Assembly: GCA_017551725.1 (NCBI GenBank) | Contig: JAFZKY010000014.1 | Span: 2,721-66,720 of the forward strand | From: Bacteroidales bacterium | GTDB lineage: Bacteria; Bacteroidota; Bacteroidia; Bacteroidales; WCHB1-69 | Length of the DNA: 64,000 nt | Direction: 5' to 3' | In this document: piece after piece, positions 1-64,000 of the stretch | Layout of the letters: each line of letters opens with the position of its first letter | Numbering within the stretch: position 1 is the stretch's first letter | Position numbers and translations under genes: made by a program | The notes under the pieces: generated by a model | What the model saw: the letters and a program-made list of their open reading frames with translations, nothing else | Told to the model about the DNA's origin: nothing | The model's database searches: none

Positions 1-672
1 GATTTCAATTGGGATGCCATCTTCCATGATGCCACATGGTTCCATTTCACGGGTATCACACCCGCATTGAGCGATAATGCCGCAACCCTTTGTCTTGCAG
101 CATGCAAAGCGGCAAAAAACAAGGGTTTGACCATCAGTTGCGACCTCAATTATCGGTCAAAACTTTGGAGCAGGGAAAAGTCAAACAAAGTGATGACCGA
201 GTTGTGCCAATATGTGGATATTTGCATAGCCAACGAAGCGGATGCCGCTGACGTATTCGGAATCAAAGCCGAACAGTGCGATGTGAACAACGGCATTCTT
301 AATGAACAATCCTACCTTTCAGTAGCCCAACAGCTACAAAAGAAATTTGGCTTCAAACAAGTGGCTATCACCTTACGGGAATCCATCTCTGCCAGTGACA
401 ACAACTGGTCAGCAATCCTTTGGGATGGCGACAACATCCATACAAGCTGCAAATATCCCATCCATCTCGTTGACCGCATTGGCGGCGGTGATTCTTTCGG
501 TGCTGGATTGATTTACGCTACGATGGCTGGCTTTGACCCCCAACACGCTCTGGACTTCGCCGTCGCCGCCAGCTGCCTGAAGCAAACCATCGAAGGGGAT
601 TTCAACCTCGTGACAGTGGATGAGGTGGAATCTCTTGTTAAGGGGAACCATTCGGGAAGAATTTCAAGATAG
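1..672 (+). CDS. kdgK: PfkB-family sugar kinase, 2-dehydro-3-deoxygluconokinase-like (5' end cut by window edge)
   Basis: Frame 1 is open from base 1. C-terminal PfkB signature DRIGGGDSFGAGLIYA is present. The stop is at 670-672. Confidence 0.75.
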   Translation, partial: DFNWDAIFHDATWFHFTGITPALSDNAATLCLAACKAAKNKGLTISCDLNYRSKLWSREKSNKVMTELCQYVDICIANEADAADVFGIKAEQCDVNNGILNEQSYLSVAQQLQKKFGFKQVAITLRESISASDNNWSAILWDGDNIHTSCKYPIHLVDRIGGGDSFGAGLIYATMAGFDPQHALDFAVAASCLKQTIEGDFNLVTVDEVESLVKGNHSGRISR

Positions 673-691
673 ACCATATAAATGATTTTTT

Positions 692-2506
692 ATGATAAAG
701 GTAAGTGACTTTATTTTTCAACATCTGGTTAACAAACACAACATTCACCATTGTTTCATGGTGACGGGTGGCGGAGCCATGCACTTGAATGATTCCATTG
801 GCCACACTCCCGGCCTGACCTATATTTGCAATCACCATGAACAGGCTTCCGCCATTGCCGGAGAGGGTTACTTCCGGGCTTGCGGCAAGCTGGCCGTGAC
901 GTGCGTCACAACCGGACCCGGCGGCACCAATGCCGTTACAGGTGTCCTTGGACAATTTCTTGATTCCATTCCCGGATTGTATATTTCCGGCCAAATCAAG
1001 ACTTCTACATACAAACACACTTACCCTTATCTGAATTTGCGGCAGTTGGGTGATCAGGAGGCAGATATTGTTTCCATTGTCACACCCATTACAAAGTATG
1101 CCAAGACCATTTATAATCCGTTGGATATAAAATACGAATTGGATAAAGCCATTGCCATCGCTTTGGATGGCCGGCCCGGACCCGTTTGGCTGGATATTCC
1201 CTTGGACGTACAAGGTGCCACCGTTGACGAGACCCAATTCCGGGAGTTTGACGCCGCTGCCGAAATAATCGACCCTGTCAAACATTCGTTGGTGGATGAA
1301 CAAATCAAACAGCTTATAGAAAAAATCAAAGGGGCGAAAAGTCCTGTCATTTACGTGGGTAATGGCGTTCGCCTGGCCAAGCGGGAGAAGGAATTTGTCC
1401 GACTGGCGGAAAGCCTGAATATTCCAGTTGTTACCGCTATCAGCGGTTCCGACATCATCTGGCACAATCATCCTCTTTGCTATGGCAAACCCGGTATTTG
1501 CGGCGACCGCATCGGCAATCTCATGGTGCAGAATTCCGACTTGCTTATCATACTCGGCACAAGATTGAGCATCCGGCAAGTGGGTTATGCTTACGATCTT
1601 TTGGCTCCAAAAGCATATAAAGTCATGGTGGATGTGGATCTGGCAGAAATGCAAAAGCCCACTTTGAACATTGACATGCCCATCCATGTAAACCTTTCAG
1701 AATTTATGGATAAGATGCTTGTCGCTCTTGGAAACGAAACGACACTGCCCGATTTTAAAGAGTGGCGGGAATGGGGAAGAACCATTGAAAGCAAGCTGCC
1801 CACACTGTTTGATGACAATCCGGACTGCGAAGGATATGCCAATTCGTATAAGTTCGCCGATGAACTCTTCAAACAGCTGAAAGATGGTGATGTGGTTGTT
1901 ACAGGCAATGGAACCGCCTACACCTGCACCTATCAGGCGATGCGCGTGAACATGGGCGTCCGTGTTTTTGCCAACCAGGGTTGCGCCGCCATGGGCTACG
2001 GACTCCCCGCCTCCATCGGGGCATGTGTGAGCAACAACAATGGGAAAACCATTTGCGTGACTGGCGACGGTTCCATTCAAATGAACATTCAGGAACTTCA
2101 AACCATTGTCACAAACAAACTGCCACTGAAAATCTTCGTGCTGGAAAATGAGAGCTATCTGGCTATCAAGACAACCCAAAAGGCCTTCTTTAACGGGAAT
2201 TTCACGGGAAGCAACCCCACAAGCGGAGTGGTGTGCCCCGACTTGAAACGTATCGCGGAAGCATACGGGATTCCGTTTGTCAGAGTTTCGAGCAATGAGG
2301 CATTGCCTTCCACCATCTCGCAAGTGCTGGATTCCAATGGTGCCTGCATCTGCGAAATCAAAATGCATCCCGAACAAACCCTTTTCCCGAAATCCGCATC
2401 CTTTATGGATAAAAAAACAGGGAAAATGACATCCGCGCCACTTGACAAGATGGCTCCATTCATGCCTGAAGAGCTACAATCACAATGTGTATTCAACGGA
2501 AAATAA
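692..2506 (+). CDS. Thiamine diphosphate-binding enzyme, acetolactate-synthase large-subunit-like
   Basis: 604-aa ORF with ATG start. N-terminal TTGPGGTN and C-terminal ThDP-Mg motif VTGDGSIQMN are present. There are no neighbouring ilv genes. Confidence 0.8.
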   Translation: MIKVSDFIFQHLVNKHNIHHCFMVTGGGAMHLNDSIGHTPGLTYICNHHEQASAIAGEGYFRACGKLAVTCVTTGPGGTNAVTGVLGQFLDSIPGLYISGQIKTSTYKHTYPYLNLRQLGDQEADIVSIVTPITKYAKTIYNPLDIKYELDKAIAIALDGRPGPVWLDIPLDVQGATVDETQFREFDAAAEIIDPVKHSLVDEQIKQLIEKIKGAKSPVIYVGNGVRLAKREKEFVRLAESLNIPVVTAISGSDIIWHNHPLCYGKPGICGDRIGNLMVQNSDLLIILGTRLSIRQVGYAYDLLAPKAYKVMVDVDLAEMQKPTLNIDMPIHVNLSEFMDKMLVALGNETTLPDFKEWREWGRTIESKLPTLFDDNPDCEGYANSYKFADELFKQLKDGDVVVTGNGTAYTCTYQAMRVNMGVRVFANQGCAAMGYGLPASIGACVSNNNGKTICVTGDGSIQMNIQELQTIVTNKLPLKIFVLENESYLAIKTTQKAFFNGNFTGSNPTSGVVCPDLKRIAEAYGIPFVRVSSNEALPSTISQVLDSNGACICEIKMHPEQTLFPKSASFMDKKTGKMTSAPLDKMAPFMPEELQSQCVFNGK

Positions 2507-2523
2507 TAGCACCTGTCTGACCA

Positions 2524-3609
2524 ATGGAATTTGATTATTTAAAAAACAAAATCATTCTTGAAGATATGGAATCCATCTATCATTCAAGAAAAGATTGGGT
2601 GGAATTTTCCAACGCAAGCATATACATATCCGGAGCAACTGGGATGCTTGCATCCTATTTGGTACTGTTTTTTATTTACCTGAATGAGCATCACAATCAA
2701 AACATATCGATTTATGCAGGTATCCGAAATATTGGAAAAGCGGAAAAGATTTTTGGAACCTACAGCCAACGCCCTTATATTCACTGGATTGTTTCCGACA
2801 TAACGCTTCCTTTCACCTTGGACACCCAATTGGATTATGTCATACACGCTGCCAGTCTTGCAAGTCCACAATACTATGGTGGTTCACCCGTTGAAACCAT
2901 GCTGCCCAACATCGTCGGCACCAATGAATTGCTGAAATGGTGCCGTTCTTTTCCCGTCAAAAGTTTCCTGTTTTTCAGTTCCGGTGCGGTTTATGGCACG
3001 GTTAAAAATTTGCCAGCCATTTCCGAATCCGCAATTGGGACGATGGATTTTCTAGCCGATGGGAATGTATATGGTGAGAGCAAGCGCTGCGGAGAAGCCT
3101 TGTGCCATGCCTACTTCAAAGAATACAGTATTCCCACCAAATGTGCGCGAATCCATCATACCTATTCCCCGACAATGGATATTGCTTATGACAAACGGGC
3201 CTTTTCGGAATTCGTGAGCAACATTGTGCATGGAGAGGATATCGTCCTGAAAAGTGACGGAAGTGCCAAACGGTCTTTTTGTTACATAACGGACGGATTG
3301 TCTGCCCTGCTAAAGATTCTGTTGGACGGGAAAAATGGGGAAAGCTACAATGTCGGCAACAACAAGGAGTATGTCAGCATCCGGGAATTGGCTGAATTGC
3401 TGGTATCCCTTTTTCCTGAAAAAAAATTGAAGCTCTCGGTCAGCGCAAGAATCGAAAGCGGTTATCAGTCTATCCCTGAAAACCAGAGTATCCCTCTTGA
3501 CATCAAAAAATTAAATAAATTAGGCTGGGTCCCGACAGTCACCATTAAAGAGGGATTTTATCGGACCATTTGCTTTATAGAACAAAAAAACAACACTATA
3601 GATAATTAA
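2524..3609 (+). CDS. NAD-dependent epimerase/dehydratase (extended SDR)
   Basis: Rossmann motif SGATGMLASY and catalytic YGESK (YxxxK) are present. It lies 17 nt after the ThDP gene. Confidence 0.8.
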   Translation: MEFDYLKNKIILEDMESIYHSRKDWVEFSNASIYISGATGMLASYLVLFFIYLNEHHNQNISIYAGIRNIGKAEKIFGTYSQRPYIHWIVSDITLPFTLDTQLDYVIHAASLASPQYYGGSPVETMLPNIVGTNELLKWCRSFPVKSFLFFSSGAVYGTVKNLPAISESAIGTMDFLADGNVYGESKRCGEALCHAYFKEYSIPTKCARIHHTYSPTMDIAYDKRAFSEFVSNIVHGEDIVLKSDGSAKRSFCYITDGLSALLKILLDGKNGESYNVGNNKEYVSIRELAELLVSLFPEKKLKLSVSARIESGYQSIPENQSIPLDIKKLNKLGWVPTVTIKEGFYRTICFIEQKNNTIDN

Positions 3610-3611
3610 TT

Positions 3612-4565
3612 ATGAAAAAAATCAGCATCCTTATCCCCTGCTACAACGAAGAAGAGAATGTCTTTGCCATAAGCGAGGCTGTGACGGAAGAACTGCAGAA
3701 GAGCCTCCCGAATTACGATTACGAGATTGTGTTTATCGACAACGATTCGCAAGACAACACTCGACCGTTAATCCGCGAGATCTGCAAAAACAACCCCAAA
3801 ATCAAGGCCATCTTCAATGCCAAGAATTTCGGACAATTTAACAGTCCATACTACGGGATGCTGCAAACCACGGGCGACTGCACCATCGCCTTGTGCTGCG
3901 ACTTCCAGGACCCCGTGGAAATGATACCCCAAATGGTGAAGACGTGGGAAAACGGGGCGAAAATCGTTTCCTGCATCAAAACCAAAAGCAAGGAGAATCC
4001 CATTATGCGCTTTTTCCGCACCATCTACTACAAAATCATCAAGAAGATGTCTTCCGTGGACCAGATCGAGCACTTCACGGGCTTTGGACTTTACGACAAG
4101 AGCTTTATTGAAGTGCTGCGCAATCTGAAAGACCCCACCCCATTCATCCGGGGTATCGTGGCCGAACTGGGCTACAAACGGGTGGACCTCGAATACACAC
4201 AGGCCAAGCGCCGTGCGGGGAAAACCAAAAACAATTTCTTCACTTTGTTCGACGCCGCCATGCTCAGCTTTACCTCTTATACAAAAATCGGACTTCATTT
4301 AGTGACCATCGCCGGTATGGTGATATCGGTTCTCTCTTTCCTTGCTGCACTTTTTTATCTTGTATATAAACTACTATTTTGGAACTCTTTCTCTGCGGGC
4401 CTGGCTCCTTTGGTTGTGGGCATGTTTTTCTTCAGTGGATTACAACTGCTCTTCATCGGTTTCGTGGGGGAATACGTGATGAGCATCAACACCCGCGTGA
4501 TGAACCGACCGTTGGTCATCGAAGAGGAACGGATCAACTTTGATACGGATGAAAACGAAAATTAG
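3612..4565 (+). CDS. GT2 glycosyltransferase, polyprenyl-phosphate sugar transferase type (DPM1/ArnC/GtrB-like) with C-terminal TM helices
   Basis: Motifs ILIPCYNEEEN, IDNDSQDNT and CDFQDP are present, followed by two hydrophobic C-terminal helices. Confidence 0.8.
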   Translation: MKKISILIPCYNEEENVFAISEAVTEELQKSLPNYDYEIVFIDNDSQDNTRPLIREICKNNPKIKAIFNAKNFGQFNSPYYGMLQTTGDCTIALCCDFQDPVEMIPQMVKTWENGAKIVSCIKTKSKENPIMRFFRTIYYKIIKKMSSVDQIEHFTGFGLYDKSFIEVLRNLKDPTPFIRGIVAELGYKRVDLEYTQAKRRAGKTKNNFFTLFDAAMLSFTSYTKIGLHLVTIAGMVISVLSFLAALFYLVYKLLFWNSFSAGLAPLVVGMFFFSGLQLLFIGFVGEYVMSINTRVMNRPLVIEEERINFDTDENEN

Positions 4566-4610
4566 CAATCCCTCAACCATAAAACTTTTCAACTTAAAAA
4601 TAACACGATT

Positions 4611-7379
4611 ATGAGTTCCAATAATTCAAAAAAGCAGCCTAAAAAGAATAATTCAAACTTAGGAACAACTAAGCCCAACGACCTGAAACTCGCCAATAGC
4701 GAATTAGTTTCCAGTATCGTACAATGGTCTTTCTGCATCGTTTGCACCATCCTGCTATTTTGCGGATTGGGACTTCTTATTTCTAACGTTTACCATCCCG
4801 AGACCGACAGCATTGTGCAGGCTGCTTTAGAAAAATGTATTGTTGCAGATTTCCAACCGGAACCAGTGGAAGCCCTGTTGTTCCGAACAGGACTGGTTTT
4901 TATCCCCTGCTGTCTTCTTGTCTTTTACTTTCTCTCTACGCGTCCCTTCTTCAAAAAAATAGTTCAAAACAAAGGCTTGGCATATACCCTGGTCATCTTA
5001 GCATCAGCAGGCATTGCTTTCTTGGGATATTATGTATTTGCTCAGGACAATCCCACCTATCTTGAAACACTTGGAAGGTTACACAACGAGCGGGACCGTC
5101 TGGCGGTCACCAATTATGATTTCTTCTTCAAAGACACCTTCCTTGAGACTCATCTAGCCCAATATTTCCTGTTATGGGTATCCTTGTTACTCTTATTCTA
5201 TCTGTTTGTGATCAAATTTGTTCGGGGAATCGGATCCAAGGTATATAAAATCTTATCTTCCGTTGTGCTTTTTGTGTTTGCCGGCATTATCATGATTCAG
5301 ATTTTCAACATGATGCACTTTGACATGCCGCTGAACTGGGAAAACCAATTCGATTTTAATGCCGTGTATTATTCGGTCACCCAAGTGAATGCAGGCAGTC
5401 AGTTGTTTGTAAATGGCTTTACAAATATTTATGGATTGTATCCGCATTTTCTACAACCCTTTTTCAATCTCTTCGGTCTTTCCGTCGCACACTTTACACT
5501 CTTGATGAGCATATTGATTGTTTTTACATTTGCATCCATTTTGTTATTTTTATATACCACCGTACAAGACAAGATCATCGCACTTCTTGGGTTTGCTTCT
5601 TGCCTGTATTTCCCCTATCTATTGAATCGGTTGGTCATGAACTTCGATGCCACTTTTGCCATTTTCCCCATCCGAACCACTCCAGTAGCATTATTGCTTC
5701 TAACCGTTTCCCTTTTCTTGGTAGCTGCAAAGAAAAATAAACAACTGTCTCAAAGAATTGTTTATTACGCAGGTACAGTTTTGATGGCTTTCGGCGTTAT
5801 CTGGAACTTCGAGTTTGGACTGGTGTCCTATCTCTCCTGGCTTGCATTTTTATGCTACTACGATTTTTTCACTTCCGATAAAAAATTCAACTGGAAAAAA
5901 ATCCTGTTCCATTTTGGAGTATGGATTGTCATATTACTGCTGGATTTTGGTTGTTATGCTATAATTCAACGGATACAATACGGACAGTCCCCCGATTTTA
6001 GCTTACTCACCTCCACGCTATCTGTTTTTGGGTCCATGGGATTCTTCATGTTGCCCATGCCGCTGTTCCACCCGTGGATGTTGCTCGTCCTTGTCCATAT
6101 CCTTTGCTTGGTGTATGCTGTCAGCCGACTTTTCAAAAAGGACATCACACCAAAATCCGCCGCCATATTCCTGATGGCAATTTTGGGATGCGGCCTCTTC
6201 GCATACTATCAGGGCAGAAGCCACAACTGGCCTTTTGTCACCAGTCTGCTTCCAGGTCTCATCGAACTCACACTGCTTACCGACGAATTATGGGCAACCT
6301 TCAAACGCACGAACAATTTCATATTAACCCCGCTGCTGTATTTGTGCTTTGCCTGCCTGTTTCTTTCAACCATCAGTCTTGGCGCGGCCTCTTCCGACAT
6401 CAGTAAATTGGCCAACCAAACGGTCAAGAAAGAACTGAAACCTTCCTACACCCAAGAGAAGAAATACATCAACAACGTCAACCATTTCATTGATTCCTGC
6501 GACATCTCTTCCGACCGCGTCATACTGCTTTGTTCCAACAAATACCAGGGATTGTTCATGCAGGACAAGCGGATGCGTTCTGCCGTCAATCCGGGAATTC
6601 TGGATTTGTTTTATAAAACGGATGCAGAACGATATGTGACTGCCCTTGCCGATTCCGCATACGATGTGTTTTTAGGCAACAATTTCTATTATCCCTATCT
6701 GTCAGACATCCGAACCGTTTTGGTTTCGGAATACCAAGTGGTGGACCGGCTTTATGACACAACCGCTCTGATTTTCGCCCACTTGCAGAAGCGAAATGTA
6801 TCTGCACCCGAAACGCCCTTCTTTTCAGAAACGCCATCCACTCTCCTGCACGAGAAATTCGTAAAAGATTCCACCTACTACAAACGGTTATGCACGCTGT
6901 CGCAACAAGGCGAAGACAGTTTGAACATTCCCAGCACTTTTACCGTGCAGTTGTTGTTCCGTCCGGACAGCTTGCAATTCTACCAATATCCCATGCTATG
7001 CGCCAACAACACCGACAGCACAGGCTTCGCCATCTTCCACACAGGGAAAAAGGAAAAACCTGATGAATACTATATCAATCTTGGCAATATTGGATTCCCC
7101 ATACAATTACAGCCTAACAAATGGCATTATCTCACGGTAGTTTTTTCCGGGCCACAAGTTTATGCCTACGACAACGGACAATTGCAAGCTGCCGTCATGT
7201 TCCCTTCTGCCTATCAAAAATCTGCCAACAACTTATACGTCGGTAACAATGGGTCTCTTCGACACTTCTCCGGTATAATCAACGAAGTTTCTGTCTCTTC
7301 CGGCACGCTGTCGGCACAAGAAATCGCAAGCACCTGGCAGAAAATCAATTCCTGGATATCCCAAAACCGCCCGCAATAG
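4611..7379 (+). CDS. Large polytopic membrane protein with C-terminal LamG/concanavalin-like domain (possible GT-C-type transferase)
   Basis: 922-aa ORF. The first ~600 aa hold more than 10 hydrophobic segments. The C-terminal ~180 aa resemble a LamG jelly-roll (YLTVVFSG...LYVGNNG...FSGIINEVSV). Confidence 0.6.
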   Translation: MSSNNSKKQPKKNNSNLGTTKPNDLKLANSELVSSIVQWSFCIVCTILLFCGLGLLISNVYHPETDSIVQAALEKCIVADFQPEPVEALLFRTGLVFIPCCLLVFYFLSTRPFFKKIVQNKGLAYTLVILASAGIAFLGYYVFAQDNPTYLETLGRLHNERDRLAVTNYDFFFKDTFLETHLAQYFLLWVSLLLLFYLFVIKFVRGIGSKVYKILSSVVLFVFAGIIMIQIFNMMHFDMPLNWENQFDFNAVYYSVTQVNAGSQLFVNGFTNIYGLYPHFLQPFFNLFGLSVAHFTLLMSILIVFTFASILLFLYTTVQDKIIALLGFASCLYFPYLLNRLVMNFDATFAIFPIRTTPVALLLLTVSLFLVAAKKNKQLSQRIVYYAGTVLMAFGVIWNFEFGLVSYLSWLAFLCYYDFFTSDKKFNWKKILFHFGVWIVILLLDFGCYAIIQRIQYGQSPDFSLLTSTLSVFGSMGFFMLPMPLFHPWMLLVLVHILCLVYAVSRLFKKDITPKSAAIFLMAILGCGLFAYYQGRSHNWPFVTSLLPGLIELTLLTDELWATFKRTNNFILTPLLYLCFACLFLSTISLGAASSDISKLANQTVKKELKPSYTQEKKYINNVNHFIDSCDISSDRVILLCSNKYQGLFMQDKRMRSAVNPGILDLFYKTDAERYVTALADSAYDVFLGNNFYYPYLSDIRTVLVSEYQVVDRLYDTTALIFAHLQKRNVSAPETPFFSETPSTLLHEKFVKDSTYYKRLCTLSQQGEDSLNIPSTFTVQLLFRPDSLQFYQYPMLCANNTDSTGFAIFHTGKKEKPDEYYINLGNIGFPIQLQPNKWHYLTVVFSGPQVYAYDNGQLQAAVMFPSAYQKSANNLYVGNNGSLRHFSGIINEVSVSSGTLSAQEIASTWQKINSWISQNRPQ

Positions 7380-7438
7380 GACAAACACATTTTTTCGTAT
7401 CTTTGCCGCTGATTCTTAATCACACATCAATATGGGGA

Positions 7439-7846
7439 ATGGATAAATTGACGCAACTGATAAAAACCCTTTATGCCAAATACCGCAACTTCATCCTCTA
7501 TTGCGTGATTGGCGTGATCAACACGGGAGTGGATTTCGGCGTGTTCGCACTATTGGACTATATGGGACTGCATTATCTGGCGGCTCATACAATCAGTTAT
7601 CACTGCGGAATATTCTGCAGCTTCTTCCTAAATCGCTATTATAACTTTAAAGTCAAGGACAAACCCGCCCAACGATTCCTCTCTTTTTACGGCATCAGCC
7701 TACTGGCATTGGGTGGCAGTGCCGCATTGCTTTATCTTTTTGTCAACACGATGGGATTACACCATTTGCTGGGAAAACTACTCGCCACCGCCATTATCGT
7801 AGTTTGCCAATTTTTATTTGTAAAACATTTTACCTTCAAAAAATAA
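7439..7846 (+). CDS. GtrA-family membrane protein (polyprenyl-phosphate sugar flippase-like)
   Basis: It has a typical GtrA N-terminus (YCVIGVINTGVDFGVFALL) and four TM segments. The ATG at 7439 is preferred over the TTG at 7403. A TAtcTTTG box lies at 7398-7405. Confidence 0.75.
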   Translation: MDKLTQLIKTLYAKYRNFILYCVIGVINTGVDFGVFALLDYMGLHYLAAHTISYHCGIFCSFFLNRYYNFKVKDKPAQRFLSFYGISLLALGGSAALLYLFVNTMGLHHLLGKLLATAIIVVCQFLFVKHFTFKK

Positions 7847-7855
7847 AACAACATC

Positions 7856-8785
7856 ATGTTATTATCTGTCATTATACCCTGTTACAACGAGGAACTTGTC
7901 ATTCTTGAAACCTATAAAAGGCTCACGGAAGTCATGCAGAAAACGGACATGGACTACGAGTTTGTTTTCATTAACGATGGAAGTCGAGACCAAACATTTC
8001 CTATTCTGTTTCAGTTGTCCCAAGAAGACAATTCCGTGAAGATCATCAATTTCTCACGGAATTTCGGACATCAGTGCGCTGTCACCGCCGGCATCAACAA
8101 CTGCAACGGAGACTTGGCCGTGATCATTGACGCCGACCTGCAAGATCCTCCAGAGGTCATTCTCGACATGCTGGAGATTCAGCGAAAAGAGAATGCGAAT
8201 GTGGTGTATGGCGTCCGCAAAAAACGGGAAGGAGAAAGTTGGTTCAAGCTTGTCACCGCCAAATACTTTTATCGTACTCTGAACAAACTGTCGGATGTCA
8301 AATTTCCCGTTGACACAGGCGATTTCCGGCTCATTGACCGCACAATCATTGATGAATTCAATCGTCTGCACGAAAAGAACAAATACATCCGCGGCCTAAT
8401 CAGTTGGATGGGATACAAGCAACTGCCGTGTTACTATGAACGGAAAGAACGTTTTGCCGGTGAGACCAAGTATCCTCTTAAGAAAATGCTCAAATTCGCC
8501 ACTACAGGATTGCTCTCCTTCTCAAAAAAACCGCTGAAAGTCTCCATTTGGGCAGGTGGCGCCTCTGTGTTAATCGGACTCATCTATGCCCTCGTCATTC
8601 TGATCTTGAAAATTGTCCATCCCGCATCTTTTGTAGTCGGATGGACTTCCATCATCTTCATTGTGATTTTCTTTGGGGGTGTTCAGCTATTGACTATCGG
8701 GATTTTAGGGGAATATATCGGCAACTTGTTTGATGAAGCCAAAGATCGCCCTGAATACATCATCAAAGAAAAAGTCAACCTTTAG
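7856..8785 (+). CDS. GT2 glycosyltransferase, GtrB/ArnC-like polyprenyl-phosphate glycosyltransferase
   Basis: Motifs VIIPCYNEE, INDGSRD and IDADLQDPPE are present, with two C-terminal TM helices. It is a paralog of 3612-4565. Confidence 0.85.
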   Translation: MLLSVIIPCYNEELVILETYKRLTEVMQKTDMDYEFVFINDGSRDQTFPILFQLSQEDNSVKIINFSRNFGHQCAVTAGINNCNGDLAVIIDADLQDPPEVILDMLEIQRKENANVVYGVRKKREGESWFKLVTAKYFYRTLNKLSDVKFPVDTGDFRLIDRTIIDEFNRLHEKNKYIRGLISWMGYKQLPCYYERKERFAGETKYPLKKMLKFATTGLLSFSKKPLKVSIWAGGASVLIGLIYALVILILKIVHPASFVVGWTSIIFIVIFFGGVQLLTIGILGEYIGNLFDEAKDRPEYIIKEKVNL

Positions 8786-8870
8786 CGATTATTGTTCTAC
8801 TTATCAACGTACAAAACGGCACACCATTTTTGTAAAACTATAAACCTGAATCTATTTAACACAAGCGAAC

Positions 8871-11108
8871 ATGAAAGAATTTTGGACAAAGAACAAAAAC
8901 AACATCTGGTTTTGGGCTTTCATCATCATAGCAGCGGCTCTGTTTTTCATCATGCCACTCCTGAGTCTGGATGCCGGGAACAGTGGAGATGAGGATGGCT
9001 TTCAATGGCCCTACGCAAAACAGATTTATGACTATTATGCTACAGGAGGCAAAGACACTACTTGCCTGAAGAATGATGATATGGGTATGCACGGCGGCTT
9101 CTTTGACCAACTGACGTATGCCACTGCTAAATGGTTCCATGTGGAAAACTACAGTCAACTGCGCCATGTGATGAATTCGGGCTTCGGTTGGATATGTATT
9201 CTCTTCGCCGGCCTTATTGCCCTTAAAGTTGCCGGATGGCGCGCAGCAGTCTTTACCCTGCTACTGATGTTCTTCTCCCCCAGGCTATTGGGGCACTCTT
9301 TCAACAATCCGAAAGATTTGATATTCGCCTCTATGTTAACCGCTAGCCTTTACTACGTGGTCTGCCTCATCAAGGAATATCCTAAACCTCGCATTTCCAC
9401 CTCTATTAAGTTGGCTGTTTTTGCAGCATTAGCTATTGTATCTCGTTTCGCCGGTTATTTGATATTTGCTTATTTGGTCCTTTTCCTTATCATTTACCAT
9501 ATTATGATGAAGAAGAAAACGGATCCCGCTAAAGAACGATTCAAAACAGTGGGACGATATGTGATTTTCGTAGCGGCTATTGGTCTTGTCACCTTTGGAC
9601 TTACCATCGCACTATGGCCCTATATCATGTCCTCGCCCATTCAAACCACTATGAAAATCTTCCACGGAATGTCACAATACGACATTGCCATCCGCCAGCT
9701 CTTTGAAGGCACCCTGCAGTGGTCAGACCGGCTGCCGTGGTACTACACACCCAAATATATCCTCATTTCCATCCCCATTGCCGTCATCATCGGCATGATT
9801 CTCTTCTTCATCTTCTGCTGGCGCAAGAAAGAGGAGCGTTTCTGGGCATTCTTCATCTTCTTCACCTTCTTCTTCCCCGTTTTCTGGATTGTCTATACCC
9901 ACGCCAATGTGTATGGTGGCTGGCGTCACGCCATGTTCGCCTACCCGCCCATGGTGGTGGCCGCCGGATGGGGATTCGATGCGTTGGTGAAATGGGTGGA
10001 ATCCAAATTTGGAATTAACAAAGAACAATTAACAATTAATAATGAGGGAGAAACGGCACAACCCACCTCTACGAAAGGCATCATCGTCAATGTGGCCAGC
10101 GTGGTGGTTATTTTGGCCCTGCTGATTGGCCCCATCCGCCACATCGTGGCCAACCATCCGTACGAATATGTCTATTTCAACGAGTTGGCCGGCGGCATGA
10201 ACAAGGCTTTTGGCAACTACGAGATGGACTACTACTACCACTCCACCCGCGAGGCCACCGAATGGGTTATCGCCAACGCCGAACCCAAAGCCGACGGCTC
10301 GAAAGTGCGTGTGGGCACCTGGCACCAAGCTTCGGTATCCTACTTCCTGCGCAACGACACCGCCCGTTTCCAGTCCACCTTCATCCGCTGGTACGAAAAG
10401 GAGAACAGCGACTGGGACTACGCCGTGTTCACCATCACCGGCATCAACCCCGAATATCTCCGCAGCTCGCACTTCCCGCCCAAAAACACCGTCAAGACCA
10501 TTGAGGTGGACGGCAAGCCCATCTGTATCGTCCTAAAACGGGAGGACAAGTCCGACTGCCAAGCCTTCAAATACAAGAACGAGGGACGGCTCGACTCCGC
10601 CTTCATCCTCTACCAGCAAGCCCTGCAAAAGGATCCCGAAAACCTCGGTGCACTGCTCAACCTTGGCGAGCTATACGTGCGCACCAACCGTCCCGACAGC
10701 GCGCTGCACTTCCTCAACCGCTACACGGAAATCGACCCGTACGCGGAAGTGGCCAACTACATGACGGCATACGCCTACATCTACAAGGGCGACAACGACA
10801 AAGCGCTTGACATCGTTCGCAAAATCCAGAAACACAACATCAAATACACAGGTGCCTACTATCTGGCCATCCAAATATACATGCAGAAACGCGACTTCGT
10901 GGCCGCCAACAAGGAGTTTATGAAACTGATTGACATTGACCGCGTGGACGACCAGTTTGTGCAAGTATGGCTGCAGTTCAACCAGATGCAGAACATCGAT
11001 GCGCAACATGCCTACATCAAACTCTACAAGGCCATGGCCAAGAGCTTTGAAAAACGGGGCAAGAAAAAAGAGGCCGAACAATACCGCAAACTGGCCACCG
11101 GCAGATAA
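8871..11108 (+). CDS. GT-C fold glycosyltransferase (ArnT/PMT-like) fused to C-terminal TPR repeats
   Basis: 745 aa. The first loop carries acidic SGDEDG, and there are more than 10 TM segments. The last ~200 aa are TPR-like (ALQKDPENLGALLNLGELY...). Confidence 0.7.
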   Translation: MKEFWTKNKNNIWFWAFIIIAAALFFIMPLLSLDAGNSGDEDGFQWPYAKQIYDYYATGGKDTTCLKNDDMGMHGGFFDQLTYATAKWFHVENYSQLRHVMNSGFGWICILFAGLIALKVAGWRAAVFTLLLMFFSPRLLGHSFNNPKDLIFASMLTASLYYVVCLIKEYPKPRISTSIKLAVFAALAIVSRFAGYLIFAYLVLFLIIYHIMMKKKTDPAKERFKTVGRYVIFVAAIGLVTFGLTIALWPYIMSSPIQTTMKIFHGMSQYDIAIRQLFEGTLQWSDRLPWYYTPKYILISIPIAVIIGMILFFIFCWRKKEERFWAFFIFFTFFFPVFWIVYTHANVYGGWRHAMFAYPPMVVAAGWGFDALVKWVESKFGINKEQLTINNEGETAQPTSTKGIIVNVASVVVILALLIGPIRHIVANHPYEYVYFNELAGGMNKAFGNYEMDYYYHSTREATEWVIANAEPKADGSKVRVGTWHQASVSYFLRNDTARFQSTFIRWYEKENSDWDYAVFTITGINPEYLRSSHFPPKNTVKTIEVDGKPICIVLKREDKSDCQAFKYKNEGRLDSAFILYQQALQKDPENLGALLNLGELYVRTNRPDSALHFLNRYTEIDPYAEVANYMTAYAYIYKGDNDKALDIVRKIQKHNIKYTGAYYLAIQIYMQKRDFVAANKEFMKLIDIDRVDDQFVQVWLQFNQMQNIDAQHAYIKLYKAMAKSFEKRGKKKEAEQYRKLATGR

Positions 11109-11119
11109 TCGCCTCCGGC

Positions 11120-11881
11120 CTACTTGCGGAACAATCCATACACAGCGGTGCCACTTCCCGACATAGAGGCGTAGGTGGCACCGTTTTCGTAGAACGAGCG
11201 CTTGATTTCCGCCAACTCCGGATGCTGTTCGAAGATGCTATCCTCGAAATCATTATGCAGAAGATCGCGCCACTGCGCCACCGGCGTGCGGATGATGTCG
11301 CACACATGTACGTCGGGCAGCTTGGGCGTCACGCCCGCGTACGCCTCGCGGGTAGAGACAGAAAAATCGGGTTTTACGATGCGTATTTCGTAGTCTGACA
11401 GATCCAGCGGGATCGGGTGCATAATCTCCCCGCGCCCCGTGGCATAGACCGGCGTATTTGGGATGAAAAAGGGCACATCGCTGCCCAGCTGCGCCGCATA
11501 CTTCTCCAACGCCACATTGTCGAGCGGAAGATTGAAATGCTGCGCCAACATTTTCAGGGTGAAGGCCGCATCGGCGGAGCCGCCGCCGAGACCTGCCCCT
11601 GTGGGGATATGCTTCTCCAAACGCAGTCGCACCCCATGGATGCCGAAATCGCGCTGCAGCAGTCGGAAAGCCTTTACGCAAAGGTTGTCGTCATCAGGGC
11701 CCACATCCTGCGCACTCTCGCACACAAACTCAAAATCCTTGGACGACTCCTCCAGCGTGAGCTTGTCCGTGTAATAATCCGTAGGGTAAAACACCGTCTC
11801 TAAGTCGTGGTACCCGTCCGAGCGCTTGCGGACAATATTCAGACCGAGGTTGATTTTGCAATTAACGGTAGATGCAATCAT
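11120..11881 (-). CDS. ispE: 4-diphosphocytidyl-2-C-methyl-D-erythritol kinase
   Basis: GHMP kinase motif PTGAGLGGGSADAA is present, and NCKINLGLNIV at the N-terminus is typical of IspE. The ATG at 11881 is chosen because the longer ORF runs into a palindromic repeat. Confidence 0.85.
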   Translation of the reverse strand: MIASTVNCKINLGLNIVRKRSDGYHDLETVFYPTDYYTDKLTLEESSKDFEFVCESAQDVGPDDDNLCVKAFRLLQRDFGIHGVRLRLEKHIPTGAGLGGGSADAAFTLKMLAQHFNLPLDNVALEKYAAQLGSDVPFFIPNTPVYATGRGEIMHPIPLDLSDYEIRIVKPDFSVSTREAYAGVTPKLPDVHVCDIIRTPVAQWRDLLHNDFEDSIFEQHPELAEIKRSFYENGATYASMSGSGTAVYGLFRK

Positions 11882-11900
11882 TATACGATTTAATTGGTTT

Positions 11901-11928
11901 GTAGAGACGCAATACATTGCGTCTCTAC
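11901..11928. repeat. Near-perfect 28-bp palindrome (one central mismatch) GTAGAGACGCAATACATTGCGTCTCTAC (REP-like, likely terminator), copy 1
   Basis: Read directly. It lies between the yitT stop and the ispE start. A second copy is at 40974-41001. Confidence 0.8.
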
Positions 11929-11940
11929 CATATTTTAATA

Positions 11941-12807
11941 TTACAGTTTCAGCGTATCGAAATTCTTCCCGAACACGCTGGAGGTTTTGGTGATGGTGAC
12001 GAATGCAGTGTCGTCAATCTCCTTGATGATGCGCGTGACGCGCACCTTGTCGCTACGGTGGGCGATAATGAGCAGCACGTCGCTCTCCTGCCGGTTGTAG
12101 GCCCCGTAGCCTTTGAGGAAGGTGGCCCCGCGATGCAGTTCCTGATTGATGCGGCGCGAAATCTCGTCATTTTTTTTGGAGAAAACCATAAACTGGTAGG
12201 TCTGATGGAAGCCGTCGATCACCGTGTCGGCCACCAACATGCCCACAAAGAGCACCACGAAGCTATAGACCAGTTTCTGCACATCGTGAAGAATGAAAAA
12301 CGAAGATCCCACGATAATGAGATTGCACATCATATTGACTTTGCCGTAGGAAATGTTCCGATATTTACCGACCATCAGGGCGATGATGTCGAGGCCGCCG
12401 GTATTGCCACCCCAGTTGATGGAGATGCCGGCGCCGAGCGCGCCCAGCGAGGCGCCGATAATGACGCTCATGAACATATCATCCACAATGGGCTGCGTGA
12501 AGACACGTTGGCCGATGTAGAAAAACACGGAGATGATGATGGTGCAAATCAACGAGTTGATGCAGAATTTCGGGCCAAGCACTTTCCAGGCGATGGCGAT
12601 GAGGATGGCATTGAGGGCAAATGTCGTGAAGCCGATCGGGATTCCCGTGGCGAAGAAGAGGATGGAGGCGATACCTGCCACGCCACCGCCCGTCACCTCA
12701 AAGGGAGTCATAAATGCGGACCATCCGAACACAAAAATTGCCAAACCGAGGGTAATGAAGAAGTAGTTTTTTACTTCTTTCATCACATCTTTGAATGTCA
12801 TCGTCAT
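11941..12807 (-). CDS. YitT-family membrane protein (DUF2179 C-terminal domain)
   Basis: 288 aa with multiple TM segments and a soluble C-terminal domain typical of YitT/YqfU proteins. Confidence 0.8.
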   Translation of the reverse strand: MTMTFKDVMKEVKNYFFITLGLAIFVFGWSAFMTPFEVTGGGVAGIASILFFATGIPIGFTTFALNAILIAIAWKVLGPKFCINSLICTIIISVFFYIGQRVFTQPIVDDMFMSVIIGASLGALGAGISINWGGNTGGLDIIALMVGKYRNISYGKVNMMCNLIIVGSSFFILHDVQKLVYSFVVLFVGMLVADTVIDGFHQTYQFMVFSKKNDEISRRINQELHRGATFLKGYGAYNRQESDVLLIIAHRSDKVRVTRIIKEIDDTAFVTITKTSSVFGKNFDTLKL

Positions 12808-12920
12808 TACATTGGATTTTTAAATTATTGTATATCAAAATCATATCACAAATCGCCTGCTCAAATCAGCGGCAAAGGTAAAAATTTTTTTCGGGGTGGT
12901 GCACATATTGAAAAAAAATG

Positions 12921-12928
12921 TATTTTTG
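12921..12928 (+). promoter_or_regulatory. Bacteroidetes -7 promoter box TATTTTTG upstream of tRNA-Asn
   Basis: Matches the TAnnTTTG consensus 30 nt upstream of the tRNA. Confidence 0.4.
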
Positions 12929-12957
12929 CCGCCGTTAACGAAAGCCGTTAGCGACCC

Positions 12958-13031
12958 GCTTCCTTAGCTCAGTTGGTTAGAGCATCTGACTGTTAATCAG
13001 AGGGTCCTAGGTTCAAGTCCTAGAGGGAGCG
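12958..13031 (+). tRNA. tRNA-Asn (anticodon GTT)
   Basis: The cloverleaf was folded by hand. Acceptor GCTTCCT pairs with AGGGAGC, the anticodon loop is CTGTTAA, and the T arm is CTAGG-TTCAAGT-CCTAG. Confidence 0.93.
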
Positions 13032-13042
13032 CAAAGAAAATC

Positions 13043-13079
13043 AAGCACTTACGAAGAAATTTGTGAGTGCTTTTTTTTG
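13043..13079 (+). terminator. Hairpin plus T-run after tRNA-Asn
   Basis: AAGCACTTAC...GTGAGTGCTT followed by TTTTTTTT. Confidence 0.6.
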
Positions 13080-13081
13080 TG

Positions 13082-13107
13082 GGTACTAACAAAGGTACTA
13101 ACATTTT
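13082..13107 (+). repeat. Tandem GGTACTAAC-AAA-GGTACTAAC-ATTTT, candidate integrase arm-type site (left arm)
   Basis: An identical 26-mer recurs at 37158-37183 in the same orientation, just inside the other island end. Confidence 0.5.
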
Positions 13108-13478
13108 TTCCCTCTCAAGTGCTGGTTTATCCACTCGATCACGTCAGGATCATAGTACATTTGGCGGCATTTGTATCCGCCCTTGGAAGGAAAACCGTTT
13201 TCAATCCGCCATTTGCGTGACACCACATTGCTTCTCCGAAGTTCAGGGTGTCGCCTGCACAGTTCGTCCACATCGCACCAACAGGATTCTTTCTCCTGTC
13301 CGTCATTGTCATCTTGGCGTACACCTAACAAATCCTTGAATCCTACATTCACCATTTTGTCAATCAAGTATGAAACCCCCTGTAGGCAATAAAAGGTTGC
13401 CTCGGCATGGGTCATATTCTTTTCAGGGGCTGGTACAATTGTTTGGAATTCGCTATACCATTTTTCTAATTCATTCAT
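13098..13478 (-). CDS. Small DNA-binding protein, excisionase/AlpA-like (tentative)
   Basis: 126-aa ORF at the island edge. The C-terminal segment (VVSRKWRIENGFPSKGG...YYDPDVIEWI) resembles HTH excisionase-family proteins. The assignment rests on position and loose resemblance only. Confidence 0.4.
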   Translation of the reverse strand: MNELEKWYSEFQTIVPAPEKNMTHAEATFYCLQGVSYLIDKMVNVGFKDLLGVRQDDNDGQEKESCWCDVDELCRRHPELRRSNVVSRKWRIENGFPSKGGYKCRQMYYDPDVIEWINQHLRGKKC

Positions 13479-13749
13479 AACACTTCTTTTAGATTATACT
13501 CACTTATACATGGAAGTAATGCAAGTTCTGCCATGCTATACAATAATTACATAATAAAAATGCAGAAAAATGTTTTGGAAAAACTTCTTTTCATTCCTGT
13601 GCCACTTGTATAGAGAAATTCTCAAAATCTACAGCTGTAGTATTTCTGCGATATCATCACCATTCGCAATATAAAAAACCCGTACATTTTTTTCAAGTTT
13701 TTATTATATGGTTTTAGATACGATTTTATAAATTAAACAATATGCAACA

Positions 13750-14184
13750 ATGGAAAGACTACTAACAGAACAGACCAAAAGGGTCGAAAAAAATGAACAA
13801 ATCACAGAAGAGAACATCATCTGTTCCTTGAAAAAGAATGCGAGGATCTTTAAAGAAGAATTAGACTTCATCCTCAGAGAAAACAAACAATCGATGATTC
13901 AGATTCGCGCAATTTCCGACCTGAACATGCCGAACATGATTTCTCGACTAAAAAAATTTGTCGAGGGACTAGCGCAGAATCAACTGCATAACTTCAAAGA
14001 ATCATCCGAGATAAATGATAGTTTCAGTAAACAGTATGAACGTTTGAATAATTTAGAGGATGGTCTGAAGCTGCACTGCATTGAGTGTGAGAATTTCGGA
14101 ACAATCCGAAAAACATTTGAGAAAATCGACGTAGCTACTCGAAGAATCATGTTGCTGAACAGCGATGTCCCCCCATTATTCTAG
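13750..14184 (+). CDS. Hypothetical coiled-coil protein
   Basis: 144-aa ORF with charged, heptad-like composition, directly upstream of a Dam methylase. Confidence 0.5.
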   Translation: MERLLTEQTKRVEKNEQITEENIICSLKKNARIFKEELDFILRENKQSMIQIRAISDLNMPNMISRLKKFVEGLAQNQLHNFKESSEINDSFSKQYERLNNLEDGLKLHCIECENFGTIRKTFEKIDVATRRIMLLNSDVPPLF

Positions 14185-14218
14185 TGCTGAATTTACTAAT
14201 AATCTAAACATCAAACAC

Positions 14219-15031
14219 ATGACATTTATTAAAAGCAATTTACGTTGGCCAGGTGGCAAATCCAAAATGATGCCTTTTTTAGAACCTTTCATTCCTGGGC
14301 GAATAGACAGATACCTTGAAGTCTTTACAGGAGGAGGCAGTGTCCTTCTATATATGAAACAAACACGAAACATACGAACTGTTTATGCGAACGACATCGA
14401 CGCAAATCTCATTAATTACTATAACGCCGTCAAGTACGATCCCGTTGGTCTTATCCGCGAAATCATGACCATAAAAAAAACTTATACAGCTGAAACGTTC
14501 ACTGATGTTTACAAAACAATTGACGTTGCGACACCGAGCGGTTTCTTTGTTTCTAACAAGACGTCATTCTCAGGCCTCGGCAACAGCTACTCAAACAGCA
14601 CATTTGATTCCAATTTTTCTTACAATGCGATCAAAAGCATTTACTTGATCTCCAAAGTGATCAAGAATGTTAAATTTCTTAATCTCAACTTTGTTGATTT
14701 GGATTCTAGAATAGATGATTTTCAAGACTTTTTTGTTTACCTAGATCCTCCGTATTTCAGCAATAGGGACGTGGGGCTATATGGTGAACATGGGAATCTT
14801 CACAAAGGTTTCGATCACGATACTCTTTGCAGCTGGGTAAAAGCACACGCTGACAAAAACAAAATAATGCTCAGTTACGATGACAGCGAATACATACGTT
14901 CACTCTATGAAGGATTCAACATCTACAGCTTTGACTTCACGTACACCATGACCAATGTTGGTAATAAAAAATGTAAGGTCGGTAAGGAACTAGTTATAAC
15001 TAATTATTCCAAACCGTACCAGCTATTCTGA
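14219..15031 (+). CDS. Dam-family (D12 class) N6-adenine DNA methyltransferase, copy 1
   Basis: Motifs RWPGGKSK, FTGGGS (SAM binding) and catalytic DPPY are present. The ATG at 14219 is preferred over 14165. Confidence 0.85.
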   Translation: MTFIKSNLRWPGGKSKMMPFLEPFIPGRIDRYLEVFTGGGSVLLYMKQTRNIRTVYANDIDANLINYYNAVKYDPVGLIREIMTIKKTYTAETFTDVYKTIDVATPSGFFVSNKTSFSGLGNSYSNSTFDSNFSYNAIKSIYLISKVIKNVKFLNLNFVDLDSRIDDFQDFFVYLDPPYFSNRDVGLYGEHGNLHKGFDHDTLCSWVKAHADKNKIMLSYDDSEYIRSLYEGFNIYSFDFTYTMTNVGNKKCKVGKELVITNYSKPYQLF

Positions 15032-15120
15032 CAAGTGCCCTGAACAGGAAAAGATTGTTGGGATAGCAGCTTAAACCACACAGCTGTTTATCGGAGGCAC
15101 TGGGAAGATTCGCAAAAAAA

Positions 15121-15151
15121 CACTCACAAAGAATATTGTGAGTGTTTTTTT
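15121..15151. terminator. Bidirectional hairpin terminator between convergent genes
   Basis: CACTCACA...TGTGAGTG flanked by an A-run and a T-run. Confidence 0.6.
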
Positions 15152-15166
15152 AACAACCATGCTTAA

Positions 15167-16219
15167 TTATGTCATAATGAGATCCAAATCCGTGTTGTCA
15201 TCTTTCCAATCAGGCAACCCAGACACGTCTACTCTCCAATAATTTTGATATATGTGAGGGAATTCCGAAGAGGTCATGGTATAATCATCATTAAAGTTGC
15301 ATATAGCTGAAAAGTCATAAGAAGTTGCATCCTTCAGCTTGTGTTCTTCGATCAAACGAAAATATGGGTACAGTTTACTTTTGTGGTATCTTTTCCCATA
15401 CATTACCCTGTATTGCATTTCTATTGGTTTCATGTCCCAATTGTTTACAATTAGAGTGTTCGTCTTGTCATAATCTGAGGATTTTTTTACATGTAGCATA
15501 TCGCAGGTGTCTTGCCTTATAGCTATGGAAAGCAAATCAACGATGGGATTTGCCTCTGATCTCATAACCGACATCAATGACGTATCTTCGAGCCTCAACG
15601 TCTCACGAATAGCATGACAAGTTGTTAGCGACAACTCAAAGCGTGTCTTACCTTTCATCTTCTCTAGCACCCCATCTCCTGCCCATGTAAGGAAATCCCT
15701 ATTCGTTGCCTTGTTCAGTTCTGCCCATTTGTCGTATATAATTAAGCGTCTTTTATGCCGAGGGGTTCGAACCAACTTCCTTAATTCTATATTGTCATGT
15801 TGATAAGTATCAACAGCCCATTTGCTATTGTTGCTTACATGCGTTAACAGGTATTTTTTCAAATCGCATAACTCAACACCCACAACGTCTTTGGTCACAT
15901 CACACTTGACAACACAAGCATCTTGAAGTATAGCAGGTACATTTAGTGTACATACACCTAGTGCGTTAATTGCTTCGAAACAAATCCCTATGTTTTTTTC
16001 ATTAATCAATTCATCGTAATGGTCTTTCAATATTTTCCCAGTAAACTCTATCGAAACCTCATTTTTTTCAGGATAAATGCTGATCGTGATGGAACAAGGG
16101 ACTGTTTTTTTGAATATACGCGCAACTGGCACACCGTTTCTCATTGTAACATCGAAGTCTCGTAGGACAGTAATATTACTCGCAGAGGTTACAATTTTTA
16201 TCTTGTCAAATGTCAACAT
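15167..16219 (-). CDS. Hypothetical protein, possibly replication-initiator-like (Rep_trans / phage gene II-X-like)
   Basis: 350-aa ORF. Only a weak cue supports the function: RLIIYDKWAEL resembles the xYDKxxE motif of rolling-circle initiators. The function is not established. Confidence 0.5.
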   Translation of the reverse strand: MLTFDKIKIVTSASNITVLRDFDVTMRNGVPVARIFKKTVPCSITISIYPEKNEVSIEFTGKILKDHYDELINEKNIGICFEAINALGVCTLNVPAILQDACVVKCDVTKDVVGVELCDLKKYLLTHVSNNSKWAVDTYQHDNIELRKLVRTPRHKRRLIIYDKWAELNKATNRDFLTWAGDGVLEKMKGKTRFELSLTTCHAIRETLRLEDTSLMSVMRSEANPIVDLLSIAIRQDTCDMLHVKKSSDYDKTNTLIVNNWDMKPIEMQYRVMYGKRYHKSKLYPYFRLIEEHKLKDATSYDFSAICNFNDDYTMTSSEFPHIYQNYWRVDVSGLPDWKDDNTDLDLIMT

Positions 16220-16476
16220 AGCTATGAGTTTGCGTTAATAAATGATATGTTTTGTCACCTTGATAAGTGGTGTCATTATCATATAATAAAAAATTCAAAC
16301 TTTTGTTGAGAAAAAACAGCTGCAACATGTGGACGCAGTACTACTTTCATTTTGTACTACTTTAACTCTAACGTTCTTTTATTTTATACCATATATTTGT
16401 TATATATATAACTCTTTGAATTATTGTATTACATATTGGATTTTTTTGTATCTTTGTGGCTCCAAAAATCAATGAT

Positions 16477-17133
16477 ATGAAACAAGCTGTAATATATGCC
16501 CGCGTTAGCAGTGTAGGAAATCGGCAGAGCACGGAGAGGCAAGTCATGGACTTGAGGAAATACGCCGATCATGAAGAATACAATGTGTGCAAGGTGTTTG
16601 AGGAACACGTCAGCGGAGCCAAGCGGAACCATGAACGCCCGATACTCTGTGAATGCTTGGAGTATTCTATCACAAACCATATTGACATCCTTCTCATCAG
16701 CGAGCTTAGCCGTCTTGGGCGAAAAGTGGATGAAGTGCTGGAGAACGTGAAATTCTGTAAGGATCGCCACCTGAACATCTATTTCCAGAAAGAGAACCTT
16801 TCGATTTTCAATCCAGATGGAAGTGAGAATCCATTCCTAACTATCATGATAGCGGTTCTAGGCACTTGCGCTGAACTAGAACGTGAAGCTATTTACTATC
16901 GCCTCAACAGCGGTAAAGAGAAATACATCGCAGAGGGAGGCAAGGTCGGCAGAAAGGTTGGGTATCGAAAACCAATGGAGGTCAAGGAACAAGAGTATCG
17001 AGAGGTAATCCGACACTTGAGAAAAGGAACCACCATACGTGATACCGCCAAGCTGACAGGACATTGCGTGCGGACTGTTCAGAAGATAAAAAAAGAGTTT
17101 GGAATTAAAAAACAAAACTCACCAACGCCTTAA
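16477..17133 (+). CDS. Serine recombinase (resolvase/invertase family) with C-terminal HTH
   Basis: Catalytic VIYARVSS...RQ, then SELSRLGR, and a C-terminal HTH (TIRDTAKLTGHCVRTVQKI). A TAtcTTTG box lies at 16449-16456. Confidence 0.88.
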   Translation: MKQAVIYARVSSVGNRQSTERQVMDLRKYADHEEYNVCKVFEEHVSGAKRNHERPILCECLEYSITNHIDILLISELSRLGRKVDEVLENVKFCKDRHLNIYFQKENLSIFNPDGSENPFLTIMIAVLGTCAELEREAIYYRLNSGKEKYIAEGGKVGRKVGYRKPMEVKEQEYREVIRHLRKGTTIRDTAKLTGHCVRTVQKIKKEFGIKKQNSPTP

Positions 17134-17144
17134 TACAGATGTTC

Positions 17145-17519
17145 TTATTTGTTCGTCTTGAGAAACATATCCAAATCAAACCGACTTTCAATGGACTCTT
17201 CTATGCAGTCATCAAGAAACTCGAACAGATCCAATCCTGATGCGGATTCTACAACATTGACTGAGCATACAACACTATCAATAGTCACAACATTGGAATT
17301 GTTGGGGCACAAAAACGCAACCGCATGGTAACAACCTGCGTGATTTATCAGGAATGCTTTGAAATAATAATCAGGAATACTCACCTTATGAACACCTATT
17401 GTCCGTGGGGGCGAAGTGGAGAACATCAAGGCCTTTGTTCCGCTTTTTGATTTCTTGAATGTAATCCTCTGTGACAAAGATCCTGTCCATAACCCTATCG
17501 ACATTATCCTTAGTGCCAC
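17145..17519 (-). CDS. Hypothetical protein
   Basis: 124-aa ORF with no recognisable motif. It is convergent with the recombinase gene. Confidence 0.35.
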   Translation of the reverse strand: MALRIMSIGLWTGSLSQRITFKKSKSGTKALMFSTSPPRTIGVHKVSIPDYYFKAFLINHAGCYHAVAFLCPNNSNVVTIDSVVCSVNVVESASGLDLFEFLDDCIEESIESRFDLDMFLKTNK

Positions 17520-17639
17520 TTATATTTGTATGCTTCCCCAAACAGTAAACACAATTCGGGGATCATTTTTTTCTTTTTTTTATTATATTATAAATAAGGA
17601 GTGGGAACTCCGATGTTTTATTAACCATATTTTTTTTAT

Positions 17640-18659
17640 ATGCATACCTATACACACGTAGATAATTTTTATAGTCCGAGCGGAATATGTACGGGGATTA
17701 AGGCGGAAGGTGTGACCAGAGTCGCGATTGAGCCAGCCAAAGGTTGTTGTGAAGAGATCTTCTCAACAAAGATCAAGGAAGCTAAACCATTTGTCAAGTG
17801 GGCAGGAGGGAAAAGACAATTAATACCAACTATCGACGAATTTGTAGCAGTCGCAAACGGGAAAGTGGCTATTGACACTTACGTGGAACCATTTGTCGGT
17901 GGTGGTGCAGTGTTGTTTTGGATCCTGAGCAATTATGACCAAATAAAGCGAGTTGTCATTAATGATATTAATGTAGATTTAATGACCGCATATCAAGTTG
18001 TTCGTGATGCTCCCGAAGATTTGATAGAGGCATTAGCCAAGCTACAAAGTAAGTATTACTCTATCAAAGTAGATGAAAGAATGGTATTCTTCAACCAAGT
18101 CAGGGACGCGTATAACAAAAAGGAGTTGGACTCTGTTGAAAACACAAGCTATTTCATATTTTTGAACAGAACGTGCTTTAACGGTTTATATCGTGTTAAC
18201 AGAAAAGGATTGTATAATGTTCCATTTGGTAAATATGTGAGCCCAAGAATATGTGATGAAACAAATATATATGCCTGTAGTCGTTTGCTCCAGAAAGTAG
18301 AAATTCTATGTGGTGACTATTCGCAAACGATTGGCTATGCTAACCAGCATAGTTTATATTATTTTGACCCGCCCTACAAGCCCTTGTCTATGACTTCAAA
18401 TTTCACAGCTTATTCTACAACCGCATATAACGATGAAGAACAGATAAGGTTGAGTGCTTTTTGCCAAAAAATAGATGAAGCAGGTAGCCTTTTCCTCCTC
18501 AGTAATTCAGACGTGAGTCAAGTTGATCACGGTAACTGCTTTTTTGACGACTTGTATCGAGACTTTAATATTCATCGGGTGCGAGCCAGGAGAATGATAA
18601 ATTCCGTTGCATCGAAAAGAGGTGATGTTTCAGAATTATTGATATGTAATTTCCACTGA
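17640..18659 (+). CDS. Dam-family (D12 class) N6-adenine DNA methyltransferase, copy 2
   Basis: Motifs KWAGGKRQL, FVGGGAV and DPPYKP are present. A ~48-aa N-terminal extension makes the start uncertain. Confidence 0.85.
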   Translation: MHTYTHVDNFYSPSGICTGIKAEGVTRVAIEPAKGCCEEIFSTKIKEAKPFVKWAGGKRQLIPTIDEFVAVANGKVAIDTYVEPFVGGGAVLFWILSNYDQIKRVVINDINVDLMTAYQVVRDAPEDLIEALAKLQSKYYSIKVDERMVFFNQVRDAYNKKELDSVENTSYFIFLNRTCFNGLYRVNRKGLYNVPFGKYVSPRICDETNIYACSRLLQKVEILCGDYSQTIGYANQHSLYYFDPPYKPLSMTSNFTAYSTTAYNDEEQIRLSAFCQKIDEAGSLFLLSNSDVSQVDHGNCFFDDLYRDFNIHRVRARRMINSVASKRGDVSELLICNFH

Positions 18660-18684
18660 TGCAAAAACTACTATGAAAATAAAG

Positions 18685-19030
18685 TGGAAGTGAGAATCCA
18701 TTCCTTACCATCATGATTGCAGTTTTAGGCACTTGTGCCCAACTTGATAGGGAGGCAATATATTACCGTCTAAGCAGTGGTAAAGCAAAATTTATAGCTG
18801 AGGGCGGAAAGGTTGGCAGAAAAGTCGGGTATCGTAAACCAAAGGAGGTTAAGGAACAAGAGTATCGAGAGGTAATCCGACACTTGAGAAAAGGAACCAC
18901 CATACGTGATACCGCCAAGCTGACAGGGCATTGCGTGAGAACTGTTCAGAAGATAAAAAATGAGTTTGGAATCAAAAAACAAAACTCACCAACGCCTAAA
19001 CATGGAAAGCAATCAGACAGATTCACATGA
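18685..19030 (+). pseudogene. Duplicated 3' fragment of the serine recombinase gene (HTH part only, no catalytic domain)
   Basis: 18685-18997 aligns without gaps to 16818-17130. The encoded 95 aa differ at 7 positions. The original stop is lost and the ORF extends 10 codons. Confidence 0.75.
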
Positions 19031-19163
19031 TTCGTTATCATGGACGAAGTAGAGCATGTATTATTCGACGAAAAGCTGTCTCTGTATAATAAATATTGGA
19101 CAGCGGACTGTGCCATGTTTTTTCACACCAATTGCTTATCTTTGCCGCAAAAAGGAAATTGTC

Positions 19164-20093
19164 ATGAGCAAGAATTTGATTAACAGGTATATTTGGTTGG
19201 TAGACACCATTTACCAAGCTGGTTCTTCGGGAATTACACTCCGAGAAATTTCAGAAAAATGGGAAAGCAACTGGCGAATGTCTGGAAAGGAGGAGTATGC
19301 AAGACGCACCTTCATGCATCACAAAAAGGACATTTGGGACATCTTCGGCATTGAAATAGGATGTCACAAGCACACCAATTGCTACTATATTGTGGATAGC
19401 AGGGATATTTCCGACTCGTCGGGTTTTCGGCGGTGGATGTTCGAAACGTTAGCAGTGAATAACCACGTTAATGAGAGTGCCCAATTGCGCGACCGTATCT
19501 TATTGGAGAACAACCCCTCTGGAGGTGAGTTCCTTTCCACCATCTTGGAAGCGATGCGCGACGGAAAGATGATCACATTTGACTATCGTCCGTTTTGGTT
19601 TGAGGCCGAAAACTATTCCAGCTACTACCATGTGGAGCCTTATGCTCTGAAGGTGTTCAAACGCCGCTGGTATCTGTTGGGCAAATACGGCGACTCACCT
19701 TTGAAGATATATGCACTAGACCGCTTTCTGAATATCGACATCGAATTCGAGGACTTCACAATGCCGCAAGGCTTCAATGCAAATGCCTACTTCTCCACCT
19801 GTTTTGGAATCATCGTTGGTGATGAAGATCCGCAATTCATCAAACTAAAAGTGGCTTACTATCAGGCAAACTATCTCCGTTCATTGCCGCTTCACCACTC
19901 CCAGAAAGAGATGGAGATTACCGATAACCATACCATCTTCAGCTATTATTTGCGTCCATCTTTTGACTTTGTGCAGGAGTTGCTTTCCATGGGCGACTCC
20001 GTTGAAGTGCTTGAACCCACTTCCTTGCGCTCGAAGATGGAGCGAATCGGGAAGGAGATTGCGAAGAATCATAAAAGGGAGCGACGGAAATAA
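19164..20093 (+). CDS. WYL-domain transcriptional regulator with N-terminal HTH
   Basis: FKRRWYLLGK is the WYL signature, and an N-terminal wHTH-like segment is present. A TAtcTTTG box lies just upstream at 19137-19144. Confidence 0.7.
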   Translation: MSKNLINRYIWLVDTIYQAGSSGITLREISEKWESNWRMSGKEEYARRTFMHHKKDIWDIFGIEIGCHKHTNCYYIVDSRDISDSSGFRRWMFETLAVNNHVNESAQLRDRILLENNPSGGEFLSTILEAMRDGKMITFDYRPFWFEAENYSSYYHVEPYALKVFKRRWYLLGKYGDSPLKIYALDRFLNIDIEFEDFTMPQGFNANAYFSTCFGIIVGDEDPQFIKLKVAYYQANYLRSLPLHHSQKEMEITDNHTIFSYYLRPSFDFVQELLSMGDSVEVLEPTSLRSKMERIGKEIAKNHKRERRK

Positions 20094-20116
20094 CATCAGT
20101 TGCAAAAGGAATCCTT

Positions 20117-20632
20117 TTACACTATCGGATCTGGACACACATTGCGCCGTTGGCACTTTTCGCACTCGCTGCCACGCCACACTTTATCGAATTCCTCGAT
20201 GACAGCGGTTACGAGAGCGTGATCATCGGTGAGGACACCTGCTTCGAAATTGCGGCGGAGGGCGGATTTCATCCCCATGCCAGCACCCGTGAGGTTCGCA
20301 CTACCAACATAGCAAACGGATTGGTCAATCACGATGATTTTGAAATGAACCCTCGGACACATTACTCTTTCCAGTAATTTTGCTAGTCGCGGGTAACGAT
20401 CAAAGTCAGCGCGGAAGTTCGGACCAGGTTCCTTTGCATGGATGAGTCGCACCTCCACACCCCTGCTGATTAGTTCAGCTAATACCCCAAGAAATGGTTT
20501 TTCAGACTTACCTTGCAACACGTATAGGTCTTTGATGTCAGCGGTACCAATCCACAATGAGTGCCTAGACTTCATCACGAGATTAAGCACAGTGGTATAG
20601 TGAGAGAAGTCTGTAATAAGGGATGTGGACAT
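20117..20632 (-). CDS. Phospholipase D-family nuclease (Nuc-like, single HKD)
   Basis: Perfect HxKx4Dx6GSxN motif: HFKIIVIDQSVCYVGSAN. Confidence 0.8.
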   Translation of the reverse strand: MSTSLITDFSHYTTVLNLVMKSRHSLWIGTADIKDLYVLQGKSEKPFLGVLAELISRGVEVRLIHAKEPGPNFRADFDRYPRLAKLLERVMCPRVHFKIIVIDQSVCYVGSANLTGAGMGMKSALRRNFEAGVLTDDHALVTAVIEEFDKVWRGSECEKCQRRNVCPDPIV

Positions 20633-20643
20633 TATATTGTTTT

Positions 20644-22596
20644 TTACTCTTTGCTTGACTCTTCCTCTATAAAATATTTGTCTGAAACAAAAAGCAATTT
20701 CTTTTTCTGCTCCTCGGAGAAGCTCAACCCATCAACCATATTTGCCATAAAATCCAACATTTTACAGCCTCTTTTCCAAATGGATTTCTTATCCCAGTTT
20801 TGTTCTTTAGAAATCTCCTGTTCGCTAAATGAGCCTGTTTCATATCTCCCTTGTTTCTTATTCCAAGAGTCGTTTTGTAAAGCGGAGTTTTTGGCATCTT
20901 TTAGTATCGTCAGATTTCCGAGGGTGTTAATGATTATTTTCTGTGCCCTGTTTCTCTCGTCTTCTGTTAAGACTTTTTCTCCTAAATAGTTTTCCATTTC
21001 TTTTTCCCAATTTGCTTCATAGCTTTGTGGCATGATATGTTCGATGTTTATTTCGTTGAAATTGTCCCAGCTCACATGTTCAAAATCTCCTTTTTGTTCT
21101 TTCAAATAGCATTCGTATTCCATCAAAAAGAACTTTAGACCGCCCCACCTATGGAAACCTTTATTACCACGTAAATACTCAAATAAATAATCAAATTGTC
21201 CAATCATAGCATCAACATTGCATGGCATTTCAAGTTTGGTCTGGAAATCCAAACATAATTCAGACAATGCTATTTCGTGTTGATGCAATTCTCTTGCACG
21301 ACTCGCATATGTCCTCTCATCGAGAACATTAAGTCCTAGAATACTGTTCCTGAATCCGATTTTCAAAAGCAAATCAATGCAGGAATCCGCTAATGAAACT
21401 TCTTCACTGGAAGCTTTAAACATAAGCAACTCAGCCAATAAAAGGCGCATTTCTTTTGAGGAATTCTGCAAAAGGAGTTTCTTTATTCTAACGTCATCAC
21501 TATTTACAACCTCATACCAATAAGGTACGAATGCGGCAATGTCCAATACATAGTTTTCGATTTTCTCATAGTCAACTTTTGTTTCATGAGCTGGATTATC
21601 CCCTTGACTTCTTGAATAGTCAAGCAAATAATTTGTCGAACGATTACAAAACATTTCAAAGACTTTTTTTTCTGCCACTTGTTCGGAAAAAACATAGTCT
21701 GTGGGTTTTCGTATTAGGGTGAGATGAGCGGAAAGAAATTCGTCTTCATCCAACATGTTGTTGGGATTCTTTCCTAAACAATCATAAATGATACGCCAAG
21801 CATCATTGATTTTTTTTGAAAGTAGCAAGATGTCAACATGATCATTAGGCAATTTTGCCGCCAAAAACAACAGTCTGTTCTTTAATTTTTCAAGAATTGT
21901 CAAAGGTTTTCCTCTGTTGTTCATGGTTTCAAACACAGCTTGAACTGAAAGGTTATCTGTAATATACTTCGTATCAAAAGCCAATGCGGTTTGCAGTCTT
22001 ATGAGCAAATCTTTTTTTTCTCCATCTGACAAAGCATTTATTTTGTCCTTGAACCAATTTTTCGCCAGCAGGAGATTGTTTGTATATACATTGACATGAT
22101 CATTAGGTAAAATTTCAGACACGTCTTCAAATATCTTATTCAGAAGGAATTGTCTATTCTTATCCTCTTTCTTGTATGAGAACAGGCAGAGTTTTGTTTC
22201 AGCACTTTCCTTCTTTCGATATATGTATCTTTTCATCAAAGCACTCCGTTCTTCAGTAATGGGATAAACCTTAATCAGTTCATGTAAAAGAATGACGATA
22301 GTTGTGAGTCTTTGTTGACCATCAACGACATCAAAAAACCTATCACCTTCATCTACAAACCATAATTCCTCTTGAGGAACACTATTTCGATTAATTTCCT
22401 GTAATGCGATAGTACCTGTATAGTGGCGACGGTATTCTTCAGTAACGTTATCAACTTCAATATCCCAAATGTCCTCCCACAGGTCGTTCCATTGACGCTC
22501 TCCCCAAGCGTATCCTCGTTGATAATTGGGGATTCTGAAAGCCTTGCTTCCAAACAACTCATTGAGTCTTAAATCTGATTCGTTTGTTCTTGCCAT
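20644..22596 (-). CDS. DUF262/DUF1524 protein, GmrSD-like type IV restriction enzyme
   Basis: The N-terminus has NYQRGYAW and DGQQRLTT (DUF262). The C-terminus has IEHIMPQS...LGNLTIL (His-Me finger, DUF1524). Confidence 0.85.
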   Translation of the reverse strand: MARTNESDLRLNELFGSKAFRIPNYQRGYAWGERQWNDLWEDIWDIEVDNVTEEYRRHYTGTIALQEINRNSVPQEELWFVDEGDRFFDVVDGQQRLTTIVILLHELIKVYPITEERSALMKRYIYRKKESAETKLCLFSYKKEDKNRQFLLNKIFEDVSEILPNDHVNVYTNNLLLAKNWFKDKINALSDGEKKDLLIRLQTALAFDTKYITDNLSVQAVFETMNNRGKPLTILEKLKNRLLFLAAKLPNDHVDILLLSKKINDAWRIIYDCLGKNPNNMLDEDEFLSAHLTLIRKPTDYVFSEQVAEKKVFEMFCNRSTNYLLDYSRSQGDNPAHETKVDYEKIENYVLDIAAFVPYWYEVVNSDDVRIKKLLLQNSSKEMRLLLAELLMFKASSEEVSLADSCIDLLLKIGFRNSILGLNVLDERTYASRARELHQHEIALSELCLDFQTKLEMPCNVDAMIGQFDYLFEYLRGNKGFHRWGGLKFFLMEYECYLKEQKGDFEHVSWDNFNEINIEHIMPQSYEANWEKEMENYLGEKVLTEDERNRAQKIIINTLGNLTILKDAKNSALQNDSWNKKQGRYETGSFSEQEISKEQNWDKKSIWKRGCKMLDFMANMVDGLSFSEEQKKKLLFVSDKYFIEEESSKE

Positions 22597-22675
22597 ATTT
22601 TTGAATAATTACTGATGATATGAAGTTTTTGATTTTGCAAAACTACAAAATAATCCTTTATACCTTTTACATTCC

Positions 22676-23170
22676 CTACAATATCTCCATCGCAATCCTT
22701 GCGCACGCCTCTGCATCCGCAAGGGCGTGATGATGGTTCGTCATCGGGTAGCCGCAAGCAGCTGCAACAGTATGTAACTGGTGGTCGGGGAGCTGCTGTC
22801 CGAAATGCTGTCGAGAGGCGCGGCAGGTGCAGTGAAAGTCGTAATAGGGATAGTCCATCTGATAAACACCAAACACCGCTCGTAGACAGCTTTCATCAAA
22901 CGAACTGTTGTGCGCCACAAGAGACAACCCCTCGATTAGCGGTTCTATCTGTCGCCACACATCAGGGAACAGAGGGGCGTTATCGGTATCTTCATGCGAG
23001 AGTCCGTGCACCTCCTGACAGAACCCAGCATAGTAGTTGGGTTCTGGCTTAATGAGACTATAGTACGTATCGACAATGAGCCCGTTGCGAACGACCACTA
23101 GACCCACGCTACATACGCTGCTGCGTTGTCCGTTGGCGGTTTCAAAATCAATGGCGGCGAAATCTTGCAT
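22676..23170 (-). CDS. DEDDh 3'-5' exonuclease (DnaQ/epsilon-like)
   Basis: Exo I is AIDFETA, Exo II is HNSSFDESCL and Exo III is HHALADAEA. The ATG at 23170 is preferred over the TTG at 23221. Confidence 0.8.
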   Translation of the reverse strand: MQDFAAIDFETANGQRSSVCSVGLVVVRNGLIVDTYYSLIKPEPNYYAGFCQEVHGLSHEDTDNAPLFPDVWRQIEPLIEGLSLVAHNSSFDESCLRAVFGVYQMDYPYYDFHCTCRASRQHFGQQLPDHQLHTVAAACGYPMTNHHHALADAEACARIAMEIL

Positions 23171-23217
23171 GATTGAACATTCTTTGGGCGTATTATAATG
23201 ATTGCTTTCTTCCACGC

Positions 23218-23937
23218 TCAATCCAAACTTATCAGCTGATCCATAAATACTTCTTGGCAGATATGATAAGTGGTCATGCGCATGATGTCAGGAATGCTGT
23301 AGTACTGACTGTTACAAAGTTCACAGAAGGAGTAGCAAAACAAGATTTCTTTGGGCAGTACGAGGTCTATTTCACATGGTTCTTTGTATGTATAGGAGTC
23401 AGAAGAGTCTCCATAGCAACTATATAAATTGTCCGTCATACTAACACTGCCTATCATGTCGAGAATCTCTATCATGTCGTTCCACTGTGAACCGTAGAAA
23501 CCGTCATCTTCCCTAATGATAAGTTTCGGGTTCTGAGCGTCGTGGCGATAGGTCAAACTGGAACTTAAACTGAAAAATGGTTGGATAGTCGTCAGCTGCT
23601 TGATTCCGTTCTTATGGATTTCCAAAACCTTAGCTTCCATCTGGAGAAGTCGTTTGTTGGTTATCTCCAAATCTCGAAAATAGGTCTCCGAGTAGTTCAA
23701 TTCAAACATTCGGTTCAGTAAGGTACAACGAATCTCGACTTGTTCTAATATTTCGTCCTCGTTACGGAGAATGGATATCCCCATGTTGTCTTCGTCGTAG
23801 TCTTCGTCGTAGTTTTCGCCGAAATCGCAAGCCAACCTCAAAATCTCACACTCGCACTGTCTGAGATACCGACGTAAAAAGTCTGTGTCGGTTTGCTCTT
23901 GTATCTTAATGATTTCTAGACTTTTTTGATTGGTCAT
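23218..23937 (-). CDS. Hypothetical protein
   Basis: 239-aa ORF with ATG start and an acidic DEDYDEDN patch. No motif was recognised. Confidence 0.6.
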   Translation of the reverse strand: MTNQKSLEIIKIQEQTDTDFLRRYLRQCECEILRLACDFGENYDEDYDEDNMGISILRNEDEILEQVEIRCTLLNRMFELNYSETYFRDLEITNKRLLQMEAKVLEIHKNGIKQLTTIQPFFSLSSSLTYRHDAQNPKLIIREDDGFYGSQWNDMIEILDMIGSVSMTDNLYSCYGDSSDSYTYKEPCEIDLVLPKEILFCYSFCELCNSQYYSIPDIMRMTTYHICQEVFMDQLISLD

Positions 23938-23962
23938 ATTCGTAATACGTTATATTGTTTTT

Positions 23963-24301
23963 TTACAACCACAACGACTGGAAATGATCACAGAAGAGCT
24001 TCAACCCCTCATGGATAAGTTTTTCCTGATCAACTTCCGATAATCGAGAATCACGATACTCAGGAAGGTTGGACGGGGAAGCTAACAGGTCAAAGGTGCG
24101 AATCATGGTACGCAATGCCCCCTGCCAATCCTTCTCACTGCGAAAGTCGCTGGGGACGGTGTGGTAACGCCGTTTCTCGGCCTCCAAGAACCGCCGCAGC
24201 TTCGTGGCGATGTGTGCTGCAAGCGTATGATACAAGTCCCATACGTCGGCGTATGATTCCTCCTGCACGTTATGCTTTAGTAATTGTCTTTTTTTTGCCA
24301 T
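23963..24301 (-). CDS. Hypothetical protein
   Basis: 112-aa ORF from the ATG at 24301. A TTTG...TAttTTTG promoter-like pair lies directly upstream on the minus strand. Confidence 0.55.
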   Translation of the reverse strand: MAKKRQLLKHNVQEESYADVWDLYHTLAAHIATKLRRFLEAEKRRYHTVPSDFRSEKDWQGALRTMIRTFDLLASPSNLPEYRDSRLSEVDQEKLIHEGLKLFCDHFQSLWL

Positions 24302-24447
24302 ATTAGTGACCGTTTGAATTACGTTGGCAAAAATAAAGCACAACTATGCCAAAATGAGGCGTAGTTGTGCTTGAGTTGAAAGAAAAAAGTTTTTCAAGCT
24401 TTTCTCTTATTTTTTCACTCAAATCCTAAAAAGATGAGTGGAAAAAA

Positions 24448-26388
24448 TCAGTTGTTACTTAACAAAGAATCTATCTGTTGCCTTGTTGTAAGCATTGCAC
24501 ATATCATTTCGGTCATGTCTGCAATAGTATTCCTCTCTTTAAAAGCATCAGTATCGGGAAACAGCACTCCAAATTGCATTCGCAAATAATGCTCGTTGTA
24601 ATATGGATAAGCCCCCTCTTCTAATGGTCGGCTTTCATAACATGTTATACGTTTGTGTGAGAATTTGTGGACGGTCACTTCATATTTCTGGCTTATTTCG
24701 GCATATTGATCTTTATATCCAAGTTCTTCAAGGTATTGTGGAACAGTATTCCACTGACAGTGCATATAGACAACCATTTGCAGATTCAGCCGTATGCGTC
24801 CTTTATCAGAATACGTATGCAAATTGACAGATATGTCTGGTGTCAATTGAATAGGGGCATTCTCCTGTACACGTGCAGAGGCAGGTGCAATAATGTGGTC
24901 ATATTGAGGCAATACCTTTTTCAAAGACACAATGAGCAAATCACGCACTTCTTTTAGAAAACTGCTATGATGATAATCCACAGGTGCTTGATCGTTAGCT
25001 TCTATGTTTGTGACTGCCGAGGAAAGCATTGCGGAACGAATATGGTCTTCAATAATTCTAGGTTCATCTAACCCTGAATCAATATATGATTCAGTCGTAT
25101 TTGCATTATGTTTCACATCTTGTTTGTGCGTTTCCACAATGACAGTACGCATTAAGTTAAGCAACATGGAGATGTTTAACGCCTTGTTGCGAAGATAATA
25201 GTCAGCAAAACATATACGGTAAAGCAATTGTTCCCATTCTTCGTCAAATTCTGATACTGAGGCCAAATTATTGCGAGTTGTTTCCTCTAATGGTTTGAGA
25301 TTCAACTGAAAAGCGATGTCTTCATTCCATGTTGTGAAACTAGGATATTTGTTCAAAACATTATATATTCTAGGGTAAGCAATCTGCATACTCACCAAGG
25401 CAAAACTTAGAAAAACTGAAAGATTGTCTTTTAAGAAATCTCCATCGATTTTGTCTTGTGCCTCATTGATACACTTAATGAGCGACAGGTTGTTGAGCAG
25501 GCGTTTCAACGAACGTGGATTGTTTCCCACGGTGATTTTTGCCGCTTCAGAAATATGCGACATCAGAACCTTGTTGTCGTGCTGTGTAGAGCTGCACCAA
25601 CCGATACTGAAGAGAGAATCTTGTAGAAACTTATCCACGCGATAATTGCTCACAGGCATAGTGAACGGCACTTGGATGATTTTGTCGAAGAAGGATCGAA
25701 ATTCGCGTTCATTGGTATCAGTGAGTTCCCCGAATTTGGGTTTCAGCCCTTTCACCACCACATCATAGTCTATGGCGAGGACAAAGACGCACTTTTCGAG
25801 TGTGAAGATGTTCTTCAGTAGCTCTAACAGTTCAACAGCTGTTGGCGGATTGATACGGTCAAGGTCATCGATGAAGAATATGAAACCACTTTTCCCGCTT
25901 TCCTTGACTTTTTCTTTTACCGTCTCTTGCAATTCGTCACGAAGTTCGCCCACAGATGAATTTTTAGTTGAAAAGAACTCGTCTATCGCGCTGCCGTCTC
26001 CGCCAGTGATGCCAATAGCTGTTTTTGCGGCCACAGCACTAATCCTCTTCACTTTTTCAAACAGTGCTTTTCGTTTGACCTCGTTGTTGCTGGCAGTCTG
26101 CTGCACCATTTTGGAAATGATTTGAATCAATGTGGATGACGAGTCGCGCATCAGGGCATACTCCCATGTGTTGATCCACACGGGGAGGAATTGCCCATCA
26201 GGTCCGCATAACTCATCTTGGAGAGTGTTCATCAAAGAGGTTTTGCCACTGCCCCACTCGCCTTGCAAAGCGATGGTTATTGGTGTGTTGGTGCCCTCTA
26301 TGAAGCGTATTAACCCCTGTGCATAGGGATGTATCCCGAAAGAATCCTTTTCGGGACAGGGGGTGTCGGGAATACTTGTGAATTTCAT
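24448..26388 (-). CDS. KAP-family P-loop NTPase
   Basis: Walker A is GEWGSGKTSLMN and Walker B is FFIDDLDR, typical of KAP NTPases. The ATG at 26388 is preceded by a TActTTTG box. Confidence 0.8.
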   Translation of the reverse strand: MKFTSIPDTPCPEKDSFGIHPYAQGLIRFIEGTNTPITIALQGEWGSGKTSLMNTLQDELCGPDGQFLPVWINTWEYALMRDSSSTLIQIISKMVQQTASNNEVKRKALFEKVKRISAVAAKTAIGITGGDGSAIDEFFSTKNSSVGELRDELQETVKEKVKESGKSGFIFFIDDLDRINPPTAVELLELLKNIFTLEKCVFVLAIDYDVVVKGLKPKFGELTDTNEREFRSFFDKIIQVPFTMPVSNYRVDKFLQDSLFSIGWCSSTQHDNKVLMSHISEAAKITVGNNPRSLKRLLNNLSLIKCINEAQDKIDGDFLKDNLSVFLSFALVSMQIAYPRIYNVLNKYPSFTTWNEDIAFQLNLKPLEETTRNNLASVSEFDEEWEQLLYRICFADYYLRNKALNISMLLNLMRTVIVETHKQDVKHNANTTESYIDSGLDEPRIIEDHIRSAMLSSAVTNIEANDQAPVDYHHSSFLKEVRDLLIVSLKKVLPQYDHIIAPASARVQENAPIQLTPDISVNLHTYSDKGRIRLNLQMVVYMHCQWNTVPQYLEELGYKDQYAEISQKYEVTVHKFSHKRITCYESRPLEEGAYPYYNEHYLRMQFGVLFPDTDAFKERNTIADMTEMICAMLTTRQQIDSLLSNN

Positions 26389-26454
26389 TGTTGCAAAAGT
26401 AAATTGTTTAAAAACGGAATGTCCAACACTCAATAGACCACCCCTATCGTTAAA

Positions 26455-26937
26455 TTAGTATCTTGCAATGAGACCACATTCCCAAATAATAGCAGCTAGT
26501 ATTGCTTCATCATAATAACCGTCAATAATCAGGATGGGATAATTTTCAGGGTGACGAGAATGGTCGCGTGCTTTAAAAATCTGACCATCTTCAATGATTA
26601 ATAAAGGATAGTTTTCAGGATGACGAGAATGATCGCGAGCTTCAAATACCATATCCCCCTCGATAATCATAAAAGGATAGTTTTCTGGGTGTTTAGAATG
26701 GTCACGAGCCTTATAGATCTCACCTCCATTAACAATCAGAAAGGGGTAATTATCAGAATGATGAGAATGGTCGCGAGCTTCAAAGATCATATCTCCATCG
26801 ATAATTATTGTTGGATAGTTTTCTGGTTGGCTAGAATGGTCACGAGCCTTAAATACTTCGCCATCCTTAATTATCATAAAAGGATAGTTTTCAGGGCGGC
26901 TAGAATGGTCACGAGCTTCATAAATCTTGGTAATCAT
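26455..26937 (-). CDS. Tandem-repeat protein: six 23-aa ARDHSxxPENYPxxIIxxGxxF(E/K) units
   Basis: The repeat was read directly from the translation. The ATG at 26937 follows the conserved leader motif. Confidence 0.7.
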   Translation of the reverse strand: MITKIYEARDHSSRPENYPFMIIKDGEVFKARDHSSQPENYPTIIIDGDMIFEARDHSHHSDNYPFLIVNGGEIYKARDHSKHPENYPFMIIEGDMVFEARDHSRHPENYPLLIIEDGQIFKARDHSRHPENYPILIIDGYYDEAILAAIIWECGLIARY

Positions 26938-26945
26938 AATAATAA

Positions 26946-26969
26946 CCCTAATACGTGTCGGGCGCAACT
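26946..26969 (-). promoter_or_regulatory. Conserved leader motif AGTTGCGCCCGACACGTATTAGGG (copy on minus strand)
   Basis: The same 24-25-mer occurs upstream of the ATGs at 30276 and 31727, 3-8 nt before the start codon. Confidence 0.5.
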
Positions 26970-27058
26970 GTTATTAATTTTACTATTTACTTATTGTAAT
27001 AATTTCTAACCGCAAAACTACAAAAAAATTATTTCTAATCAACAACCAATATTTTCCA

Positions 27059-27610
27059 TTACTCTATTTGAACTATAGTCGGTTTTGGCCCAGCAATAAC
27101 CTCCGCCACTTTCAGTTCCATGTCCCTAAAATAATCCTCTAACGGCATGTTGCCATCTGCCTTCGAAAGTTCCTCTTGCATGTCAATCACGTGAATGTCA
27201 TCCACCCCCAAGAAATGGCGGTCGAGGGGACGGTCATAGAGTTTGGAATCGAAGTGCGGTGGTAAAAGGTATATGAGATGCCGCTTGATGTTGGCGTGAT
27301 GCGCTTTGCACCACAAGAGGTTCACCCCCATGGCCGCAATTTGCAGTTCTGTGTTCGAGCATCTGTGCTTGACATTCGGATTCGGGTGCGGCGCGGGTAC
27401 CATGTTCGTGGGCGAGTCCCACACGAGGAGCCACACCTCCACAGACGGGTCGTATAGCCCATCCTCCGCACAATAGAGGTTCTCCCTGACAAAATTCTCA
27501 CTTTCCATCCATTCGTATGCGTATGAGGAGGGCAGGTGCTGCATAATACCCTCTTTGCACTGCACGGCGTTGTAGCCCACAGGAATAATGATGTGTTTCG
27601 TTCTATCCAT
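27059..27610 (-). CDS. Hypothetical protein
   Basis: 183-aa ORF with ATG start and a Bacteroidetes-type promoter upstream. It is more GC-rich than its neighbours. Confidence 0.6.
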   Translation of the reverse strand: MDRTKHIIIPVGYNAVQCKEGIMQHLPSSYAYEWMESENFVRENLYCAEDGLYDPSVEVWLLVWDSPTNMVPAPHPNPNVKHRCSNTELQIAAMGVNLLWCKAHHANIKRHLIYLLPPHFDSKLYDRPLDRHFLGVDDIHVIDMQEELSKADGNMPLEDYFRDMELKVAEVIAGPKPTIVQIE

Positions 27611-27711
27611 TTTCTTTGATGTTTAAATACGCTGGCAAAAATAGAACATCGCTGTGCCATATTTTGGCATATAGGCGTTATATTTTTGCAGCGTTCAAAA
27701 ATTGTAAGGAT

Positions 27712-29442
27712 ATGAAAAAAGAAAACATTTTGCAGACATTGAGTTTTCTTGCATTAAAAATGGAAAACTCTGAGACTATCTTATTAGAAGCCGTGGCACC
27801 CAATTCTATTGCTCATTTAGATCATGCATTGACACGGCAGAACGACTCAGCCATTCATAAAGAGTTTAGCAAAACAGAGATATGTGAGATTGTTAAAAAG
27901 TTGGAGGATGTCGCCAAATTCCTCGGTATCTCAACCATTCAGGCTGTTATTATGATGGTTGCCTTCTGCAATAAATTCCAAGACAATTATATAGATTGGA
28001 ACGATGTCCACAAATTTTTCAATGTAAAGAGTATGGTGCTGCTTCCTTTGAAAAAAGAATTTGACCGTCTGGTATCTGGTAAATTCCTAAAACGAGCTGG
28101 GAAAAGACATTCTGAATATTATGATATTGAGCAAAAAGTAGTGGACTCCGTAATGAATGAACATCCATTTGACCCTTGTATATTGAAAGAAGCACGTCTT
28201 GATCGATATAAATTTGTCAACGAAATTTCCGATTTGATCGAGCTACGTAGTGATGACGAGATATCCACCTCCGATCTTTTTGAACGTTCATATGAGATGG
28301 AACAACAGAACAATACTCTTACTTTTGTTCAGAATGTCAAGAAATTGAATCTTGAGACTAAAGACAGAGTCTTATTCTATGAGATTTGCGACGATTTTCT
28401 TGCTCATGGTGAAACGGGAATCAATTGTACGCTGAAGGACATGTATAGTAATCCTAGCACTCGTTTTCGAATTGCAAAGGAGTTGATGGACGAAAAGCAG
28501 ATTCTGCAAAAGTTAGATTTAGTGATCCTCCTTCGTGACACAATATTCTCTGATAGTAATTTGACCCTGACCGAAAAAGGGAAACAACTCTTTTTAGAGG
28601 AAGATTTCGAGCTTTTTGCCAAATCCAAAAATCGAGACCAGAAAACAATATACCCCGAAGACATTCAAGAAAAGTCCTTGTTTTATGATGAAGAACTCTC
28701 GCGACAGCTAAATCTGCTGAAAGAAAATCTCCAAGAAGAGCGTTTCTCAGAGCTGCAAAAACGATTGGAAGAACAGTCGCTACCTAAGGGGGTTGCTGCC
28801 ATCTTCCATGGGCAACCTGGCACAGGGAAAACCGAAACTGCGATGCAAATTGCCAAAGCTACAGGTCGTGCAGTGTGTCACGTGGACATAGCAAGTTCCA
28901 AAAGTTGCTGGTTTGGTGAAAGCGAAAAACTTATTAAGCGTATATTTACCGATTATGCTGGACTGTGCAAAAAATCCCCTCTTAAGCCGATTCTACTTTT
29001 CAACGAAGCAGACGCTCTCTTTTCCAAACGCAAGGATAGCATTTCATCAAACGTGGCGCAAACAGAGAATGCCATCCAAAACATTATCCTTGAAGAAATG
29101 GAAAAACAGGATGGAATACTCATAGCTACCACCAATCTCATAGATAACTTGGACAGAGCTTTTGAACGACGTTTTCTATTCAAAATCCGTTTCAACAATC
29201 CCACGGTGGAAGCAAAACAGTCTATCTGGAAGAGCAAACTCTCTTGGTTGTCTGAAAACGAAAGTCGCATACTCGCAGAACGCTACAATTTCTCAGGCGG
29301 CGAAATCGACAACATCGTCCGCAAGGTTATTATGGATGAGGTACTCAACGGAATACACCCTGACATGCAATTCGTTGAAGAACTATGCCGCTATGAAAAG
29401 ATTGGCAACAAGGAGACGAACTTCATTGGGTTTAGAAAATGA
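27712..29442 (+). CDS. Classic-clade AAA+ ATPase with a long uncharacterised N-terminal region
   Basis: Walker A is GQPGTGKTETA, Walker B is ILLFNEADALF, and sensor/Arg-finger region ATTN...RAFERRF is present. The ATG at 27712 follows a TAttTTTG box. Confidence 0.85.
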   Translation: MKKENILQTLSFLALKMENSETILLEAVAPNSIAHLDHALTRQNDSAIHKEFSKTEICEIVKKLEDVAKFLGISTIQAVIMMVAFCNKFQDNYIDWNDVHKFFNVKSMVLLPLKKEFDRLVSGKFLKRAGKRHSEYYDIEQKVVDSVMNEHPFDPCILKEARLDRYKFVNEISDLIELRSDDEISTSDLFERSYEMEQQNNTLTFVQNVKKLNLETKDRVLFYEICDDFLAHGETGINCTLKDMYSNPSTRFRIAKELMDEKQILQKLDLVILLRDTIFSDSNLTLTEKGKQLFLEEDFELFAKSKNRDQKTIYPEDIQEKSLFYDEELSRQLNLLKENLQEERFSELQKRLEEQSLPKGVAAIFHGQPGTGKTETAMQIAKATGRAVCHVDIASSKSCWFGESEKLIKRIFTDYAGLCKKSPLKPILLFNEADALFSKRKDSISSNVAQTENAIQNIILEEMEKQDGILIATTNLIDNLDRAFERRFLFKIRFNNPTVEAKQSIWKSKLSWLSENESRILAERYNFSGGEIDNIVRKVIMDEVLNGIHPDMQFVEELCRYEKIGNKETNFIGFRK

Positions 29443-29519
29443 GTGTCTAATAATTCGCATAGGTCGCACCATTTTCTATCTAATATGTGCGCTGTTTTAC
29501 CATATTAAAACATGCCGTT

Positions 29520-30149
29520 ATGTTAAAATTTTTACGGGAAACACTTTCTATCGGGGACTTTGTGGAGGTGGAAACTTCCACAGGATTAGTGCGTGGCTCC
29601 ATCTTGGAAATACCACCTGATTGTTTGGTGATGCTAACTGATGGCGAACTACACGAATATTCAGAGGAGCAGTTGTTGAGTATCAAATACTTTTCCGATG
29701 ATCACGATGCCTATCGGGATTGTTATATCCAAAAGTTTATACCAGAAGAAAAGAGTGAGAGATATTTTTGGGCAGAAAACCACAATGGATCGTTGTGTTG
29801 CACGAATTTCGACAACATCATCACAATTTTTATGGGCTGGAATATGCGTTTCCAACGCGGTCATCTTGACTTGCCCGACTTGATTGATGTGGAGGACGAA
29901 TACTATTATATAGAAGTCTTGAGCAATGATTGTGATGATTGTTTTTCGGACTATATCACTTCCGTCAAGTTACCGAAACATTTGAAGAGTATTGAGCCAC
30001 TATTCATAGGAAGAATCTTCCTCCAGAAAATATATGTTCCCTATACTTTAGTTTATTCGGGAGGGTACAAAATAGGCGGTTGCACCACATGTCAAGTTTT
30101 CGACTTGAATGGAAAACTTTTGGATTGGGAGTTTGAAGAGGATTGGTGA
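29520..30149 (+). CDS. Hypothetical protein (Cys-rich)
   Basis: 209-aa ORF with no motif recognised. The start is uncertain (GTG 29487 or ATG 29520). Confidence 0.55.
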   Translation: MLKFLRETLSIGDFVEVETSTGLVRGSILEIPPDCLVMLTDGELHEYSEEQLLSIKYFSDDHDAYRDCYIQKFIPEEKSERYFWAENHNGSLCCTNFDNIITIFMGWNMRFQRGHLDLPDLIDVEDEYYYIEVLSNDCDDCFSDYITSVKLPKHLKSIEPLFIGRIFLQKIYVPYTLVYSGGYKIGGCTTCQVFDLNGKLLDWEFEEDW

Positions 30150-30213
30150 ACAGTGCCGCACTTTTGCACACTTCCGATATATTTTTGCCGCAGGTTCCAT
30201 CCCATACGCCCTC

Positions 30214-30273
30214 GCCGAAAAGCGTTCAATAGAGTAGGCATTTTTAAAAGTTGTGCCCGACACGTACTAGGGA
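30214..30273 (+). promoter_or_regulatory. Conserved ~60-nt leader: GCCGAAAAGCGTTCAATAGAGTAGGCA...AGTTGTGCCCGACACGTACTAGGGA
   Basis: A near-identical block is at 31656-31719. The distal 25-mer is also at 26946-26969 on the minus strand. Confidence 0.5.
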
Positions 30274-30275
30274 GA

Positions 30276-30515
30276 ATGATTATGCCGCAAATGATAGTCT
30301 ATAATGGGGAACTGATACGTATTAGCCCCAAAAACAAGAGAAAAATAGAGGTGTCTACCAATCATGGTGGATCATGGATGACCCGCTGTGTTGGATCTGC
30401 CAGCACTGGAGAATTCCTTGATTTGGTAAACAATGGCTCTGAGATAATTGCCACCACCGAAAACGGGCTGTTCGTCTCCTCCAACAACGGAGGATCTTGG
30501 ATAAGAAGATGTTAA
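30276..30515 (+). CDS. Small protein with two Asp-box/BNR-like SxNxGGSW motifs
   Basis: 79-aa ORF carrying STNHGGSW and SSNNGGSW. Confidence 0.5.
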   Translation: MIMPQMIVYNGELIRISPKNKRKIEVSTNHGGSWMTRCVGSASTGEFLDLVNNGSEIIATTENGLFVSSNNGGSWIRRC

Positions 30516-30540
30516 CAATTATCCCTAAAAATATACCACT

Positions 30541-30819
30541 ATGAGAAATTTAAAAAACAACATGCTGGCACTGATACTTGTGATTTGCAATTTTGCTGTC
30601 TATGCAGAAACTGCTTCAGAAGCTGCCAACCCTTCAGAATCCAACATTTTCATTGAGATCTTGGTTTACGCTTTGATTTTCGGAATTCCATTGTTGGTGA
30701 TTATCCGAAAAATTAGGCGAAAAATCAGGAACTTCAAGGAGGATGTAAAAAGTGGCGGTTTCGGAGAAGCAACCATGAGCCGTTTGGAAGACCATTTCGA
30801 CAGAAAGAACAAGAAATAG
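30541..30819 (+). CDS. Small membrane protein (signal peptide plus one TM, basic cytoplasmic tail)
   Basis: 92 aa. An N-terminal hydrophobic leader ends in YAE, a second TM (ILVYALIFGIPLLVII) follows, then RKIRRKIR. Confidence 0.55.
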   Translation: MRNLKNNMLALILVICNFAVYAETASEAANPSESNIFIEILVYALIFGIPLLVIIRKIRRKIRNFKEDVKSGGFGEATMSRLEDHFDRKNKK

Positions 30820-30839
30820 CAGACTAAACGCTTCTCGTC

Positions 30840-31679
30840 ATGAATCTTAAATTCTTTTTCAGTTCCATTGTTTCGAACCGCTATTTTGAGTGGGCGATAA
30901 CGATTGTTATTCTCGTGAACGCCGTACTTATCGGTATCGAACTAAATGTTTGTGATCCCACCATCGGACTGATACAGAGGATTATTTTGCTGATTTTTAC
31001 CGTGGAAATCCTGATGCGATTCATGGCGAGAGAAAATGTGAGGGAGTTTTTCTCTAACGGTTGGAACATCTTCGACCTCACTCTTGTGTTGATTGGTTAT
31101 ATTCCAGAGGATCTCTTTGCCAATGCTTCCGCCATGATGGCTATTAGGGTGCTCCGTGTATTGCGCGTACTTCGATTGCTCAGGGCTGGAAAAGAAATCA
31201 AACTTATTACTACTGTGCTTACCAAATCGATGGTGTCTATGGTGTGGTACGTCATCCTGTTTGCGATTTTCATTTACCTGTTTGCTATAATAGGGGTAAG
31301 CATGTTCAAGTTGCCCGACCCCGAAAAGCTAACGCTAGAAGACCGCTCAAGATACGAACAGTTTATGCGTGAAGTTCACAACGCCCCCGACAACTCTCCT
31401 GACCCGTTCGGGTCGCTGTCGGAAGCAATGTTTACTCTATTCCGCGAGCTAACAGGCGAGGATTGGACAGACCTGCGTTACAACACTATCTCCGCCTACG
31501 AGTACGGCGTTATCCGTGTGAATCCTGTGGTCATCACCACCTACCACATAGTTTGGTTTTCGCTGTCAGTCTTCCTGTTGCTGAACTTAGTTACAGGATC
31601 AATCATCAACAACTATCAAAACATAAAGGAAGAGCAAAATAATCAAAACGCCCCAGCCGAAAAGCGTTCAATAGAGTAG
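30840..31679 (+). CDS. Voltage-gated cation channel, single-domain 6TM BacNav/NaChBac family, Cav-like selectivity filter
   Basis: S4 is RVLRVLRVLRLLR (Arg every third residue). The pore loop is FTLFRELTGEDWTD. At 279 aa, the length matches NaChBac-type channels. Confidence 0.85.
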   Translation: MNLKFFFSSIVSNRYFEWAITIVILVNAVLIGIELNVCDPTIGLIQRIILLIFTVEILMRFMARENVREFFSNGWNIFDLTLVLIGYIPEDLFANASAMMAIRVLRVLRVLRLLRAGKEIKLITTVLTKSMVSMVWYVILFAIFIYLFAIIGVSMFKLPDPEKLTLEDRSRYEQFMREVHNAPDNSPDPFGSLSEAMFTLFRELTGEDWTDLRYNTISAYEYGVIRVNPVVITTYHIVWFSLSVFLLLNLVTGSIINNYQNIKEEQNNQNAPAEKRSIE

Positions 31680-31719
31680 GCAAAAAATTCTAGCAGTTGC
31701 GCCCGACACGTAATAGGGA
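31656..31719 (+). promoter_or_regulatory. Conserved ~60-nt leader, second full copy (overlaps the last 8 codons of the channel gene)
   Basis: GCCGAAAAGCGTTCAATAGAGTAGGCA...AGTTGCGCCCGACACGTAATAGGGA. The ATG follows at 31727. Confidence 0.5.
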
Positions 31720-31726
31720 AACGAAA

Positions 31727-31948
31727 ATGAGTAAGGTTTATAGAATCACACCGAAAGCTATTCACAGAACAAACAACACCGTTTTGACTCCTGAGATGGA
31801 AATCATCGTGACTTTAGAGCGTCATACATCCGACCCATTCTACAATGGTGCAAAAGAAATCAAAGCCATGTATATGGACAGATATGGCTTTGATTATGAG
31901 CGGGCGAATGCAACAAAAGCTTGGTTTGATTATGAGAGATTAGACTAA
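31727..31948 (+). CDS. Small conserved hypothetical protein (possibly DUF6140-like)
   Basis: 73-aa ORF. The family assignment is from memory of similar small Bacteroidales proteins and is unverified. Confidence 0.5.
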   Translation: MSKVYRITPKAIHRTNNTVLTPEMEIIVTLERHTSDPFYNGAKEIKAMYMDRYGFDYERANATKAWFDYERLD

Positions 31949-31967
31949 CAATTTGATAAATACAACA

Positions 31968-31997
31968 TGACGGGCAGGATTTTTCTCCTGCCCGTCA
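31968..31997 (+). terminator. Strong hairpin terminator closing the plus-strand block
   Basis: TGACGGGCAGGA-TTTTTC-TCCTGCCCGTCA, a 12-bp perfect stem. Confidence 0.7.
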
Positions 31998-32092
31998 TAT
32001 TGAAAAACCTTTACTTGGTATACTTTTCTATAACATTTACACCAACGGAACCATATACAAATCTTGTTGATTATCAATGATTCACATGCATA

Positions 32093-32136
32093 GTTCTCTT
32101 AAAGTTCTCTTAAAGTTCTCTTAAAGTTCTCTTGAA
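32093..32136. repeat. 11-bp tandem repeat GTTCTCTTAAA x4 (last unit degenerate)
   Basis: Read directly. An inverted copy TTTAAGAGAA lies at 32147-32156, next to the stop of the 32157-33845 gene. Confidence 0.85.
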
Positions 32137-32156
32137 ATGCTCATACTTTAAGAGAA

Positions 32157-33845
32157 TTATTTTAGCCTCCATAACTTCTTCTCGCCAAAAACTATTTTGT
32201 CTGCTTTTCGTAGTGACGTTAGCAAGTTCCCAATCTTGGAAACCTTCTGTTTGTCAGTCAAAGCTTCAGGTAATTTCGTCATCAACAGCGTATCTATTTC
32301 TGGACGACTCATTGTCACATGTTGATCCAAAGCTTTCAGGATAAGATCCTTGTAGTAATTATCATCGAATCCTTTGTTACGAGTATATTCTGCTTTTTGG
32401 CCTGTAGCTTTAGCCACACTCTTGGCAAAATACAATGCATTCTTTCGGCCTTCAATCAGTTTACGTTTTCTCAAGTAAGCAATTTCATCGTCACTTAGTG
32501 GGCGATGGGTTTGTAACCTGCTCAACATTTCTATGTCAAGCAAAGTCAGTGTTTTGTCTCTGGTCAAGAGCATAGCATAGTCAATGTCCACCACTTTGCC
32601 GATAATCGTCACTTTAACCCTGTCATCACTAAACTCATAATCAGGCATGGGGAAAAGGCGTTCACGTTGCTTGTTAAACATCCGTCTGATACCGCTGCCA
32701 ATCGTGTCCACCATGCCCAATTCCACCATTGCTGTTGCCAGAAACCTGTTACGATAATGTTCCTCAGGGGCATCGTTTATCAACACATTCTTAATGCTGT
32801 TGGGAATGAAAGTCCCCAAATTGGTAAAGATCAGTCGGTCTTCTTCCTCTATTACGTTGATCATGCCATAACGTCCATAGTCCTGATGAGCTATGGCATT
32901 ATTTAATGCTTCCCGAATGATAAAAGGGTCGTATGTATCCAGTTCATCTGGCACTAGCGAAAGAAGCTCTGGATTCATATATCTGTACTTCCAGTTACGT
33001 ATTTTCCTGTAAACCGTATTAGCTGCAATGACAAACGGACATGTTTCGATGGAAAAATCTTTCTCTTCACCTTTGGAATCCTTGTATATCCACCTAATAC
33101 GTGCAACAGCTGGCGAAATAAGATGTTCGCTCTCGGTGCGTCCCAACAATAATATTGCGGTATTGGTTATCTGGCCTTGTTTGGTGATCTTTGCTTTGTT
33201 CAGAAACTTCACATCATCCCACGATTTCATCTCCGCCATCAAGTCCTCGTGTTTCTTGGCATACATCTTGCGAGCTTCTTTGATAGCATCGGGATCAAGA
33301 TCGTCGAATGTGGCATCTTTTACAATCTCGGCACTCCAGTCTTTCTGTGAATTGTATATCTGGCGAACAAAGTCTGGGAAATCTTTGAGCTTCGTCAGAT
33401 TGCTTCCAACCCTCACATAAGCAGCTCCCTTGAAATTTACAGGTTCTCCTGCCGCAGCCTGTATCTCGAAAATAACAATGTGTTTGCCTTCGTACTCAAA
33501 CTCCTCAATTTCAAAGGGGATAATGGGCGAACAGTTTTTTCTAAGCCATAGTTCATAATCCTGATTGCCATATTTAGCTGTCGGCATTTTCAGATTGGTT
33601 CCAACCACATTCCATGTTCCATCCTCCACTCCTAAAATCAAATAACCATGTGGCCTGTATTTCAGGCAGGCCGAATTAGAAAGACCTGAGATATAGTTCC
33701 CCACTCCCTCATACGTAACACTGCATCGAGACTCGCCGATATTAGTTTTAAACTCCATCCACTCCGTTTCTCCAGCACTTTGGCGTTGGCGAGCCTGTGC
33801 CAATAGATCCTCCAACAATATATGTTGTTCTTCAATTGTTTTCAT
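32157..33845 (-). CDS. AlbA_2 (Schlafen-like) DNA-binding domain protein with HATPase_c_4-like and C-terminal wHTH regions (often mislabelled RecG-like)
   Basis: The N-terminus has EWMEFKTN...GYLILGVEDG, typical of AlbA_2. The central region has NAIAHQDY...GSGIRRM. Confidence 0.7.
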   Translation of the reverse strand: MKTIEEQHILLEDLLAQARQRQSAGETEWMEFKTNIGESRCSVTYEGVGNYISGLSNSACLKYRPHGYLILGVEDGTWNVVGTNLKMPTAKYGNQDYELWLRKNCSPIIPFEIEEFEYEGKHIVIFEIQAAAGEPVNFKGAAYVRVGSNLTKLKDFPDFVRQIYNSQKDWSAEIVKDATFDDLDPDAIKEARKMYAKKHEDLMAEMKSWDDVKFLNKAKITKQGQITNTAILLLGRTESEHLISPAVARIRWIYKDSKGEEKDFSIETCPFVIAANTVYRKIRNWKYRYMNPELLSLVPDELDTYDPFIIREALNNAIAHQDYGRYGMINVIEEEDRLIFTNLGTFIPNSIKNVLINDAPEEHYRNRFLATAMVELGMVDTIGSGIRRMFNKQRERLFPMPDYEFSDDRVKVTIIGKVVDIDYAMLLTRDKTLTLLDIEMLSRLQTHRPLSDDEIAYLRKRKLIEGRKNALYFAKSVAKATGQKAEYTRNKGFDDNYYKDLILKALDQHVTMSRPEIDTLLMTKLPEALTDKQKVSKIGNLLTSLRKADKIVFGEKKLWRLK

Positions 33846-33936
33846 ATAAGCTGTCTTTGTTCAAATCCATTCTACAATGATAGAAAATTTCATTTTGCAA
33901 AAGTACACAATTTCCGCCAATCATATTTTAAAACCA

Positions 33937-35274
33937 TTAGTCATCATCTAAGACACTTTCATCATTCATGTCTGGCAAGAGTGTAGCTGCTTGATCCGTA
34001 GGCAGGGCTTCAATATCCCGAAGTTTACGATTAATTGCTTTTGTACGTCTGCCCTGTAGTTGCTCGATAGTCTCCGAGGCCGTGTCAATGTTCTTTTTGG
34101 CCTTCTCTAGGAGATCGCCAAATTTAGAGAATTCTGTTTTTACCGCACCCAAAGTTGTCCAAACATCGCTACTTCGTTTTTCAATAGCCAATGTTCGGAA
34201 CCCCATTTGCAAACTGCTGAGCAAGGCACCCAAAGTAGTTGGGCCCGTGACAAGCACATTATATTTGTCCCTCAATTCTTGTGATAAACTTGAACGGCGA
34301 ATGACTTCTGCATAAATGTTCTCAACAGGAACAAACATTATGGCAAAATTGGTCGTATCGGGAACAGAAATGTATTTGCTATTGATGTCTTTCGCCATAG
34401 CAATAATAGTGTTCTCAAACTGTTTGGATTTCGATTTGATACCATCCGCATCCGCATTGTCTATGGCATCAATGTATTGATCGTAAACATCCTTGGGAAA
34501 TTTGGAATCTATTGGCAGATATACAGTACCTTTAGAATCACCTTTGCCAGGTAGTTTAATGGCGAATTCTACACGCTCAGAACTTCCTCGTACAGTGGCG
34601 ACATTCTCATCATACTGTTCAGGTGATAATATCTGTTCAAGTAACAATTTGAGCTGAAACTCTCCAAAATTACCTCGTATTTTCACATTGGTCAGGGCAT
34701 TCTTTAAGCCTCCGACATCGGAAGCGAGGTTTTTCATCTCGCCTAAACCTTGTTGAACGCTTTCAAGCTGCTCGCTGACCATTTTGAAAGATTGTCCAAG
34801 CCTATCGTTCAAGGTCTTCTGTAACTTTTCATCAACGGTTGCCCGCATTTCGTCCAATCTCTTTTCGGTAGTTTGGATAAGGAACTCCTGACGTTTGTCC
34901 ATGGCAGAGAATCTCTCCTTTTGAGCTTCTACCATTCTTTCTGTATTCTTATCAAAACCTTCCTGAAATTTCTCAGACATTGTTGACAGCTTCTCTTCGA
35001 CAACGATACGTAGTTTATCTACAGTGCCAGATATTTCCATCCGCATCTGACCCACGTTATCAGATAATTCTTTCCTGATTTTGTCAATGTTGTCGGAAAG
35101 CTCATGCCGAGCATTTCTGTTTTCATCCAAAATTTTACTCTCCAAACGGTCAAATTCTTTTAAAAAGATTTCAGACGTTGCGGACTTTCTTGAGAAAAAA
35201 CTGACCATCACAATGACGGTGCAGATGGTGCAAATCGCCATCAATGCTAACAAAATGAATAAAATCGTGTTCAT
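33937..35274 (-). CDS. rmuC: DNA recombination protein RmuC
   Basis: An N-terminal TM is followed by a long coiled coil. The C-terminal RmuC nuclease-like domain shows VEFAIKLPG...YLPIDSKFP...FAIMFVPVE. Confidence 0.85.
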   Translation of the reverse strand: MNTILFILLALMAICTICTVIVMVSFFSRKSATSEIFLKEFDRLESKILDENRNARHELSDNIDKIRKELSDNVGQMRMEISGTVDKLRIVVEEKLSTMSEKFQEGFDKNTERMVEAQKERFSAMDKRQEFLIQTTEKRLDEMRATVDEKLQKTLNDRLGQSFKMVSEQLESVQQGLGEMKNLASDVGGLKNALTNVKIRGNFGEFQLKLLLEQILSPEQYDENVATVRGSSERVEFAIKLPGKGDSKGTVYLPIDSKFPKDVYDQYIDAIDNADADGIKSKSKQFENTIIAMAKDINSKYISVPDTTNFAIMFVPVENIYAEVIRRSSLSQELRDKYNVLVTGPTTLGALLSSLQMGFRTLAIEKRSSDVWTTLGAVKTEFSKFGDLLEKAKKNIDTASETIEQLQGRRTKAINRKLRDIEALPTDQAATLLPDMNDESVLDDD

Positions 35275-35392
35275 AACGGTATTAGGATTAAAGTTTTGAC
35301 ATACAAAAATAGCATTTTTCGGAATGAATTGTACAGAATTTTATGCTACAACTATAGCTAAAACGATTTTATATGCCTGCCTATCCAAATGG

Positions 35393-35704
35393 TTAATCAC
35401 CAAAATCACACAGGTCGCCTATAAGATCAAAGTCATCTTCCATCACGTCTCTAGCTTGAGCTGGTTCCCGATAGTATATGCCAATTTGTTCCGCAGGCAA
35501 TTTTACTCCAAATGCCGAAGCCCATGAGCGGATTTGGTCAAGTACATCCACTCCGTCAAAGTGATTGGAATCGACTAGACATTGTACGTAGTATCTGCCG
35601 TTCTCTTCTATAACCTCAACGGATACTTTTGTTGGCTCTCCGTTAAGAACCATTTTGGTTTCAAATTCGTTTCTTTTTCCCATTGTTTCAATACTATTAG
35701 TCAT
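35393..35704 (-). CDS. Hypothetical small acidic protein
   Basis: 103-aa ORF from the ATG at 35704, with an acidic C-terminus (EDDFDLIGDLCDFGD). Confidence 0.5.
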   Translation of the reverse strand: MTNSIETMGKRNEFETKMVLNGEPTKVSVEVIEENGRYYVQCLVDSNHFDGVDVLDQIRSWASAFGVKLPAEQIGIYYREPAQARDVMEDDFDLIGDLCDFGD

Positions 35705-35744
35705 ATTTTTGTTGTTTTTTTTCGCAAAATAGGTCAAGAGTGCT

Positions 35745-37001
35745 CTATATCACCTCCTTCAGCAGCTGTTCCTTCAGTTCCTTACATTGGATCATTGAAA
35801 TTGTTCTCAACGAATTAATATAACCCTGTGTGGTTGTCACATTGGCATGTCCCATGTCGCTCTGAATATCCGCCATGTTTCTACCATTCTCCAGCGACCA
35901 AGTGGCAAAGGTATGCCTCGCCTGAGCCATTGTGATGAATGGAAGACCAAGATCCTCGGCAACAATGTGAAGACCAATATTAGCCCTATCGTTTATGTCA
36001 TGCACTCGGTCGTTTATTTGCTTTTCCGTTTTTGCATTACTCAAGAATGGAAAGATGTAGTCGTTTGGGTGAGATGGATTTATAGAACCATATTTTTTTA
36101 TGAGTTCCATTGTCGCATCCAAAAAGAATATTGATACTGTGATTGAACGTCGTCTGGTTTTATGTCGGATGAACTGAACCATCCAATTATTTTCCACTTT
36201 GCTAATATTTTTATTTTTAAGTCGCAATAAATCACTTAGATAGTGTCCATTTAACAAAAATGATAAAGCGAACATGTCTCGACCAAACTCTGCCTTAGGG
36301 TCAGAACTTTTATATGCAAGTATTTGTTTCAAGCTTTCGCATGACAGACCATAATTAACCTTTCTCGTAGACGTGAGCGAATATTTTTTGAATGGTTTTT
36401 TATCATCAACATAACCCCTGTCCACAGCAAAATTGCAGACTGCTCTAATACACCTGAAATGAGCATTGATCGTGTTTTGCGAAATGTCAGGTTGATGTTT
36501 GCGCATAAACATATCCAGCTTGGGGATCATCTCTTCTGTTATTTCTTCTATTGTTAGTTTTTCTTTGTATTTTGTCAACCAGTTTAAGGCGGTTTTGTAT
36601 GCTCCCTTCGTCCTGTCGGATATTGGTCGAGGGTTAGTCGTATCAGACATGTATTCAGCAAAAACGCTTCGTACATCGTATACACTGCTGATCTTTTTGT
36701 GGACAATCCTTTTGTAGTCTTGTGTGAAGGACGGGAAATTGAAATTTTCGCCAAGCTTTTTGATAATATCTATGGCAGCATTATAAGCGGGGAGCACTTC
36801 CTCGTATGCTGTTTTATACATTTTCAAGTTCTTGTTGTTGAATTCCTGCACGGTCAATTTAGTTCTGCCTCCAGCTGTATAATACCTCGTGTTCCTATCA
36901 TGGGTAACTCTCAACACCAGTATCCTTCTGTCGGGATTGCGGTCAGCATCCCTACGGGGAGACTTGGGGTTGCGGATAATATTTACACTCGGTTTATTCA
37001 T
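35745..37001 (-). CDS. Tyrosine-type site-specific integrase (Bacteroidetes Arm-DNA-binding N-terminus)
   Basis: The catalytic region has RHTFATW...MGHANVTTTQGY. It lies next to the island end. Confidence 0.9.
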   Translation of the reverse strand: MNKPSVNIIRNPKSPRRDADRNPDRRILVLRVTHDRNTRYYTAGGRTKLTVQEFNNKNLKMYKTAYEEVLPAYNAAIDIIKKLGENFNFPSFTQDYKRIVHKKISSVYDVRSVFAEYMSDTTNPRPISDRTKGAYKTALNWLTKYKEKLTIEEITEEMIPKLDMFMRKHQPDISQNTINAHFRCIRAVCNFAVDRGYVDDKKPFKKYSLTSTRKVNYGLSCESLKQILAYKSSDPKAEFGRDMFALSFLLNGHYLSDLLRLKNKNISKVENNWMVQFIRHKTRRRSITVSIFFLDATMELIKKYGSINPSHPNDYIFPFLSNAKTEKQINDRVHDINDRANIGLHIVAEDLGLPFITMAQARHTFATWSLENGRNMADIQSDMGHANVTTTQGYINSLRTISMIQCKELKEQLLKEVI

Positions 37002-37157
37002 TTCGCATTAGAGCCTTTCTTGATCATATAATAAAAATCCACAAAAAAAATTCAACAAAAAACAAAAAATATCAACGGTAATTAAATGAAGTATCAATGA
37101 TGAATAAAAAAATATCAAGTGCACATAAAAGGAGAATGCCAATGGTGCACATAAAAA

Positions 37158-37183
37158 GGTACTAACAAAGGTACTAACATTTT
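37158..37183 (+). repeat. Tandem GGTACTAAC-AAA-GGTACTAAC-ATTTT, candidate integrase arm-type site (right arm)
   Basis: Identical to 13082-13107. Confidence 0.5.
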
Positions 37184-37289
37184 CCGAAAACTTCCCGAAA
37201 CAATCTAAAACATTTTTCATATATCTCCTTCATTATCCAGTTGTTACAATCAGTTTGCAAAAATAACAATTAATGATAATAAAGGATAT

Positions 37290-37337
37290 AATCTGACTGT
37301 TAATCAGAGGGTCCAAGGTTCAAGTCCTTGAGGGAGC
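37290..37337 (+). repeat. attR: displaced 3' half of tRNA-Asn (anticodon arm through acceptor end)
   Basis: Matches 12984-13031 except for a compensatory T-stem pair (CAAGG/CCTTG against CTAGG/CCTAG). Confidence 0.85.
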
Positions 37338-37346
37338 GCAAACAGA

Positions 37347-37384
37347 AAAGCACCGATTCACAGCAGAATGGGTGCTTTTTTTAT
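37347..37384 (+). terminator. Hairpin plus T-run after the tRNA fragment (probably the original tRNA-Asn terminator)
   Basis: AGCACC...GGTGCT followed by TTTTTTT. Confidence 0.55.
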
Positions 37385-37552
37385 ATCCCCGCCCGCCACC
37401 GCCACTATTGCCGATTTCATCAGGTATCGTGCCGAAAATCACAAATAGTTCACAAATTTTCCGGCGAGGAAGATTAAACATGTTGGATAGTAGAAACCAT
37501 CCGCGTGCAATAAATGTGTACTTTTGCGTTCTGAAATGATTTTTATACAAAA

Positions 37553-38245
37553 ATGATGGAAAACAAGGCCACACAATTTTTGGAACGCTATCGTGAGATT
37601 GAAGAGTGGGTGCTCAACAATCTGAACGTCACGGATATGAAAGACCTGGAACAGATGCCGCGCTACAAGAGCCTGCGCAGCAACCTCGCCTTCTGCCGCC
37701 TTCTGCGCAACCTGCTCTCCCACTACGACTGGTCGAAGGCGGGCGACGACCTCATCATCGTCACCGACCAGGCCGTGCGGCAGGTCAACAACCTCTACTA
37801 CGCACTCAATCCCGTGACCCTGATGCGTCTGGCCATCCGCGCGGGCCAGATCTTCGCCCCCGCCCCAACCGACTCGGTATTCGCCGCCATCCAGGTGATG
37901 CACCGCAACGACTACTCCTACATCCCTATCGTAGATAACCACCAAATTGTCGGAGTATTCAGCAACAAGACGCTGCTGAACCTGCTGGCCGAAAGCAACT
38001 CTCTGCACTTGTCCGACACGCTGACCTTCCAAGATATCGCTAGCCATATCCGCTTGACCGACGAGTCGAATGCCCACTACGGCTTCATCGACCCCAACGC
38101 CACCGTGGAGGATGTGTCTGTAAAGTTCCAACGTTCCAAAACGCGGAGAAAACGGTTGGATGTGCTGTTTATCACGGATAGCGGTCGTTCTGACGGGCGG
38201 TTGCAGGGGATGATCACTCCCGCCGACCTCATCGGGGCACAATAG
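37553..38245 (+). CDS. CBS domain-pair protein
   Basis: Contains AIQVMHRNDYSYIPIVDNHQIVGVFS and a second CBS-like unit ending GMITPADL. The opposite-strand ORF has antisense-type composition. Confidence 0.7.
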   Translation: MMENKATQFLERYREIEEWVLNNLNVTDMKDLEQMPRYKSLRSNLAFCRLLRNLLSHYDWSKAGDDLIIVTDQAVRQVNNLYYALNPVTLMRLAIRAGQIFAPAPTDSVFAAIQVMHRNDYSYIPIVDNHQIVGVFSNKTLLNLLAESNSLHLSDTLTFQDIASHIRLTDESNAHYGFIDPNATVEDVSVKFQRSKTRRKRLDVLFITDSGRSDGRLQGMITPADLIGAQ

Positions 38246-38558
38246 TCACACAAGGGGAAAGAATTATCCCGTTTGGTTTTATTCGGCGTTGAACCTCATC
38301 ACTTACACGTAATGTCCGCTGAATCATGTTCATTTTCTTTGTTCTTGCCCAAAGAAAACGAACCAAAAGAAATGCGCTTTGCCGCTGAGCAAATGACGGC
38401 TAAAATCGGGCCTCGTTCGCTAAACGGCGAAAACTTGCAACACTACACTGCGTTCCGTGTTGCTTCGGACAGTTCGCCGTTCTTTACGCTCACTCGACAC
38501 CGATTTCTTCACGCCCTCATTTGCAAGGCGGCGAGCCAGAGACCTTAAACAAAAAACA

Positions 38559-39053
38559 TCAGAAATTCTCTACCTTTTCTTTCACCTCGTGATAGTTTTG
38601 AAACAAGGGAATTCCGATTTTATCCTTCTTGAATGTTCGCTCGTGCATAATGGGTTGGGTGTTCAGTCTGATTTTGGCAACGACCTGGGAAAACAAATCC
38701 ATTTGTTCTTCTGTCACCATAAACCAAGCTGTTGCACAATATGACTTAGTTGGGATAAAAACATAGCCTACAATCATACCTCCTTCACTTGTGGTGACAC
38801 CAAATTTTTTCCCTTGCAATTGTAAAGTCTTATCATCAAAAAACCGCACCAGCATAGATGGATTATCATTGAACATTAGTCTATCTGACTTGACATTGAC
38901 TACTATGTATGCTGTATCATTTACAATGGTAGGGGTATATATCACAGAGCACCCTTCATCCGCAAACGGATGATAAGTATATCCCACGCTTTGCGCACCT
39001 AATTGCACCACATTAACGATTAGAAGAATCAATAATGAAAAACGATTTAGCAT
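38559..39053 (-). CDS. Hypothetical secreted protein
   Basis: 164 aa with signal peptide MLNRFSLLILLIVNVVQLGAQS. Confidence 0.55.
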   Translation of the reverse strand: MLNRFSLLILLIVNVVQLGAQSVGYTYHPFADEGCSVIYTPTIVNDTAYIVVNVKSDRLMFNDNPSMLVRFFDDKTLQLQGKKFGVTTSEGGMIVGYVFIPTKSYCATAWFMVTEEQMDLFSQVVAKIRLNTQPIMHERTFKKDKIGIPLFQNYHEVKEKVENF

Positions 39054-39140
39054 AAGTTCCTTCCTTTTTTGTTAATAATCTTAAACCTACGTTGTTACAT
39101 AGAAAAAAAACACGTTTCAAATAAAACACCCAAAATCTCC

Positions 39141-40370
39141 CTATTCCCAGCGGACGGCCGCTGTGGGGGTGATTTTGCGCGCCACCACCCACGCGGGCAG
39201 GAGCAGCATCGCCGCACACAACACGAACACGCCCGCGTTGAGGCCAAGCACCGCCCACACATTGAAATGCACGGGGATAAAGTCCACGTAATAGGTTTCG
39301 GGGTTGAGTTTGATGAGATGGAAATGTTGTTGCGCCCAGCCGAAAAGCAACGCCACGGCATCCCCGATGAGCATTCCCTTCAAAAGGATGTTGCAGGCCA
39401 CCAGCACAAACGTCTGTACTAACGTTTTGGTCTTCAGCCCCATCGTCTTCAATAGCCCGATGGTGCGTGTTTGTTCCAGCACTACAATGAAGAAAATGGA
39501 CAGCATCGTCACGATGCAGACGCAGGTGGTGATGATGAGCAGCACCGCCACATTGGTGTCGAAAAGCGCAATCCACTCGAAGATTTCCGGATAGATCTGC
39601 CGGATGGTCTCCGCCTTGAGGTCCGGGTTGATGTGGTGGTGGATGTAGTCGCCCATCTCATCCAGTTTGTCATAATCCCGTATCAGCACCTCCATGCCGC
39701 TCACTTGGTTCTCGTCCCAGTCGTTGAGGCGCTGCACCTGCCGGATGTCCACCAGTGCGAACATGTTGTCGTACTCCGGGAGCCCCGTGTGGTAGATGCC
39801 TGCCACGGTGAAACTGCGTGCGCGCGGCGGGTCCTGCACGAAGTAGGTCTGCACCTTGTCGCCAAGATGCAGCAAAAGTTTGTCGGACATCTGCTTGGAA
39901 ATCACAATTTGGCGGCTCGGGGCGGTGTCGCCCAGCTGCAGCAGGTCGCCCTCCACAAGGTTATGGCGGAAAAGGTCGGCGTTGAACGTCTCGTCCACAC
40001 CCTTCAGCACCACGCCTTCCACCTGGTCGGCGGTCTTGATGACGCCCACCTTGGTGGCAAAATTCTGCAAACTCGCCACCTCAGGCTGCCGACGTATTTC
40101 CTTCACAAACGGTTGGTTCTTGTCGAACGGCACCTGCTCGTGGGAGTAGTTCTGGTCGAAATGGGTGATGCGGATGTGCGAACCCATCGCGATGACCTTG
40201 TCGCGAATGGCCTGCCTGTAGCCCGCCGTGATGCCGATGGCCATCATCATGATGACCATACCGATGGAGACACCCATCACCGACAAGCGTATGATGGGAC
40301 GGGAGAAACGGTTTCCCTTGTCCTTCAGGATCCGATTGGCCAGCAGAAATGAGATGGGCAGACGCGACAT
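39141..40370 (-). CDS. ABC transporter permease, FtsX/LolE-like
   Basis: It has four TM segments with a large periplasmic loop and a MacB/FtsX-type C-terminal TM bundle. The ATG at 40370 avoids overlap with the upstream gene. Confidence 0.8.
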   Translation of the reverse strand: MSRLPISFLLANRILKDKGNRFSRPIIRLSVMGVSIGMVIMMMAIGITAGYRQAIRDKVIAMGSHIRITHFDQNYSHEQVPFDKNQPFVKEIRRQPEVASLQNFATKVGVIKTADQVEGVVLKGVDETFNADLFRHNLVEGDLLQLGDTAPSRQIVISKQMSDKLLLHLGDKVQTYFVQDPPRARSFTVAGIYHTGLPEYDNMFALVDIRQVQRLNDWDENQVSGMEVLIRDYDKLDEMGDYIHHHINPDLKAETIRQIYPEIFEWIALFDTNVAVLLIITTCVCIVTMLSIFFIVVLEQTRTIGLLKTMGLKTKTLVQTFVLVACNILLKGMLIGDAVALLFGWAQQHFHLIKLNPETYYVDFIPVHFNVWAVLGLNAGVFVLCAAMLLLPAWVVARKITPTAAVRWE

Positions 40371-40377
40371 AATGTTG

Positions 40378-40956
40378 TTAAAAATCCACCGCGACACCTA
40401 TACGGGCAAACATCGGAAGGAATTTCTTGTAATAATTGTTGTCGTTCTGAACCGGATAGATAACATACAAGGCATACATTCTCACGTTGTTGGAAAGATA
40501 CGACTGGAAGCCGATGCCCAATGCCAGTACATGCACATTGCGACGCTCGAAGATAGGGTTGCCTTGGTTGTCTATGGCCGTCCATTCTGGATAGCTCAAG
40601 TATTCATACCCAACACGACCTGTCAGATAGTTCACCACGGTAGCCTCGGCAAAGGCGGTGGCACCGAAAGAGTGAATCACCTTCATCAACGAGTTGTCAT
40701 AGGACAACTCGTAGCGGGGTCCCACGCCAAAGCGGAGCCAATTCGTGGCATAGATACCCGCTTCGGGTGTGAGGGAGAAGTAATACCCGAAGTTGGAATT
40801 GATGTTGCCACCCGCGAAAAAGCGGAGTTTTTTGTCCGTATTGGTAGTGGTTGAGTTTTGTTGGGCATTGCGCAACGCACGGGGCAGGTTCACGTTCTGT
40901 GCGCCTGCAGAAAGGACCGTGAGCAGAACCAACAATAGGGTTGCGATTTTTTTCAT
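40378..40956 (-). CDS. Outer-membrane beta-barrel protein (porin-family)
   Basis: It has signal peptide MKKIATLLLVLLTVLSAGAQ, alternating hydrophobic beta-strand pattern and a C-terminal aromatic residue (F). Confidence 0.65.
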   Translation of the reverse strand: MKKIATLLLVLLTVLSAGAQNVNLPRALRNAQQNSTTTNTDKKLRFFAGGNINSNFGYYFSLTPEAGIYATNWLRFGVGPRYELSYDNSLMKVIHSFGATAFAEATVVNYLTGRVGYEYLSYPEWTAIDNQGNPIFERRNVHVLALGIGFQSYLSNNVRMYALYVIYPVQNDNNYYKKFLPMFARIGVAVDF

Positions 40957-40973
40957 AACATAATAATATAAAT

Positions 40974-41001
40974 GTAGAGACGCAATGCATTGCGTCTCTA
41001 C
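40974..41001. repeat. Perfect 28-bp palindrome GTAGAGACGCAATGCATTGCGTCTCTAC (REP-like), copy 2
   Basis: Read directly. It lies between the pta stop and the OMP gene start. Confidence 0.8.
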
Positions 41002-41020
41002 ACATCAGATTTCGGAATAA

Positions 41021-42028
41021 TTAGAATTTGTTGCCGGCAGCCTGGCAGGCCGTGATGGCCACGAGGCTGACGATGTCGTCCACGGAGCAACCGCGGGAAA
41101 GGTCGTTGATGGGGGCGGCCATGCCCTGCATCACCGGTCCGATGGCATCGGCGCCAGCCATACGCTGCACCAGCTTGTAGGCAATGTTGCCCACCTCGAG
41201 CGACGGGAACACCAGCACGTTGGCCTTGCCAGCGACGGGGCTGCCTGGAGCCTTCTTGGCGGCCACCTCGGGGATGATGGCGGCATCAGCCTGCAAATCA
41301 CCATCGATCATCAGGTTGGGATCCATCTCCTTGGCAATGCGGGTAGCGTTGACCACCTTATCCACGAGCTCGTGTTTGGCAGAGCCTTTGGTGGAGAAGC
41401 TCAGCATGGCCACGCGCGGCTCAATGCCGGCGATGGTGCGGGCCGTCTGGGCGGTCACCACTGCGATCTGGGCCAGCTTATTCTCGTCCGTGTTCGGGTC
41501 GGCGGCACAGTCGGCGAACACCATGATGCCGTCATCGCCCCACTTCTTGTCGGGGAAGCACATGATGAACGCGCCAGAAACCACGGAAATACCCGGCAGG
41601 GTCTTCACAATCTGGAAGGCAGGACGAAGCACATCGCCCGTGGCGTGCTGCGCACCCGTGACCTCACCGTCGGCGTCGCCGTTCTTGATGAGCAGCGTGC
41701 CCAGATAGAGAGGATCCTCCACCAGCGTGCGGGCCTCCTCGATGGTCATGCCTTTTTTCTTGCGGATTTCGCAAAGCATCTCGGCATAATATTCCTTTTT
41801 GGGGTTGTCCATGGGGTCGATAATCTCGGCCTTGCCGATGTTCTTCAAGCCCCATTCGGCAGCCTGGGCCTCGATTTTGGCCTTGTTGCCCAATAAAATG
41901 ATGCCGGCATATCCTTTGTCCAGGATGATGTCAGCGGCTTTCAATGTTCTCTCCTCTTCGCCTTCGGCCAGCACAATGCGCTTGTTGGCACTGATGGCGT
42001 TTTGTTTGATTTTGTCGATTAAATTCAT
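41021..42028 (-). CDS. pta: Phosphate acetyltransferase
   Basis: 335-aa short-form Pta. Conserved blocks include SFSTKGSAKH and INDLSRGC. Confidence 0.9.
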   Translation of the reverse strand: MNLIDKIKQNAISANKRIVLAEGEEERTLKAADIILDKGYAGIILLGNKAKIEAQAAEWGLKNIGKAEIIDPMDNPKKEYYAEMLCEIRKKKGMTIEEARTLVEDPLYLGTLLIKNGDADGEVTGAQHATGDVLRPAFQIVKTLPGISVVSGAFIMCFPDKKWGDDGIMVFADCAADPNTDENKLAQIAVVTAQTARTIAGIEPRVAMLSFSTKGSAKHELVDKVVNATRIAKEMDPNLMIDGDLQADAAIIPEVAAKKAPGSPVAGKANVLVFPSLEVGNIAYKLVQRMAGADAIGPVMQGMAAPINDLSRGCSVDDIVSLVAITACQAAGNKF

Positions 42029-42079
42029 AGTAAAAATTCCTTGTTGTTATACTGTAAAATTAATATCTGTTTTTGTCGG

Positions 42080-42316
42080 CTACTCGGCCAGCACCAGCAC
42101 ATTGCCGTCCAGCACTTCCGCCACACCGCCGTTGATGTCGAAGAACTGCTGCTGCTTGGCGTTGTCTTCGATTTTGATGCGGCCTTTTTGCAAGGCGGCT
42201 ACCAGCGGCGCGTGATGGTCCAGGATTTCAAACAGGCCGTCAATGCCCGGCATCTGCACCAGGGTGACCTCACCGGAAAACACCGATTTGTCGGGAGTTC
42301 TGATTTCCAAGTTCAT
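42080..42316 (-). CDS. atpC: F-type ATP synthase epsilon subunit
   Basis: 78 aa, immediately downstream of atpD, with an N-terminal beta-sandwich-like sequence. Confidence 0.85.
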   Translation of the reverse strand: MNLEIRTPDKSVFSGEVTLVQMPGIDGLFEILDHHAPLVAALQKGRIKIEDNAKQQQFFDINGGVAEVLDGNVLVLAE

Positions 42317-42322
42317 AGCCTA

Positions 42323-43852
<1,530 letters not shown>

Positions 43853-43889
43853 TTATTTTGAGCCGCCAAAGATAAGAAAAATATTCAAA

Positions 43890-45662
43890 CTATTTCTTGA
43901 TCACCTTCCCCACATTCTGACCCACTTTCACCACATACACGCCCGAGGCGTAGGAGCTCATATCAATCTGTTCGCGGGTACTTGTCAACGGTTTTCTATA
44001 CAATAATTTACCAAAAATATCGAACACCATAACAGGCTCGTGATTTTGCACCATTTCTTCATTCTCAATTTCAACCGTCACAAAGCTGGTAGTCGGGTTG
44101 GGGTAAAGATTGAAAGATGTTTTGGAAGGATGTTCCTCCACGCCTAACGGAGAAAGATAAACTGGATTCACGTGATAGAGGCTGTCGAAGACAATACCGT
44201 TTGTGATATTTCCATTTATGGCCCAATTGTGCGGGATGGTGACGAGGCAGAGTTCCACCTCCTCCATGCCGCCAGCCGGCAGGTTAAAAGGCCCCACGGA
44301 AGCAAGGCCTCGGCGGTCAGCGGGAGAATTTCCCACGTTATATTCTGTCCATCCGCCAACGCCGTACATGTCGGGGTTGGGGTTCATACCGTATGTTCCA
44401 ACGTTACAAGGATCGCTCAGGCTAGGAAACATGAAGTTACATTCTGGACCATTCCCTCCATTTTCGGTATGACCGTTCCCACCATAGCGCATCTTCGTGT
44501 TGTCTTTCCAAATTCCATGCAGGGCATTATAATACTCAACGGCAACCGAAGGATCGCCATATATCGAATTATCGTTGTTATGACGAATAAAACCAGTCAT
44601 ACCGTAGCGCTCGTTATCTACAATGCCGTCGTCGAAACCGGAAGTTCCATTAATGGCATATCGGTCAAACGCATTTCCACTATAAAGAAAGGAAGCACAA
44701 TCGGCAGATTCACTGTAGGCAGGATTGTCAACACCATCGGCGGGCATCAGCGGGCCCGACAACAGCGTGAGCGTCTGCACAGGCCAGTCGGCACCATAGC
44801 TATTACTTTGACCGGAACCATCTATTCCTGTTCCATTATAACAATAAACGGTGTTCTTCATCACATCGCATCCCACATAGTCATCGCCATAATATCCTAA
44901 ATCCCAGTCACTCCACAATCCGATATATGCGTTATGATAGTTGTTCTGTGAGCGATTGAAAATTTTGTATTTCAAAAAGATGGTGTTATTCATAATGGTA
45001 TCTCCTGGAGCATCATACGCATACGCCATCACATGGGCTTCCACACCTAACGGAAGTCCCTGGCTTTCCGTGTGCGTACTATAATTGTCATTAAAGATGA
45101 TAAATTGCGCCATGTCGCCGGGGAAAGCCGGGTAGTCGCCGTGTTCCGGCTCATAACGGTTATTGTAGTCCACATCCACAAACGGGGCGAGCAGCCATGC
45201 TTGGCCTTTGGTCGTGTCGCCGTGCGCAGGCCAGTCGAGGATATGCTGCGGGATCGTGTAGCCCGAGGTGAGCCTGTTTTCCAAAAAGTCCAGCACCTCC
45301 TGACGGGTGATTTTGAACGTGCGGTCCCACTGCTGCCGGGTGGTCTCGTCAATGGAGGCATCCACCGTGGAGAGCGGTCCGGGCCAGGTGTCGTGGCCCA
45401 CCTGATTGTAACGGTCCGCAAACAGATGGAGCAAGGTGTCGGCGTCCAACGCGCCCATCCAGAACGAATAGCAGAAATAGGTGGACTGCTCCGAGCCTTT
45501 GGGGACACGAAAACCTACGTTGTCCCCCGAAAACCAAGCTCCGCCTTGAGGTCTGATGGGAGCATCCACATTATTGATGTCAAGACGGTTCTCCTGCGCC
45601 TGCGCAACCATTCCGACCATGCACAACAGGATGGTGAGGAATAAAAATGTACTTTTTCTCAT
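43890..45662 (-). CDS. Secreted protein with T9SS type A C-terminal sorting domain, function unknown
   Basis: A signal peptide follows MRKSTFLF. The C-terminus has LYPNPTTSFVTVE...GVYVVKVG...KVIKK. Confidence 0.7.
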   Translation of the reverse strand: MRKSTFLFLTILLCMVGMVAQAQENRLDINNVDAPIRPQGGAWFSGDNVGFRVPKGSEQSTYFCYSFWMGALDADTLLHLFADRYNQVGHDTWPGPLSTVDASIDETTRQQWDRTFKITRQEVLDFLENRLTSGYTIPQHILDWPAHGDTTKGQAWLLAPFVDVDYNNRYEPEHGDYPAFPGDMAQFIIFNDNYSTHTESQGLPLGVEAHVMAYAYDAPGDTIMNNTIFLKYKIFNRSQNNYHNAYIGLWSDWDLGYYGDDYVGCDVMKNTVYCYNGTGIDGSGQSNSYGADWPVQTLTLLSGPLMPADGVDNPAYSESADCASFLYSGNAFDRYAINGTSGFDDGIVDNERYGMTGFIRHNNDNSIYGDPSVAVEYYNALHGIWKDNTKMRYGGNGHTENGGNGPECNFMFPSLSDPCNVGTYGMNPNPDMYGVGGWTEYNVGNSPADRRGLASVGPFNLPAGGMEEVELCLVTIPHNWAINGNITNGIVFDSLYHVNPVYLSPLGVEEHPSKTSFNLYPNPTTSFVTVEIENEEMVQNHEPVMVFDIFGKLLYRKPLTSTREQIDMSSYASGVYVVKVGQNVGKVIKK

Positions 45663-45875
45663 ATTATTTGTGTTTTTGATATTTTGCAAGAATCAGAACA
45701 TCTTCCGTTTTTTCTTGGAAAATCATGCTGCAAAGATACATCTTTTTTATCGATAGCATCATTGTGTTATCCGTTATTTGTCAAAACAAAAAATTATTTT
45801 ATACTCACAATCAATAAGTTACAAAATGTGGTCAAAAAAAATTTTTCAAAACCATTGACATATTGAAAAAAAGTG

Positions 45876-45883
45876 TATTTTTG
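45876..45883 (+). promoter_or_regulatory. Bacteroidetes -7 promoter box TATTTTTG upstream of tRNA-Gly
   Basis: Matches TAnnTTTG 16 nt upstream of the tRNA. Confidence 0.4.
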
Positions 45884-45898
45884 CAGCCGAAATCTTAA

Positions 45899-45971
45899 GC
45901 GGAAGTAGCTCAGTTGGTAGAGCACAACCTTGCCAAGGTTGGGGTCGCGAGTCCGAGTCTCGTTTTCCGCT
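45899..45971 (+). tRNA. tRNA-Gly (anticodon GCC)
   Basis: Hand-folded cloverleaf. Acceptor GCGGAAG pairs with TTTCCGC, and the anticodon loop is TTGCCAA. Confidence 0.93.
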
Positions 45972-45985
45972 CAAATATAACGAAA

Positions 45986-46016
45986 CGCCCAGTTTTTCAG
46001 CTGGGTGTTTTTGTTT
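45986..46016 (+). terminator. Hairpin plus T-run after tRNA-Gly
   Basis: CGCCCAG...CTGGGTG followed by TTTTTGTTTT. Confidence 0.5.
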
Positions 46017-46090
46017 TAAATGCCTGAAAATAAGCATCTTGCAAAATGACGGTTCTCCGCCAGCTTTCTCGTTTTTCCAAAAAAGCGTTC

Positions 46091-46187
46091 AAAAAAGTGT
46101 TCAACTGACGGAATAGAAATCCTCCAACTGGCAGGGTAAAAAATCTCCAACTGACGGATTGAAAACGCTCCAAGTGGCGGAATAAAA
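46091..46187 (+). repeat. Four degenerate 22-29-bp tandem repeats, core CTCCAACTGRCGG...AAAA
   Basis: Read directly. They lie upstream of the promoter of the 46255 gene. Confidence 0.6.
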
Positions 46188-46254
46188 TTTAAAAAGTGCT
46201 GAATATTAAATAAAAAGCATTATCTTTGCAGCGAAAAAAAATATTGTAGAGATA

Positions 46255-47529
46255 ATGGAAAAATACAGGAAAAGAGTTGCCGACAAGCTATTGAAAGAGC
46301 AATTGGAATCTGCAGGTGTCGTACTTATCCAAGGTGCAAAATGGTGCGGGAAAACGACTACAGCTGAGAATATGGCTGCAAGTGTTTTGTACATGGATAA
46401 CCCAAGCACTATTCGATCCAACTTGATGCTTGCGGAGAATGACCCCGAATTTTTACTGCAAGGGGAAACTCCAAGATTGATAGATGAGTGGCAGCTTGCA
46501 CCACAACTTTGGGACACCGCCAGATTCGTTGTCAGCCATAGAGGAAAGCCGGGACAGTTGATATTTACAGGTTCCGCCGTGCCGGCTGACATGAGTAAGG
46601 TCACCCATTCGGGCACAGGACGTTTCGCTTGGCTGACTATGCGCCCAATGACTCTGTGGGAATCAGGGGAATCAAACGGAAGCGTGAGCTTGGATAGTCT
46701 CTTTTCTGATTCTTTCAAATCTGTTGCTGCTACCAACATGCATCTGGAAGAGCTGGCTTTCATTCTTTGCCGTGGAGGATGGCCGGGCACATTGGAGTTG
46801 GAACATCAAGCGGCGCTGCGTCAAGCAATCAACTACATAGAAGCTGTTTGTCATAGCGATATATCCCGTGCTGACAATGTGTCCCGAGATGCTGATTTTG
46901 CTTTGCGATTGATGCGTTCATACGCCCGTCATCAAGGAAGCCAAATATCCAACAGTATGATATACAAAGATTTGGTTTCCAATGAGGATGGCTCTATGTC
47001 AGAAGAAACAATCTCCGCGTATCTTACTGCTTTGAAAAAAATATTTGTTATAGAGGATATGCCTGCTTGGAATCCGAATTTGCGTTCAAAAACAGCCATA
47101 CGGACTTCTGATACCCGGTATTTCGTGGATCCCTCAATCGCAGCCGCCGCATTGGGTCTTGGTCCACAGGATTTGATGTACGATCTCAACACATACGGCT
47201 TGCTGTTTGAAACAATGGCAGTACGAGACTTGCGAGTGTATGCCGAATCCCTTGACGGGCGTGTTTATCACTACCGCGACCATAATGGGTTGGAGTGCGA
47301 TACCGTGATACATCTCCGTAATGGACATTATGGATTGATAGAAATCAAATTAGGTGGCGATACGCTGATAGACGAAGGAGCCCAAACCTTGAAGAAACTG
47401 GCTGCCAAAATCGATACGACACGTATGCATACTCCATCGTTCCTAATGGTGCTGACTGCTGTTGGCGCATACGCCTACCAGCGGCCTGATGGCGTATTAG
47501 TGGTGCCCATCACCTGTTTGAGAGACTAA
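46255..47529 (+). CDS. AAA_14-type ATPase with DUF4143 C-terminal domain
   Basis: Walker A is GAKWCGKTT and Walker B is RLIDEWQ. The 424-aa architecture is typical of this widespread family. Confidence 0.8.
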   Translation: MEKYRKRVADKLLKEQLESAGVVLIQGAKWCGKTTTAENMAASVLYMDNPSTIRSNLMLAENDPEFLLQGETPRLIDEWQLAPQLWDTARFVVSHRGKPGQLIFTGSAVPADMSKVTHSGTGRFAWLTMRPMTLWESGESNGSVSLDSLFSDSFKSVAATNMHLEELAFILCRGGWPGTLELEHQAALRQAINYIEAVCHSDISRADNVSRDADFALRLMRSYARHQGSQISNSMIYKDLVSNEDGSMSEETISAYLTALKKIFVIEDMPAWNPNLRSKTAIRTSDTRYFVDPSIAAAALGLGPQDLMYDLNTYGLLFETMAVRDLRVYAESLDGRVYHYRDHNGLECDTVIHLRNGHYGLIEIKLGGDTLIDEGAQTLKKLAAKIDTTRMHTPSFLMVLTAVGAYAYQRPDGVLVVPITCLRD

Positions 47530-47842
47530 AGTCCGATTTTTTCCTGTACCCCAAAAAAGTACTATTTTTGCCAGCGAAAAAAGTGTTCAACCCAGCGTTC
47601 AAGGGGGTCAAAATTTAAAATGCAAATAAATGATTATCAGTATAATAACAACCATTCTCAATTTTCGTTTTCCGCTCTGAAAAGCATCCTCAAAGGATGC
47701 TTTTTTTGTGTGCGCAGGTTTTTGAAAGCAACTGATACGCCGATACAATGCCGCCAAAACAAAAATTATTGTTTTTTTCATGAGTATATTTTCGGCAAAA
47801 ATAAAAAAATTACTTTTGCCACACCAATCAAATCTTAATAAG

Positions 47843-48922
47843 ATGAAGAAAGTTATACCCATATTCTTATTGTTCTGCGTCTTGACCGGATGGGCGCAGG
47901 GTCCGCAACTTAAAACCGTGGTGATTCTGGATCCAGCCACTCCATCACCTCGTTCTGAAGGCTTGATTACCACGCAGTGGACGCAGGGTTATCCATACAA
48001 TCTTTTTTGTCCAAGAGACCCGCAAAACGGCTACACCTATTGTCCTTCAGGGTGCCCCGCTATTGCTATGGGACAAATAATCAATTATTTGCGGACGACA
48101 CAAAACACTCGCTTTACGGATGGTGACGACTATTACCATCATTATGCCGGTCGCAACTACTATATTGATGACGATTGGGAAACTTTGCAATTTCTGTCCT
48201 TCCCGCAGTTGAACGTGTTGTTGGATTCCGTTGATGCCACTTTCCTGCGCGGGGAGGAGCTTTCCGACTCCCTGATGGCCGCCGTGGTTTTTGCCTGCGG
48301 CACGGCCTGTACGCAAATCTATACTTCGGATGTGTCCGGCACCTTTGCCGTGGATCAGGCGTTCGCGGCCTACCAACGGTTCGGTTTTACGGACTGTCAG
48401 CTGTTTCGGGAGCCCGATTCATTAATGTATGCCACGTTGATTGCCAATATAAAAGCCGGTTATCCTGCCCACCTGGCCGTTGAAAACCAAGCCGGAACAA
48501 CTGGACACAACGTCGTGGTCGATGGCTATCGCGAAAGTGATGGAAAATTCCATGTCAACTTTGGTTGGGGTGGCAACAAGGACAATTGGTACAAACTCCC
48601 CGATCCTAACGGTTTTTCTTACGGGTGGACAAAGATAGAAGGCATTATTTTGAACATCATCCCCACATCTACTGCACTTGTTCACGAACCCTCCCGCCAA
48701 CAGCCGCTTGAGGTTTATCCCAACCCCGTTTCCGATGTTCTTTATCTGAAGAACCTTCCTTGCGAAGTGGCGGATTATGCCATCTTTGATGTCTTGGGCC
48801 AAAGGGTAACGGCGGGTTCCACCGATGGAAGCATTTCCGTTGCAGGTTTGAAAAAGGGCGTCTATGTTTTGCAGATTCAAGGGGGGAAAAAACTTAAAAC
48901 AACGAAGTTCATTGTGAAATAA
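47843..48922 (+). CDS. C10-family (streptopain-like) cysteine peptidase with T9SS C-terminal domain
   Basis: A signal peptide is present. The Cys block is SGCPAIAMGQIINYL and the His block is GHNVVVDGY. The C-terminus has VYPNPVSDVLYL...GVYVLQI. Confidence 0.65.
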   Translation: MKKVIPIFLLFCVLTGWAQGPQLKTVVILDPATPSPRSEGLITTQWTQGYPYNLFCPRDPQNGYTYCPSGCPAIAMGQIINYLRTTQNTRFTDGDDYYHHYAGRNYYIDDDWETLQFLSFPQLNVLLDSVDATFLRGEELSDSLMAAVVFACGTACTQIYTSDVSGTFAVDQAFAAYQRFGFTDCQLFREPDSLMYATLIANIKAGYPAHLAVENQAGTTGHNVVVDGYRESDGKFHVNFGWGGNKDNWYKLPDPNGFSYGWTKIEGIILNIIPTSTALVHEPSRQQPLEVYPNPVSDVLYLKNLPCEVADYAIFDVLGQRVTAGSTDGSISVAGLKKGVYVLQIQGGKKLKTTKFIVK

Positions 48923-49004
48923 TCCGAATCGGCTGAAAAGCCGCACATGGCGGGACAGTCTGCAAAAAATTCCGCAGACAGCTTTATATTTAAAATGTAG
49001 AATC

Positions 49005-50273
49005 TTAAGGTTCCAAGATTTCCTGCCCACGACAGAATCGATGGGCTATCTGGCGGTCGTCTCCTAAATAGATGTAGCGCTCCAGACGCTCTAGCAACGA
49101 ATAATCACTGTGGTTTAGGTCGCGGTCGTCGATAACGAGGGCGTCGAACTCGTAACCGGGCTCGAAGCTGCCCACCTGGCCGAAGAAGCTCCCCGCCGAC
49201 TTTGTGGCCATCCAAAACGCTTCCGACAAGGTGAGGAATCGCCGCTCGTGATTGCGCTGATAGTGCAGCTTGCTCATCTGGATAGCATAGACCATGATCC
49301 GGAAGATGTTCAGGTCGTGGCCGCCGCTGACGTCGCTGCCGAGTCCCACACGCAACCCCTCCTCAAGAAGCTTTCGGATGGGCGCAATGCCTGTCGATAC
49401 GTTGAGGTTCGATGTAGGGCAGTGGGCCACCATCACTTTATTTCGTTTCAACAGCTCCAACTCCTCGCCCTCCGTGAATACACAGTGGGCCATCACAGTA
49501 GGAGTTTGTCCCAAAAGACCATAGCGGTTGTAGGCGTCGCCGTAGCAGGTGCTTTCCGGCTCCAACGACTGCACCAAGGCTATCTCATCCCTGTTCTCGG
49601 AGAGGTGCGACTGCACGGGCAACCGGTACTTGGCCACCAGTTCGCCACAGGCACGGAGCATCTCCGGCGTACACGACGGGATGAAGCGGGGCGTGACAAT
49701 CGGACGCACCAGCGCTTCCGGCTTGTTGAATTCCGCTATCAGTGACTCATAGCCTTTTACCATTGCCTCCACCGACTCGGAGAGTCCCTCGGGACAGTTG
49801 CGGTTCATGGCCACCTTGCCCACCAGCGCCCCTATGCCGGCTTCCTGAAAGAGACGCATCAGCAGGCGAGTGCTTTCCGTGTGGATGGTGGCAAACACGC
49901 AGGCACGCATGGTGCCGAAGCGCCACAGGTCGCGCACGAAGCGGCGGTACATACGCTCGGCATAGTCCGTGTCGGCATACTTCATCTCTTCGGGGAAAGT
50001 GTAGTTCTGGAGCCACGGCAGCAGTTCCAAGTCCATGGCGATACCCTGGTTGCGGTACTGCGGGGCATGCACATGCAGGTCGTTCATGGCGGGAATCAGC
50101 AGGCGGTCGCCGAAGTCAACGACCTCGGCATCCGCACAATTCAGCGATGGCAGATCTGTCGCCACGGCAATCACACGCCCGTTGACATTCACGGCAAGAT
50201 AGCCGTTCTCCAACACCTCGAAACGGTTTTGCTCTTTCGTGTAGAGAATATGAGCTTTATAAACCTTCTTCAT
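49005..50273 (-). CDS. guaD: Guanine deaminase (amidohydrolase superfamily)
   Basis: Metal motif DLHVHAPQY is present, with HLSEN and AHCV blocks. The ATG at 50273 was chosen. Confidence 0.8.
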   Translation of the reverse strand: MKKVYKAHILYTKEQNRFEVLENGYLAVNVNGRVIAVATDLPSLNCADAEVVDFGDRLLIPAMNDLHVHAPQYRNQGIAMDLELLPWLQNYTFPEEMKYADTDYAERMYRRFVRDLWRFGTMRACVFATIHTESTRLLMRLFQEAGIGALVGKVAMNRNCPEGLSESVEAMVKGYESLIAEFNKPEALVRPIVTPRFIPSCTPEMLRACGELVAKYRLPVQSHLSENRDEIALVQSLEPESTCYGDAYNRYGLLGQTPTVMAHCVFTEGEELELLKRNKVMVAHCPTSNLNVSTGIAPIRKLLEEGLRVGLGSDVSGGHDLNIFRIMVYAIQMSKLHYQRNHERRFLTLSEAFWMATKSAGSFFGQVGSFEPGYEFDALVIDDRDLNHSDYSLLERLERYIYLGDDRQIAHRFCRGQEILEP

Positions 50274-50354
50274 AATATGGTTTTTCTTTTCCGCAAAAAT
50301 ACATTTTTCAATTGAAAAAAGATTATTTTTGTACACCCATTCAAAAGACCAACA

Positions 50355-52001
50355 ATGAAAAGACATTTACTCTCCTTGCTTTTCGTATTTGTGTGTGCGG
50401 CGGCTTTGGCACAGACCGTTACCATCACCTTTACGGCGCAGGATGCCGTTTCCCAATACGTGCAACTCGACAGTGTGGTAGTCAAGAACTTAACGCAACA
50501 CTGGCAGGAAACCGTCTGGTGGCCAGACACGGTGCTGACTGTCAATGCAACGAGAATAGACAACCACGGCAAAGTTGAGGAGTTTGCCCTGTTGCAGAAC
50601 CATCCGAACCCATGCGGCGGAGTCACAGATGTGCGGGTGATGCTGCCGGAGGAGGGACCGCTGTTTTTGGAAATCACGAACATGCATGGGAAAATCACAG
50701 GAAGATTTCACCAAAAAGATCTTCCGGCTGGCACGCACCAGTTTCGTGTCACTCTCCCCGCGGCCGGCACGTACGTGATGACCGCACGGCACAACAGCAA
50801 AAGCAGCAGTATCAAGATGAGCTGCAACCGCGGCGGAGGTTCCAGTACCATAGTCTATTTGGGTGCGGGCTCTTTGTTCACTTACGAGTTGAAATTGACC
50901 ACCGCCCATCCGTTCAACTATTATGACAGGGTGGAGTGTGTGGGCTATGCACACATCAACAACGTGACGGCGGAGAGCCAACATATCACGGAAACACCGT
51001 TTGTAACCAAAACCATCACGCTGCCTTTTTCGGAAACACAGTATTCGTTGCCAACGGTGGTTACCGATTCGGTGTACGATATTACGCTCACCTCGGCCAT
51101 TGGCAGTGGTAATGTGACATCCGACGGATTAACTCCCCTCTTGGCTGTTGGCTTGTGCTGGAGCACCTCGCCCAATCCCACAATCAACGACAATCACACG
51201 GAAGAGGGCAACAGTTTGGGCTATTTCACCAGCAACATCACCGGGCTGACAGACTCCACCACCTATTATGTGCGGGCATACGCCACGAACAGCGTGGGCA
51301 CGGCGTATGGCAATGAGATGAGCTTCGCCACACCGGCACCGTTTCACTGCGGGATAGATACGCTTATCGACGTTGACGGCAACCGATACAATACATTGCA
51401 ATTGGGCAACCAGTGCTGGATGAAGGAAAATCTTCGTACCACGAGATATGCCGACGGCACCCTCATACCACAGGCTTTTGCAACGGCTTTGGATGGTGCC
51501 TATTGGCATTTGACGTACGACACCGCAACCCTATACGGACTCCTATACAGTTGGCCGGCGGTGGTGAGGGATCCATCATCTGCAGGTTCACAGACTATCG
51601 TACAAGGAATCTGTCCCACAGGATGGCACGTGCCTTCCGTAAACGAGTGTTATCAGCTTAGTAATTATGTGGGAAGCCAAAGCCAATATACGTGTAACAA
51701 CAATCAATCTTATGTAGCCAAAGCATTAGCGTCCACTAAAGAATGGTACACGATAAGCACTACCTGCGCCGTGGGTAATGATCCCTCCTCAAACAATGCA
51801 ACGGGCTTTGGTGCAATGCCAGCCGGTTGTTTCCATGTCCATAACTGTTTTTATGATTTATATTGTGGCGCATACTTCTGGACCACAGATTGCTACTCCG
51901 GTCAGTCTTACATTATGAGTTTGACTATGGGTAGTGCCTATGTCAATATGTATTGGCGAGATAGAAATAACGCGTATTCAGTCCGTTGTCTTCTGGATTA
52001 G
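50355..52001 (+). CDS. Secreted protein with Fib_succ_major (FISH) C-terminal domain
   Basis: It has a signal peptide, then DGNRYNTLQLGNQCWMKENL and GWHVPS, hallmarks of TIGR02145-type domains. Confidence 0.7.
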   Translation: MKRHLLSLLFVFVCAAALAQTVTITFTAQDAVSQYVQLDSVVVKNLTQHWQETVWWPDTVLTVNATRIDNHGKVEEFALLQNHPNPCGGVTDVRVMLPEEGPLFLEITNMHGKITGRFHQKDLPAGTHQFRVTLPAAGTYVMTARHNSKSSSIKMSCNRGGGSSTIVYLGAGSLFTYELKLTTAHPFNYYDRVECVGYAHINNVTAESQHITETPFVTKTITLPFSETQYSLPTVVTDSVYDITLTSAIGSGNVTSDGLTPLLAVGLCWSTSPNPTINDNHTEEGNSLGYFTSNITGLTDSTTYYVRAYATNSVGTAYGNEMSFATPAPFHCGIDTLIDVDGNRYNTLQLGNQCWMKENLRTTRYADGTLIPQAFATALDGAYWHLTYDTATLYGLLYSWPAVVRDPSSAGSQTIVQGICPTGWHVPSVNECYQLSNYVGSQSQYTCNNNQSYVAKALASTKEWYTISTTCAVGNDPSSNNATGFGAMPAGCFHVHNCFYDLYCGAYFWTTDCYSGQSYIMSLTMGSAYVNMYWRDRNNAYSVRCLLD

Positions 52002-52045
52002 ATGACAATTAGGATTGGTGTTAACCATATAGGCGTACTGCCACA

Positions 52046-53110
52046 CTAAATATCCCGCCCGTCTTTTTTGAGCAGTCGTTTCACCTTGCGGTAACGCCGG
52101 TTCAGCCAGTTTTCTATCTTCTCGTTTTCAATCTCTGGGGCATCCGGAGCCACATCCTTGCGCCTTTTCGAGCTGGAAAACCGTATATATGCCCCGATGT
52201 GCCGTCTCTTCTTTTCGTGGTAGATTTCATCGAACGGAATAAGCACGGCAGAGTCCTCTATGTTGTGCATCAGGCGGTTCACCGCCGTGCCGAACATGTG
52301 CATTTGGGAGGTGATGGAAATATACGCCGTCACATTGGGCGGGACGTTCACGCCTCTCAATCTGGCCGCCGCCTTGAGCAACTTGTAATCTTCCGCAAGG
52401 TCATCTTTGTTCAGAATCAGATCCATCAATTCGGGATTGGAATCCGGCAGCAGCGTCTGGTCGTCCCACGGGCGCACAAGCTTGTCCTTGTCGCCAAAAT
52501 GCTTCCAGAGGAAATGGTAGATCAAATCCCGGGTGATATGGTCGTAGGAGGGATAAATGGTTATCTTGCCAAAATAATAGAGCAAGTGCGGATTTTTCAT
52601 GATGATGGCCACCAAGCCATCCCATAGATTGTCCATGGCGAAAATGGACTTTGCACCATTCTTGGAACTCTGGTATGCCGGAGCCACGAAGTTGCGTCCA
52701 AGTTCCAAGACGTGCGGCAGGTACTCATCGATGAACTTCTGGGAAAAGTGGAACTGATGGGCACTTGCCATGACCGGCTGATCGTATTCGTCAAATGTTG
52801 CATCCGAGCCGAAAAAGAAACGGTAGCCACCGACAATCGCCTCATTGTCCGGATCCCATACAATCAGCTGCTTATAGGGATTTTCCATCATGTCATACTC
52901 ATCCAGATCCACCTCATTGCCCGTGGAGCCGCCGGCTTCGCGGAATGTCAGCTCCCGAAGCCTTCCGATTTCGGTGACCACATTGGGAGAATCGTGCCAG
53001 GTGACGATGTAAAGCTCGTTGTGTCCTTTGTTCGTATCCTCCAGTTTTTTGGATTTGGTGAGTTCTGCTTTTAGCAGTTTGACAGGTACAGGGTCAATTA
53101 TGGTATTCAT
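52046..53110 (-). CDS. GNAT-family N-acyltransferase, OlsB/GlsB-like (hemolysin-like)
   Basis: It shows an Acetyltransf_5-like N-terminal block (IGRLRELTFREAGG). It is coupled 14 nt downstream of an LPLAT acyltransferase gene. Confidence 0.65.
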   Translation of the reverse strand: MNTIIDPVPVKLLKAELTKSKKLEDTNKGHNELYIVTWHDSPNVVTEIGRLRELTFREAGGSTGNEVDLDEYDMMENPYKQLIVWDPDNEAIVGGYRFFFGSDATFDEYDQPVMASAHQFHFSQKFIDEYLPHVLELGRNFVAPAYQSSKNGAKSIFAMDNLWDGLVAIIMKNPHLLYYFGKITIYPSYDHITRDLIYHFLWKHFGDKDKLVRPWDDQTLLPDSNPELMDLILNKDDLAEDYKLLKAAARLRGVNVPPNVTAYISITSQMHMFGTAVNRLMHNIEDSAVLIPFDEIYHEKKRRHIGAYIRFSSSKRRKDVAPDAPEIENEKIENWLNRRYRKVKRLLKKDGRDI

Positions 53111-53124
53111 TGTAAAAGAAATTG

Positions 53125-53982
53125 TCAATCAATGCTGGATGGCCAAGGATTGGAAACAATGCCCGCCATGTCAAGCATGGCCTTGTGGGCAAGGTCGCGT
53201 ATCCGTGCCGCCTCTTCCTTTCGGGATGCGTCGGGGTTAGGCACGATGGGGTCGCCCACATGGATGGTAACCAGAGGGCCGTATTTGCTGAAGAGTCGGC
53301 GCCATCCGGTGCGGGGCCTGAACGAGATTACCATCGGAAGCACAGGAAGTGCATACCGGCAGGCCATGTTGAAAGCCCCTATCTTGAAAGGCCGGAGCGG
53401 AGCATAGTTGTACCAGCTGCAGCTTTCAGGGAAGATGTGCAACCATCGTTTGCGGGAATGTAGCTCGTCAATGGCCTGGTCGAACTTCCGTAATCCTTTG
53501 AAGTTATCCGGAATGGCAATGCCGCCGATGTGTTTCATGAGAAATCCGTCCTTGCCGTTGAAGGCCTGGGCGTACATGGGAATCCATGCCTGGCGGTAGC
53601 GCATCGCCTGCAACACGCAAATCATGTCCCACCGGTGAACGTGGTTGCAGACGGTCATCATGCCGTTGGCGAAGAGCTTGCGGTTTTTCCGGATTTTCTC
53701 ACGGCCTTCGATTTTAAGGCCAAAGCGGATACGGTTCAGAGGGAAAGCCGCAACCCAGGTGGTGAGATAAATGAGGAAATGCCATATTTTGAACTTCAGC
53801 GATTTGTCAAGATAGGGATACGTTTCGTCAAATTTCAGATCCTGGACTTTTCCGCGTATGGGAGTCATTCTTGTGAACGGATTGTCACCGGGAAATTCCG
53901 CTGCCGGTTCCGGCACATACACTCCCTCCTTAACTTGGAAGTCGCGATACGCCGGGCCAAATGAAGAGTAATCCTTTACCAT
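53125..53982 (-). CDS. Lysophospholipid acyltransferase family protein (OlsA/GlsA-like)
   Basis: HX4D motif NHVHRWD is present, plus an FPE block (IFPESC). Confidence 0.75.
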   Translation of the reverse strand: MVKDYSSFGPAYRDFQVKEGVYVPEPAAEFPGDNPFTRMTPIRGKVQDLKFDETYPYLDKSLKFKIWHFLIYLTTWVAAFPLNRIRFGLKIEGREKIRKNRKLFANGMMTVCNHVHRWDMICVLQAMRYRQAWIPMYAQAFNGKDGFLMKHIGGIAIPDNFKGLRKFDQAIDELHSRKRWLHIFPESCSWYNYAPLRPFKIGAFNMACRYALPVLPMVISFRPRTGWRRLFSKYGPLVTIHVGDPIVPNPDASRKEEAARIRDLAHKAMLDMAGIVSNPWPSSID

Positions 53983-54218
53983 ACTAAGTTTTTCAATGCG
54001 GTTACGAACGCAAAAAGCGTCCGCAACGAACTTGCAAAATTAGCAAAGTTTTTTTGAAATTCAACATGCCAGTATTTTTTTTGTCGGGTTTTCATGTCCA
54101 CCGATCCTGAAAAAGCAATAGCACTTATGTGTATCTGTTCCTGAATTTGGGCACGAAAAATATCATTAGAACACTCCGCATTTTTTTGCTACTTTTGCAG
54201 TCTCTTAACAGTAACACA

Positions 54219-55898
54219 ATGAAGAAACTAATCGCCTGCCTGTTTTTCGGCATTATCGCCTATACAGCATACGCCCAAAACGAGACTCATACGTACCGGG
54301 ACTTGCCATACCAGGCCACCTCCGAGGAGCAACGGATGCTGCCCACATGGTACGAGCATGTGCGCTCCACCACGCCTCCGCCCGGACCCGTGACGGCCAT
54401 TTCGGAGTTCCAACCCATGAGCGGTGTAATGGTGGCTTACCCCGGCAGATTCGGCGTGCCGATGAGCCTCTTGCGCGAAATCTCGCAAATAGCCCAATTG
54501 AAGGTGCTTGTCTATCCCGCCTCCGACAGCAACACCGTGAAGTCGCTGCTGACCTCCAACGGAGCCAACATGGCCAACGTCAAATACTGGGTCATCAACC
54601 ACGACAGTTACTGGACCCGCGACTACGGCCCGTGGTTCATCCTCGACGGCAACGACCAAATCAGCGTGGTGGACTTCACCTACAACCGGCCTTCACGCCC
54701 GTACGACGATGCAGCCATGATACAGGTTGCCAACAAGATGCAAGTTAACCGCTACGAGATGCCCCTGGTACACACCGGCGGCAACTATATGGTGAACGGC
54801 TACGGCACCGCCGCCTCCACCGATCTGGTAGAAGAAGAAAACAACAATCTGTCCACCGCCGACATCCAGACTTTGGTCAGCAATTACCTTGGCATTGACG
54901 ACTACATGCTGTTCCCGGACCCACAGGGTGAATATATCGCACATGTTGACTGCTGGGGCAAATTCTTAGGGGTGGACAAAGTACTCATCGCGCAGGTATC
55001 CACTACCAACTCGAACTATAACAAATATGAAGAGATCGCAAACACATTTGCAAACTCATTTTCCCCTTGGGGCAACCGTTATCAAGTGTTCCGCATTTAC
55101 ATGCCCAGCACTGGTTCCAAAGCCACGCCATATACCAACTCCCTGATTCTGAACGACCACGTGTTTGTGCCGATTACCGGTTCGCAATGGGACAACGATG
55201 CCATCGCCACCTACGAGCAGGCCATGCCGGGCTATACCATCGTGCCCGTCATGCAAAGCAACATGACACCCTGGCTGAACACCGATGCCCTGCACTGCCG
55301 CACGCACGAGCTGGCCGATGTGGGGATGCTCTACATCCGCCACTACCCTGTGCTGGGTTCGCAAAGTGCCAGCAGTCCCATTGAAATCACCGCCGAAATC
55401 AAGGCGTTGAGCGGACAGTCTTTCGTGTGCGACTCGCTGCTTATCTATTTCCGCATCAATAACGGCAACTGGCAAAACACCCAGCTCGACCTTGTCAGCG
55501 GAGACCAATTCCGGGGCCAACTCAACGTGCAACCCGGCGACGAAGTGGACTATTACCTCTTCGCCAAGGATCAGTCGGGACGGCGGGAGTGCCATCCTTA
55601 CATCGGGGCTGCCGACCCGCACCATTTTTCTGTCGCGCCCCTCGGCATACAATCATCCATCGATGAAAAAGTCGCCGCCTACCCGAACCCATGCACCAAC
55701 TGGCTCGTCCTCCAGCACGCACAAGGCAAACTCTCCACGATCCGCGTGACCGACATCTATGGGCGGATTATTCTGGAAGAATCCTGCCTCGACGACCGCA
55801 CCTATCTTAACACTGCTCATTGGACACCCGGCGTGTATATGGTCACCATCACCGACCAAGCGGGGCGAACTTGCACGAAAAAAATCATCAAAAAATAA
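54219..55898 (+). CDS. Porphyromonas-type peptidylarginine deiminase / agmatine deiminase family protein with T9SS C-terminal domain
   Basis: Contains DSYWTRDYGPWF, HVDCWGK and TDALHCRTHE (catalytic Cys block). The C-terminus has YPNPCTNWLVL...GVYMVTI...KKIIKK. Confidence 0.8.
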   Translation: MKKLIACLFFGIIAYTAYAQNETHTYRDLPYQATSEEQRMLPTWYEHVRSTTPPPGPVTAISEFQPMSGVMVAYPGRFGVPMSLLREISQIAQLKVLVYPASDSNTVKSLLTSNGANMANVKYWVINHDSYWTRDYGPWFILDGNDQISVVDFTYNRPSRPYDDAAMIQVANKMQVNRYEMPLVHTGGNYMVNGYGTAASTDLVEEENNNLSTADIQTLVSNYLGIDDYMLFPDPQGEYIAHVDCWGKFLGVDKVLIAQVSTTNSNYNKYEEIANTFANSFSPWGNRYQVFRIYMPSTGSKATPYTNSLILNDHVFVPITGSQWDNDAIATYEQAMPGYTIVPVMQSNMTPWLNTDALHCRTHELADVGMLYIRHYPVLGSQSASSPIEITAEIKALSGQSFVCDSLLIYFRINNGNWQNTQLDLVSGDQFRGQLNVQPGDEVDYYLFAKDQSGRRECHPYIGAADPHHFSVAPLGIQSSIDEKVAAYPNPCTNWLVLQHAQGKLSTIRVTDIYGRIILEESCLDDRTYLNTAHWTPGVYMVTITDQAGRTCTKKIIKK

Positions 55899-55948
55899 GA
55901 TTCTGTCTCTTTTTTCCTCATCATTAAACAAATTATAATACAACACCT

Positions 55949-57175
55949 ATGATCACTGAAACTCCCGTATTGCTGCTCACCGGATACTTAGGCAGCGGCA
56001 AGACCACATTAGTCAACCGAATACTCTCCAACCGGCGGGGCATCAAATTCGCCGTCATCGTCAACGACCTTGGCGAAATCAACATCGACGCCGACCTGAT
56101 TCAGAAGGGCGGCATTGTAGATCAGAAGGACGACAGTCTGGTGGCCCTGCAAAACGGCTGCATCTGTTGCACGTTGAAGATGAACCTCGTGGAGCAGTTG
56201 CGCGACATCACCCGCCAGCAGCGTTTCGACTACATCGTCATCGAGGCAAGCGGCATCTGCGAGCCCGAACCCATCGCACAGACCATCACCTCCATGCCCC
56301 GCATGGGCTTCGACTTCGAAAAAGAGGGGCTTCCCCGTCTTGACTGCATCGTCACCGTGGTGGATGCCCTGCGGATGCAGAGCGAGTTTGCCTGCGGCGA
56401 CAACCTCGTGCACAAACATATCGAAGAGGACGACATCGAGAACCTCATCATCCAGCAACTGGAGTTCTGCAACATCGTACTGCTCAACAAAGCCTCCGAG
56501 GTAACCTCCGACGAGCTGGGCCGCCTGAAGAGCATCATCCGGGCCATCCAAACCCGTGCGGAAATCATCGAGTGCGACTATGGGGATGTGGAACTTGACA
56601 AGATTCTGCACACCCGCATGTTCGACTACGAGAAGGTGGCCACCTCCGCCGCCTGGATCCAAGGCGTGGAAAAATACCACGACGACGACGAGGATGAGGA
56701 GGAAGATGAACATCATGAACATGAACACGAACATCATCATGAGCATGAGCACGAGGAGGAGCATCATCACCACCATCATCATCACGACCACGATGAAGGC
56801 GAGGCGGAGGAATACGGCATCAGCACATTCGTCTATTACCGACGTCCGCCCCTGAACCTGAGCAAATTCGACGAGTTTGTATCGCGGCTGCCCAAGAGCA
56901 TCATCCGTGCCAAGGGCATCTGCTATTTCAAAAGCGAGCCGGATGCCTGCTATCTCTTCGAGCAGGCCGGCAAGCAGCTGACGCTCCGCGATGTGGGCCT
57001 ATGGTTCGCCACCATGCCCGACAACGAACTCATCGAAATGATGGAGAAGGAGCCGGGGCTGCGCCGCGACTGGGACGATCGCTACGGCGACCGGATGCAG
57101 AAAATCGTCTTCATCGGGCAGAAGATGGACAAAGAGGCGATAACTGCGGCGTTGGATGCCTGTTTAACCGAATAA
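55949..57175 (+). CDS. COG0523 (CobW/ZigA-like) metallochaperone GTPase with long His-rich insert
   Basis: It has P-loop GYLGSGKTT and the CxCC motif (GCICCT). The His/Glu/Asp run is DEHHEHEHEHHHEHEHEEEHHHHHHHHDHDE. Confidence 0.85.
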   Translation: MITETPVLLLTGYLGSGKTTLVNRILSNRRGIKFAVIVNDLGEINIDADLIQKGGIVDQKDDSLVALQNGCICCTLKMNLVEQLRDITRQQRFDYIVIEASGICEPEPIAQTITSMPRMGFDFEKEGLPRLDCIVTVVDALRMQSEFACGDNLVHKHIEEDDIENLIIQQLEFCNIVLLNKASEVTSDELGRLKSIIRAIQTRAEIIECDYGDVELDKILHTRMFDYEKVATSAAWIQGVEKYHDDDEDEEEDEHHEHEHEHHHEHEHEEEHHHHHHHHDHDEGEAEEYGISTFVYYRRPPLNLSKFDEFVSRLPKSIIRAKGICYFKSEPDACYLFEQAGKQLTLRDVGLWFATMPDNELIEMMEKEPGLRRDWDDRYGDRMQKIVFIGQKMDKEAITAALDACLTE

Positions 57176-57196
57176 TCATCAAAAAACAATACACGT

Positions 57197-58897
57197 ATGG
57201 CAATATTATCCAAACAGAATCTAAAAGGCGACATTTTCGGCGGCATCACGGCCGGTGTGGTGGCTCTGCCCTTGGCACTGGCTTTCGGCATCCAGGCCTT
57301 TGGCGGCATTGACGCTCCCGCCGCCAGCTCCATGGGAGCGTTGGCAGGACTTGTCGGGGCGGCGTTCCTCGGCTTCTTCGCCTCCCTGTTCGGGGGCACC
57401 CATTCGCAGATCAGCGGACCCACGGGACCCATGACCGTCATCACGGCGGCACTGGTCAGCGGGGTTTGGGCCTCCCAGCAGTCCATGAGCGCCGTGCTCA
57501 TCAGCATGTCGCTGGCCGGCATCTTCTGCGGTCTCTTCCAGATACTGTTCGGCATCCTGAAAATCGGCAAATATGTGCGCTACATCCCCTACCCCGTCCT
57601 TTCGGGCTTCATGAGCGGCATCGGTGTCATCATCATTTTGCAGCAGCTCTATCCGCTGGTGGGGTTGAAATCGCCCGTGCTGGTGGTGGATATGATCACC
57701 CAGCTGCCGCAACGCATCGCCGGCGGCGTGTCCCTCACCGCCCTGCTGCTCGGCTTGGGCACCATCGCCATCATTTTTCTCTTTCCATTGATAACCAAAA
57801 AGATACCCGCCACTTTGGTGGCCCTGATTGTCATGACGGTGATATCCTTGTTCTGCAACATGGATGAAAAGCTGCTCATCGGTTCCATCCCTTCGGGATT
57901 TCCCATGCCCATCTTCGCCAAAAGCGAAGTGTCGCTGGCGGGCCTCGACTGGGCTGCCATCCTGAAAGCCTCCGTCATCCCCGGGTTGACGTTGGCAGGG
58001 TTGGGCAGCATCGACACGCTGCTCACCTCCGTGGTGGCCGACAACATCACCAAGACGCACCACAACAGCAACCAAGAGCTGGTGGGCCAGGGCATCGGAA
58101 ATATGATTAGCGGTTTGTTCTGCGGCATCGCCGGCGCAGGTGCCACCATGCGTACCGTGGTCAACGTGAAGAGCGGCGGCCGCACTCGTCTCAGCGGCAT
58201 GACGCACTCCATCATCCTGTTCGCCGTGCTGCTCGGTCTGGGCAGCCTCGTGCGCTTCGTGCCCCTCTCCGTGCTGGCGGGCATCCTCATCACCGTGGGC
58301 TGGGGCATCATCGACTTCAAAGGATTCAAAGACCTGCTCAAGATTCCGAAGGCTGATGCCGTCGTGCTTATCATCGTCTTCCTGCTCACCGTCTTCGTGG
58401 ACCTGCTTACCGCCGTTGGCATCGGTATGGTGATCGCCTGCGTGCTCTTCATGAAGCGGGCCAGCGACCTGGTGGAGGGCGGCTACAGCTCCAGCGAGCT
58501 GACCAACTTCGACAAGGAGAGTCCCTGGAGCGACGAAGGCGGCATTCCCGACGAGATGCGCCATCGCATTTACATCCAGCGCCTTAACGGTCCCATCTTC
58601 TTCGGCACCATCACCAAGTTCCAGTCGGTTATGGACGATGTGCCCGCAGATGCCAAGATTGTTATCATCCGCATGAGGCTCGTCAGTTTCATGGACCAGT
58701 CGGGACTTTATGCCATGGAAACCGCCATCAAGGAGATACAGTCGCGTGGCGCGATGGTGCTGATGACCATCATACAGCCGCAGCCGATGTACATGCTCAC
58801 CAAGATGAAAGTGATTCCGGAACTGGTACCCGAAGATCACACCTTCAAAACCTTTGAAGATTGTACGGCCTTCTTGTCCGAATTAAATCACAAATAA
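57197..58897 (+). CDS. SulP-family anion transporter with C-terminal STAS domain
   Basis: The N-terminus (DIFGGITAGVVALPLALAFG) is typical of SulP. A soluble STAS-like domain ends the protein. Confidence 0.9.
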   Translation: MAILSKQNLKGDIFGGITAGVVALPLALAFGIQAFGGIDAPAASSMGALAGLVGAAFLGFFASLFGGTHSQISGPTGPMTVITAALVSGVWASQQSMSAVLISMSLAGIFCGLFQILFGILKIGKYVRYIPYPVLSGFMSGIGVIIILQQLYPLVGLKSPVLVVDMITQLPQRIAGGVSLTALLLGLGTIAIIFLFPLITKKIPATLVALIVMTVISLFCNMDEKLLIGSIPSGFPMPIFAKSEVSLAGLDWAAILKASVIPGLTLAGLGSIDTLLTSVVADNITKTHHNSNQELVGQGIGNMISGLFCGIAGAGATMRTVVNVKSGGRTRLSGMTHSIILFAVLLGLGSLVRFVPLSVLAGILITVGWGIIDFKGFKDLLKIPKADAVVLIIVFLLTVFVDLLTAVGIGMVIACVLFMKRASDLVEGGYSSSELTNFDKESPWSDEGGIPDEMRHRIYIQRLNGPIFFGTITKFQSVMDDVPADAKIVIIRMRLVSFMDQSGLYAMETAIKEIQSRGAMVLMTIIQPQPMYMLTKMKVIPELVPEDHTFKTFEDCTAFLSELNHK

Positions 58898-58903
58898 AAA
58901 AGG

Positions 58904-59608
58904 CTAATTCTTGACGCAGCGGACGGAGCATCCGTAGCATTTGTATTCCATACAGTTATAACTGTCGCTGTTATGGTTGAACACGCCGCACTGCCAGGCA
59001 TGGATTTCGTCGTATGCCGACGAGCTCCAGAAAAACGCCGATGCGCCCACATCCTGCATCCTGTTTTCGGTGTAGAGGCCTGCCGGCAATGCCGAAAAAC
59101 CGTTGTCGTCCGACTTTATCACCAGCGGGGTTCTCCACATCCCCTTTTCACCCTTCATCACGGCTCCGGCCTCACGCGTTCCGCCCAAATGTTTGAGCAG
59201 CACATTCCACTCGTGGCTGGTGGGCAGATGCCATCCCTTTGGACATATTCCGCGATGATGGATGGATGAGGTGTGGGCAAAGCACTCGTTCACCCCCAGG
59301 TCCATGGCCGAGGACCAGTTGTACAGCAAACCGTAGCGGTTGTCTTTCGGCACAGCATAATAGGAAGCGAACATCGGCTCCGAGAACGAATAGCTGGGAT
59401 TTTGGGCCCATGATTTGCCCGTGGGCGAGGTGGTGCAGCGCATATTCTCCGCCATCCAGCACTGGCTTCCGATTTTCACAGTCTGATATACGTTGCCCTG
59501 ATGGTCGCTAACCGTCATGCCACATGCCTCCGGCAACTCTGCCGGCTGTGCAGTAAGTGTTTGTATTCCAAACAATAAGAGCAACAATAAAACCGTATAT
59601 CTTCCCAT
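58904..59608 (-). CDS. Fib_succ_major (FISH) domain protein
   Basis: It has a signal peptide, then KIGSQCWMAENM and GWHLPTSHEW. Confidence 0.7.
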   Translation of the reverse strand: MGRYTVLLLLLLFGIQTLTAQPAELPEACGMTVSDHQGNVYQTVKIGSQCWMAENMRCTTSPTGKSWAQNPSYSFSEPMFASYYAVPKDNRYGLLYNWSSAMDLGVNECFAHTSSIHHRGICPKGWHLPTSHEWNVLLKHLGGTREAGAVMKGEKGMWRTPLVIKSDDNGFSALPAGLYTENRMQDVGASAFFWSSSAYDEIHAWQCGVFNHNSDSYNCMEYKCYGCSVRCVKN

Positions 59609-59707
59609 ATTCAAAAGAGCGGCAAAAGTACAATTATTTTCCACGGCAATTGAGGTTGTTAAAAAAAATGTATTTTTGTAAAATAATAGACATATCCACT
59701 CCTTTCT

Positions 59708-60568
59708 ATGAAACCTCTACACCTCCTTCTCTGCTTTTATCTCTTGTGGCTGACTGGCACCACCAGTTTTGCCCAACGGGATTCCATTCAATTGGTTCAA
59801 GCACTCTGGAGTCACGACACCGTCAGCGGTATAGTATTAAAAACCATACACTTCCAGCATCAGGAATACTTCAACAGCAACCAGTTCATAGCCTTTCTGG
59901 AGATTCCCGGCGACAGTCCACACGGGATAGGATTCGCCTACGACAGCGTTCGGACCAAGACCTCCGTGCTGGCGGAACGCCAAAACGCCATCGCGGCCAT
60001 CAACGGCTCGTTCTTTGATATGGACAAACATAACCCCATCTGTCATCTTCGCATCGACAGCATTGACATAGGCTGCAACGAGCCGGGAAAAGACACCGTG
60101 AACCGCAAATACTATCAATACGGCACGCTGGTGCTGCGCGACGGCCAACCCATCATCCTGCACACCGACAGCAACCGCCTGTGGGAACGGCAATTGCCCT
60201 ACCGCGATATTATGACTGCCGGACCCTTGTTGATTTGGAACGGGCAGAACCAACCCATGCGCAACGACCTTTCTTTTGTAAACAAACGGCATAACCGGAG
60301 CGCCATCGGCATACGCCCCGACGGCACCGTGCTGCTGCTGGTGGTTGATGGGCGCACCCGCGAGTCGGCGGGCATGTCGCTGGACGAGCTCATCAAAACC
60401 CTGCGCTGGCTGGGCTGCCGCGATGCTCTCAACCTTGACGGCGGCGGCTCCACCACCCTGTATGTCAAAGGAAAAGCCCACGGCGGCATCGTCAATCACC
60501 CCTCCGACAACATTCGCTTCGACCACGCGGGCGAACGGACCGTGTCGAACATCATCATCGTCCGCTAA
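59708..60568 (+). CDS. Phosphodiester glycosidase family protein (DUF2233/NAGPA-like)
   Basis: It has a signal peptide and the blocks INGSFFD, GPLLIWNG and NLDGGGSTTLY. Confidence 0.7.
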   Translation: MKPLHLLLCFYLLWLTGTTSFAQRDSIQLVQALWSHDTVSGIVLKTIHFQHQEYFNSNQFIAFLEIPGDSPHGIGFAYDSVRTKTSVLAERQNAIAAINGSFFDMDKHNPICHLRIDSIDIGCNEPGKDTVNRKYYQYGTLVLRDGQPIILHTDSNRLWERQLPYRDIMTAGPLLIWNGQNQPMRNDLSFVNKRHNRSAIGIRPDGTVLLLVVDGRTRESAGMSLDELIKTLRWLGCRDALNLDGGGSTTLYVKGKAHGGIVNHPSDNIRFDHAGERTVSNIIIVR

Positions 60569-61665
60569 TTGTTCAGGGCATACATCTTGCCGGGCTTGCA
60601 CGTGATCACCCCCTTCAATTCCAAGCCTAACAAAATCCCGGCGATTTTCGACGGCGAACAGCCCGTCATTTTTTCGGAAAGCATATCCAAAGCCATTTCC
60701 CCACCACGCAACGCATCTACCACTGTCTGCTCCTCCTCCGACAACTCAAGGAACAAGGATGTCTGCACCGGACGCGCTGATGGCATGTTCCAATTCATCA
60801 TGTCCAGCAGTTCCGCACCCGATGTGACGATGGCGGCCATGTTCTTGCGTATCAGCTCATGGCATCCGTCGTGACGGCTGTCGAAGATGGAACCCGGCAC
60901 CGCGAAGATGTCGCGATTATAGGAGTGTGCGATGTAGGCGGTGATCATGCTGCCGCCCTTGGCCGCCGTTTCCATGACAAGCACGGCATCGGCCATCCCG
61001 GCGATGATGCGGTTGCGGCGCGGAAAGTTCACCCTGTCGGGGGCGGCTTGGAAATCGTACTCGCTGACCAAAGCTCCGCCACGCTCCACAATCCGGCGGG
61101 CGAGCGCCATGTTCCCCAGCGGGTAGATACGCCCCAGCCCGTTGCCCAGCACGGCAATGGTAGGCAGATCATTCTCCAACGAATGTTGATGCGCCTCCGT
61201 GTCCACCCCGTATGCCAAGCCGCTCACCGTGACCACATCCGAGCCGCGCAGTTCGGACATAATCCTGCGGGTAGCCTCGCGTCCGTAGTCGGACACGTCG
61301 CGCGTGCCCACCACCGCCAGCATACGGGTGCGGTTGAAGAGCGGCTCTCCCTTGTAGAAAAAGGAGAGTGGCGCATCCTGGCAACTCTTCAGCCGAAAAG
61401 GATAGTCGGCATCCAGGCACGAGCACAACCGTATCTGGTACTTTTCCATCTGTCGCAATTCCGTTTCCACCCGTCGGGCCATGTCGGATGTGATTGCCGG
61501 CGGAGGCAGTTTCCGGGTCCTCGCACGCATCTTCGACCGCCACAACTCGGGCTGGGTGAACAAGTTGCCCGCCGACCCCGCCCATCGTAACATCTGCTTC
61601 AAGGTGGCAGTCCCATACCCTTCCAAATGCCGTAACGCCAACCGATAAAAATCTTCCGAATACAT
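60565..61665 (-). CDS. dprA: DNA-processing protein DprA
   Basis: It shows a Rossmann-like block (GLAYGVDTEAH...ALVSEY) and a C-terminal wHTH. Confidence 0.88.
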   Translation of the reverse strand: MYSEDFYRLALRHLEGYGTATLKQMLRWAGSAGNLFTQPELWRSKMRARTRKLPPPAITSDMARRVETELRQMEKYQIRLCSCLDADYPFRLKSCQDAPLSFFYKGEPLFNRTRMLAVVGTRDVSDYGREATRRIMSELRGSDVVTVSGLAYGVDTEAHQHSLENDLPTIAVLGNGLGRIYPLGNMALARRIVERGGALVSEYDFQAAPDRVNFPRRNRIIAGMADAVLVMETAAKGGSMITAYIAHSYNRDIFAVPGSIFDSRHDGCHELIRKNMAAIVTSGAELLDMMNWNMPSARPVQTSLFLELSEEEQTVVDALRGGEMALDMLSEKMTGCSPSKIAGILLGLELKGVITCKPGKMYALNN

Positions 61666-61786
61666 TATTTTTTTTATTTGTCCTAAATACGATTCCGCAT
61701 TTTTTCACGTTATTATAAAAGTCGGCAAAAATAACAATATTTTGTTTTCGATTTAATATTTGATATATAAAAATTTACATAACATT

Positions 61787-62767
61787 ATGAAAAACACCGT
61801 TTACATTCTTTTAGTGGCAGTTGCGCTGCTGTTCGGGGCGTGCAAAAAGAGTTCCACACCGTCTTTCAAGTCCAACAATTTCTCCAACGGCAAGGCCGGG
61901 GAGATGATTTTGGCCATCGACACGGCCTACTGGACGCCGGCAGCCCTCAAATGCATCTACGAGGTCATCCAGCAGCCGCAGCCCGCCATCAACCAGATTC
62001 AGCCGATGTTCGACGTGCTCCAGTGCAGCAACAAGGATCTGGCGGCCTCCTTCTCGCGTCACCGCAACATCGTGCAGTTCGACTACAACCCGAACTACGG
62101 GGGCAACCAGTACGAGCTGAAGGAGAATCCCTACAGCAGTCCTCAAATCCAGGTGGTACTCCGTGGCAACAACCAGGATTCCTGCCTGTCCCTGTTCCTG
62201 CAACACCAGGACGAGATTATCCAGGCTATGTACGACAACGACATCGCGCGCCTGCAAAACGCGCAACGCAACCTCAACAATCCTGTTTTGGAGAAAAAAA
62301 TAAAACAGAAATTCGGCATCTCCATGACCATTCCGGAGCACTATTTCGTGGGACGCGAGGAGCCCGACTTCCTTTGGCTGCTGTACCGCACACCCAAGAA
62401 CGACCGCTTCGTGATGATTTACAAATCAGCGGCCTATCCGCTGATTGCCGAAAAGGTGGTTGACGAGCGCAACCGCATCACCAAAGCTTACATCCAAGGG
62501 GCTGTGCAGGGTGCATACCCCATCGTAGCCGACATAGAGGGACTTCCGCTTTCGCAAGAGTATAAGATACACTATCACAACGGTATAGAGTTGCGAGGAC
62601 TGTGGGCATCCGTGCGCGACAAGATGGGCGGTCCCTTCTACAGTTTCACCATGCTGACCCCCGACCAGGACTCCTGCATCACCATCGACGGCTTCGTTTA
62701 TGCCCCGCAGGAGGAGAAGCGCGACTATCTGCGAGAAGTGGAGGCCATTGTGAAATCCATCAAATAA
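61787..62767 (+). CDS. Lipoprotein, DUF4837-like (tentative)
   Basis: A lipobox-like LLFGAC follows MKNTVYILLVAVA. The family name is from memory only. Confidence 0.55.
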   Translation: MKNTVYILLVAVALLFGACKKSSTPSFKSNNFSNGKAGEMILAIDTAYWTPAALKCIYEVIQQPQPAINQIQPMFDVLQCSNKDLAASFSRHRNIVQFDYNPNYGGNQYELKENPYSSPQIQVVLRGNNQDSCLSLFLQHQDEIIQAMYDNDIARLQNAQRNLNNPVLEKKIKQKFGISMTIPEHYFVGREEPDFLWLLYRTPKNDRFVMIYKSAAYPLIAEKVVDERNRITKAYIQGAVQGAYPIVADIEGLPLSQEYKIHYHNGIELRGLWASVRDKMGGPFYSFTMLTPDQDSCITIDGFVYAPQEEKRDYLREVEAIVKSIK

Positions 62768-62816
62768 AAATTCCCGGTTCTTGTAACGTTTTACTTCCCG
62801 ATTACGACCATACATT

Positions 62817-63371
62817 GTGGCGAAACACATACAGGACATAGAGAAGCTGATTGACGGTTGCCTGCAACAAGACCGAAAAGCCCAATATCGATTGTATGAA
62901 CTTTTTGCTCCCGCCATGTTAGGGGTGTGCTGCCGGTACGCCCCCACCAAGGAGGAAGCGGAAGACATTATGATCGAAGGGTTTGCAAGCGTATTCAGCA
63001 GTCTGTCCTCCTTTCGTCACGAGAGTTCTTTGCCCGTCTGGATTCGAGGAATCATGGTCAAAACCGCCATCAATACCTTCCGTGCGCACAAGAAATTCCT
63101 CATGCACGACGAGATCTCCGAAGCCCAAAACATGCAGACAACCTCCTCCACGGGAGGGGACATTCTGACGAAGTTGGAGGCGCAGCAGGTGCTCGCCCTC
63201 GTGCAGGAGATGCCGGAAGACTGGAGGATCATTTTCAACTTGCGCATCATGGAAGAATACAGTTTCAAGGAGATAGCCGAGGAGCTGGGGCGCAACGAAA
63301 ACACCATCCGGGTTTATTTCCAGCGGGCGAGGGCATGGTTACTCAACAAGATCAACGAACAAGAGCAGTAA
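62817..63371 (+). CDS. ECF-type RNA polymerase sigma-70 factor
   Basis: Region 2 (YRLYELFAP...EDIMIEGF) and region 4 HTH (YSFKEIAEELGRNENTIRVYFQRAR) are present. It uses a GTG start. Confidence 0.85.
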   Translation: MAKHIQDIEKLIDGCLQQDRKAQYRLYELFAPAMLGVCCRYAPTKEEAEDIMIEGFASVFSSLSSFRHESSLPVWIRGIMVKTAINTFRAHKKFLMHDEISEAQNMQTTSSTGGDILTKLEAQQVLALVQEMPEDWRIIFNLRIMEEYSFKEIAEELGRNENTIRVYFQRARAWLLNKINEQEQ

Positions 63372-63377
63372 CGTAGA

Positions 63378-64000
63378 ATGAAGAACATCAAGGACATATT
63401 ATCCACTTACGAGGTCGAGCCGTCGGCCGGTTGCTGGGACAAGCTCAGCCACCGGTTGGACATGGCGGCGGCGCAGGCACCTGCCGAACCGTCGTCAGCG
63501 GCGGCGGGCACGTCTGCCGGCAAAGGATCCGCCCTCCTGCACTCCGTGGGTGCGAAGGTCGCCGCCGCCGTAGCGGGCGCGTTCATCACGGGAGGCGTGG
63601 TCGCGCTTGCCATCCTGCTCCCCAAAACCGCCGACACACCCCAAAACGAGCCCATATCCACTCCCGTTGTACAAGAAGTCTCCGACACACTGGCGGAAAC
63701 ACCGGCCCTCACCGCCGTAGCCGTTGAAAACGACAACAAACCTGCCGCCACCTCCCAGGTCGAGCCAACCATTCCCGTTGCCGAAACTCCAACAAACATC
63801 ACGTCCACCGTTTCATCTTCCGAAAATGATAATCCTGCTCCCGCGCAAAAGTCTGCCACGGTGACAGCCACACCCATTCAGCCTGCCGTTACCCCACGCA
63901 CCATCCAACCCGCACTCTCATCTAATAACACCCTGAGCCAGATGCCATTGCCCAACACCTCCATTTACTCGCAAAACATCCAGGATGACCCGGTCTTGCA
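63378..64000 (+). CDS. Anti-sigma-like single-pass membrane protein (3' end beyond window)
   Basis: The ATG lies 7 nt after the sigma stop. The frame is open to the window edge and is absent from the ORF track because no stop is reached. One TM (AAAVAGAFITGGVVALAILL) is followed by a Pro/Thr/Ala-rich region. Confidence 0.5.
   Translation, partial: MKNIKDILSTYEVEPSAGCWDKLSHRLDMAAAQAPAEPSSAAAGTSAGKGSALLHSVGAKVAAAVAGAFITGGVVALAILLPKTADTPQNEPISTPVVQEVSDTLAETPALTAVAVENDNKPAATSQVEPTIPVAETPTNITSTVSSSENDNPAPAQKSATVTATPIQPAVTPRTIQPALSSNNTLSQMPLPNTSIYSQNIQDDPVL

Follow-up and report, generated by a model that had tools for sequence, protein, structure and literature searches.

A conserved sequence box directly upstream of start codons in Bacteroidales, a candidate translation-initiation element

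Introduction

A strongly conserved sequence box, apparently not described previously, lies a few nucleotides upstream of the start codons of hundreds of unrelated, mostly small genes in Bacteroidales of the gut, the rumen, and termites. Three copies are found in the window, the whole stretch of 64,000 nucleotides from a Bacteroidales bacterium (assembly GCA_017551725.1, contig JAFZKY010000014.1) that was analysed here. The box most likely controls the translation of the messages that carry it. The preferred reading, held tentatively and at somewhat less than even confidence, is that it may be a sequence-specific element of the mRNA translation-initiation region, an operator or an enhancer, combining a weak Shine-Dalgarno-like (SD-like) AGGG with a putative trans-acting factor.

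Bacteroidales dominate the gut and rumen, and their ribosomes mostly ignore the Shine-Dalgarno sequence; message selection and regulation at initiation are poorly understood in this order. A 23-nt signal that scarcely varies by a letter between families, and that combines with other leader modules, offers a testable handle on start-codon selection or translational control, and it would provide a ready-made part for expression engineering in Bacteroides. Furthermore, the box singles out small, secreted accessory proteins as a class that may be co-regulated, some of them encoded in the present defence island, and it explains why cassette boundaries coincide with leaders in such islands.

The box in the window

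The initial annotation had described a repeated leader in front of three unrelated small genes, and this leader proved real. The 24-nt motif AGTTGYGCCCGACACGTAHTAGGG has three exact matches in the window, each just before an ATG (Table 1), and no match in 100 dinucleotide-preserving shuffles of the sequence. Copies 2 and 3 form direct repeats, with copy 1 in the opposite orientation. The proteins encoded behind the three copies have no significant similarity to one another, as had been proposed. Two extra copies elsewhere in the genome (C34:1068 and C37:45349) each end 7–8 nt before an ATG.

Table 1. Positions of the box copies and neighbouring features in the window
Feature	Position	Strand	Remarks
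160-aa protein with 23-residue repeats	26455..26937	-	downstream of box copy 1
Box copy 1 (AGTTGCGCCCGACACGTATTAGGG)	26946..26969	-	AGGG 8 nt before ATG 26937
Bacteroides-type -7 promoter element TAGTTTTG	27013..27020	-	serves box copy 1; basis: sequence
Promoter block (GTGCCGCACTTTTGCAC...TATATTTTTGCCGC)	30153..30191	+	upstream of DUF805b and box copy 2
DUF805b-type leader motif: small hairpin and AGAGUAGGCA tail	30205..30240	+	RF02914, 32 bits, E 1.2e-5, below gathering 35.6; 8 nt upstream of box copy 2
Box copy 2 (AGTTGTGCCCGACACGTACTAGGG)	30249..30272	+	AGGG 9 nt before ATG 30282, 3 nt before ATG 30276
77-aa BNR/Asp-box-like protein	30282..30515	+	downstream of box copy 2; alternative start 30276; homologue behind box in L100
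Ion_trans channel gene	30840..31679	+	3' end runs into DUF805b motif; within the three-gene segment between the two direct repeats of DUF805b plus box
DUF805b leader motif	31647..31682	+	RF02914, 37.4 bits, above gathering 35.6; 12 nt upstream of box copy 3
Box copy 3 (AGTTGCGCCCGACACGTAATAGGG)	31695..31718	+	AGGG 8 nt before ATG 31727
73-aa DUF6140-like protein	31727..31948	+	downstream of box copy 3; homologues behind box in L094 and L104

Among the start codons first assigned to the three genes, those of the repeat protein and the 73-aa protein stand. The BNR-like gene had been placed at ATG 30276, and its start is most likely ATG 30282 instead, because this position matches the start of its homologue in locus L100 (MPQLIV...) and the family-wide spacing. 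For copy 1, TAnnTTTG is the consensus of Bacteroides sigma-A promoters, and a -7 element of this type was indeed present upstream, so that the box falls in the 5' UTR, as had been suggested. The distance of about 55 nt given originally was corrected to 44 nt between this element and the GTTG of the box.

Distribution, consensus, and spacing

The search was extended through the genome and the order, and more than 240 independent copies were recovered from Bacteroidales genomes and metagenomes. Since the box is conserved far beyond the island and on unrelated genes, an origin by recent local duplication alone can be set aside. The copies follow the consensus (T)A(R)(M)A-GTTGYGCCCGACAC-R-N-A-Y-N-AGGG, then 7–9 nt, then ATG, whose invariant positions were partly set by the search patterns used. 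In linear terms, the box consists of an uninterrupted GUUGYGCCCGACAC run, a flexible linker of 5–6 nt, and AGGG. It occurs in about 5% of the genomes of the order with 1–5 copies each, in most cases just one or two isolated copies.

Without exception, the box reads in the sense direction of the gene that follows, at a nearly fixed distance from its start codon. AGGG lies 7–9 nt from ATG in 96 of 125 genome copies, and among the metagenome variants ATG is 5–11 nt from AGGG in 114 of 119, nearly all at 7–9. Moreover, variants with a linker longer by one base keep the arrangement of AGGG, 8 nt, and ATG. The upstream distance, on the other hand, is free. Some copies have TAnnTTTG 24–44 nt away, and for others the upstream neighbour is DUF805b at 5–13 nt, a structured leader of about 200 nt, or the previous stop codon at 1–290 nt. 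With the ATG distance fixed and the upstream distance free, the function of the box is tied to the start codon rather than to the promoter. Tandem small genes have one box per cistron, and in locus L068 the second box begins right after the previous stop codon. A signal-peptide-like N-terminus is seen in about 59% of the downstream proteins, whose median length is about 140–146 aa. These features suggest that the products form a coherent class of small exported accessory proteins.

Fold, complementarity, and linked genes

No significant fold was detected in the box, as minimum free energies were no better than those of shuffles (z -0.5 to +1.2). The sole consensus pairing is an invariant 3-bp CCC/GGG stem. 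A pairing between Y5 and R15 was considered and rejected for want of covariation, since A15 is accompanied by C5 76 times and by U5 28 times. Thus, neither covariation nor a stable conserved secondary structure, as would characterize a riboswitch, was found in the box.

No protein family is common to more than 10 of about 120 box loci, which show no linkage of the box to a recombinase or to another protein gene. The WYL regulator family, which had been put forward together with the recombinase as a possible partner, occurs at only 5 of these loci, this window included, so that the box has no general partner in either the WYL protein or the island integrase. Complementarity to 16S rRNA extends over only 8 nt, which is within chance, and none of significance was found with 23S and 5S rRNA, 43 tRNAs, tmRNA, SRP RNA, or RNase P RNA. 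Scanning this genome, which is 81% complete, with G-U pairs permitted gave no intergenic candidate, and a partner among unannotated sRNAs may exist. The AGGG(A) itself pairs with the 16S 3' tail at -3.8 to -7.9 kcal/mol, compared with -14.5 for a canonical SD, and its spacing is SD-like.

A candidate element of translation initiation

The strict strand and strict ATG distance fit the initial idea of a shared RNA element or operator. From the conservation, strand, spacing, modularity, and lack of intrinsic structure of the box, we infer that it acts at the RNA level, affects translation, and is met by a trans factor. In this mechanism, the box would be a portable cis-acting mRNA leader element working at the start codon. 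It would be transcribed within the 5' UTR or an operon-internal spacer and would span positions from about -31 to -9 counted from AUG, which make up the 5' half of the region where the 30S subunit lands. Recognition would be of a linear sequence, with the GUUGYGCCCGACAC run, the flexible linker, and the AGGG 8–9 nt from AUG, and the reader would be a putative trans-acting factor available in most Bacteroidales hosts. By binding, this factor might block or promote 30S loading, making the box a translational operator or enhancer, respectively, and AGGG would provide a weak SD-like contact in a lineage hardly using SD otherwise. The three box genes of the island and the two others of the genome could then form one post-transcriptional regulon.

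Known translational operators are hairpins or pseudoknots, and the box is unlike them in being linear. It resembles the Shine-Dalgarno sequence and adjacent translational operators, such as those of phage coat proteins and ribosomal proteins, in lying immediately upstream of the start codon, with strict spacing and on the sense strand. The purine element AGGG, with its weak anti-SD complementarity, is also shared with the SD. The box differs from the SD in its 23-nt conserved part, which is mostly non-complementary to the 16S 3' end, and in its host lineage, which largely ignores SD; in Bacteroidia, SD serves only about 2% of genes (PMC10783764). Several observations speak against the translational element. 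The box has no significant fold and no covariation, and neither the box loci nor the RNAs compared yielded a partner. At least 14 invariant bases, uninterrupted and asymmetric, are unusual and atypical of an RNA operator bound by protein. In addition, the patchy spread is odd and sits badly with a signal for a universal machine.

A broader version of the preferred reading appears rather doubtful. According to it, the box might be a dedicated initiation signal of Bacteroidales, whose anti-SD is hidden, read by a conserved factor or a ribosomal site. Small exported accessory proteins would then make up a horizontally portable post-transcriptional regulon defined by the box, which could be stacked behind other leader modules such as DUF805b or a riboswitch-like attenuator.

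Alternative explanations

The best surviving alternative, although unlikely, is that the box acts at the DNA level as a promoter, from whose GGG a phage-type single-subunit RNA polymerase or a specialised host holoenzyme would begin transcripts with a leader of 11–12 nt. Positions -12 to +3 of the T7 class III promoter read CGACTCACTATAGGG, and the box segment CGACAC(R)NAYNAGGG is in register with it, sharing CGAC-C at T7 -12 to -7, a variable and AT-rich stretch at -5 to -2, then A and GGG. Like T7-type promoters, the box runs without a break over about 23 nt and is asymmetric, and a short fixed leader would account for the fixed ATG distance. A strict TAnnTTTG is lacking within 200 nt upstream in 173 of 239 copies, and some copies lie just 14–27 nt behind an intrinsic terminator. 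However, a search of five box-bearing genomes (G000, G124, G088, G090, and G130), run without a positive control, turned up no PF00940 RNA polymerase. The box was present in only 10 of 2.9 million viral contigs with one copy each, unlike a multi-copy phage promoter, and neither the 50,697 records of cultured phages nor plasmids gave a match. Many copies also lie downstream of their own promoter, DUF805b, or an attenuator-like leader of about 200 nt, none of which would serve a purpose for transcription initiated within the box. Furthermore, the variants with the longer linker preserve the spacing from AGGG to ATG and not that from box to GGG, and the conservation is not divided into -35 and -10 blocks.

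The initial annotation had also raised a cassette junction used in recombination, and this was borne out in one respect. The box marks the exact point at which homology with L094 and L100 sets in (window 31694 and 30246), so that the box also behaves as a cassette junction between related islands. Where downstream genes are homologous, the 30 nt upstream of the box are only 39% identical and the spacer 64%, with the box unchanged. That the box is primarily a recombination site, swapping units of box and gene between leaders, is nevertheless quite unlikely. Its copies 2 and 3 bracket the three-gene channel segment as direct repeats, and inversion between the inverted copies could turn 3.3-kb or 4.7-kb segments and exchange which promoter drives which gene. 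Integron attC sites and cassette junctions similarly place a conserved sequence directly before successive unrelated small ORFs, with homology breakpoints at the element. In contrast to these, the box is accompanied by no integron integrase, has no imperfect inverted-repeat structure, forms no arrays, and sits 5' of the gene, a fixed distance from ATG. The recombinase expected across the loci is missing, as is an inverted-repeat core of the kind that tyrosine or serine recombinases use, and in most genomes the one or two copies are isolated. Moreover, recombination leaves the strict ATG spacing and sense-strand orientation unexplained, and any shared conserved block would give breakpoints. Under the translation-initiation reading, many genes preceded by the same box would offer 23–28 nt of identity for cassette exchange between leaders.

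A double-stranded DNA operator, at which a transcription factor represses or activates the downstream gene, possibly as a repressor roadblock, is very unlikely. High conservation without RNA structure would suit protein-DNA recognition, and a WYL regulator is encoded in the island. However, the box is neither a palindrome nor a direct repeat, its promoter distance ranges between about 15 and over 250 nt at a fixed ATG distance, no regulator gene is linked to it, and it also occurs inside operons directly after stop codons.

Least probable is passive tuning without a trans factor, in which a CCC(7–9)/GGG(21–23) mini-hairpin, the only pairing predicted in every copy, occludes the AGGG with its SD-like spacing and weak anti-SD complementarity or insulates the AU-rich initiation region from leader structure, since a 3-bp stem with an 11-nt loop is marginal (-3.6 kcal/mol, no better than shuffles) and leaves the invariance of the 14-nt GUUGYGCCCGACAC across families unexplained.

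Associated leader modules

Copies 2 and 3 share a near-identical upstream block, as noted initially (30206–30240 and 31648–31682, 35 nt, 94% identity). This "GCCGAAAAGCG...AGAGTAGGCA" block is the known Rfam motif DUF805b (RF02914, clan CL00115), a candidate cis-regulatory leader of Bacteroidota. At 31656–31679 it does encode the C-terminal end of the channel (...APAEKRSIE, stop), the whole motif overlapping the last 11 codons and stop codon of that gene. The block before copy 2 is intergenic, as stated, and the view of it as a relic of another gene end was abandoned, for both blocks are the leader motif itself, and before copy 3 the channel ORF simply reads into it.

Like the box, DUF805b is a short conserved 5' UTR element shared by many unrelated genes of Bacteroidales, often encoding small exported accessory proteins, at a roughly fixed ATG distance, and it physically accompanies the box at copies 2 and 3 and at several other loci. 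Unlike the box, which is unrelated in sequence and has no significant fold, it is a hairpin with a tail lying 18–25 nt before ATG, against 8–9 nt for the box, and 120 of 151 genomes of the order contain it. The RF02914 model stops at ...AGGCA, 8–12 nt before the box, which is therefore outside the model, and a cmscan against Rfam 15 (window 20000–40000 and loci L001–L005) gave no match overlapping the box at E<=1. The box was absent from all of the approximately 35 high-scoring DUF805b copies inspected in other genomes. The leader of about 200 nt, riboswitch-like or attenuator-like and without an Rfam entry, is followed by the box in only 5 of 32 copies. As most copies of either leader lack the box, it is an optional add-on module, found between the start codon and leaders as varied as DUF805b, the long leader, plain promoters, and operon-internal gaps. 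The promoter block upstream of copy 2 has paralogues in the window at 27654–27692 and 24314–24363, and the same block directly precedes the box in L053, L087, L094, L100, and L104.

Box copies and their distribution

The box, a conserved motif of about 23-24 nt before start codons, is matched exactly by the pattern AGTTGYGCCCGACACGTAHTAGGG three times in the window, each time closely followed by an ATG, and never in 100 dinucleotide-preserving shuffles. The initial annotation had described such a leader before three small genes with non-homologous products, and both statements hold, as the 160-aa repeat, BNR-like and DUF6140-like proteins are mutually unrelated. Its start codon for the BNR-like gene (30276) gives way to 30282, which is likelier because of the family-wide AGGG-ATG spacing and a homologue (MPQLIV...) at L100, L-numbers denoting box-bearing loci from this and other genomes or from metagenomes. 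The same genome (G000) holds two extra copies on contigs C34 and C37, each 7-8 nt before an ATG, one of them leading a lipoprotein-like gene of 410 aa and the other a gene with a TM2 domain.

Coordinates of the box copies and associated features (window positions unless a locus is named)
Feature	Position	Strand	Remarks
Box copy 1	26946-26969	-	Ends 8 nt before ATG 26937; 160-aa repeat protein
Box copy 2	30249-30272	+	Ends 3 nt before ATG 30276, 9 nt before ATG 30282; 77-79-aa BNR-like protein
Box copy 3	31695-31718	+	Ends 8 nt before ATG 31727; 73-aa DUF6140-like protein
TAnnTTTG element	27013-27020		Upstream of copy 1
DUF805b match	30205-30240		32 bits (gathering score 35.6)
DUF805b match	31647-31682		37.4 bits (gathering score 35.6)
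Ion_trans channel ORF	30840-31679		C-terminus ...APAEKRSIE*
Paralogous promoter blocks	24314-24363, 27622-27692, 30153-30191		-33 region spanned by inverted repeat TGCCA..TGGCA
Defence-type island	17640-37330		
WYL-WCX regulator	19056-20093		
Tyrosine integrase	35745-37001		Island end
Partial tRNA match	37276-37330		Adjoins integrase
Tandem repeat	32092-32146		11-nt unit, ~4-5 units
Rfam IS128 match	31956-32095		34.8 bits (gathering score 80)
Long leader	L004:830-1040		Same genome (G000:C34); alignment A1
Long leader, diverged subtype	L005:1500-1800	-	Same genome (G000:C37)

A scan of prokaryotes with one genome per species yielded at least 120 stretches with the box. Among the matches listed, all carriers are labelled Bacteroidales (Muribaculaceae, Paludibacteraceae, Prevotella/Segatella, Phocaeicola, Bacteroides, Parabacteroides, Marinilabiliaceae and Azobacteroides), save one MAG labelled Lachnospiraceae. 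The label of this MAG (contig DATESN010000001.1, L080) is probably a binning error, since the flanks of the box look like Bacteroidales. Cultured carriers include Phocaeicola plebeius TF10-3AC and Segatella sinensis CLA-AA-H174. Among the same matches, every copy reads in the sense direction of the ORF that follows it, and 96 of 125 copies have 7-9 nt between AGGG and ATG; in most of the others the deviation is an artefact of an earlier alternative start codon. Additionally, a metagenome scan targeting variants that lack G at position 15 gave at least 119 distinct copies; among those listed, which come chiefly from rumen and termite-gut samples, an ATG follows the box after 5-11 nt in 114 of 119, with nearly all at 7-9 nt. 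The consensus reads (T)A(R)(M)A-GTTGYGCCCGACAC-R-N-A-Y-N-AGGG, and rare variants with one more linker base still keep AGGG, 8 nt and ATG. More than 240 independent copies thus show the motif to be conserved elsewhere, and a recent local duplication as its sole origin is ruled out.

Of 201 genomes sampled evenly across the order, 10 contain the box with no more than two mismatches, a share that is truly slightly lower as two of the six mismatched matches lie in apparent coding sequence. Carriers usually have one or two copies, and the genome of the window, a rumen MAG, has the highest count, with five. Beyond the order, a phylum-wide sample gave only chance occurrences of the 14-nt core inside coding sequence. 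Only 10 viral contigs carry the box, and plasmid and cultured-phage collections gave no match. Furthermore, no Rfam family covering the box was found, nor any relevant paper containing its core 10-mer GCCCGACACG.

Downstream genes and upstream contexts

The genes behind the boxes are diverse and small (median about 140 aa), commonly encoding lipoproteins, TM2-domain proteins and zinc-ribbon membrane proteins; by a simple heuristic, about 59% of the products have a signal-peptide-like N-terminus. Upstream, four contexts recur. The first is TAnnTTTG, a Bacteroides-type promoter element, located 24-44 nt before the box in copy 1, in a "promoter block" class and in viral contigs. This distance places the box inside the 5' UTR, as had been proposed for the minus-strand copy. 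The second is the Bacteroidota leader motif DUF805b (Rfam RF02914) or a related hairpin, 5-13 nt before the box, and the third is a structured leader, conserved and about 200 nt long, that carries its own promoter. The fourth is the stop codon of a preceding co-directional gene, 1 to about 290 nt away; at L068 hardly anything separates a second box from the stop before it. Box and start codon stand at a fixed distance, with no such constraint on anything upstream.

The box is also an optional element. Of 151 genomes of the order, 120 contain DUF805b, which as a rule leads directly into an AU-rich spacer of 18-25 nt and then ATG, without a box. Across 401 genomes of the order, a strict pattern detects 32 copies of the long leader in 21 genomes (up to nine per genome), and a box stands behind only five of these copies. 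The box is alike in kind to known orphan leader motifs of Bacteroidota, but differs from them in being linear, in directly adjoining the start codon and in being an optional add-on to other leaders.

The 35-nt block that precedes copies 2 and 3, already noted as common to both, is 94% identical between them and is the known motif DUF805b; as far as the main text of Weinberg 2017 goes, DUF805 is not discussed there. The channel ORF runs into the second block, and its translation bears out the claim that the block at 31656 encodes the last residues of the channel (AEKRSIE, stop). DUF805b itself provides the final 11 codons of this ORF together with its stop, which suggests that the channel gene was inserted upstream of an already existing DUF805b leader. 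Copies 2 and 3 with their blocks may have arisen when a two-part leader of 70 nt was duplicated locally.

Two further contexts were observed. In termite-gut contigs (L238, L252, L258, L290, L296, L302, L309, L346), the box often lies 6-8 nt behind a different small hairpin, CCUGCGAAGCCGUUAGAGCAGG(A)AAA, which may be a DUF805/DUF805b relative with a conserved GAAGCCG in its loop. The context GGTTACTTC..TACTCTATATCTCATAAACAGACAAAATAACAAACTTAGAA recurs at L164, L167, L068, L090, L083, L027 and L110, conserved across contigs that include viral ones.

The long leader precedes diverse lipoprotein and TM2 genes, its own promoter is of the TAnnTTTG type, and Rfam gave no match to it. RNAalifold predicts helices between distant segments, and these show compensatory changes (GTGAGAA/TTCTCAC; columns 62-64 paired to 178-180). 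A terminator-like hairpin, GUGGCAUA..UGCCACGCUUCUUUU, is predicted in competition with the closing helix GAAGCGUUAUGCU/GGCAUA..ACGCUUC, so that the architecture is riboswitch- or attenuator-like. The conserved GTGA of the leader is frequently the end point of a short ORF (ML...).

Possible function and alternative explanations

Sense orientation, strict spacing to AUG, free promoter spacing and operon-internal copies tie the function of the box to the start codon. For this reason the tentatively favoured reading is that the box may be a leader element acting at the start codon and read as linear RNA sequence. Its position, about -31 to -9 from AUG, corresponds to the upstream half of the stretch covered by the 30S subunit. 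A putative factor on the box RNA would gate or assist 30S loading, and AGGG, which has SD-like spacing and weak anti-SD complementarity (-4 to -8 kcal/mol), may contribute. Bacteroidia rely on SD in only some 2% of their genes, and the anti-SD is masked by their ribosomes (PMC10783764). For such a lineage, an operator or initiation signal of another kind would be plausible.

Foremost among the alternatives, though itself unlikely, is a promoter with transcription starting at GGG. Aligned in register, the box and a T7-type promoter resemble each other in CGAC-C, in the AT-rich stretch behind it and in the A-GGG that follows; however, the PF00940 polymerase was not found in five box-bearing genomes, in a search run without a positive control, and the viral contigs have one copy each instead of the multiple copies of a phage promoter. 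The box is thus probably not a T7-type promoter.

A recombination site as the primary role of the box, the next in rank, is improbable. The suggestion of a cassette junction stands in one part: nucleotide homology with related contigs starts exactly at the box (L094 from window position 31694, L100 from 30246), upstream of which a promoter block in these loci takes the place of DUF805b or the channel gene in the window. Over 61 pairs of homologous box genes, identity is 39% in the 30 nt upstream, 64% in the spacer and 56% in coding DNA, which makes box plus gene the inherited unit, joined anew to different leaders. Moreover, the direct DUF805b and box repeats of the window flank a three-gene segment (BNR-like gene, 92-aa gene and channel) and copy 1 is inverted relative to copies 2 and 3, so that homologous recombination would cause deletion or inversion with in-register leader swaps. 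The part that fails is a dedicated recombinase, since no recombinase family is found among the recurrent neighbours at about 120 loci.

A DNA operator comes third and has a low probability. All-vs-all ORF clustering over about 4 kb at these loci gave no family common to more than 10 of them, and the family of the WYL-WCX regulator is present in only five. The partners suggested earlier are therefore abandoned: neither this regulator nor the island tyrosine integrase is a general partner of the box.

The least probable alternative is a passive hairpin or insulator: the box folds no better than shuffled sequence, and the sole pairing in all copies (RNAalifold) is an invariant 3-bp CCC/GGG stem. 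Intrinsic RNA structure was rejected on these grounds. A Y5-R15 helix was also rejected, being without covariation (among the listed metagenome variants lacking G15, those with A15 have C5 in 76 cases and U5 in 28). Coding sequence or the end of a uORF was likewise rejected, because just 61% of copies have TAA or TAG at the TAR flank, and ATGs are not commoner in frame than in the other frames.

Regarding pairing of the box with other RNAs, one 8-nt complement in 16S rRNA (h35/36 region) is within chance expectation, and nothing significant was found in 23S/5S rRNA, 43 tRNAs, tmRNA, SRP RNA or RNase P RNA. A search for 6S RNA in this MAG found none. A regex scan of the genome for an antisense partner, allowing G-U pairs, returned only coding-region noise, and no consistent duplex forms with the upstream long leader.

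Island context

The three box copies sit in an AT-rich block (41% G+C vs 51.6% for the genome) of a defence-type island. Its genes encode a D12 methyltransferase, the WYL-WCX regulator, a PLD nuclease, GmrSD, an exonuclease, a KAP NTPase, an AAA ATPase, the Ion_trans channel, Schlafen/AlbA_2 and RmuC, and it ends with the integrase and the partial tRNA match. Between the terminator of the 73-aa gene and the end of the Schlafen/AlbA_2 gene lies a tandem repeat of AGTTCTCTTAA, and the adjacent terminator hairpin has a weak, sub-threshold match to IS128. The island also carries three paralogous promoter blocks of the form GTGCC(N4)TTTNGCA...TATATTTTTGC(N)GC. The same block precedes box genes of related islands (L053, L087, L094, L100, L104) and, from its sequence, looks like an operator and promoter common to this island family.

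Follow-up and report, generated by a model that had tools for sequence, protein, structure and literature searches.

The six co-directional genes at positions 27712-31948 of the window (the whole 64,000-nt stretch of DNA analyzed here) lie inside an anti-phage defence island that has integrated at a tRNA gene of an uncultured gut/rumen Bacteroidales bacterium. The block is a mosaic of cassettes that shuffle independently, with at least three separable modules. The first is a defence-type AAA+ NTPase, here with a 209-aa protein (p209); the second is a channel cassette comprising a leader and genes for a small soluble protein (bnr79), a membrane partner (tm92) and a voltage-gated-type cation channel; and the third is a DUF6140 gene behind a second copy of the cassette leader. 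We consider the channel cassette a candidate abortive-infection or addiction-type channel module that is independent of the neighboring AAA+ defence gene with its hypervariable N terminus, a reading to which we assign a probability of about 0.5.

The island and its six-gene block

12958..13032, + strand: tRNA-Asn(GTT), marking the left (attL-side) edge of the 24-kb island (ARAGORN; Rfam tRNA 72.6 bits)
27712..29442, + strand: AAA+ ATPase, 576 aa (PF00004 at aa 364-495, E 6e-23)
29520-30149, + strand: p209, 209 aa with 8 Cys, 4 of them invariant
30276-30515, + strand: bnr79, 79-aa small soluble protein, first gene of the channel cassette
30541-30819, + strand: tm92, 92-aa membrane protein
30840..31679, + strand: Ion_trans channel, 279 aa (PF00520, E 1.4e-44)
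31727-31948, + strand: DUF6140 protein, 73 aa, forming a mini-cassette of its own behind a leader
35745-37001, - strand: tyrosine integrase, adjoining the partial tRNA-Asn copy
37291..37347, + strand: partial 3' copy of tRNA-Asn, right island boundary (direct repeat D4, 93% over 57 nt)

The window GC profile reveals a low-GC segment from ~13.0 to 37.3 kb (~0.40 versus about 0.50 outside), bracketed by the intact tRNA-Asn and its partial copy and with an integrase aboard. Other genes on this island include Dam methyltransferases, WYL-WCX, a PLD nuclease, GmrSD, a DEDDh exonuclease, a KAP NTPase, AlbA_2 and RmuC, and many of these genes match PADLOC families. The block thus resides within a bona fide mobile defence island, which suits the conflict setting of the original prediction. 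All six predicted plus-strand open reading frames are present at 27712-31948, and they are genes rather than chance reading frames, since all are under purifying selection relative to their orthologs in the related islands L106 or L186 (dN/dS 0.00-0.19 where dS is unsaturated). The last four, described originally as 20-47 nt apart, are separated by 25, 20 and 47 nt.

The channel cassette

The channel is a single-domain, six-transmembrane (6TM), voltage-gated-type protein. Its five S4 arginines (R103/106/109/112/115) and filter (204-LTGEDWTD-211) are invariant in the channel family, and it has a long S5-P turret, a short C terminus and a dN/dS of 0.06. Sequence matches in the PDB include NavRh (8.5e-24), NaChBac (5e-21) and CaV/NaV repeats. 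Like the BacNaV channels (NaChBac, NavAb, NavRh) and the ancestor-like AnclNav channels, which include NavPp of Plesiocystis pacifica and CavMr of Meiothermus ruber (Shimomura et al. 2020, PMC7041947), it combines a single 6TM Ion_trans domain and S4 arginine ladder with a T-x-E-x-W pore filter bearing extra acidic residues (TGEDWTD here, TLEDWTD in NavPp). It differs from NavPp in having Gly rather than Leu at filter position 2, and from both groups in an S5-P turret of about 40 residues, because of which only eukaryotic CaV/NaV repeats can be aligned to its pore half. It also has no coiled-coil C-terminal domain, since only about 20 residues are predicted to follow S6. In NavPp, whose filter is nearly identical, Na+ permeates and Ca2+ blocks; canonical BacNaV mutants with a NavPp-type filter are Ca2+-selective (PMC7041947). 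The island channels are further distinguished by being encoded with a dedicated membrane partner in defence islands. None of the PADLOC models matches the channel, and full-text literature searches found no described defence system with an Ion_trans channel, in keeping with the original prediction.

The parent family is common, with 1597 proteins at E <= 1e-10, and at least 565 confirmed relatives occur in the genome collection among the pattern matches listed (at least 600). Relatives that are <=72% identical, found at 35 GTDB loci and about 75 metagenome loci, are solitary chromosomal genes with mostly housekeeping flanks, and no recurrent neighbor was found among these ~110. A few solitary channels also lie near defence genes (PDC-S27, NsnA/NsnB and mad6 matches). 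The search of viral contigs yielded zero channel relatives. The island-borne channels group into a single clade, 8 among the 102 unique sequences. They share the fixed substitutions Y136W and N137Y where S5 begins (the N being invariant in the 94 solitary sequences) and A244V and A254S in S6.

This clade comprises six variants of 74-95% identity (the window; L104/L106; L087-90; L095-98/L147; L091-94/L107; L108). In all six, the cassette runs from the leader (its B box at a minimum) through the small protein and the membrane partner to the channel, with gaps of 3-25 nt between partner and channel, and the surroundings hold GmrSD, PLD, WYL, RNase_T, McrBC, KAP or integrase genes. Leader, small soluble protein, membrane partner and channel therefore form a conserved unit found only in defence islands. 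The neighborhood survey that the original prediction had proposed thus places the closest channel clade recurrently on islands and finds that the 92-aa family recurs with it, while the AAA+ and 73-aa genes prove separable. The clade is narrow, with every variant coming from gut/rumen Bacteroidales metagenomes, so that its recurrence may stem from the common ancestry of a single island family instead of separate recruitments.

The small protein bnr79 does contain the pair of Asp-box-like motifs (SxxxGGSW) first ascribed to it, although the Pfam BNR match is weak (E 0.006). Orthologs 86% (L106) and 68% (L108) identical both precede channel cassettes, and a 44-aa protein stands in its place in other variants. 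The predicted layout of tm92 is a signal-peptide-like N terminus, then an acidic ectodomain of 13 aa, a single TM helix and a basic tail in the cytosol (RKIRRKIRNFKEDVK...). Homologs lie directly 5' of the channel in L091 (65% over 60 aa, 2e-14) and in L108, where a periplasmic SH3_3 ectodomain is added; the family numbers only 4 clusters among 1.84 billion (1.84e9) representatives. Compared with L106, tm92 has a dS of 0.345, the same as the channel (about 0.35), versus 0.75-1.1 for neighboring genes and saturation for the AAA+ gene. Taken together, these data show that tm92 is co-inherited with the channel. Purely by analogy, tm92, a small single-pass protein whose family has an optional extracellular domain and which is encoded and inherited together with a voltage-gated channel, might be likened to the eukaryotic single-pass auxiliary subunits NaV beta and KCNE; it has no homology to them, and its role as a channel subunit is putative. 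To our knowledge, prokaryotic BacNaV channels have no such single-pass auxiliary subunits.

Since the parent family consists of ordinary solitary chromosomal genes, the island copy could instead be physiological cargo: a transferable paralog of a common Bacteroidota voltage-gated cation channel that, with an auxiliary subunit, serves ion homeostasis or signaling in the gut or rumen and has no conflict role. The abundance of the parent family, its solitary members with housekeeping neighbors and the retention of all normal voltage-gated hallmarks under strong purifying selection are consistent with this idea, and mobile islands often bear non-defence cargo. We nevertheless consider it somewhat unlikely, as all six variants of the clade sit inside dense defence-gene clusters, beyond mere mobile DNA, the leader is common to the channel cassette and other small island cassettes, and the clade has gained two dedicated accessory genes along with fixed substitutions at an otherwise invariant gating-region residue.

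The close coupling and co-inheritance of partner and channel, the restriction of the partner family to the island channel clade, and the shuffling and loss of cassettes on this island would also suit an addiction (toxin-antitoxin-like) system. The channel would then be a potentially lethal leak held shut by tm92 and/or bnr79, such that losing the island or partner synthesis kills the cell and the island is stabilized, any effect on phage being secondary. As partner and channel are both membrane proteins without sign of the differential stability that such modules need, we regard this explanation as improbable; it overlaps in mechanism with the abortive-infection model, and sequence does not separate the two.

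Leaders, putative promoters and the separation of the modules

26946..26978, - strand: leader module B copy 3, preceding a 23-aa-repeat protein gene (26455-26937, -); inverted repeats I1/I2
27643, - strand: divergent -7 box, candidate promoter of a 183-aa gene (pattern search)
27681..27688, + strand: Bacteroides-type -7 promoter box TATTTTTG (TAnnTTTG), 24 nt 5' of the AAA+ start; consensus match only
30180..30187, + strand: second -7 promoter box TATTTTTG, about 18 nt 5' of leader copy 1; consensus match
30205..30240, + strand: leader module H copy 1, DUF805b-like RNA hairpin (ACGC..GCCGAAAAGCGU..AGAGUAGGCA)
30250..30273, + strand: leader module B copy 1, GTTGTGCCCGACACGTACTAGGGA (repeat D13)
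31647..31682, + strand: H leader copy 2, a DUF805b RNA that overlaps the channel gene's final 11 codons
31696..31719, + strand: leader module B copy 2, GTTGCGCCCGACACGTAATAGGGA
31967..31998 (31967-31979 / 31986-31998): 13-bp perfect hairpin with a 6-nt loop, between the convergent DUF6140 (+) and AlbA_2/HATPase_c_4 (-) genes

The original prediction cautioned that repeated leaders at 30214 and 31656 might signal more than one transcription unit. These repeats are real, with 94% identity over 35 nt (30206-30240 versus 31648-31682) and 84% over 32 nt (30242-30273 versus 31688-31719), and the caution proves correct, with separate -7 boxes at 27681 and 30180. The 39 nt around the second box (30153-30191) are 72% like the AAA+ promoter region at 27654-27692 (repeat D10); a pattern search found no -7 box before p209, tm92, the channel or DUF6140. 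B copy 1 ends 2 nt before the ATG at 30276, or 8 nt before an alternative ATG at 30282. Both H copies fit the 35-nt model of the DUF805b RNA motif (Rfam RF02914, clan CL00115) end to end; relative to the gathering score of 35.6, copy 1 falls below it at 32.0 bits (E 3e-6) and copy 2 exceeds it at 37.4 bits. Unlike that motif, the leaders here have no DUF805 gene 3' of them, carry a second conserved box after the hairpin, precede many unrelated small first genes and coincide with recombination junctions. Related islands hold 14 distinct H+B leaders that by eye are highly conserved in sequence. These leaders mark cassette starts and recombination junctions across the island family.

The hairpin at the end of the block, put forward as a strong terminator with a 12-bp stem, is present, yet its stem is 13 bp and the terminator scan called a T-tract on the minus strand only. 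It is therefore not a textbook plus-strand terminator and is likely a bidirectional one shared by the convergent genes. The window's 73-aa protein matches DUF6140 weakly (18.6 bits), and DUF6140 is listed for an identical protein. Its gene recurs at other places in related islands, in either orientation, including reversed copies with no channel near (L094, L096, L186 and L190).

The AAA+ protein, whose start codon is backed by homologs of 576 aa, joins a C-terminal classic-clade AAA domain to ~285 N-terminal residues that are helical, hypervariable (29% identity to the L104 allele, versus 86% in the C terminus) and resemble tandem winged helices; in the AF2 model (pLDDT 77), winged-helix fold matches are weak, with a best E of 0.014. 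A specificity or sensor domain would be expected to vary in this way. The nearest known system is IetAS (Ietat), composed of the AAA+ ATPase IetA and the protease IetS: IetA is the best PADLOC match of the ATPase domain (6.5e-24) and IteA its best NCBIfam match. However, the ATPase half alone matches (IteA at 77 bits versus a cutoff of 510), the window AAA+ has no subtilisin-like IetS partner, and neither its N-terminal 350 aa nor p209 is related to Ietat components. p209 is predicted to have an N-terminal Sm/Hfq-like small beta-barrel (AF2 pLDDT 70; Foldseek match to Hfq at E about 2e-3, aa 1-57) and a beta-rich C-terminal part with the 4 invariant Cys. It belongs to a family of only 19 clusters and has zero matches in Pfam, PADLOC or PDB sequence searches. 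It is the usual downstream partner of the AAA+, yet separable from it.

Comparison of related islands shows the modularity of the AAA+, channel cassette and DUF6140 gene. L186 carries the AAA+ (82% identical) and p209 without a channel. L190 keeps p209 and DUF6140 but cleanly lacks window positions 27644-29506, containing the AAA+; it also lacks 30240-31646 (bnr79, tm92 and channel), and the breakpoints coincide exactly with the H leader copies, including H copy 2. In L099, a DnaB_C-like ATPase takes the partner's place after the AAA+. The AAA+ and channel cassette are adjacent in two variants, the window and L104/L106, and the other four (L087-98, L107, L108 and L147) have neither AAA+ nor p209 beside the cassette. 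In two of these four, an AAA+ homolog lies 13-17 kb from the channel (L102/L096 and L099/L093), and AAA+ homologs share an island with a channel in 4 of 5 AAA+-bearing islands examined, so the two may co-operate at a distance. Most AAA+ homologs cannot have this channel cassette as a partner, because the AAA+ family has 8000 scored candidates (all E <= 1e-5) against the 4 tm92 clusters and 8 clade channels. It is distinctly improbable that all six genes form the single system first envisaged, with the AAA+ (and p209) sensing infection and activating the channel as a membrane-permeabilizing effector: co-directionality, the lack of a called terminator between p209 and the cassette leader in the terminator scan, the identical six-gene order in L104/L106, the two variants with both homologs on the same contigs and the sensor-like N terminus are outweighed by the separations seen in L186, L190 and four of six variants, by the cassette's own -7 box and leader, and by the recombination junctions between modules.

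A model for the channel cassette

Guilt by association in defence islands is, by published validation rates, wrong roughly half the time, which tempers the defence reading. RexAB of phage lambda, ZorAB of Zorya, CorA and Cam1 are membrane-depolarizing abortive-infection effectors. By analogy, the cassette would share with these proteins, and with Chp1, like CorA and Cam1 a type III CRISPR effector (bioRxiv 10.64898/2026.08.05.743128), the proposed logic only, that of a defence-locus ion conductor collapsing the membrane potential. The island channel has no sequence or family kinship with them; they are gated by a protein sensor or nucleotide signal, whereas it is equipped with a voltage sensor of its own and lacks a ligand-binding domain in the cytosol.

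We infer a defence role, gating trigger and ion species for the cassette as follows. A Bacteroides-type promoter and the conserved leader (DUF805b-type hairpin plus box GTTGCGCCCGACACGTA..AGGG) would drive bnr79, tm92 and the channel, and at a normal, strongly negative membrane potential the tetrameric channel would stay closed. Phage DNA entry, or envelope damage sensed via the periplasmic side of the partner (SH3_3 in some variants), would depolarize the membrane or relieve inhibition of the channel by its partner. The channel would then open, and the resulting cation influx would collapse the membrane potential and abort the infection. The same wiring could also work as an addiction module stabilizing the island. 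The leader-bnr79-tm92-channel cassette may thus be a new membrane-depolarizing defence effector.

The six-gene block and its island

Six plus-strand genes had been predicted between 27712 and 31948, and we found all six open reading frames at these positions, with gaps of 25, 20 and 47 nt separating the last four, as originally described. Pairwise dN/dS values against orthologues are 0.00 to 0.19 for the block genes, and these open reading frames are therefore real genes. Scans of the small proteins with Pfam, PADLOC, PHROGs and NCBIfam returned a weak BNR match for bnr79, nothing for tm92 and a weak DUF2642 match for p209.

Genes of the block and brackets of the surrounding island
12958-13032: intact tRNA-Asn, one bracket of the island
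27712-29442, plus strand: AAA+ ATPase, PF00004 over aa 364-495
29520-30149, plus strand: p209, 209 aa, eight Cys of which four are invariant
30276-30515, plus strand: bnr79, 79 aa, two SxxxGGSW motifs
30541-30819, plus strand: tm92, 92-aa membrane protein, open reading frame
30840-31679, plus strand: Ion_trans channel, 279 aa, PF00520 at E 1.4e-44
31727-31948, plus strand: DUF6140 protein, 73 aa, open reading frame
37291-37347: partial copy of the tRNA-Asn 3' half (57 nt, 93%), the other bracket

A pattern search of the block located Bacteroides-type -7 boxes (TAnnTTTG) at 27681, 5' of the AAA+ gene, and at 30180, 5' of the first of two repeated leaders, and none before p209, tm92, the channel or DUF6140. 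Because of this distribution we predict two transcription units, AAA+ with p209 and leader-bnr79-tm92-channel(-leader-DUF6140), in keeping with an earlier caveat that there might be more than one. The match is to the -7 box only: the strict Bacteroides promoter (TTTG, 17-23 nt, TAnnTTTG) has no match in the block, and a sigma-70 scan of the block gave only background-level signal. Since a terminator scan found none separating the two units, transcription may read through from one into the other. A perfect 13-bp hairpin (31967-31998) lies 3' of the block, between convergent genes; an 11-nt tandem repeat, AGTTCTCTTAA, is present in about four copies (32092-32146) between this hairpin and the 3' end of the AlbA_2/HATPase_c_4 gene.

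The block lies within a segment of low GC content (about 0.40 versus 0.50-0.55) that is bracketed by the tRNA-Asn gene and its partial copy and has a tyrosine integrase at its right end. Its genes include two Dam methyltransferases, a serine recombinase, WYL-WCX, a PLD nuclease, GmrSD, a DEDDh exonuclease, a KAP NTPase, AlbA_2/HATPase_c_4 and RmuC, and many of them match PADLOC families (MTase_II, WYL, DrmC-like, HEC-06/SspE-like, PDC-S48 and PDC-S20/PifA/QatA-like). This segment is a mobile defence island; gut and rumen metagenomes are the source of related contigs, which carry the label Bacteroidales.

Several other features of the island merit description. An identical 26-nt sequence, GGTACTAACAAAGGTACTAACATTTT, which is itself a tandem 11-mer, lies just inside both ends (13082-13107 and 37158-37183), and its copies are candidate arm-type integrase binding sites. 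The serine recombinase (resolvase plus HTH) lies within 16456-19030; a 300-nt direct repeat (16818-17117 and 18685-18984, 87% identical), lying between two Dam-class methyltransferase genes (14165-15031 and 17640-18659), duplicates its 3' part. Switching by recombination may have left this arrangement behind or may use it as a substrate. The KAP-family P-loop NTPase adjoining the block (661 aa, 24448-26433, minus strand) matches the PADLOC candidates PDC-S20, PifA and QatA at 1e-26 to 1e-31 and is an independent defence candidate. Four minus-strand genes, encoding an RNase_T/DEDDh protein (PDC-S48-like) and proteins of 237-239, 111-126 and 179-186 aa, form a syntenic backbone across island variants (22676-24343 and 27059-27610 in the window, and in the related loci L104, L186 and L190). 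Insertions between these genes vary, in the window being the KAP NTPase and a repeat protein. This RNase_T/p239/p126/p183 backbone may be a system of its own.

The AAA+ ATPase and p209 in relation to the channel

The original prediction had joined the AAA+ ATPase, as sensor, to the channel, as effector, in one candidate conflict system. This was not borne out by comparison of six variants of the channel cassette (the window, L104/L106, L087-90, L095-98/L147, L091-94/L107 and L108), in only two of which AAA+ and p209 adjoin it. Elsewhere, two islands have AAA+ and channel 13-17 kb apart, L186 carries AAA+ (82% identical) and p209 without the channel, and a different gene follows AAA+ in L099. 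L190 keeps p209, with AAA+ cleanly missing, the bnr79-tm92-channel segment also missing and the DUF6140 cassette inverted. L002, considered as another variant with a different gene after AAA+, was rejected, being the same sequence with a shorter gene call. The AAA+ family is also huge, versus four clusters among 1.84 billion representatives for tm92 and 19 clusters for p209. We conclude that the block is best read as a mosaic of separable cassettes, and the channel cassette is very probably independent of AAA+.

The ATPase half of the AAA+ protein is a classic-clade AAA. Its best match in the defence library is IetA, with the PADLOC IetA match covering aa 319-561 only, and it falls below family level for IetAS (NCBIfam IteA_antiphage, 77.1 bits against a cutoff of 510). 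IetAS has an adjacent serine protease, IetS, whereas the downstream gene here is p209, with no protease and, the weak DUF2642 match apart, no Pfam or PADLOC match. The N-terminal 350 residues were modelled as helical repeats resembling tandem winged helices; a fold search with this model gave only non-significant winged-helix-like matches (best E 0.014), and we assign no family membership. Against its counterpart in L104 (the island that is sister to L106), the AAA+ protein is 86% identical over its C-terminal 291 aa and only 29% over its N-terminal 285 aa (27712-28566 in the window, 9748-10600 in L104). Such extreme allelic divergence fits a specificity domain, and the pattern resembles the replacement of one allele of this putative domain by another. 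For p209, the model suggests an Sm/Hfq-like N-terminal barrel, confident over the first ~57 residues and with a marginal E of about 2e-3; the remainder is beta-rich in the model at low confidence, and a PDB sequence search found no match.

The channel and its conserved cassette

Over aa 13-266, the channel aligns with positions 1-240 of the 241 in PF00520, scoring 152.5 bits against a cutoff of 25. The S4 arginines R103, R106, R109, R112 and R115, basic at every third position, are invariant in 23 homologues, as is the filter LTGEDWTD in the family; 205-TGEDWTD-211 fits T-x-E-x-W with extra acidic residues at positions 4 and 7. Judged by sequence, it is a single-domain voltage-gated-type channel of the Ion_trans/AnclNav kind. 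Canonical BacNaVs have a C-terminal cytoplasmic neck and coiled-coil, for which the roughly 20 residues after S6 are too short; the channel departs from them here while still belonging to the Ion_trans superfamily. Bacterial PDB matches cover only aa 6-163 (voltage sensor and S5), and the long turret and pore align with eukaryotic CaV/NaV repeats. The filter is nearly the same as that of NavPp (TLEDWTD), a BacNaV described as "ancestor-like", which passes Na+ and is subject to Ca2+ block, whereas canonical BacNaVs given the NavPp filter are Ca2+-selective (PMC7041947). Given this contrast on one filter, the selectivity of the channel cannot be called from sequence.

Of 102 unique channel sequences, the eight island-borne ones make up a single clade, with fixed changes at the start of S5 (Y136W and N137Y, this Asn being invariant in the 94 solitary sequences) and in S6 (A244V and A254S), a hint of altered gating. 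A scan of viral contigs for the channel family gave a single match, 26% identical, and a prophage or phage origin of the channel was rejected on this ground.

Most relatives of the channel are solitary. Across 35 Bacteroidota species genomes (44-71% identity), it has no recurrent neighbouring gene family and is mostly flanked by housekeeping genes; some 75 relatives from metagenomes, at ≤72% identity, are equally solitary. The accessory genes of the tm92-type cassette are restricted to channels at ≥74% identity. All six variants of this island clade sit amid defence genes (GmrSD, PLD, WYL, McrBC, KAP, DEDDh), and the relatives at ≤72% do not, isolated PADLOC matches aside, the PADLOC control on neighbours of solitary channels being expressed as counts per family and not as a fraction of neighbours.

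In all six variants a membrane protein is also encoded in the same direction as the channel, 3-25 nt upstream of it. This partner is tm92 or a 75-aa homologue (65% identity, 2e-14), a 157-aa protein whose SH3_3 ectodomain is joined to a TM helix and tail of the tm92 type, or a multi-TM SH3_3 protein of 250 aa. The order is the same throughout: a leader (or at least its B box) comes first, then a small protein, then the partner, and the channel last. In the comparison of the window with L106, dS is about 0.35 for both tm92 and the channel, versus 0.75-1.1 for p209, bnr79 and DUF6140. The cassette is a conserved multi-gene unit with AAA+ and p209 outside it, and we conclude that the channel, its membrane partner and the small protein together make up the putative functional unit here. 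This evidence comes from no more than six variants of a single island family, which may descend from one ancestral island.

In L007 (385-1263), L010 (5995-6819) and L109 (1301-2173) we observed a further channel clade with accessory genes, its channels being 67-72% identical to that of the window. The flanking genes, 5-35 nt away, have a TerB-like N-terminal region and a small domain of the bPH-like type, a partner set that differs from that of the window cassette; AAA_14/DUF4143 ATPase and ORF6N genes are nearby in L109 and L007.

Shared leaders and a proposed conflict function

Both leader copies match the Rfam DUF805b RNA (RF02914) end to end. Each consists of this hairpin module (H) followed by a conserved box (B), GTTGYGCCCGACACGTAnTAGGGA, which ends 2-10 nt before a start codon.

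Leader elements in the window
26946-26978, minus strand: third B copy, before the 23-aa-repeat protein gene
30205-30240: H copy 1, RF02914 at 32.0 bits, below the gathering score of 35.6
30205-30273: full leader (H + B), first copy
31647-31682: H copy 2, RF02914 at 37.4 bits, above the gathering score of 35.6
31647-31719: full leader (H + B), second copy

The DUF805b-type hairpin and the box GTTGCGCCCGACACGTA..AGGG are common to many unrelated small cassettes (in the window, L087-L108, L147, L186 and L190). Related islands hold more than 20 distinct leader copies, each before a small first gene (bnr79, a 44-aa protein, DUF6140, repeat proteins, 66-71-aa proteins) except for one 355-aa gene. 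The name of the DUF805b RNA rests on its position upstream of DUF805-domain genes; Pfam scans of the submitted proteins encoded 3' of leaders (bnr79, DUF6140, the 44-aa, repeat and 355-aa proteins) gave no DUF805 match. In a covariation analysis of the 14 distinct copies, which are too similar to each other to be informative, RNAalifold found only 3-bp stems, and a literature search on DUF805b found nothing relevant. The leader may function as an RNA structure, a protein-binding site, a promoter element or a site of DNA recombination. Because the deletion and inversion junctions of L190 relative to the window fall exactly at H copies, the leader also appears to behave as a cassette-shuffling junction in this island family. 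The minus-strand gene behind the third B copy (26455-26937) has no family match and encodes seven tandem 23-aa repeats (consensus ..ARDHSxxPENYPxxII.G.IF., 69-nt period, 26519-26927); leader-headed repeat-protein genes occupy the same position in L104 and L106.

We put the probability that the cassette has a conflict function at roughly 0.4 to 0.5, and favour a membrane-depolarising abortive-infection or addiction module as its mechanism. The channel would be shut at resting potential; phage entry or envelope damage would depolarise the cell, opening the channel and amplifying the collapse, and the partner would modulate the channel either by its basic tail or from the periplasmic side (through SH3_3 in some variants). 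This proposed logic is similar to that of RexAB and further effectors that depolarise the membrane, to none of which the channel is homologous. No PADLOC model matches the channel, and the literature searched describes no Ion_trans or voltage-gated channel as a defence effector.

A more specific joint reading is possible but doubtful. Here the channel would be both sensor and effector of a new kind of abortive infection, reading depolarisation or envelope damage from phage entry and amplifying it to collapse, and would be tuned by an auxiliary subunit that in some variants bears a periplasmic SH3_3 domain of the peptidoglycan-binding type; tm92 would, equally tentatively, be the first auxiliary subunit to be described as dedicated to a prokaryotic voltage-gated channel. 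The accompanying claim, that the DUF805b-type leader is the common expression and recombination signal of a family of cassette-shuffling Bacteroidales defence islands, is likewise offered with considerable reserve.

That the channel is instead physiological cargo is unlikely: its solitary relatives among housekeeping genes are compatible with such a role, and the location of all six variants amid defence genes speaks for the conflict function. A pure addiction module, with which the favoured depolarising mechanism overlaps, is improbable. The single AAA+-channel system, whose parts are adjacent in only two variants, is about equally improbable.

The leader findings have a meaning independent of the channel: they redefine the DUF805b RNA as a leader common to numerous small cassettes, unrelated to one another, in defence islands of Bacteroidales, and show how these islands shuffle cassettes at leader copies. 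This is useful for mining unknown defence genes, with DUF6140, the 44-aa protein, the 23-aa-repeat protein, p209 and the RNase_T/p239/p126/p183 backbone as candidates. If the cassette protects against phage, the NaV/CaV superfamily would join the bacterial immune effectors, and a natural function would be provided for one or more clades of prokaryotic voltage-gated cation channels, which are poorly understood. The tm92/SH3_3 partner would offer a tractable system in which to study the auxiliary subunits of channels. A voltage sensor built into the channel suggests membrane potential itself as the trigger, which known systems do not use.

What the first reader, a model, noticed from the sequence alone, without database searches (positions are those of the whole stretch)
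30840..31679. Mobile-element-borne BacNav homolog whose pore reads TGEDWTD, matching Ca2+-selective filters
The S4 segment (RVLRVLRVLRLLR) and overall size match NaChBac or NavAb. The filter is LTGEDWTD rather than TLESWS(M/A). As I recall, eukaryotic Cav domain II reads TGEDW. The engineered Ca2+-selective CavAb carries TLDDWSD, with acidic residues at the same three positions that are E, D and D here. This predicts a naturally Ca2+-selective homotetrameric channel, which is rare in prokaryotes, and it is carried on a defence-type island. It also has an unusually long S5-P turret (KLPDPEKLTLEDRSRYEQFMREVHNAPDNSPDP).
Basis: partly seen in the sequence, partly recalled or inferred. Interest (0 to 1): 0.65.

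Follow-up and report, generated by a model that had tools for sequence, protein, structure and literature searches.

The report
Gut-bacterial voltage-gated channel, calcium-type pore
This is an intact gene for a one-domain voltage-gated cation channel from a large, unstudied family in gut bacteria; its pore looks like a calcium-channel filter, but whether it conducts calcium or is blocked by it cannot be read from the sequence.

Summary
ORF 30840-31679(+) encodes a 279-aa Ion_trans protein (E 1.4e-44) with a complete voltage sensor, the filter T205-G-E-D-W-T-D211 and a turret 26 residues longer than in BacNavs. It lies in a 24-kb island integrated at tRNA-Asn. The island has 52-nt att repeats and a tyrosine integrase, and is full of defence-type genes.

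The Ca2+-selectivity claim is only partly supported. The three acidic residues do align with CavAb positions 3, 4 and 7, and TGEDW is the Cav1/Cav2 domain II motif. But the nearest characterised native filter, NavPp TLEDWTD, gives PCa/PNa 0.31 with Ca2+ block. Glycine at position 2 (NavAb L176G) also produces Ca2+ block. The same filter gives PCa/PNa 13.8 in the CavMr backbone.

The protein belongs to a monophyletic, uncharacterised "TG[E/D]DW" clade, about 30% identical to all known BacNav/AnclNav groups. It occurs in at least 214 species genomes of gut Bacteroidales and Akkermansia. Natural variants include TGDDWSD (CavAb-like) and TGEGWTD.

Only the subclade at 74% identity or more sits in defence islands. 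There it always follows a signal-peptide/SH3/TM partner gene. More distant homologs are chromosomal.

Verdict: a new variant of a known kind and a good electrophysiology target. Its selectivity is undetermined.

The parts
30840..31679 (+). Channel gene: 279-aa one-domain voltage-gated cation channel (S1-S6)
   Evidence: ORF. Pfam Ion_trans E 1.4e-44. AF2 model pLDDT 80 with helices S1 14-36, S2 40-63, S3 67-86, S4 96-116, S4-S5/S5 118-156, turret helix 166-178, P1 193-205, P2 209-221, S6 229-270. Top Foldseek hits are NavAb, CatSper and NaChBac.
31146..31184 (+). S4 gating charges R103, R106, R109, R112, R115
   Evidence: They align with NavAb R99/R102/R105/R108. The countercharges N27, E34, F53, E56, R60 and D79 align with NavAb N25, E32, F56, E59, R63 and D80. 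All are invariant in 42 family members.
31308..31406 (+). Long S5-P1 turret K157-P189 (KLPDP...NSPDP)
   Evidence: A 26-residue insertion relative to all BacNav/AnclNav references. It contains a predicted helix at 166-178. P159, E173, P183, N185, S186, D188 and P189 are invariant.
31452..31472 (+). Selectivity filter T205-G206-E207-D208-W209-T210-D211
   Evidence: Residue-by-residue alignment to NavAb 175-181, NavPp 182-188 and CavMr 183-189. It lies between the predicted P1 and P2 helices. TGEDWTD occurs in 118/120 close homologs.
30541..30819 (+). Upstream partner gene: 92-aa signal-peptide / single-TM / basic-tail protein, 20 bp before the channel
   Evidence: Homologs lie 5-20 bp upstream of the channel in every locus of the >=74% identity clade. 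In other loci they carry an extracellular SH3_3 domain and 1 or 4 TM helices. No Pfam, PADLOC or PHROG hit for the window copy.
30282..30515 (+). Small ORF (77 aa from M44 of the 120-aa ORF) with two S-x-N-x-G-G-S-W repeats
   Evidence: ORF. Called as a 77-aa gene in L002. 69% identical copy in L019. No family hit.
31697..31948 (+). DUF6140 small protein directly downstream of the channel
   Evidence: PF19637 on the identical gene in L001. An 86% identical copy sits elsewhere in the P0010 island. DUF6140 is also present in L102/L103.
30180..30187 (+). Bacteroidetes-type -7 promoter motif TATTTTTG (candidate start of the small-ORF/partner/channel/DUF6140 unit)
   Evidence: Pattern match. The motif is enriched in the window: 70 matches against 44 expected. 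Its function here is inferred only.
31963..32002 (.). 17-bp-stem GC-rich hairpin between the convergent DUF6140 and Schlafen genes
   Evidence: Terminator-like scan.
12958..13035 (+). tRNA-Asn(GTT); its 3' 52 nt (12984-13035) form attL of the island
   Evidence: ARAGORN; repeat search.
37291..37342 (+). attR: partial tRNA-Asn copy, 50 of 52 nt identical to 12984-13035
13082..13107 (+). 26-bp repeat GGTACTAACAAAGGTACTAACATTTT, second copy at 37158-37183; candidate integrase arm sites
   Evidence: Exact repeat just inside both island ends. The arm-site role is inferred.
35745..37001 (-). Tyrosine integrase of the island
   Evidence: Phage_integrase and Phage_int_SAM_5, both E 1.7e-14.
27616..29442 (+). 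AAA+ ATPase (IetA-like) at the head of the same-strand gene run
   Evidence: Pfam AAA 4.9e-23. PADLOC IetA 7.3e-24. Conserved at 96% with the channel block in L018.
19056..22596 (.). WYL regulator, PLD nuclease and GmrSD type IV restriction enzyme (island core that recurs with the channel cassette)
   Evidence: The same families lie within 10 kb of the channel in the P0010, P0002, P0008 and P0007 loci.

Best explanation
The gene encodes a functional one-domain (6-TM) voltage-gated cation channel that assembles as a homotetramer and opens on depolarisation. It belongs to a distinct, uncharacterised clade of prokaryotic channels defined by the filter T-G-[E/D]-D-W-[T/S]-D. The tetramer would place twelve carboxylates in the outer pore: rings of E207, D208 and D211. 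Gly206 would open a small cavity just below the filter. Such a pore is a high-affinity divalent-cation site, so at millimolar external Ca2+ the current is governed by Ca2+. My leaning is that the channel is Ca2+-permeable and Ca2+-preferring (PCa/PNa above about 5; probability about 0.45). I expect it to pass Na+ when Ca2+ is low, and I do not expect CavMr/CavAb-grade selectivity (probability about 0.25). In this window the gene is one half of a two-gene cassette, preceded by a signal-peptide/TM partner. The cassette rides as cargo on a 24-kb island integrated into tRNA-Asn.

Shown: gene identity, sensor and filter residues, clade membership, cassette and island structure. Inferred: tetramer assembly, gating polarity and ion preference.
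For: Identity and sensor:
- Full-length Ion_trans match.
- All NavAb sensor residues are conserved: N27, E34, F53, E56, R60, D79 and R103-R112, plus R115. They are invariant across 42 homologs.
- The AF2 model has the S1-S6/P1/P2 topology, and its best structural matches are NavAb, CatSper and NaChBac.

Filter:
- E207 lies on the high-field-strength Glu. D208 and D211 lie on the positions mutated to Asp in CavAb.
- TLEDWSD in NavAb and TLEDWAD in NaChBac are Ca2+-selective, and TLEDWTD in the CavMr backbone gives PCa/PNa 13.8.
- A published survey concludes that Asp at HFS+1 gives either Ca2+ selectivity or a Ca2+-blocked Na+ conductance.
- Cav1/Cav2 domain II reads TGEDW.

Clade:
- Monophyletic in 99/100 NJ bootstraps, with 28-33% identity to AnclNavs and 24-33% to canonical BacNavs.
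- The filter is invariant in 118/120 close homologs. Elsewhere it varies only among TGDDWTD, TGDDWSD, TGDAWTD and TGEGWTD, that is, at the positions known to tune Ca2+/Na+ selectivity.

Island. Cassette.
Against: - The nearest native filter, NavPp TLEDWTD, has PCa/PNa 0.308 with Ca2+ block. Converting it to TLEDWSD or TLEDWAD does not relieve the block.
- In CavMr, Asp at position 4 lowers Ca2+ selectivity, and Gly there is the determinant.
- Gly at position 2 in NavAb (L176G) produces Ca2+ block with little Ca2+ permeation.
- The invariant basic residues R202 and R213, and K/R157, flank the filter and could neutralise part of the charge (sequence observation; structural role untested).
- The protein lacks the C-terminal coiled coil of BacNavs: only 24 residues follow the gate Ile255. 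Assembly or gating may therefore need the partner protein.
- No electrophysiology exists for any member of the clade. Literature searches gave no hit for TGEDWTD and nothing relevant for BacNav + Bacteroides.
Confidence: 0.5

Rival explanations
1. It is a NavPp-like channel. It is Na+-selective or weakly selective, and its Na+ current is blocked by millimolar extracellular Ca2+. It would serve Na+ entry in a Na+-cycling anaerobe rather than Ca2+ signalling.
For: The filter differs from NavPp (TLEDWTD, PCa/PNa 0.308, Ca2+ block) only by L2G. L2G in NavAb adds Ca2+ block without Ca2+ permeability. The P1 motif LFR..T.EDWTD is shared with the Asp-4 AnclNavs. Most family members sit in housekeeping contexts such as pta-ackA and his genes, as expected for an ion-homeostasis gene.
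Against: The same filter is Ca2+-preferring in the CavMr backbone, and close variants (TLEDWSD, TLEDWAD) are Ca2+-selective in NavAb and NaChBac. The clade is not nested with NavPp and is only about 32% identical to it. Gly at position 2 also occurs in the Ca2+-selective Cav1/Cav2 domain II.
Confidence: 0.35
2. In the island-borne subclade the partner+channel cassette is itself an anti-phage module. Phage-induced membrane depolarisation opens the channel. The resulting cation influx collapses the membrane potential (abortive infection or exclusion), so it would act like RexB but with a built-in voltage sensor.
For: Every examined locus of the >=74% identity clade lies within 10 kb of a GmrSD-family gene, together with varying sets of WYL, PLD, McrBC, KAP NTPase, Fic, RNase_T and an integrase (none of which is in every locus). 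These loci are the window/L001-L004, L018, L019, and those of P0010, P0002, P0008 and P0007. The cassette stays constant while the neighbours change. None of the other 78 GTDB loci (<=71% identity) has homologs of the window's island genes within 6 kb. Membrane-depolarising effectors are common in defence systems (established knowledge).
Against: PADLOC has no match for the channel, the partner or the small ORFs. The contexts share a GmrSD/WYL core, with PLD in most but not all, so they may descend from a single capture event and would not be independent associations. The rest of the family is chromosomal and housekeeping. No family member occurs on viral contigs, and nothing in the papers searched links this channel family to defence.
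Confidence: 0.12
3. It is a passenger gene with no present function in this host: a decaying or silent cargo copy. This is suggested by its truncated partner gene (92 aa, no SH3 domain) and the fragmented ORFs upstream.
For: The partner here lacks the SH3_3 domain present in L019, L098, L101 and L104. The 220-aa and 120-aa ORFs upstream have no family hits, and gene calls differ between near-identical contigs.
Against: The channel ORF is intact, and every invariant family residue is present. The identical protein occurs on 9 contigs from several samples, and a 98% identical copy is in a separate MAG. The short partner form is also conserved in the P0010 lineage at 65% identity.
Confidence: 0.05

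Closest known systems
NavPp (Plesiocystis pacifica), an ancestor-like BacNav (AnclNav; Shimomura et al. 2020, PMC7041947)
   Same: Single 6-TM subunit. Filter identical at six of seven positions (TLEDWTD against TGEDWTD), with the same three acidic residues. Shares the LFR..T.EDWTD P1/filter context and the P2 Tyr.
   Different: Gly instead of Leu at position 2. 26-residue longer S5-P1 turret. No Cys-containing P2-S6 extension. No long C-terminal tail. About 32% identity, and the clade is separate in 99/100 bootstraps.
CavMr (Meiothermus ruber), the only native prokaryotic Cav described in that paper
   Same: One-domain channel with Glu at position 3 and Asp at position 7. About 31% identity.
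   Different: CavMr has Gly at position 4, its Ca2+ determinant. Here position 4 is Asp, and CavMr-G4D drops to PCa/PNa 7.7. One family member, P0011, does carry TGEGWTD.
CavAb (engineered NavAb, TLDDWSD) and the NavAb TLEDWSD / NaChBac TLEDWAD mutants
   Same: Acidic residues at filter positions 3, 4 and 7. Akkermansia homologs read TGDDWSD, which is CavAb with L2G.
   Different: The filter here is native, not engineered. The backbone differs (27% identity to NavAb). Position 2 is Gly. The turret is long and there is no C-terminal coiled coil.
NavAb L176G (PDB 8HA1/8HA2; Irie et al. 2023, PMC10349818)
   Same: Gly at filter position 2, giving a cavity beneath the filter.
   Different: That mutant keeps the Na+-type ESWSM residues and shows Ca2+ block. 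Here Gly2 is combined with Asp at positions 4 and 7.
Domain II of eukaryotic Cav1/Cav2 alpha-1 subunits
   Same: The LTGEDW motif and the P2 pattern W-x-x-x-x-Y-x-x-I-x-A-Y. The pore region aligns through to S6 in the PDB sequence search.
   Different: This protein has one domain, not four. Overall, the best-scoring eukaryotic repeat is DIII (65/116), not DII (27/116). Identity to eukaryotic repeats is 21-28%.

Membership tests
Voltage-gated ion channel superfamily (Pfam Ion_trans, PF00520) | Profile match above the curated cutoff over S1-S6 | tested here: met
   152.5 bits against a cutoff of 25, residues 13-266 on profile positions 1-240 of 241.
Voltage-gated ion channel superfamily (Pfam Ion_trans, PF00520) | S4 with Arg at every third position, plus the charge-transfer centre (S2 Phe/Glu, S3 Asp) | tested here: met
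   R103/106/109/112/115, F53, E56 and D79 align with NavAb R99-R108, F56, E59 and D80.
Canonical BacNav (NaChBac / NavAb type) | Filter T-L-E-S-W-[SA]-[MS] | tested here: not met
   The filter is TGEDWTD, which differs at positions 2, 4, 6 and 7.
Canonical BacNav (NaChBac / NavAb type) | Short S5-P1 turret | tested here: not met
   26-residue insertion relative to all references.
Canonical BacNav (NaChBac / NavAb type) | C-terminal neck and four-helix coiled coil | tested here: not met
   Only 24 residues follow the gate Ile255, against 50 in NavAb. The tail has pLDDT below 50.
Canonical BacNav (NaChBac / NavAb type) | Na+ selectivity | not testable with these tools
   Needs electrophysiology.
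AnclNav (ancestor-like BacNav, Shimomura 2020) | Filter T-[LF]-E-[DG]-W-x-[DE] | tested here: inconclusive
   Positions 1 and 3-7 fit (EDWTD). Position 2 is Gly, which none of the 14 AnclNav-group sequences aligned from that paper's dataset has.
AnclNav (ancestor-like BacNav, Shimomura 2020) | Groups phylogenetically with CavMr/NavPp | tested here: not met
   The TG clade is its own group in 99/100 NJ bootstraps and never sits inside the CavMr/NavPp cluster. This is NJ only; no ML tree was run.
Native prokaryotic Cav (CavMr type) | Gly at filter position 4 | tested here: not met
   Position 4 is D208.
Native prokaryotic Cav (CavMr type) | High PCa/PNa | not testable with these tools
   Needs electrophysiology.
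CavAb-type Ca2+ filter | Acidic side chains at filter positions 3, 4 and 7 | tested here: met
   E207, D208 and D211 align with NavAb E177, S178 and M181, the CavAb D/D/D positions.
CavAb-type Ca2+ filter | These side chains line the pore in the tetramer | not testable with these tools
   Only a monomer model could be made. The residues lie between P1 and P2 as in NavAb.
tRNA-integrated genomic island | tRNA gene at one end, direct repeat of its 3' part at the other end, and a tyrosine integrase inside | tested here: met
   tRNA-Asn at 12958-13032. 52-nt repeat at 12984-13035 and 37291-37342 (2 mismatches). Integrase at 35745-37001. An empty site was sought but not found.
Known anti-phage defence systems (PADLOC-DB 2.0) | Profile match of the channel or its cassette partners | tested here: not met
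   No hit for the channel, the partner, the small ORFs or DUF6140. Only the neighbouring AAA (IetA-like), KAP (PifA / PDC-S20-like) and Schlafen genes match.

The most novel reading that the evidence does not exclude
The island-borne partner+channel cassette is a previously unrecognised anti-phage module in which a voltage-gated channel acts as both sensor and effector. Depolarisation caused by phage genome injection opens it, and the resulting Ca2+/Na+ influx collapses the membrane potential or triggers the neighbouring nucleases. A second novel reading is also not excluded: the TG[E/D]DW clade may be the closest prokaryotic relative of the eukaryotic four-domain Cav/Nav channels. The split {TG clade + eukaryotic repeats} appears in 58/100 NJ bootstraps, and in a further 29/100 together with the Halomonas/Teredinibacter group.
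Probability: 0.12. Interest if true: 0.9.

Novelty: new variant of a known kind. Interest (0 to 1): 0.55.

Why it matters
CavMr is the only native prokaryotic Ca2+ channel described in the paper read here. How homotetrameric filters choose Ca2+ over Na+ is still argued: the Gly-4 mechanism, the Asp 'beacon' idea, and Ca2+ block linked to position 2.

This clade offers a natural test set. TGEDWTD, TGDDWTD, TGDDWSD, TGDAWTD and TGEGWTD all occur on one backbone. They vary exactly at the residues that engineered studies found decisive, and they combine these with a Cav-domain-II-like Gly at position 2.

The clade is also common in major gut commensals such as Prevotella, Muribaculaceae, Alistipes, Bacteroides and Akkermansia, where no voltage-gated channel physiology turned up in the literature searched here.

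If the island-borne subclade turned out to act in phage defence, it would be the first voltage-gated channel in that role that I know of.

Tried and rejected
- E. coli genome megablast of 29000-33000: no match. The host is a Bacteroidales bacterium from horse gut; the closest record is MAG Horse_feces121 at 98%.
- Ranking of PDB hits by whole-sequence E-value puts eukaryotic Cav3/Cav1 first, but this is an artefact of summing four repeats. Per repeat the scores are 36-59 bits, against 88 bits for NavRh and 79 for NaChBac over the sensor+S5 alone. I therefore rejected 'closer to eukaryotic Cav than to BacNav' on that basis.
- Special kinship with Cav domain II: rejected. DIII is the best-scoring repeat in 65/116 four-domain proteins.
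- A conserved partner across the whole family: rejected. The SH3/TM partner is confined to the >=74% identity clade. Other recurrent neighbours (a ~530-aa protein in 18 loci, a 148-aa multi-TM protein in 12 loci) belong to other subclades.
- Phage carriage: no relative in IMG/VR viral contigs. Only a weak PHROG hit to the sensor half.
- Empty att site: two exact-pattern scans of JGI metagenome contigs found nothing.
- Literature: no paper contains TGEDWTD. The BacNav + Bacteroides search, and searches combining defence terms with PF00520, 'ion channel' or 'voltage-gated', gave nothing relevant.
- The Biopython BLOSUM bootstrap timed out. I replaced it with a Kimura-distance NJ bootstrap.
- A tetramer model was not attempted. 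The tool predicts single chains only and returns no coordinates.
Full report
**What is there.**
The ORF at 30840-31679(+) is real and intact (279 aa). It matches Pfam Ion_trans over its whole length (152.5 bits, E 1.4e-44). No NCBIfam model reaches its cutoff.

An alignment-based AlphaFold2 model (mean pLDDT 80) gives the expected topology. S1 to S4 form the sensor, and a long S4-S5/S5 helix follows. There is an extra helix in the turret (166-178), then P1 (193-205), P2 (209-221) and S6 (229-270). Foldseek against the PDB returns NavAb, a CatSper subunit, NaChBac and NavMs as best matches.

Residue-level alignment shows every hallmark of a working voltage sensor. R103/R106/R109/R112 fall on NavAb R99-R108, with a fifth Arg at 115. 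F53/E56/R60 fall on F56/E59/R63. D79 falls on D80, and N27/E34 on N25/E32. All of these are invariant in 42 homologs.

**The filter.**
T205-G206-E207-D208-W209-T210-D211 aligns column for column with NavAb 175-TLESWSM-181, NavPp 182-TLEDWTD-188 and CavMr 183-TLEGWVD-189.

The recollection that Cav domain II reads TGEDW is also correct. The eLife source data contain 'fqiltgedwnsvmy' and 'fqvltgedwtsmmy'. The turret is 26 residues longer than in any reference BacNav or AnclNav, and it carries invariant prolines and an NSPDP motif. Unlike BacNavs, the protein ends 24 residues after the gate isoleucine, so it has no C-terminal coiled coil.

**What the filter predicts.**
Published experiments cut both ways.

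For Ca2+ preference:
- TLEDWSD in NavAb and TLEDWAD in NaChBac are Ca2+-selective.
- TLEDWTD transplanted into CavMr gives PCa/PNa 13.8.

Against:
- The native channel with that filter, NavPp, has PCa/PNa 0.308 and is blocked by Ca2+.
- Its T6S and T6A versions stay blocked.
- In CavMr it is Gly at position 4 that confers selectivity, and G4D lowers PCa/PNa to 7.7.

The single residue that separates this filter from NavPp is Gly at position 2, and it has been tested. NavAb L176G (PDB 8HA1/8HA2, which also appear among the Foldseek hits) opens a cavity under the filter where hydrated Ca2+ lodges. Na+ current is about halved at 40 mM Ca2+, and for the calcium-blocking Leu176 mutants examined in detail the reversal potential indicated low Ca2+ permeability.

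A survey of 'beacon' (HFS+1) residues reaches the same dichotomy. Asp at that position gives either a Ca2+-selective channel or a Na+ conductance blocked by millimolar Ca2+. I conclude that the pore is a strong divalent-cation site but that its conduction phenotype cannot be read from sequence. My estimates are:
- about 0.45 for Ca2+-preferring;
- about 0.35 for NavPp-like;
- about 0.25 for CavMr-grade selectivity (a subset of the Ca2+-preferring estimate).

**Family.**
The word-indexed search found 1607 homologs. The top 120 are 57-94% identical and, where named, are 'ion transporter' of Bacteroidales MAGs. Of these, 118 carry TGEDWTD.

The exhaustive search at 50% clustering found 320 cluster representatives at E<=1e-30 (many of the listed ones are four-domain eukaryotic channels). 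Among them is a wider set of one-domain proteins, 37-54% identical, with TG[E/D]DWT[D/Q] filters and shorter turrets. One is a Ruminobacter protein with TGDDWSN.

In GTDB species genomes, 214 stretches encode a relative. These come from Prevotella, Muribaculaceae, Paludibacteraceae, Alistipes, Barnesiella, Dysgonomonas and Bacteroides, and at 54-61% identity from many Akkermansia/Verrucomicrobiales MAGs.

Filter census of the 80 loci kept:

| Filter | Loci | Notes |
|---|---|---|
| TGEDWTD | 59 | |
| TGDDWTD | 11 | |
| TGDDWSD | 7 | all Akkermansia/Akkermansiaceae; equals CavAb with L2G |
| TGDAWTD | 2 | |

One cluster, P0011, has TGEGWTD.

In NJ bootstraps the clade is monophyletic (99/100). 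It is 28-33% identical to AnclNavs, 24-33% to canonical BacNavs and 21-28% to eukaryotic repeats. The split joining it to the eukaryotic repeats appears in 58/100 replicates. This is a lead, not a result, because only a distance method was used and both branches are long.

The high rank of eukaryotic Cavs in the PDB sequence search comes from summing four repeats. DIII, not DII, is usually the best repeat. None of the 14 AnclNav-group sequences I aligned from the Shimomura dataset has Gly at position 2. No paper in the library contains TGEDWTD.

**Genomic setting.**
tRNA-Asn lies at 12958-13032. Its last 52 nt recur at 37291-37342 with two mismatches. A 26-bp repeat (GGTACTAACAAAGGTACTAACATTTT) sits just inside both ends. 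A tyrosine integrase lies at 35745-37001(-). The enclosed 24 kb has about 40% GC, against 45-57% outside.

The island encodes:
- two D12 methyltransferases and a serine resolvase;
- a WYL regulator, a PLD nuclease and GmrSD;
- an RNase_T exonuclease;
- a KAP NTPase (PifA / PDC-S20-like) and an IetA-like AAA ATPase;
- a Schlafen/AlbA_2 protein and RmuC.

'Mobile-element-borne, defence-type island' is therefore confirmed, although an empty site could not be found.

The channel lies in a same-strand run: AAA, 220-aa ORF, 77-aa ORF, 92-aa TM protein, channel, DUF6140. The gaps are 3-47 bp. A Bacteroidetes -7 motif lies at 30180 and a 17-bp-stem hairpin at 31963-32002.

**A cassette, and a subclade tied to islands.**
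In every locus examined for proteins at least 74% identical, the channel is preceded at 5-20 bp by a partner gene. The partner has a signal peptide, then an SH3_3 domain (lost in the window and in the P0010 lineage), then one or four TM helices and a basic tail. These loci are the window and L001-L004, L018, L019, and those of P0010, P0002, P0008 and P0007.

A GmrSD-family gene lies within 10 kb in every one of these loci. It comes with varying combinations of WYL, PLD, McrBC, KAP, Fic, RNase_T, DUF6140 and an integrase, none of which is in every locus. P0012 (73% identical) sits among AAA_14/DUF4143 genes.

By contrast, homologs at 71% identity or less lie after pta-ackA, next to his genes or leuS, or beside other membrane proteins. 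None of those 78 GTDB loci has a homolog of the window's island genes within 6 kb.

The cassette has no PADLOC match, and no relative is on viral contigs. Because the islands share a GmrSD/WYL core, with PLD in most, the associations may trace to one capture event. I therefore rate a direct defence role at about 0.12, while noting that it is the most novel reading left open.

**Verdict.**
Identity, filter alignment and island are right. Ca2+ selectivity is plausible but contradicted by the closest native precedent.
- The protein is not a member of the canonical BacNav group: filter, turret and C-terminal domain all fail. It is not a CavMr-type channel either, because it has no Gly at position 4. 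It represents a distinct, widespread and uncharacterised variant of the one-domain voltage-gated cation channels.

Noticed in passing
L068, L072, L074, L081, L084, L091, L095 (Akkermansia loci); L094, L096; protein P0011: Natural filter variants occur on the same backbone. TGDDWSD in Akkermansia is the engineered CavAb filter with L2G. TGDDWTD occurs in 11 loci and TGDAWTD in two Bacteroidaceae. TGEGWTD (Gly at the CavMr determinant position) occurs in cluster P0011.
   Followed up: partly
window 30840-31679 compared with eukaryotic four-domain channels (P0126, P0130, P0141, P0144, P0145, P0148): In NJ bootstraps the TG clade joins the eukaryotic repeat branch in 58/100 replicates, and in a further 29/100 together with the Halomonas/Teredinibacter AnclNavs. 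It may be the prokaryotic group nearest the eukaryotic Cav/Nav, or this may be long-branch attraction.
   Followed up: partly
window 30541-30819; L019 5494-5985; L098 2290-3051; L101 8249-8995; L104 8494-8985: A variable partner gene sits immediately upstream of the channel. It has a signal peptide, an optional SH3_3 domain, 1 or 4 TM helices and a basic cytoplasmic tail. It could be an auxiliary subunit.
   Followed up: partly
window 12984-13035 and 37291-37342; 13082-13107 and 37158-37183: The island att repeats are the 3' 52 nt of tRNA-Asn. Their two mismatches lie in the T-arm region (T/A at one site, A/T at the other). A tandem-motif 26-bp repeat lies just inside each end and is probably an integrase arm site.
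   Followed up: partly
window 14165-18659: A serine resolvase/invertase (16456-17133) lies between two D12-class adenine methyltransferases (14165-15031, 17640-18659), with an endonuclease fragment at 17145-17519. This could be a switchable or mosaic restriction-modification region.
   Followed up: no
window 30282-30515: A small 77-aa ORF carries two S-x-N-x-G-G-S-W repeats (BNR/Asp-box-like). It is conserved in L018 (98%) and L019 (69%) but matches no family.
   Followed up: no
L015-L017 (Muribaculaceae) and window 41021-42028: In Muribaculaceae the homolog sits directly after pta-ackA. In the window the pta gene lies about 4 kb beyond attR. This may be coincidence or a trace of an ancestral location.
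   Followed up: no
L012, L020, L021, L040 and 14 other loci: Another subclade of the family has recurrent neighbours: a ~530-aa protein (MGLFGLGSKK...) in 18 loci and a 148-aa multi-TM protein directly upstream in 12 loci. Neither was annotated.
   Followed up: no
window 27616-29442: A 608-aa AAA+ ATPase has its best PADLOC match to IetA (E 7e-24), but no IetS-like protease is nearby. It is conserved at 96% together with the channel block in MAG Horse_feces121 (L018).
   Followed up: partly
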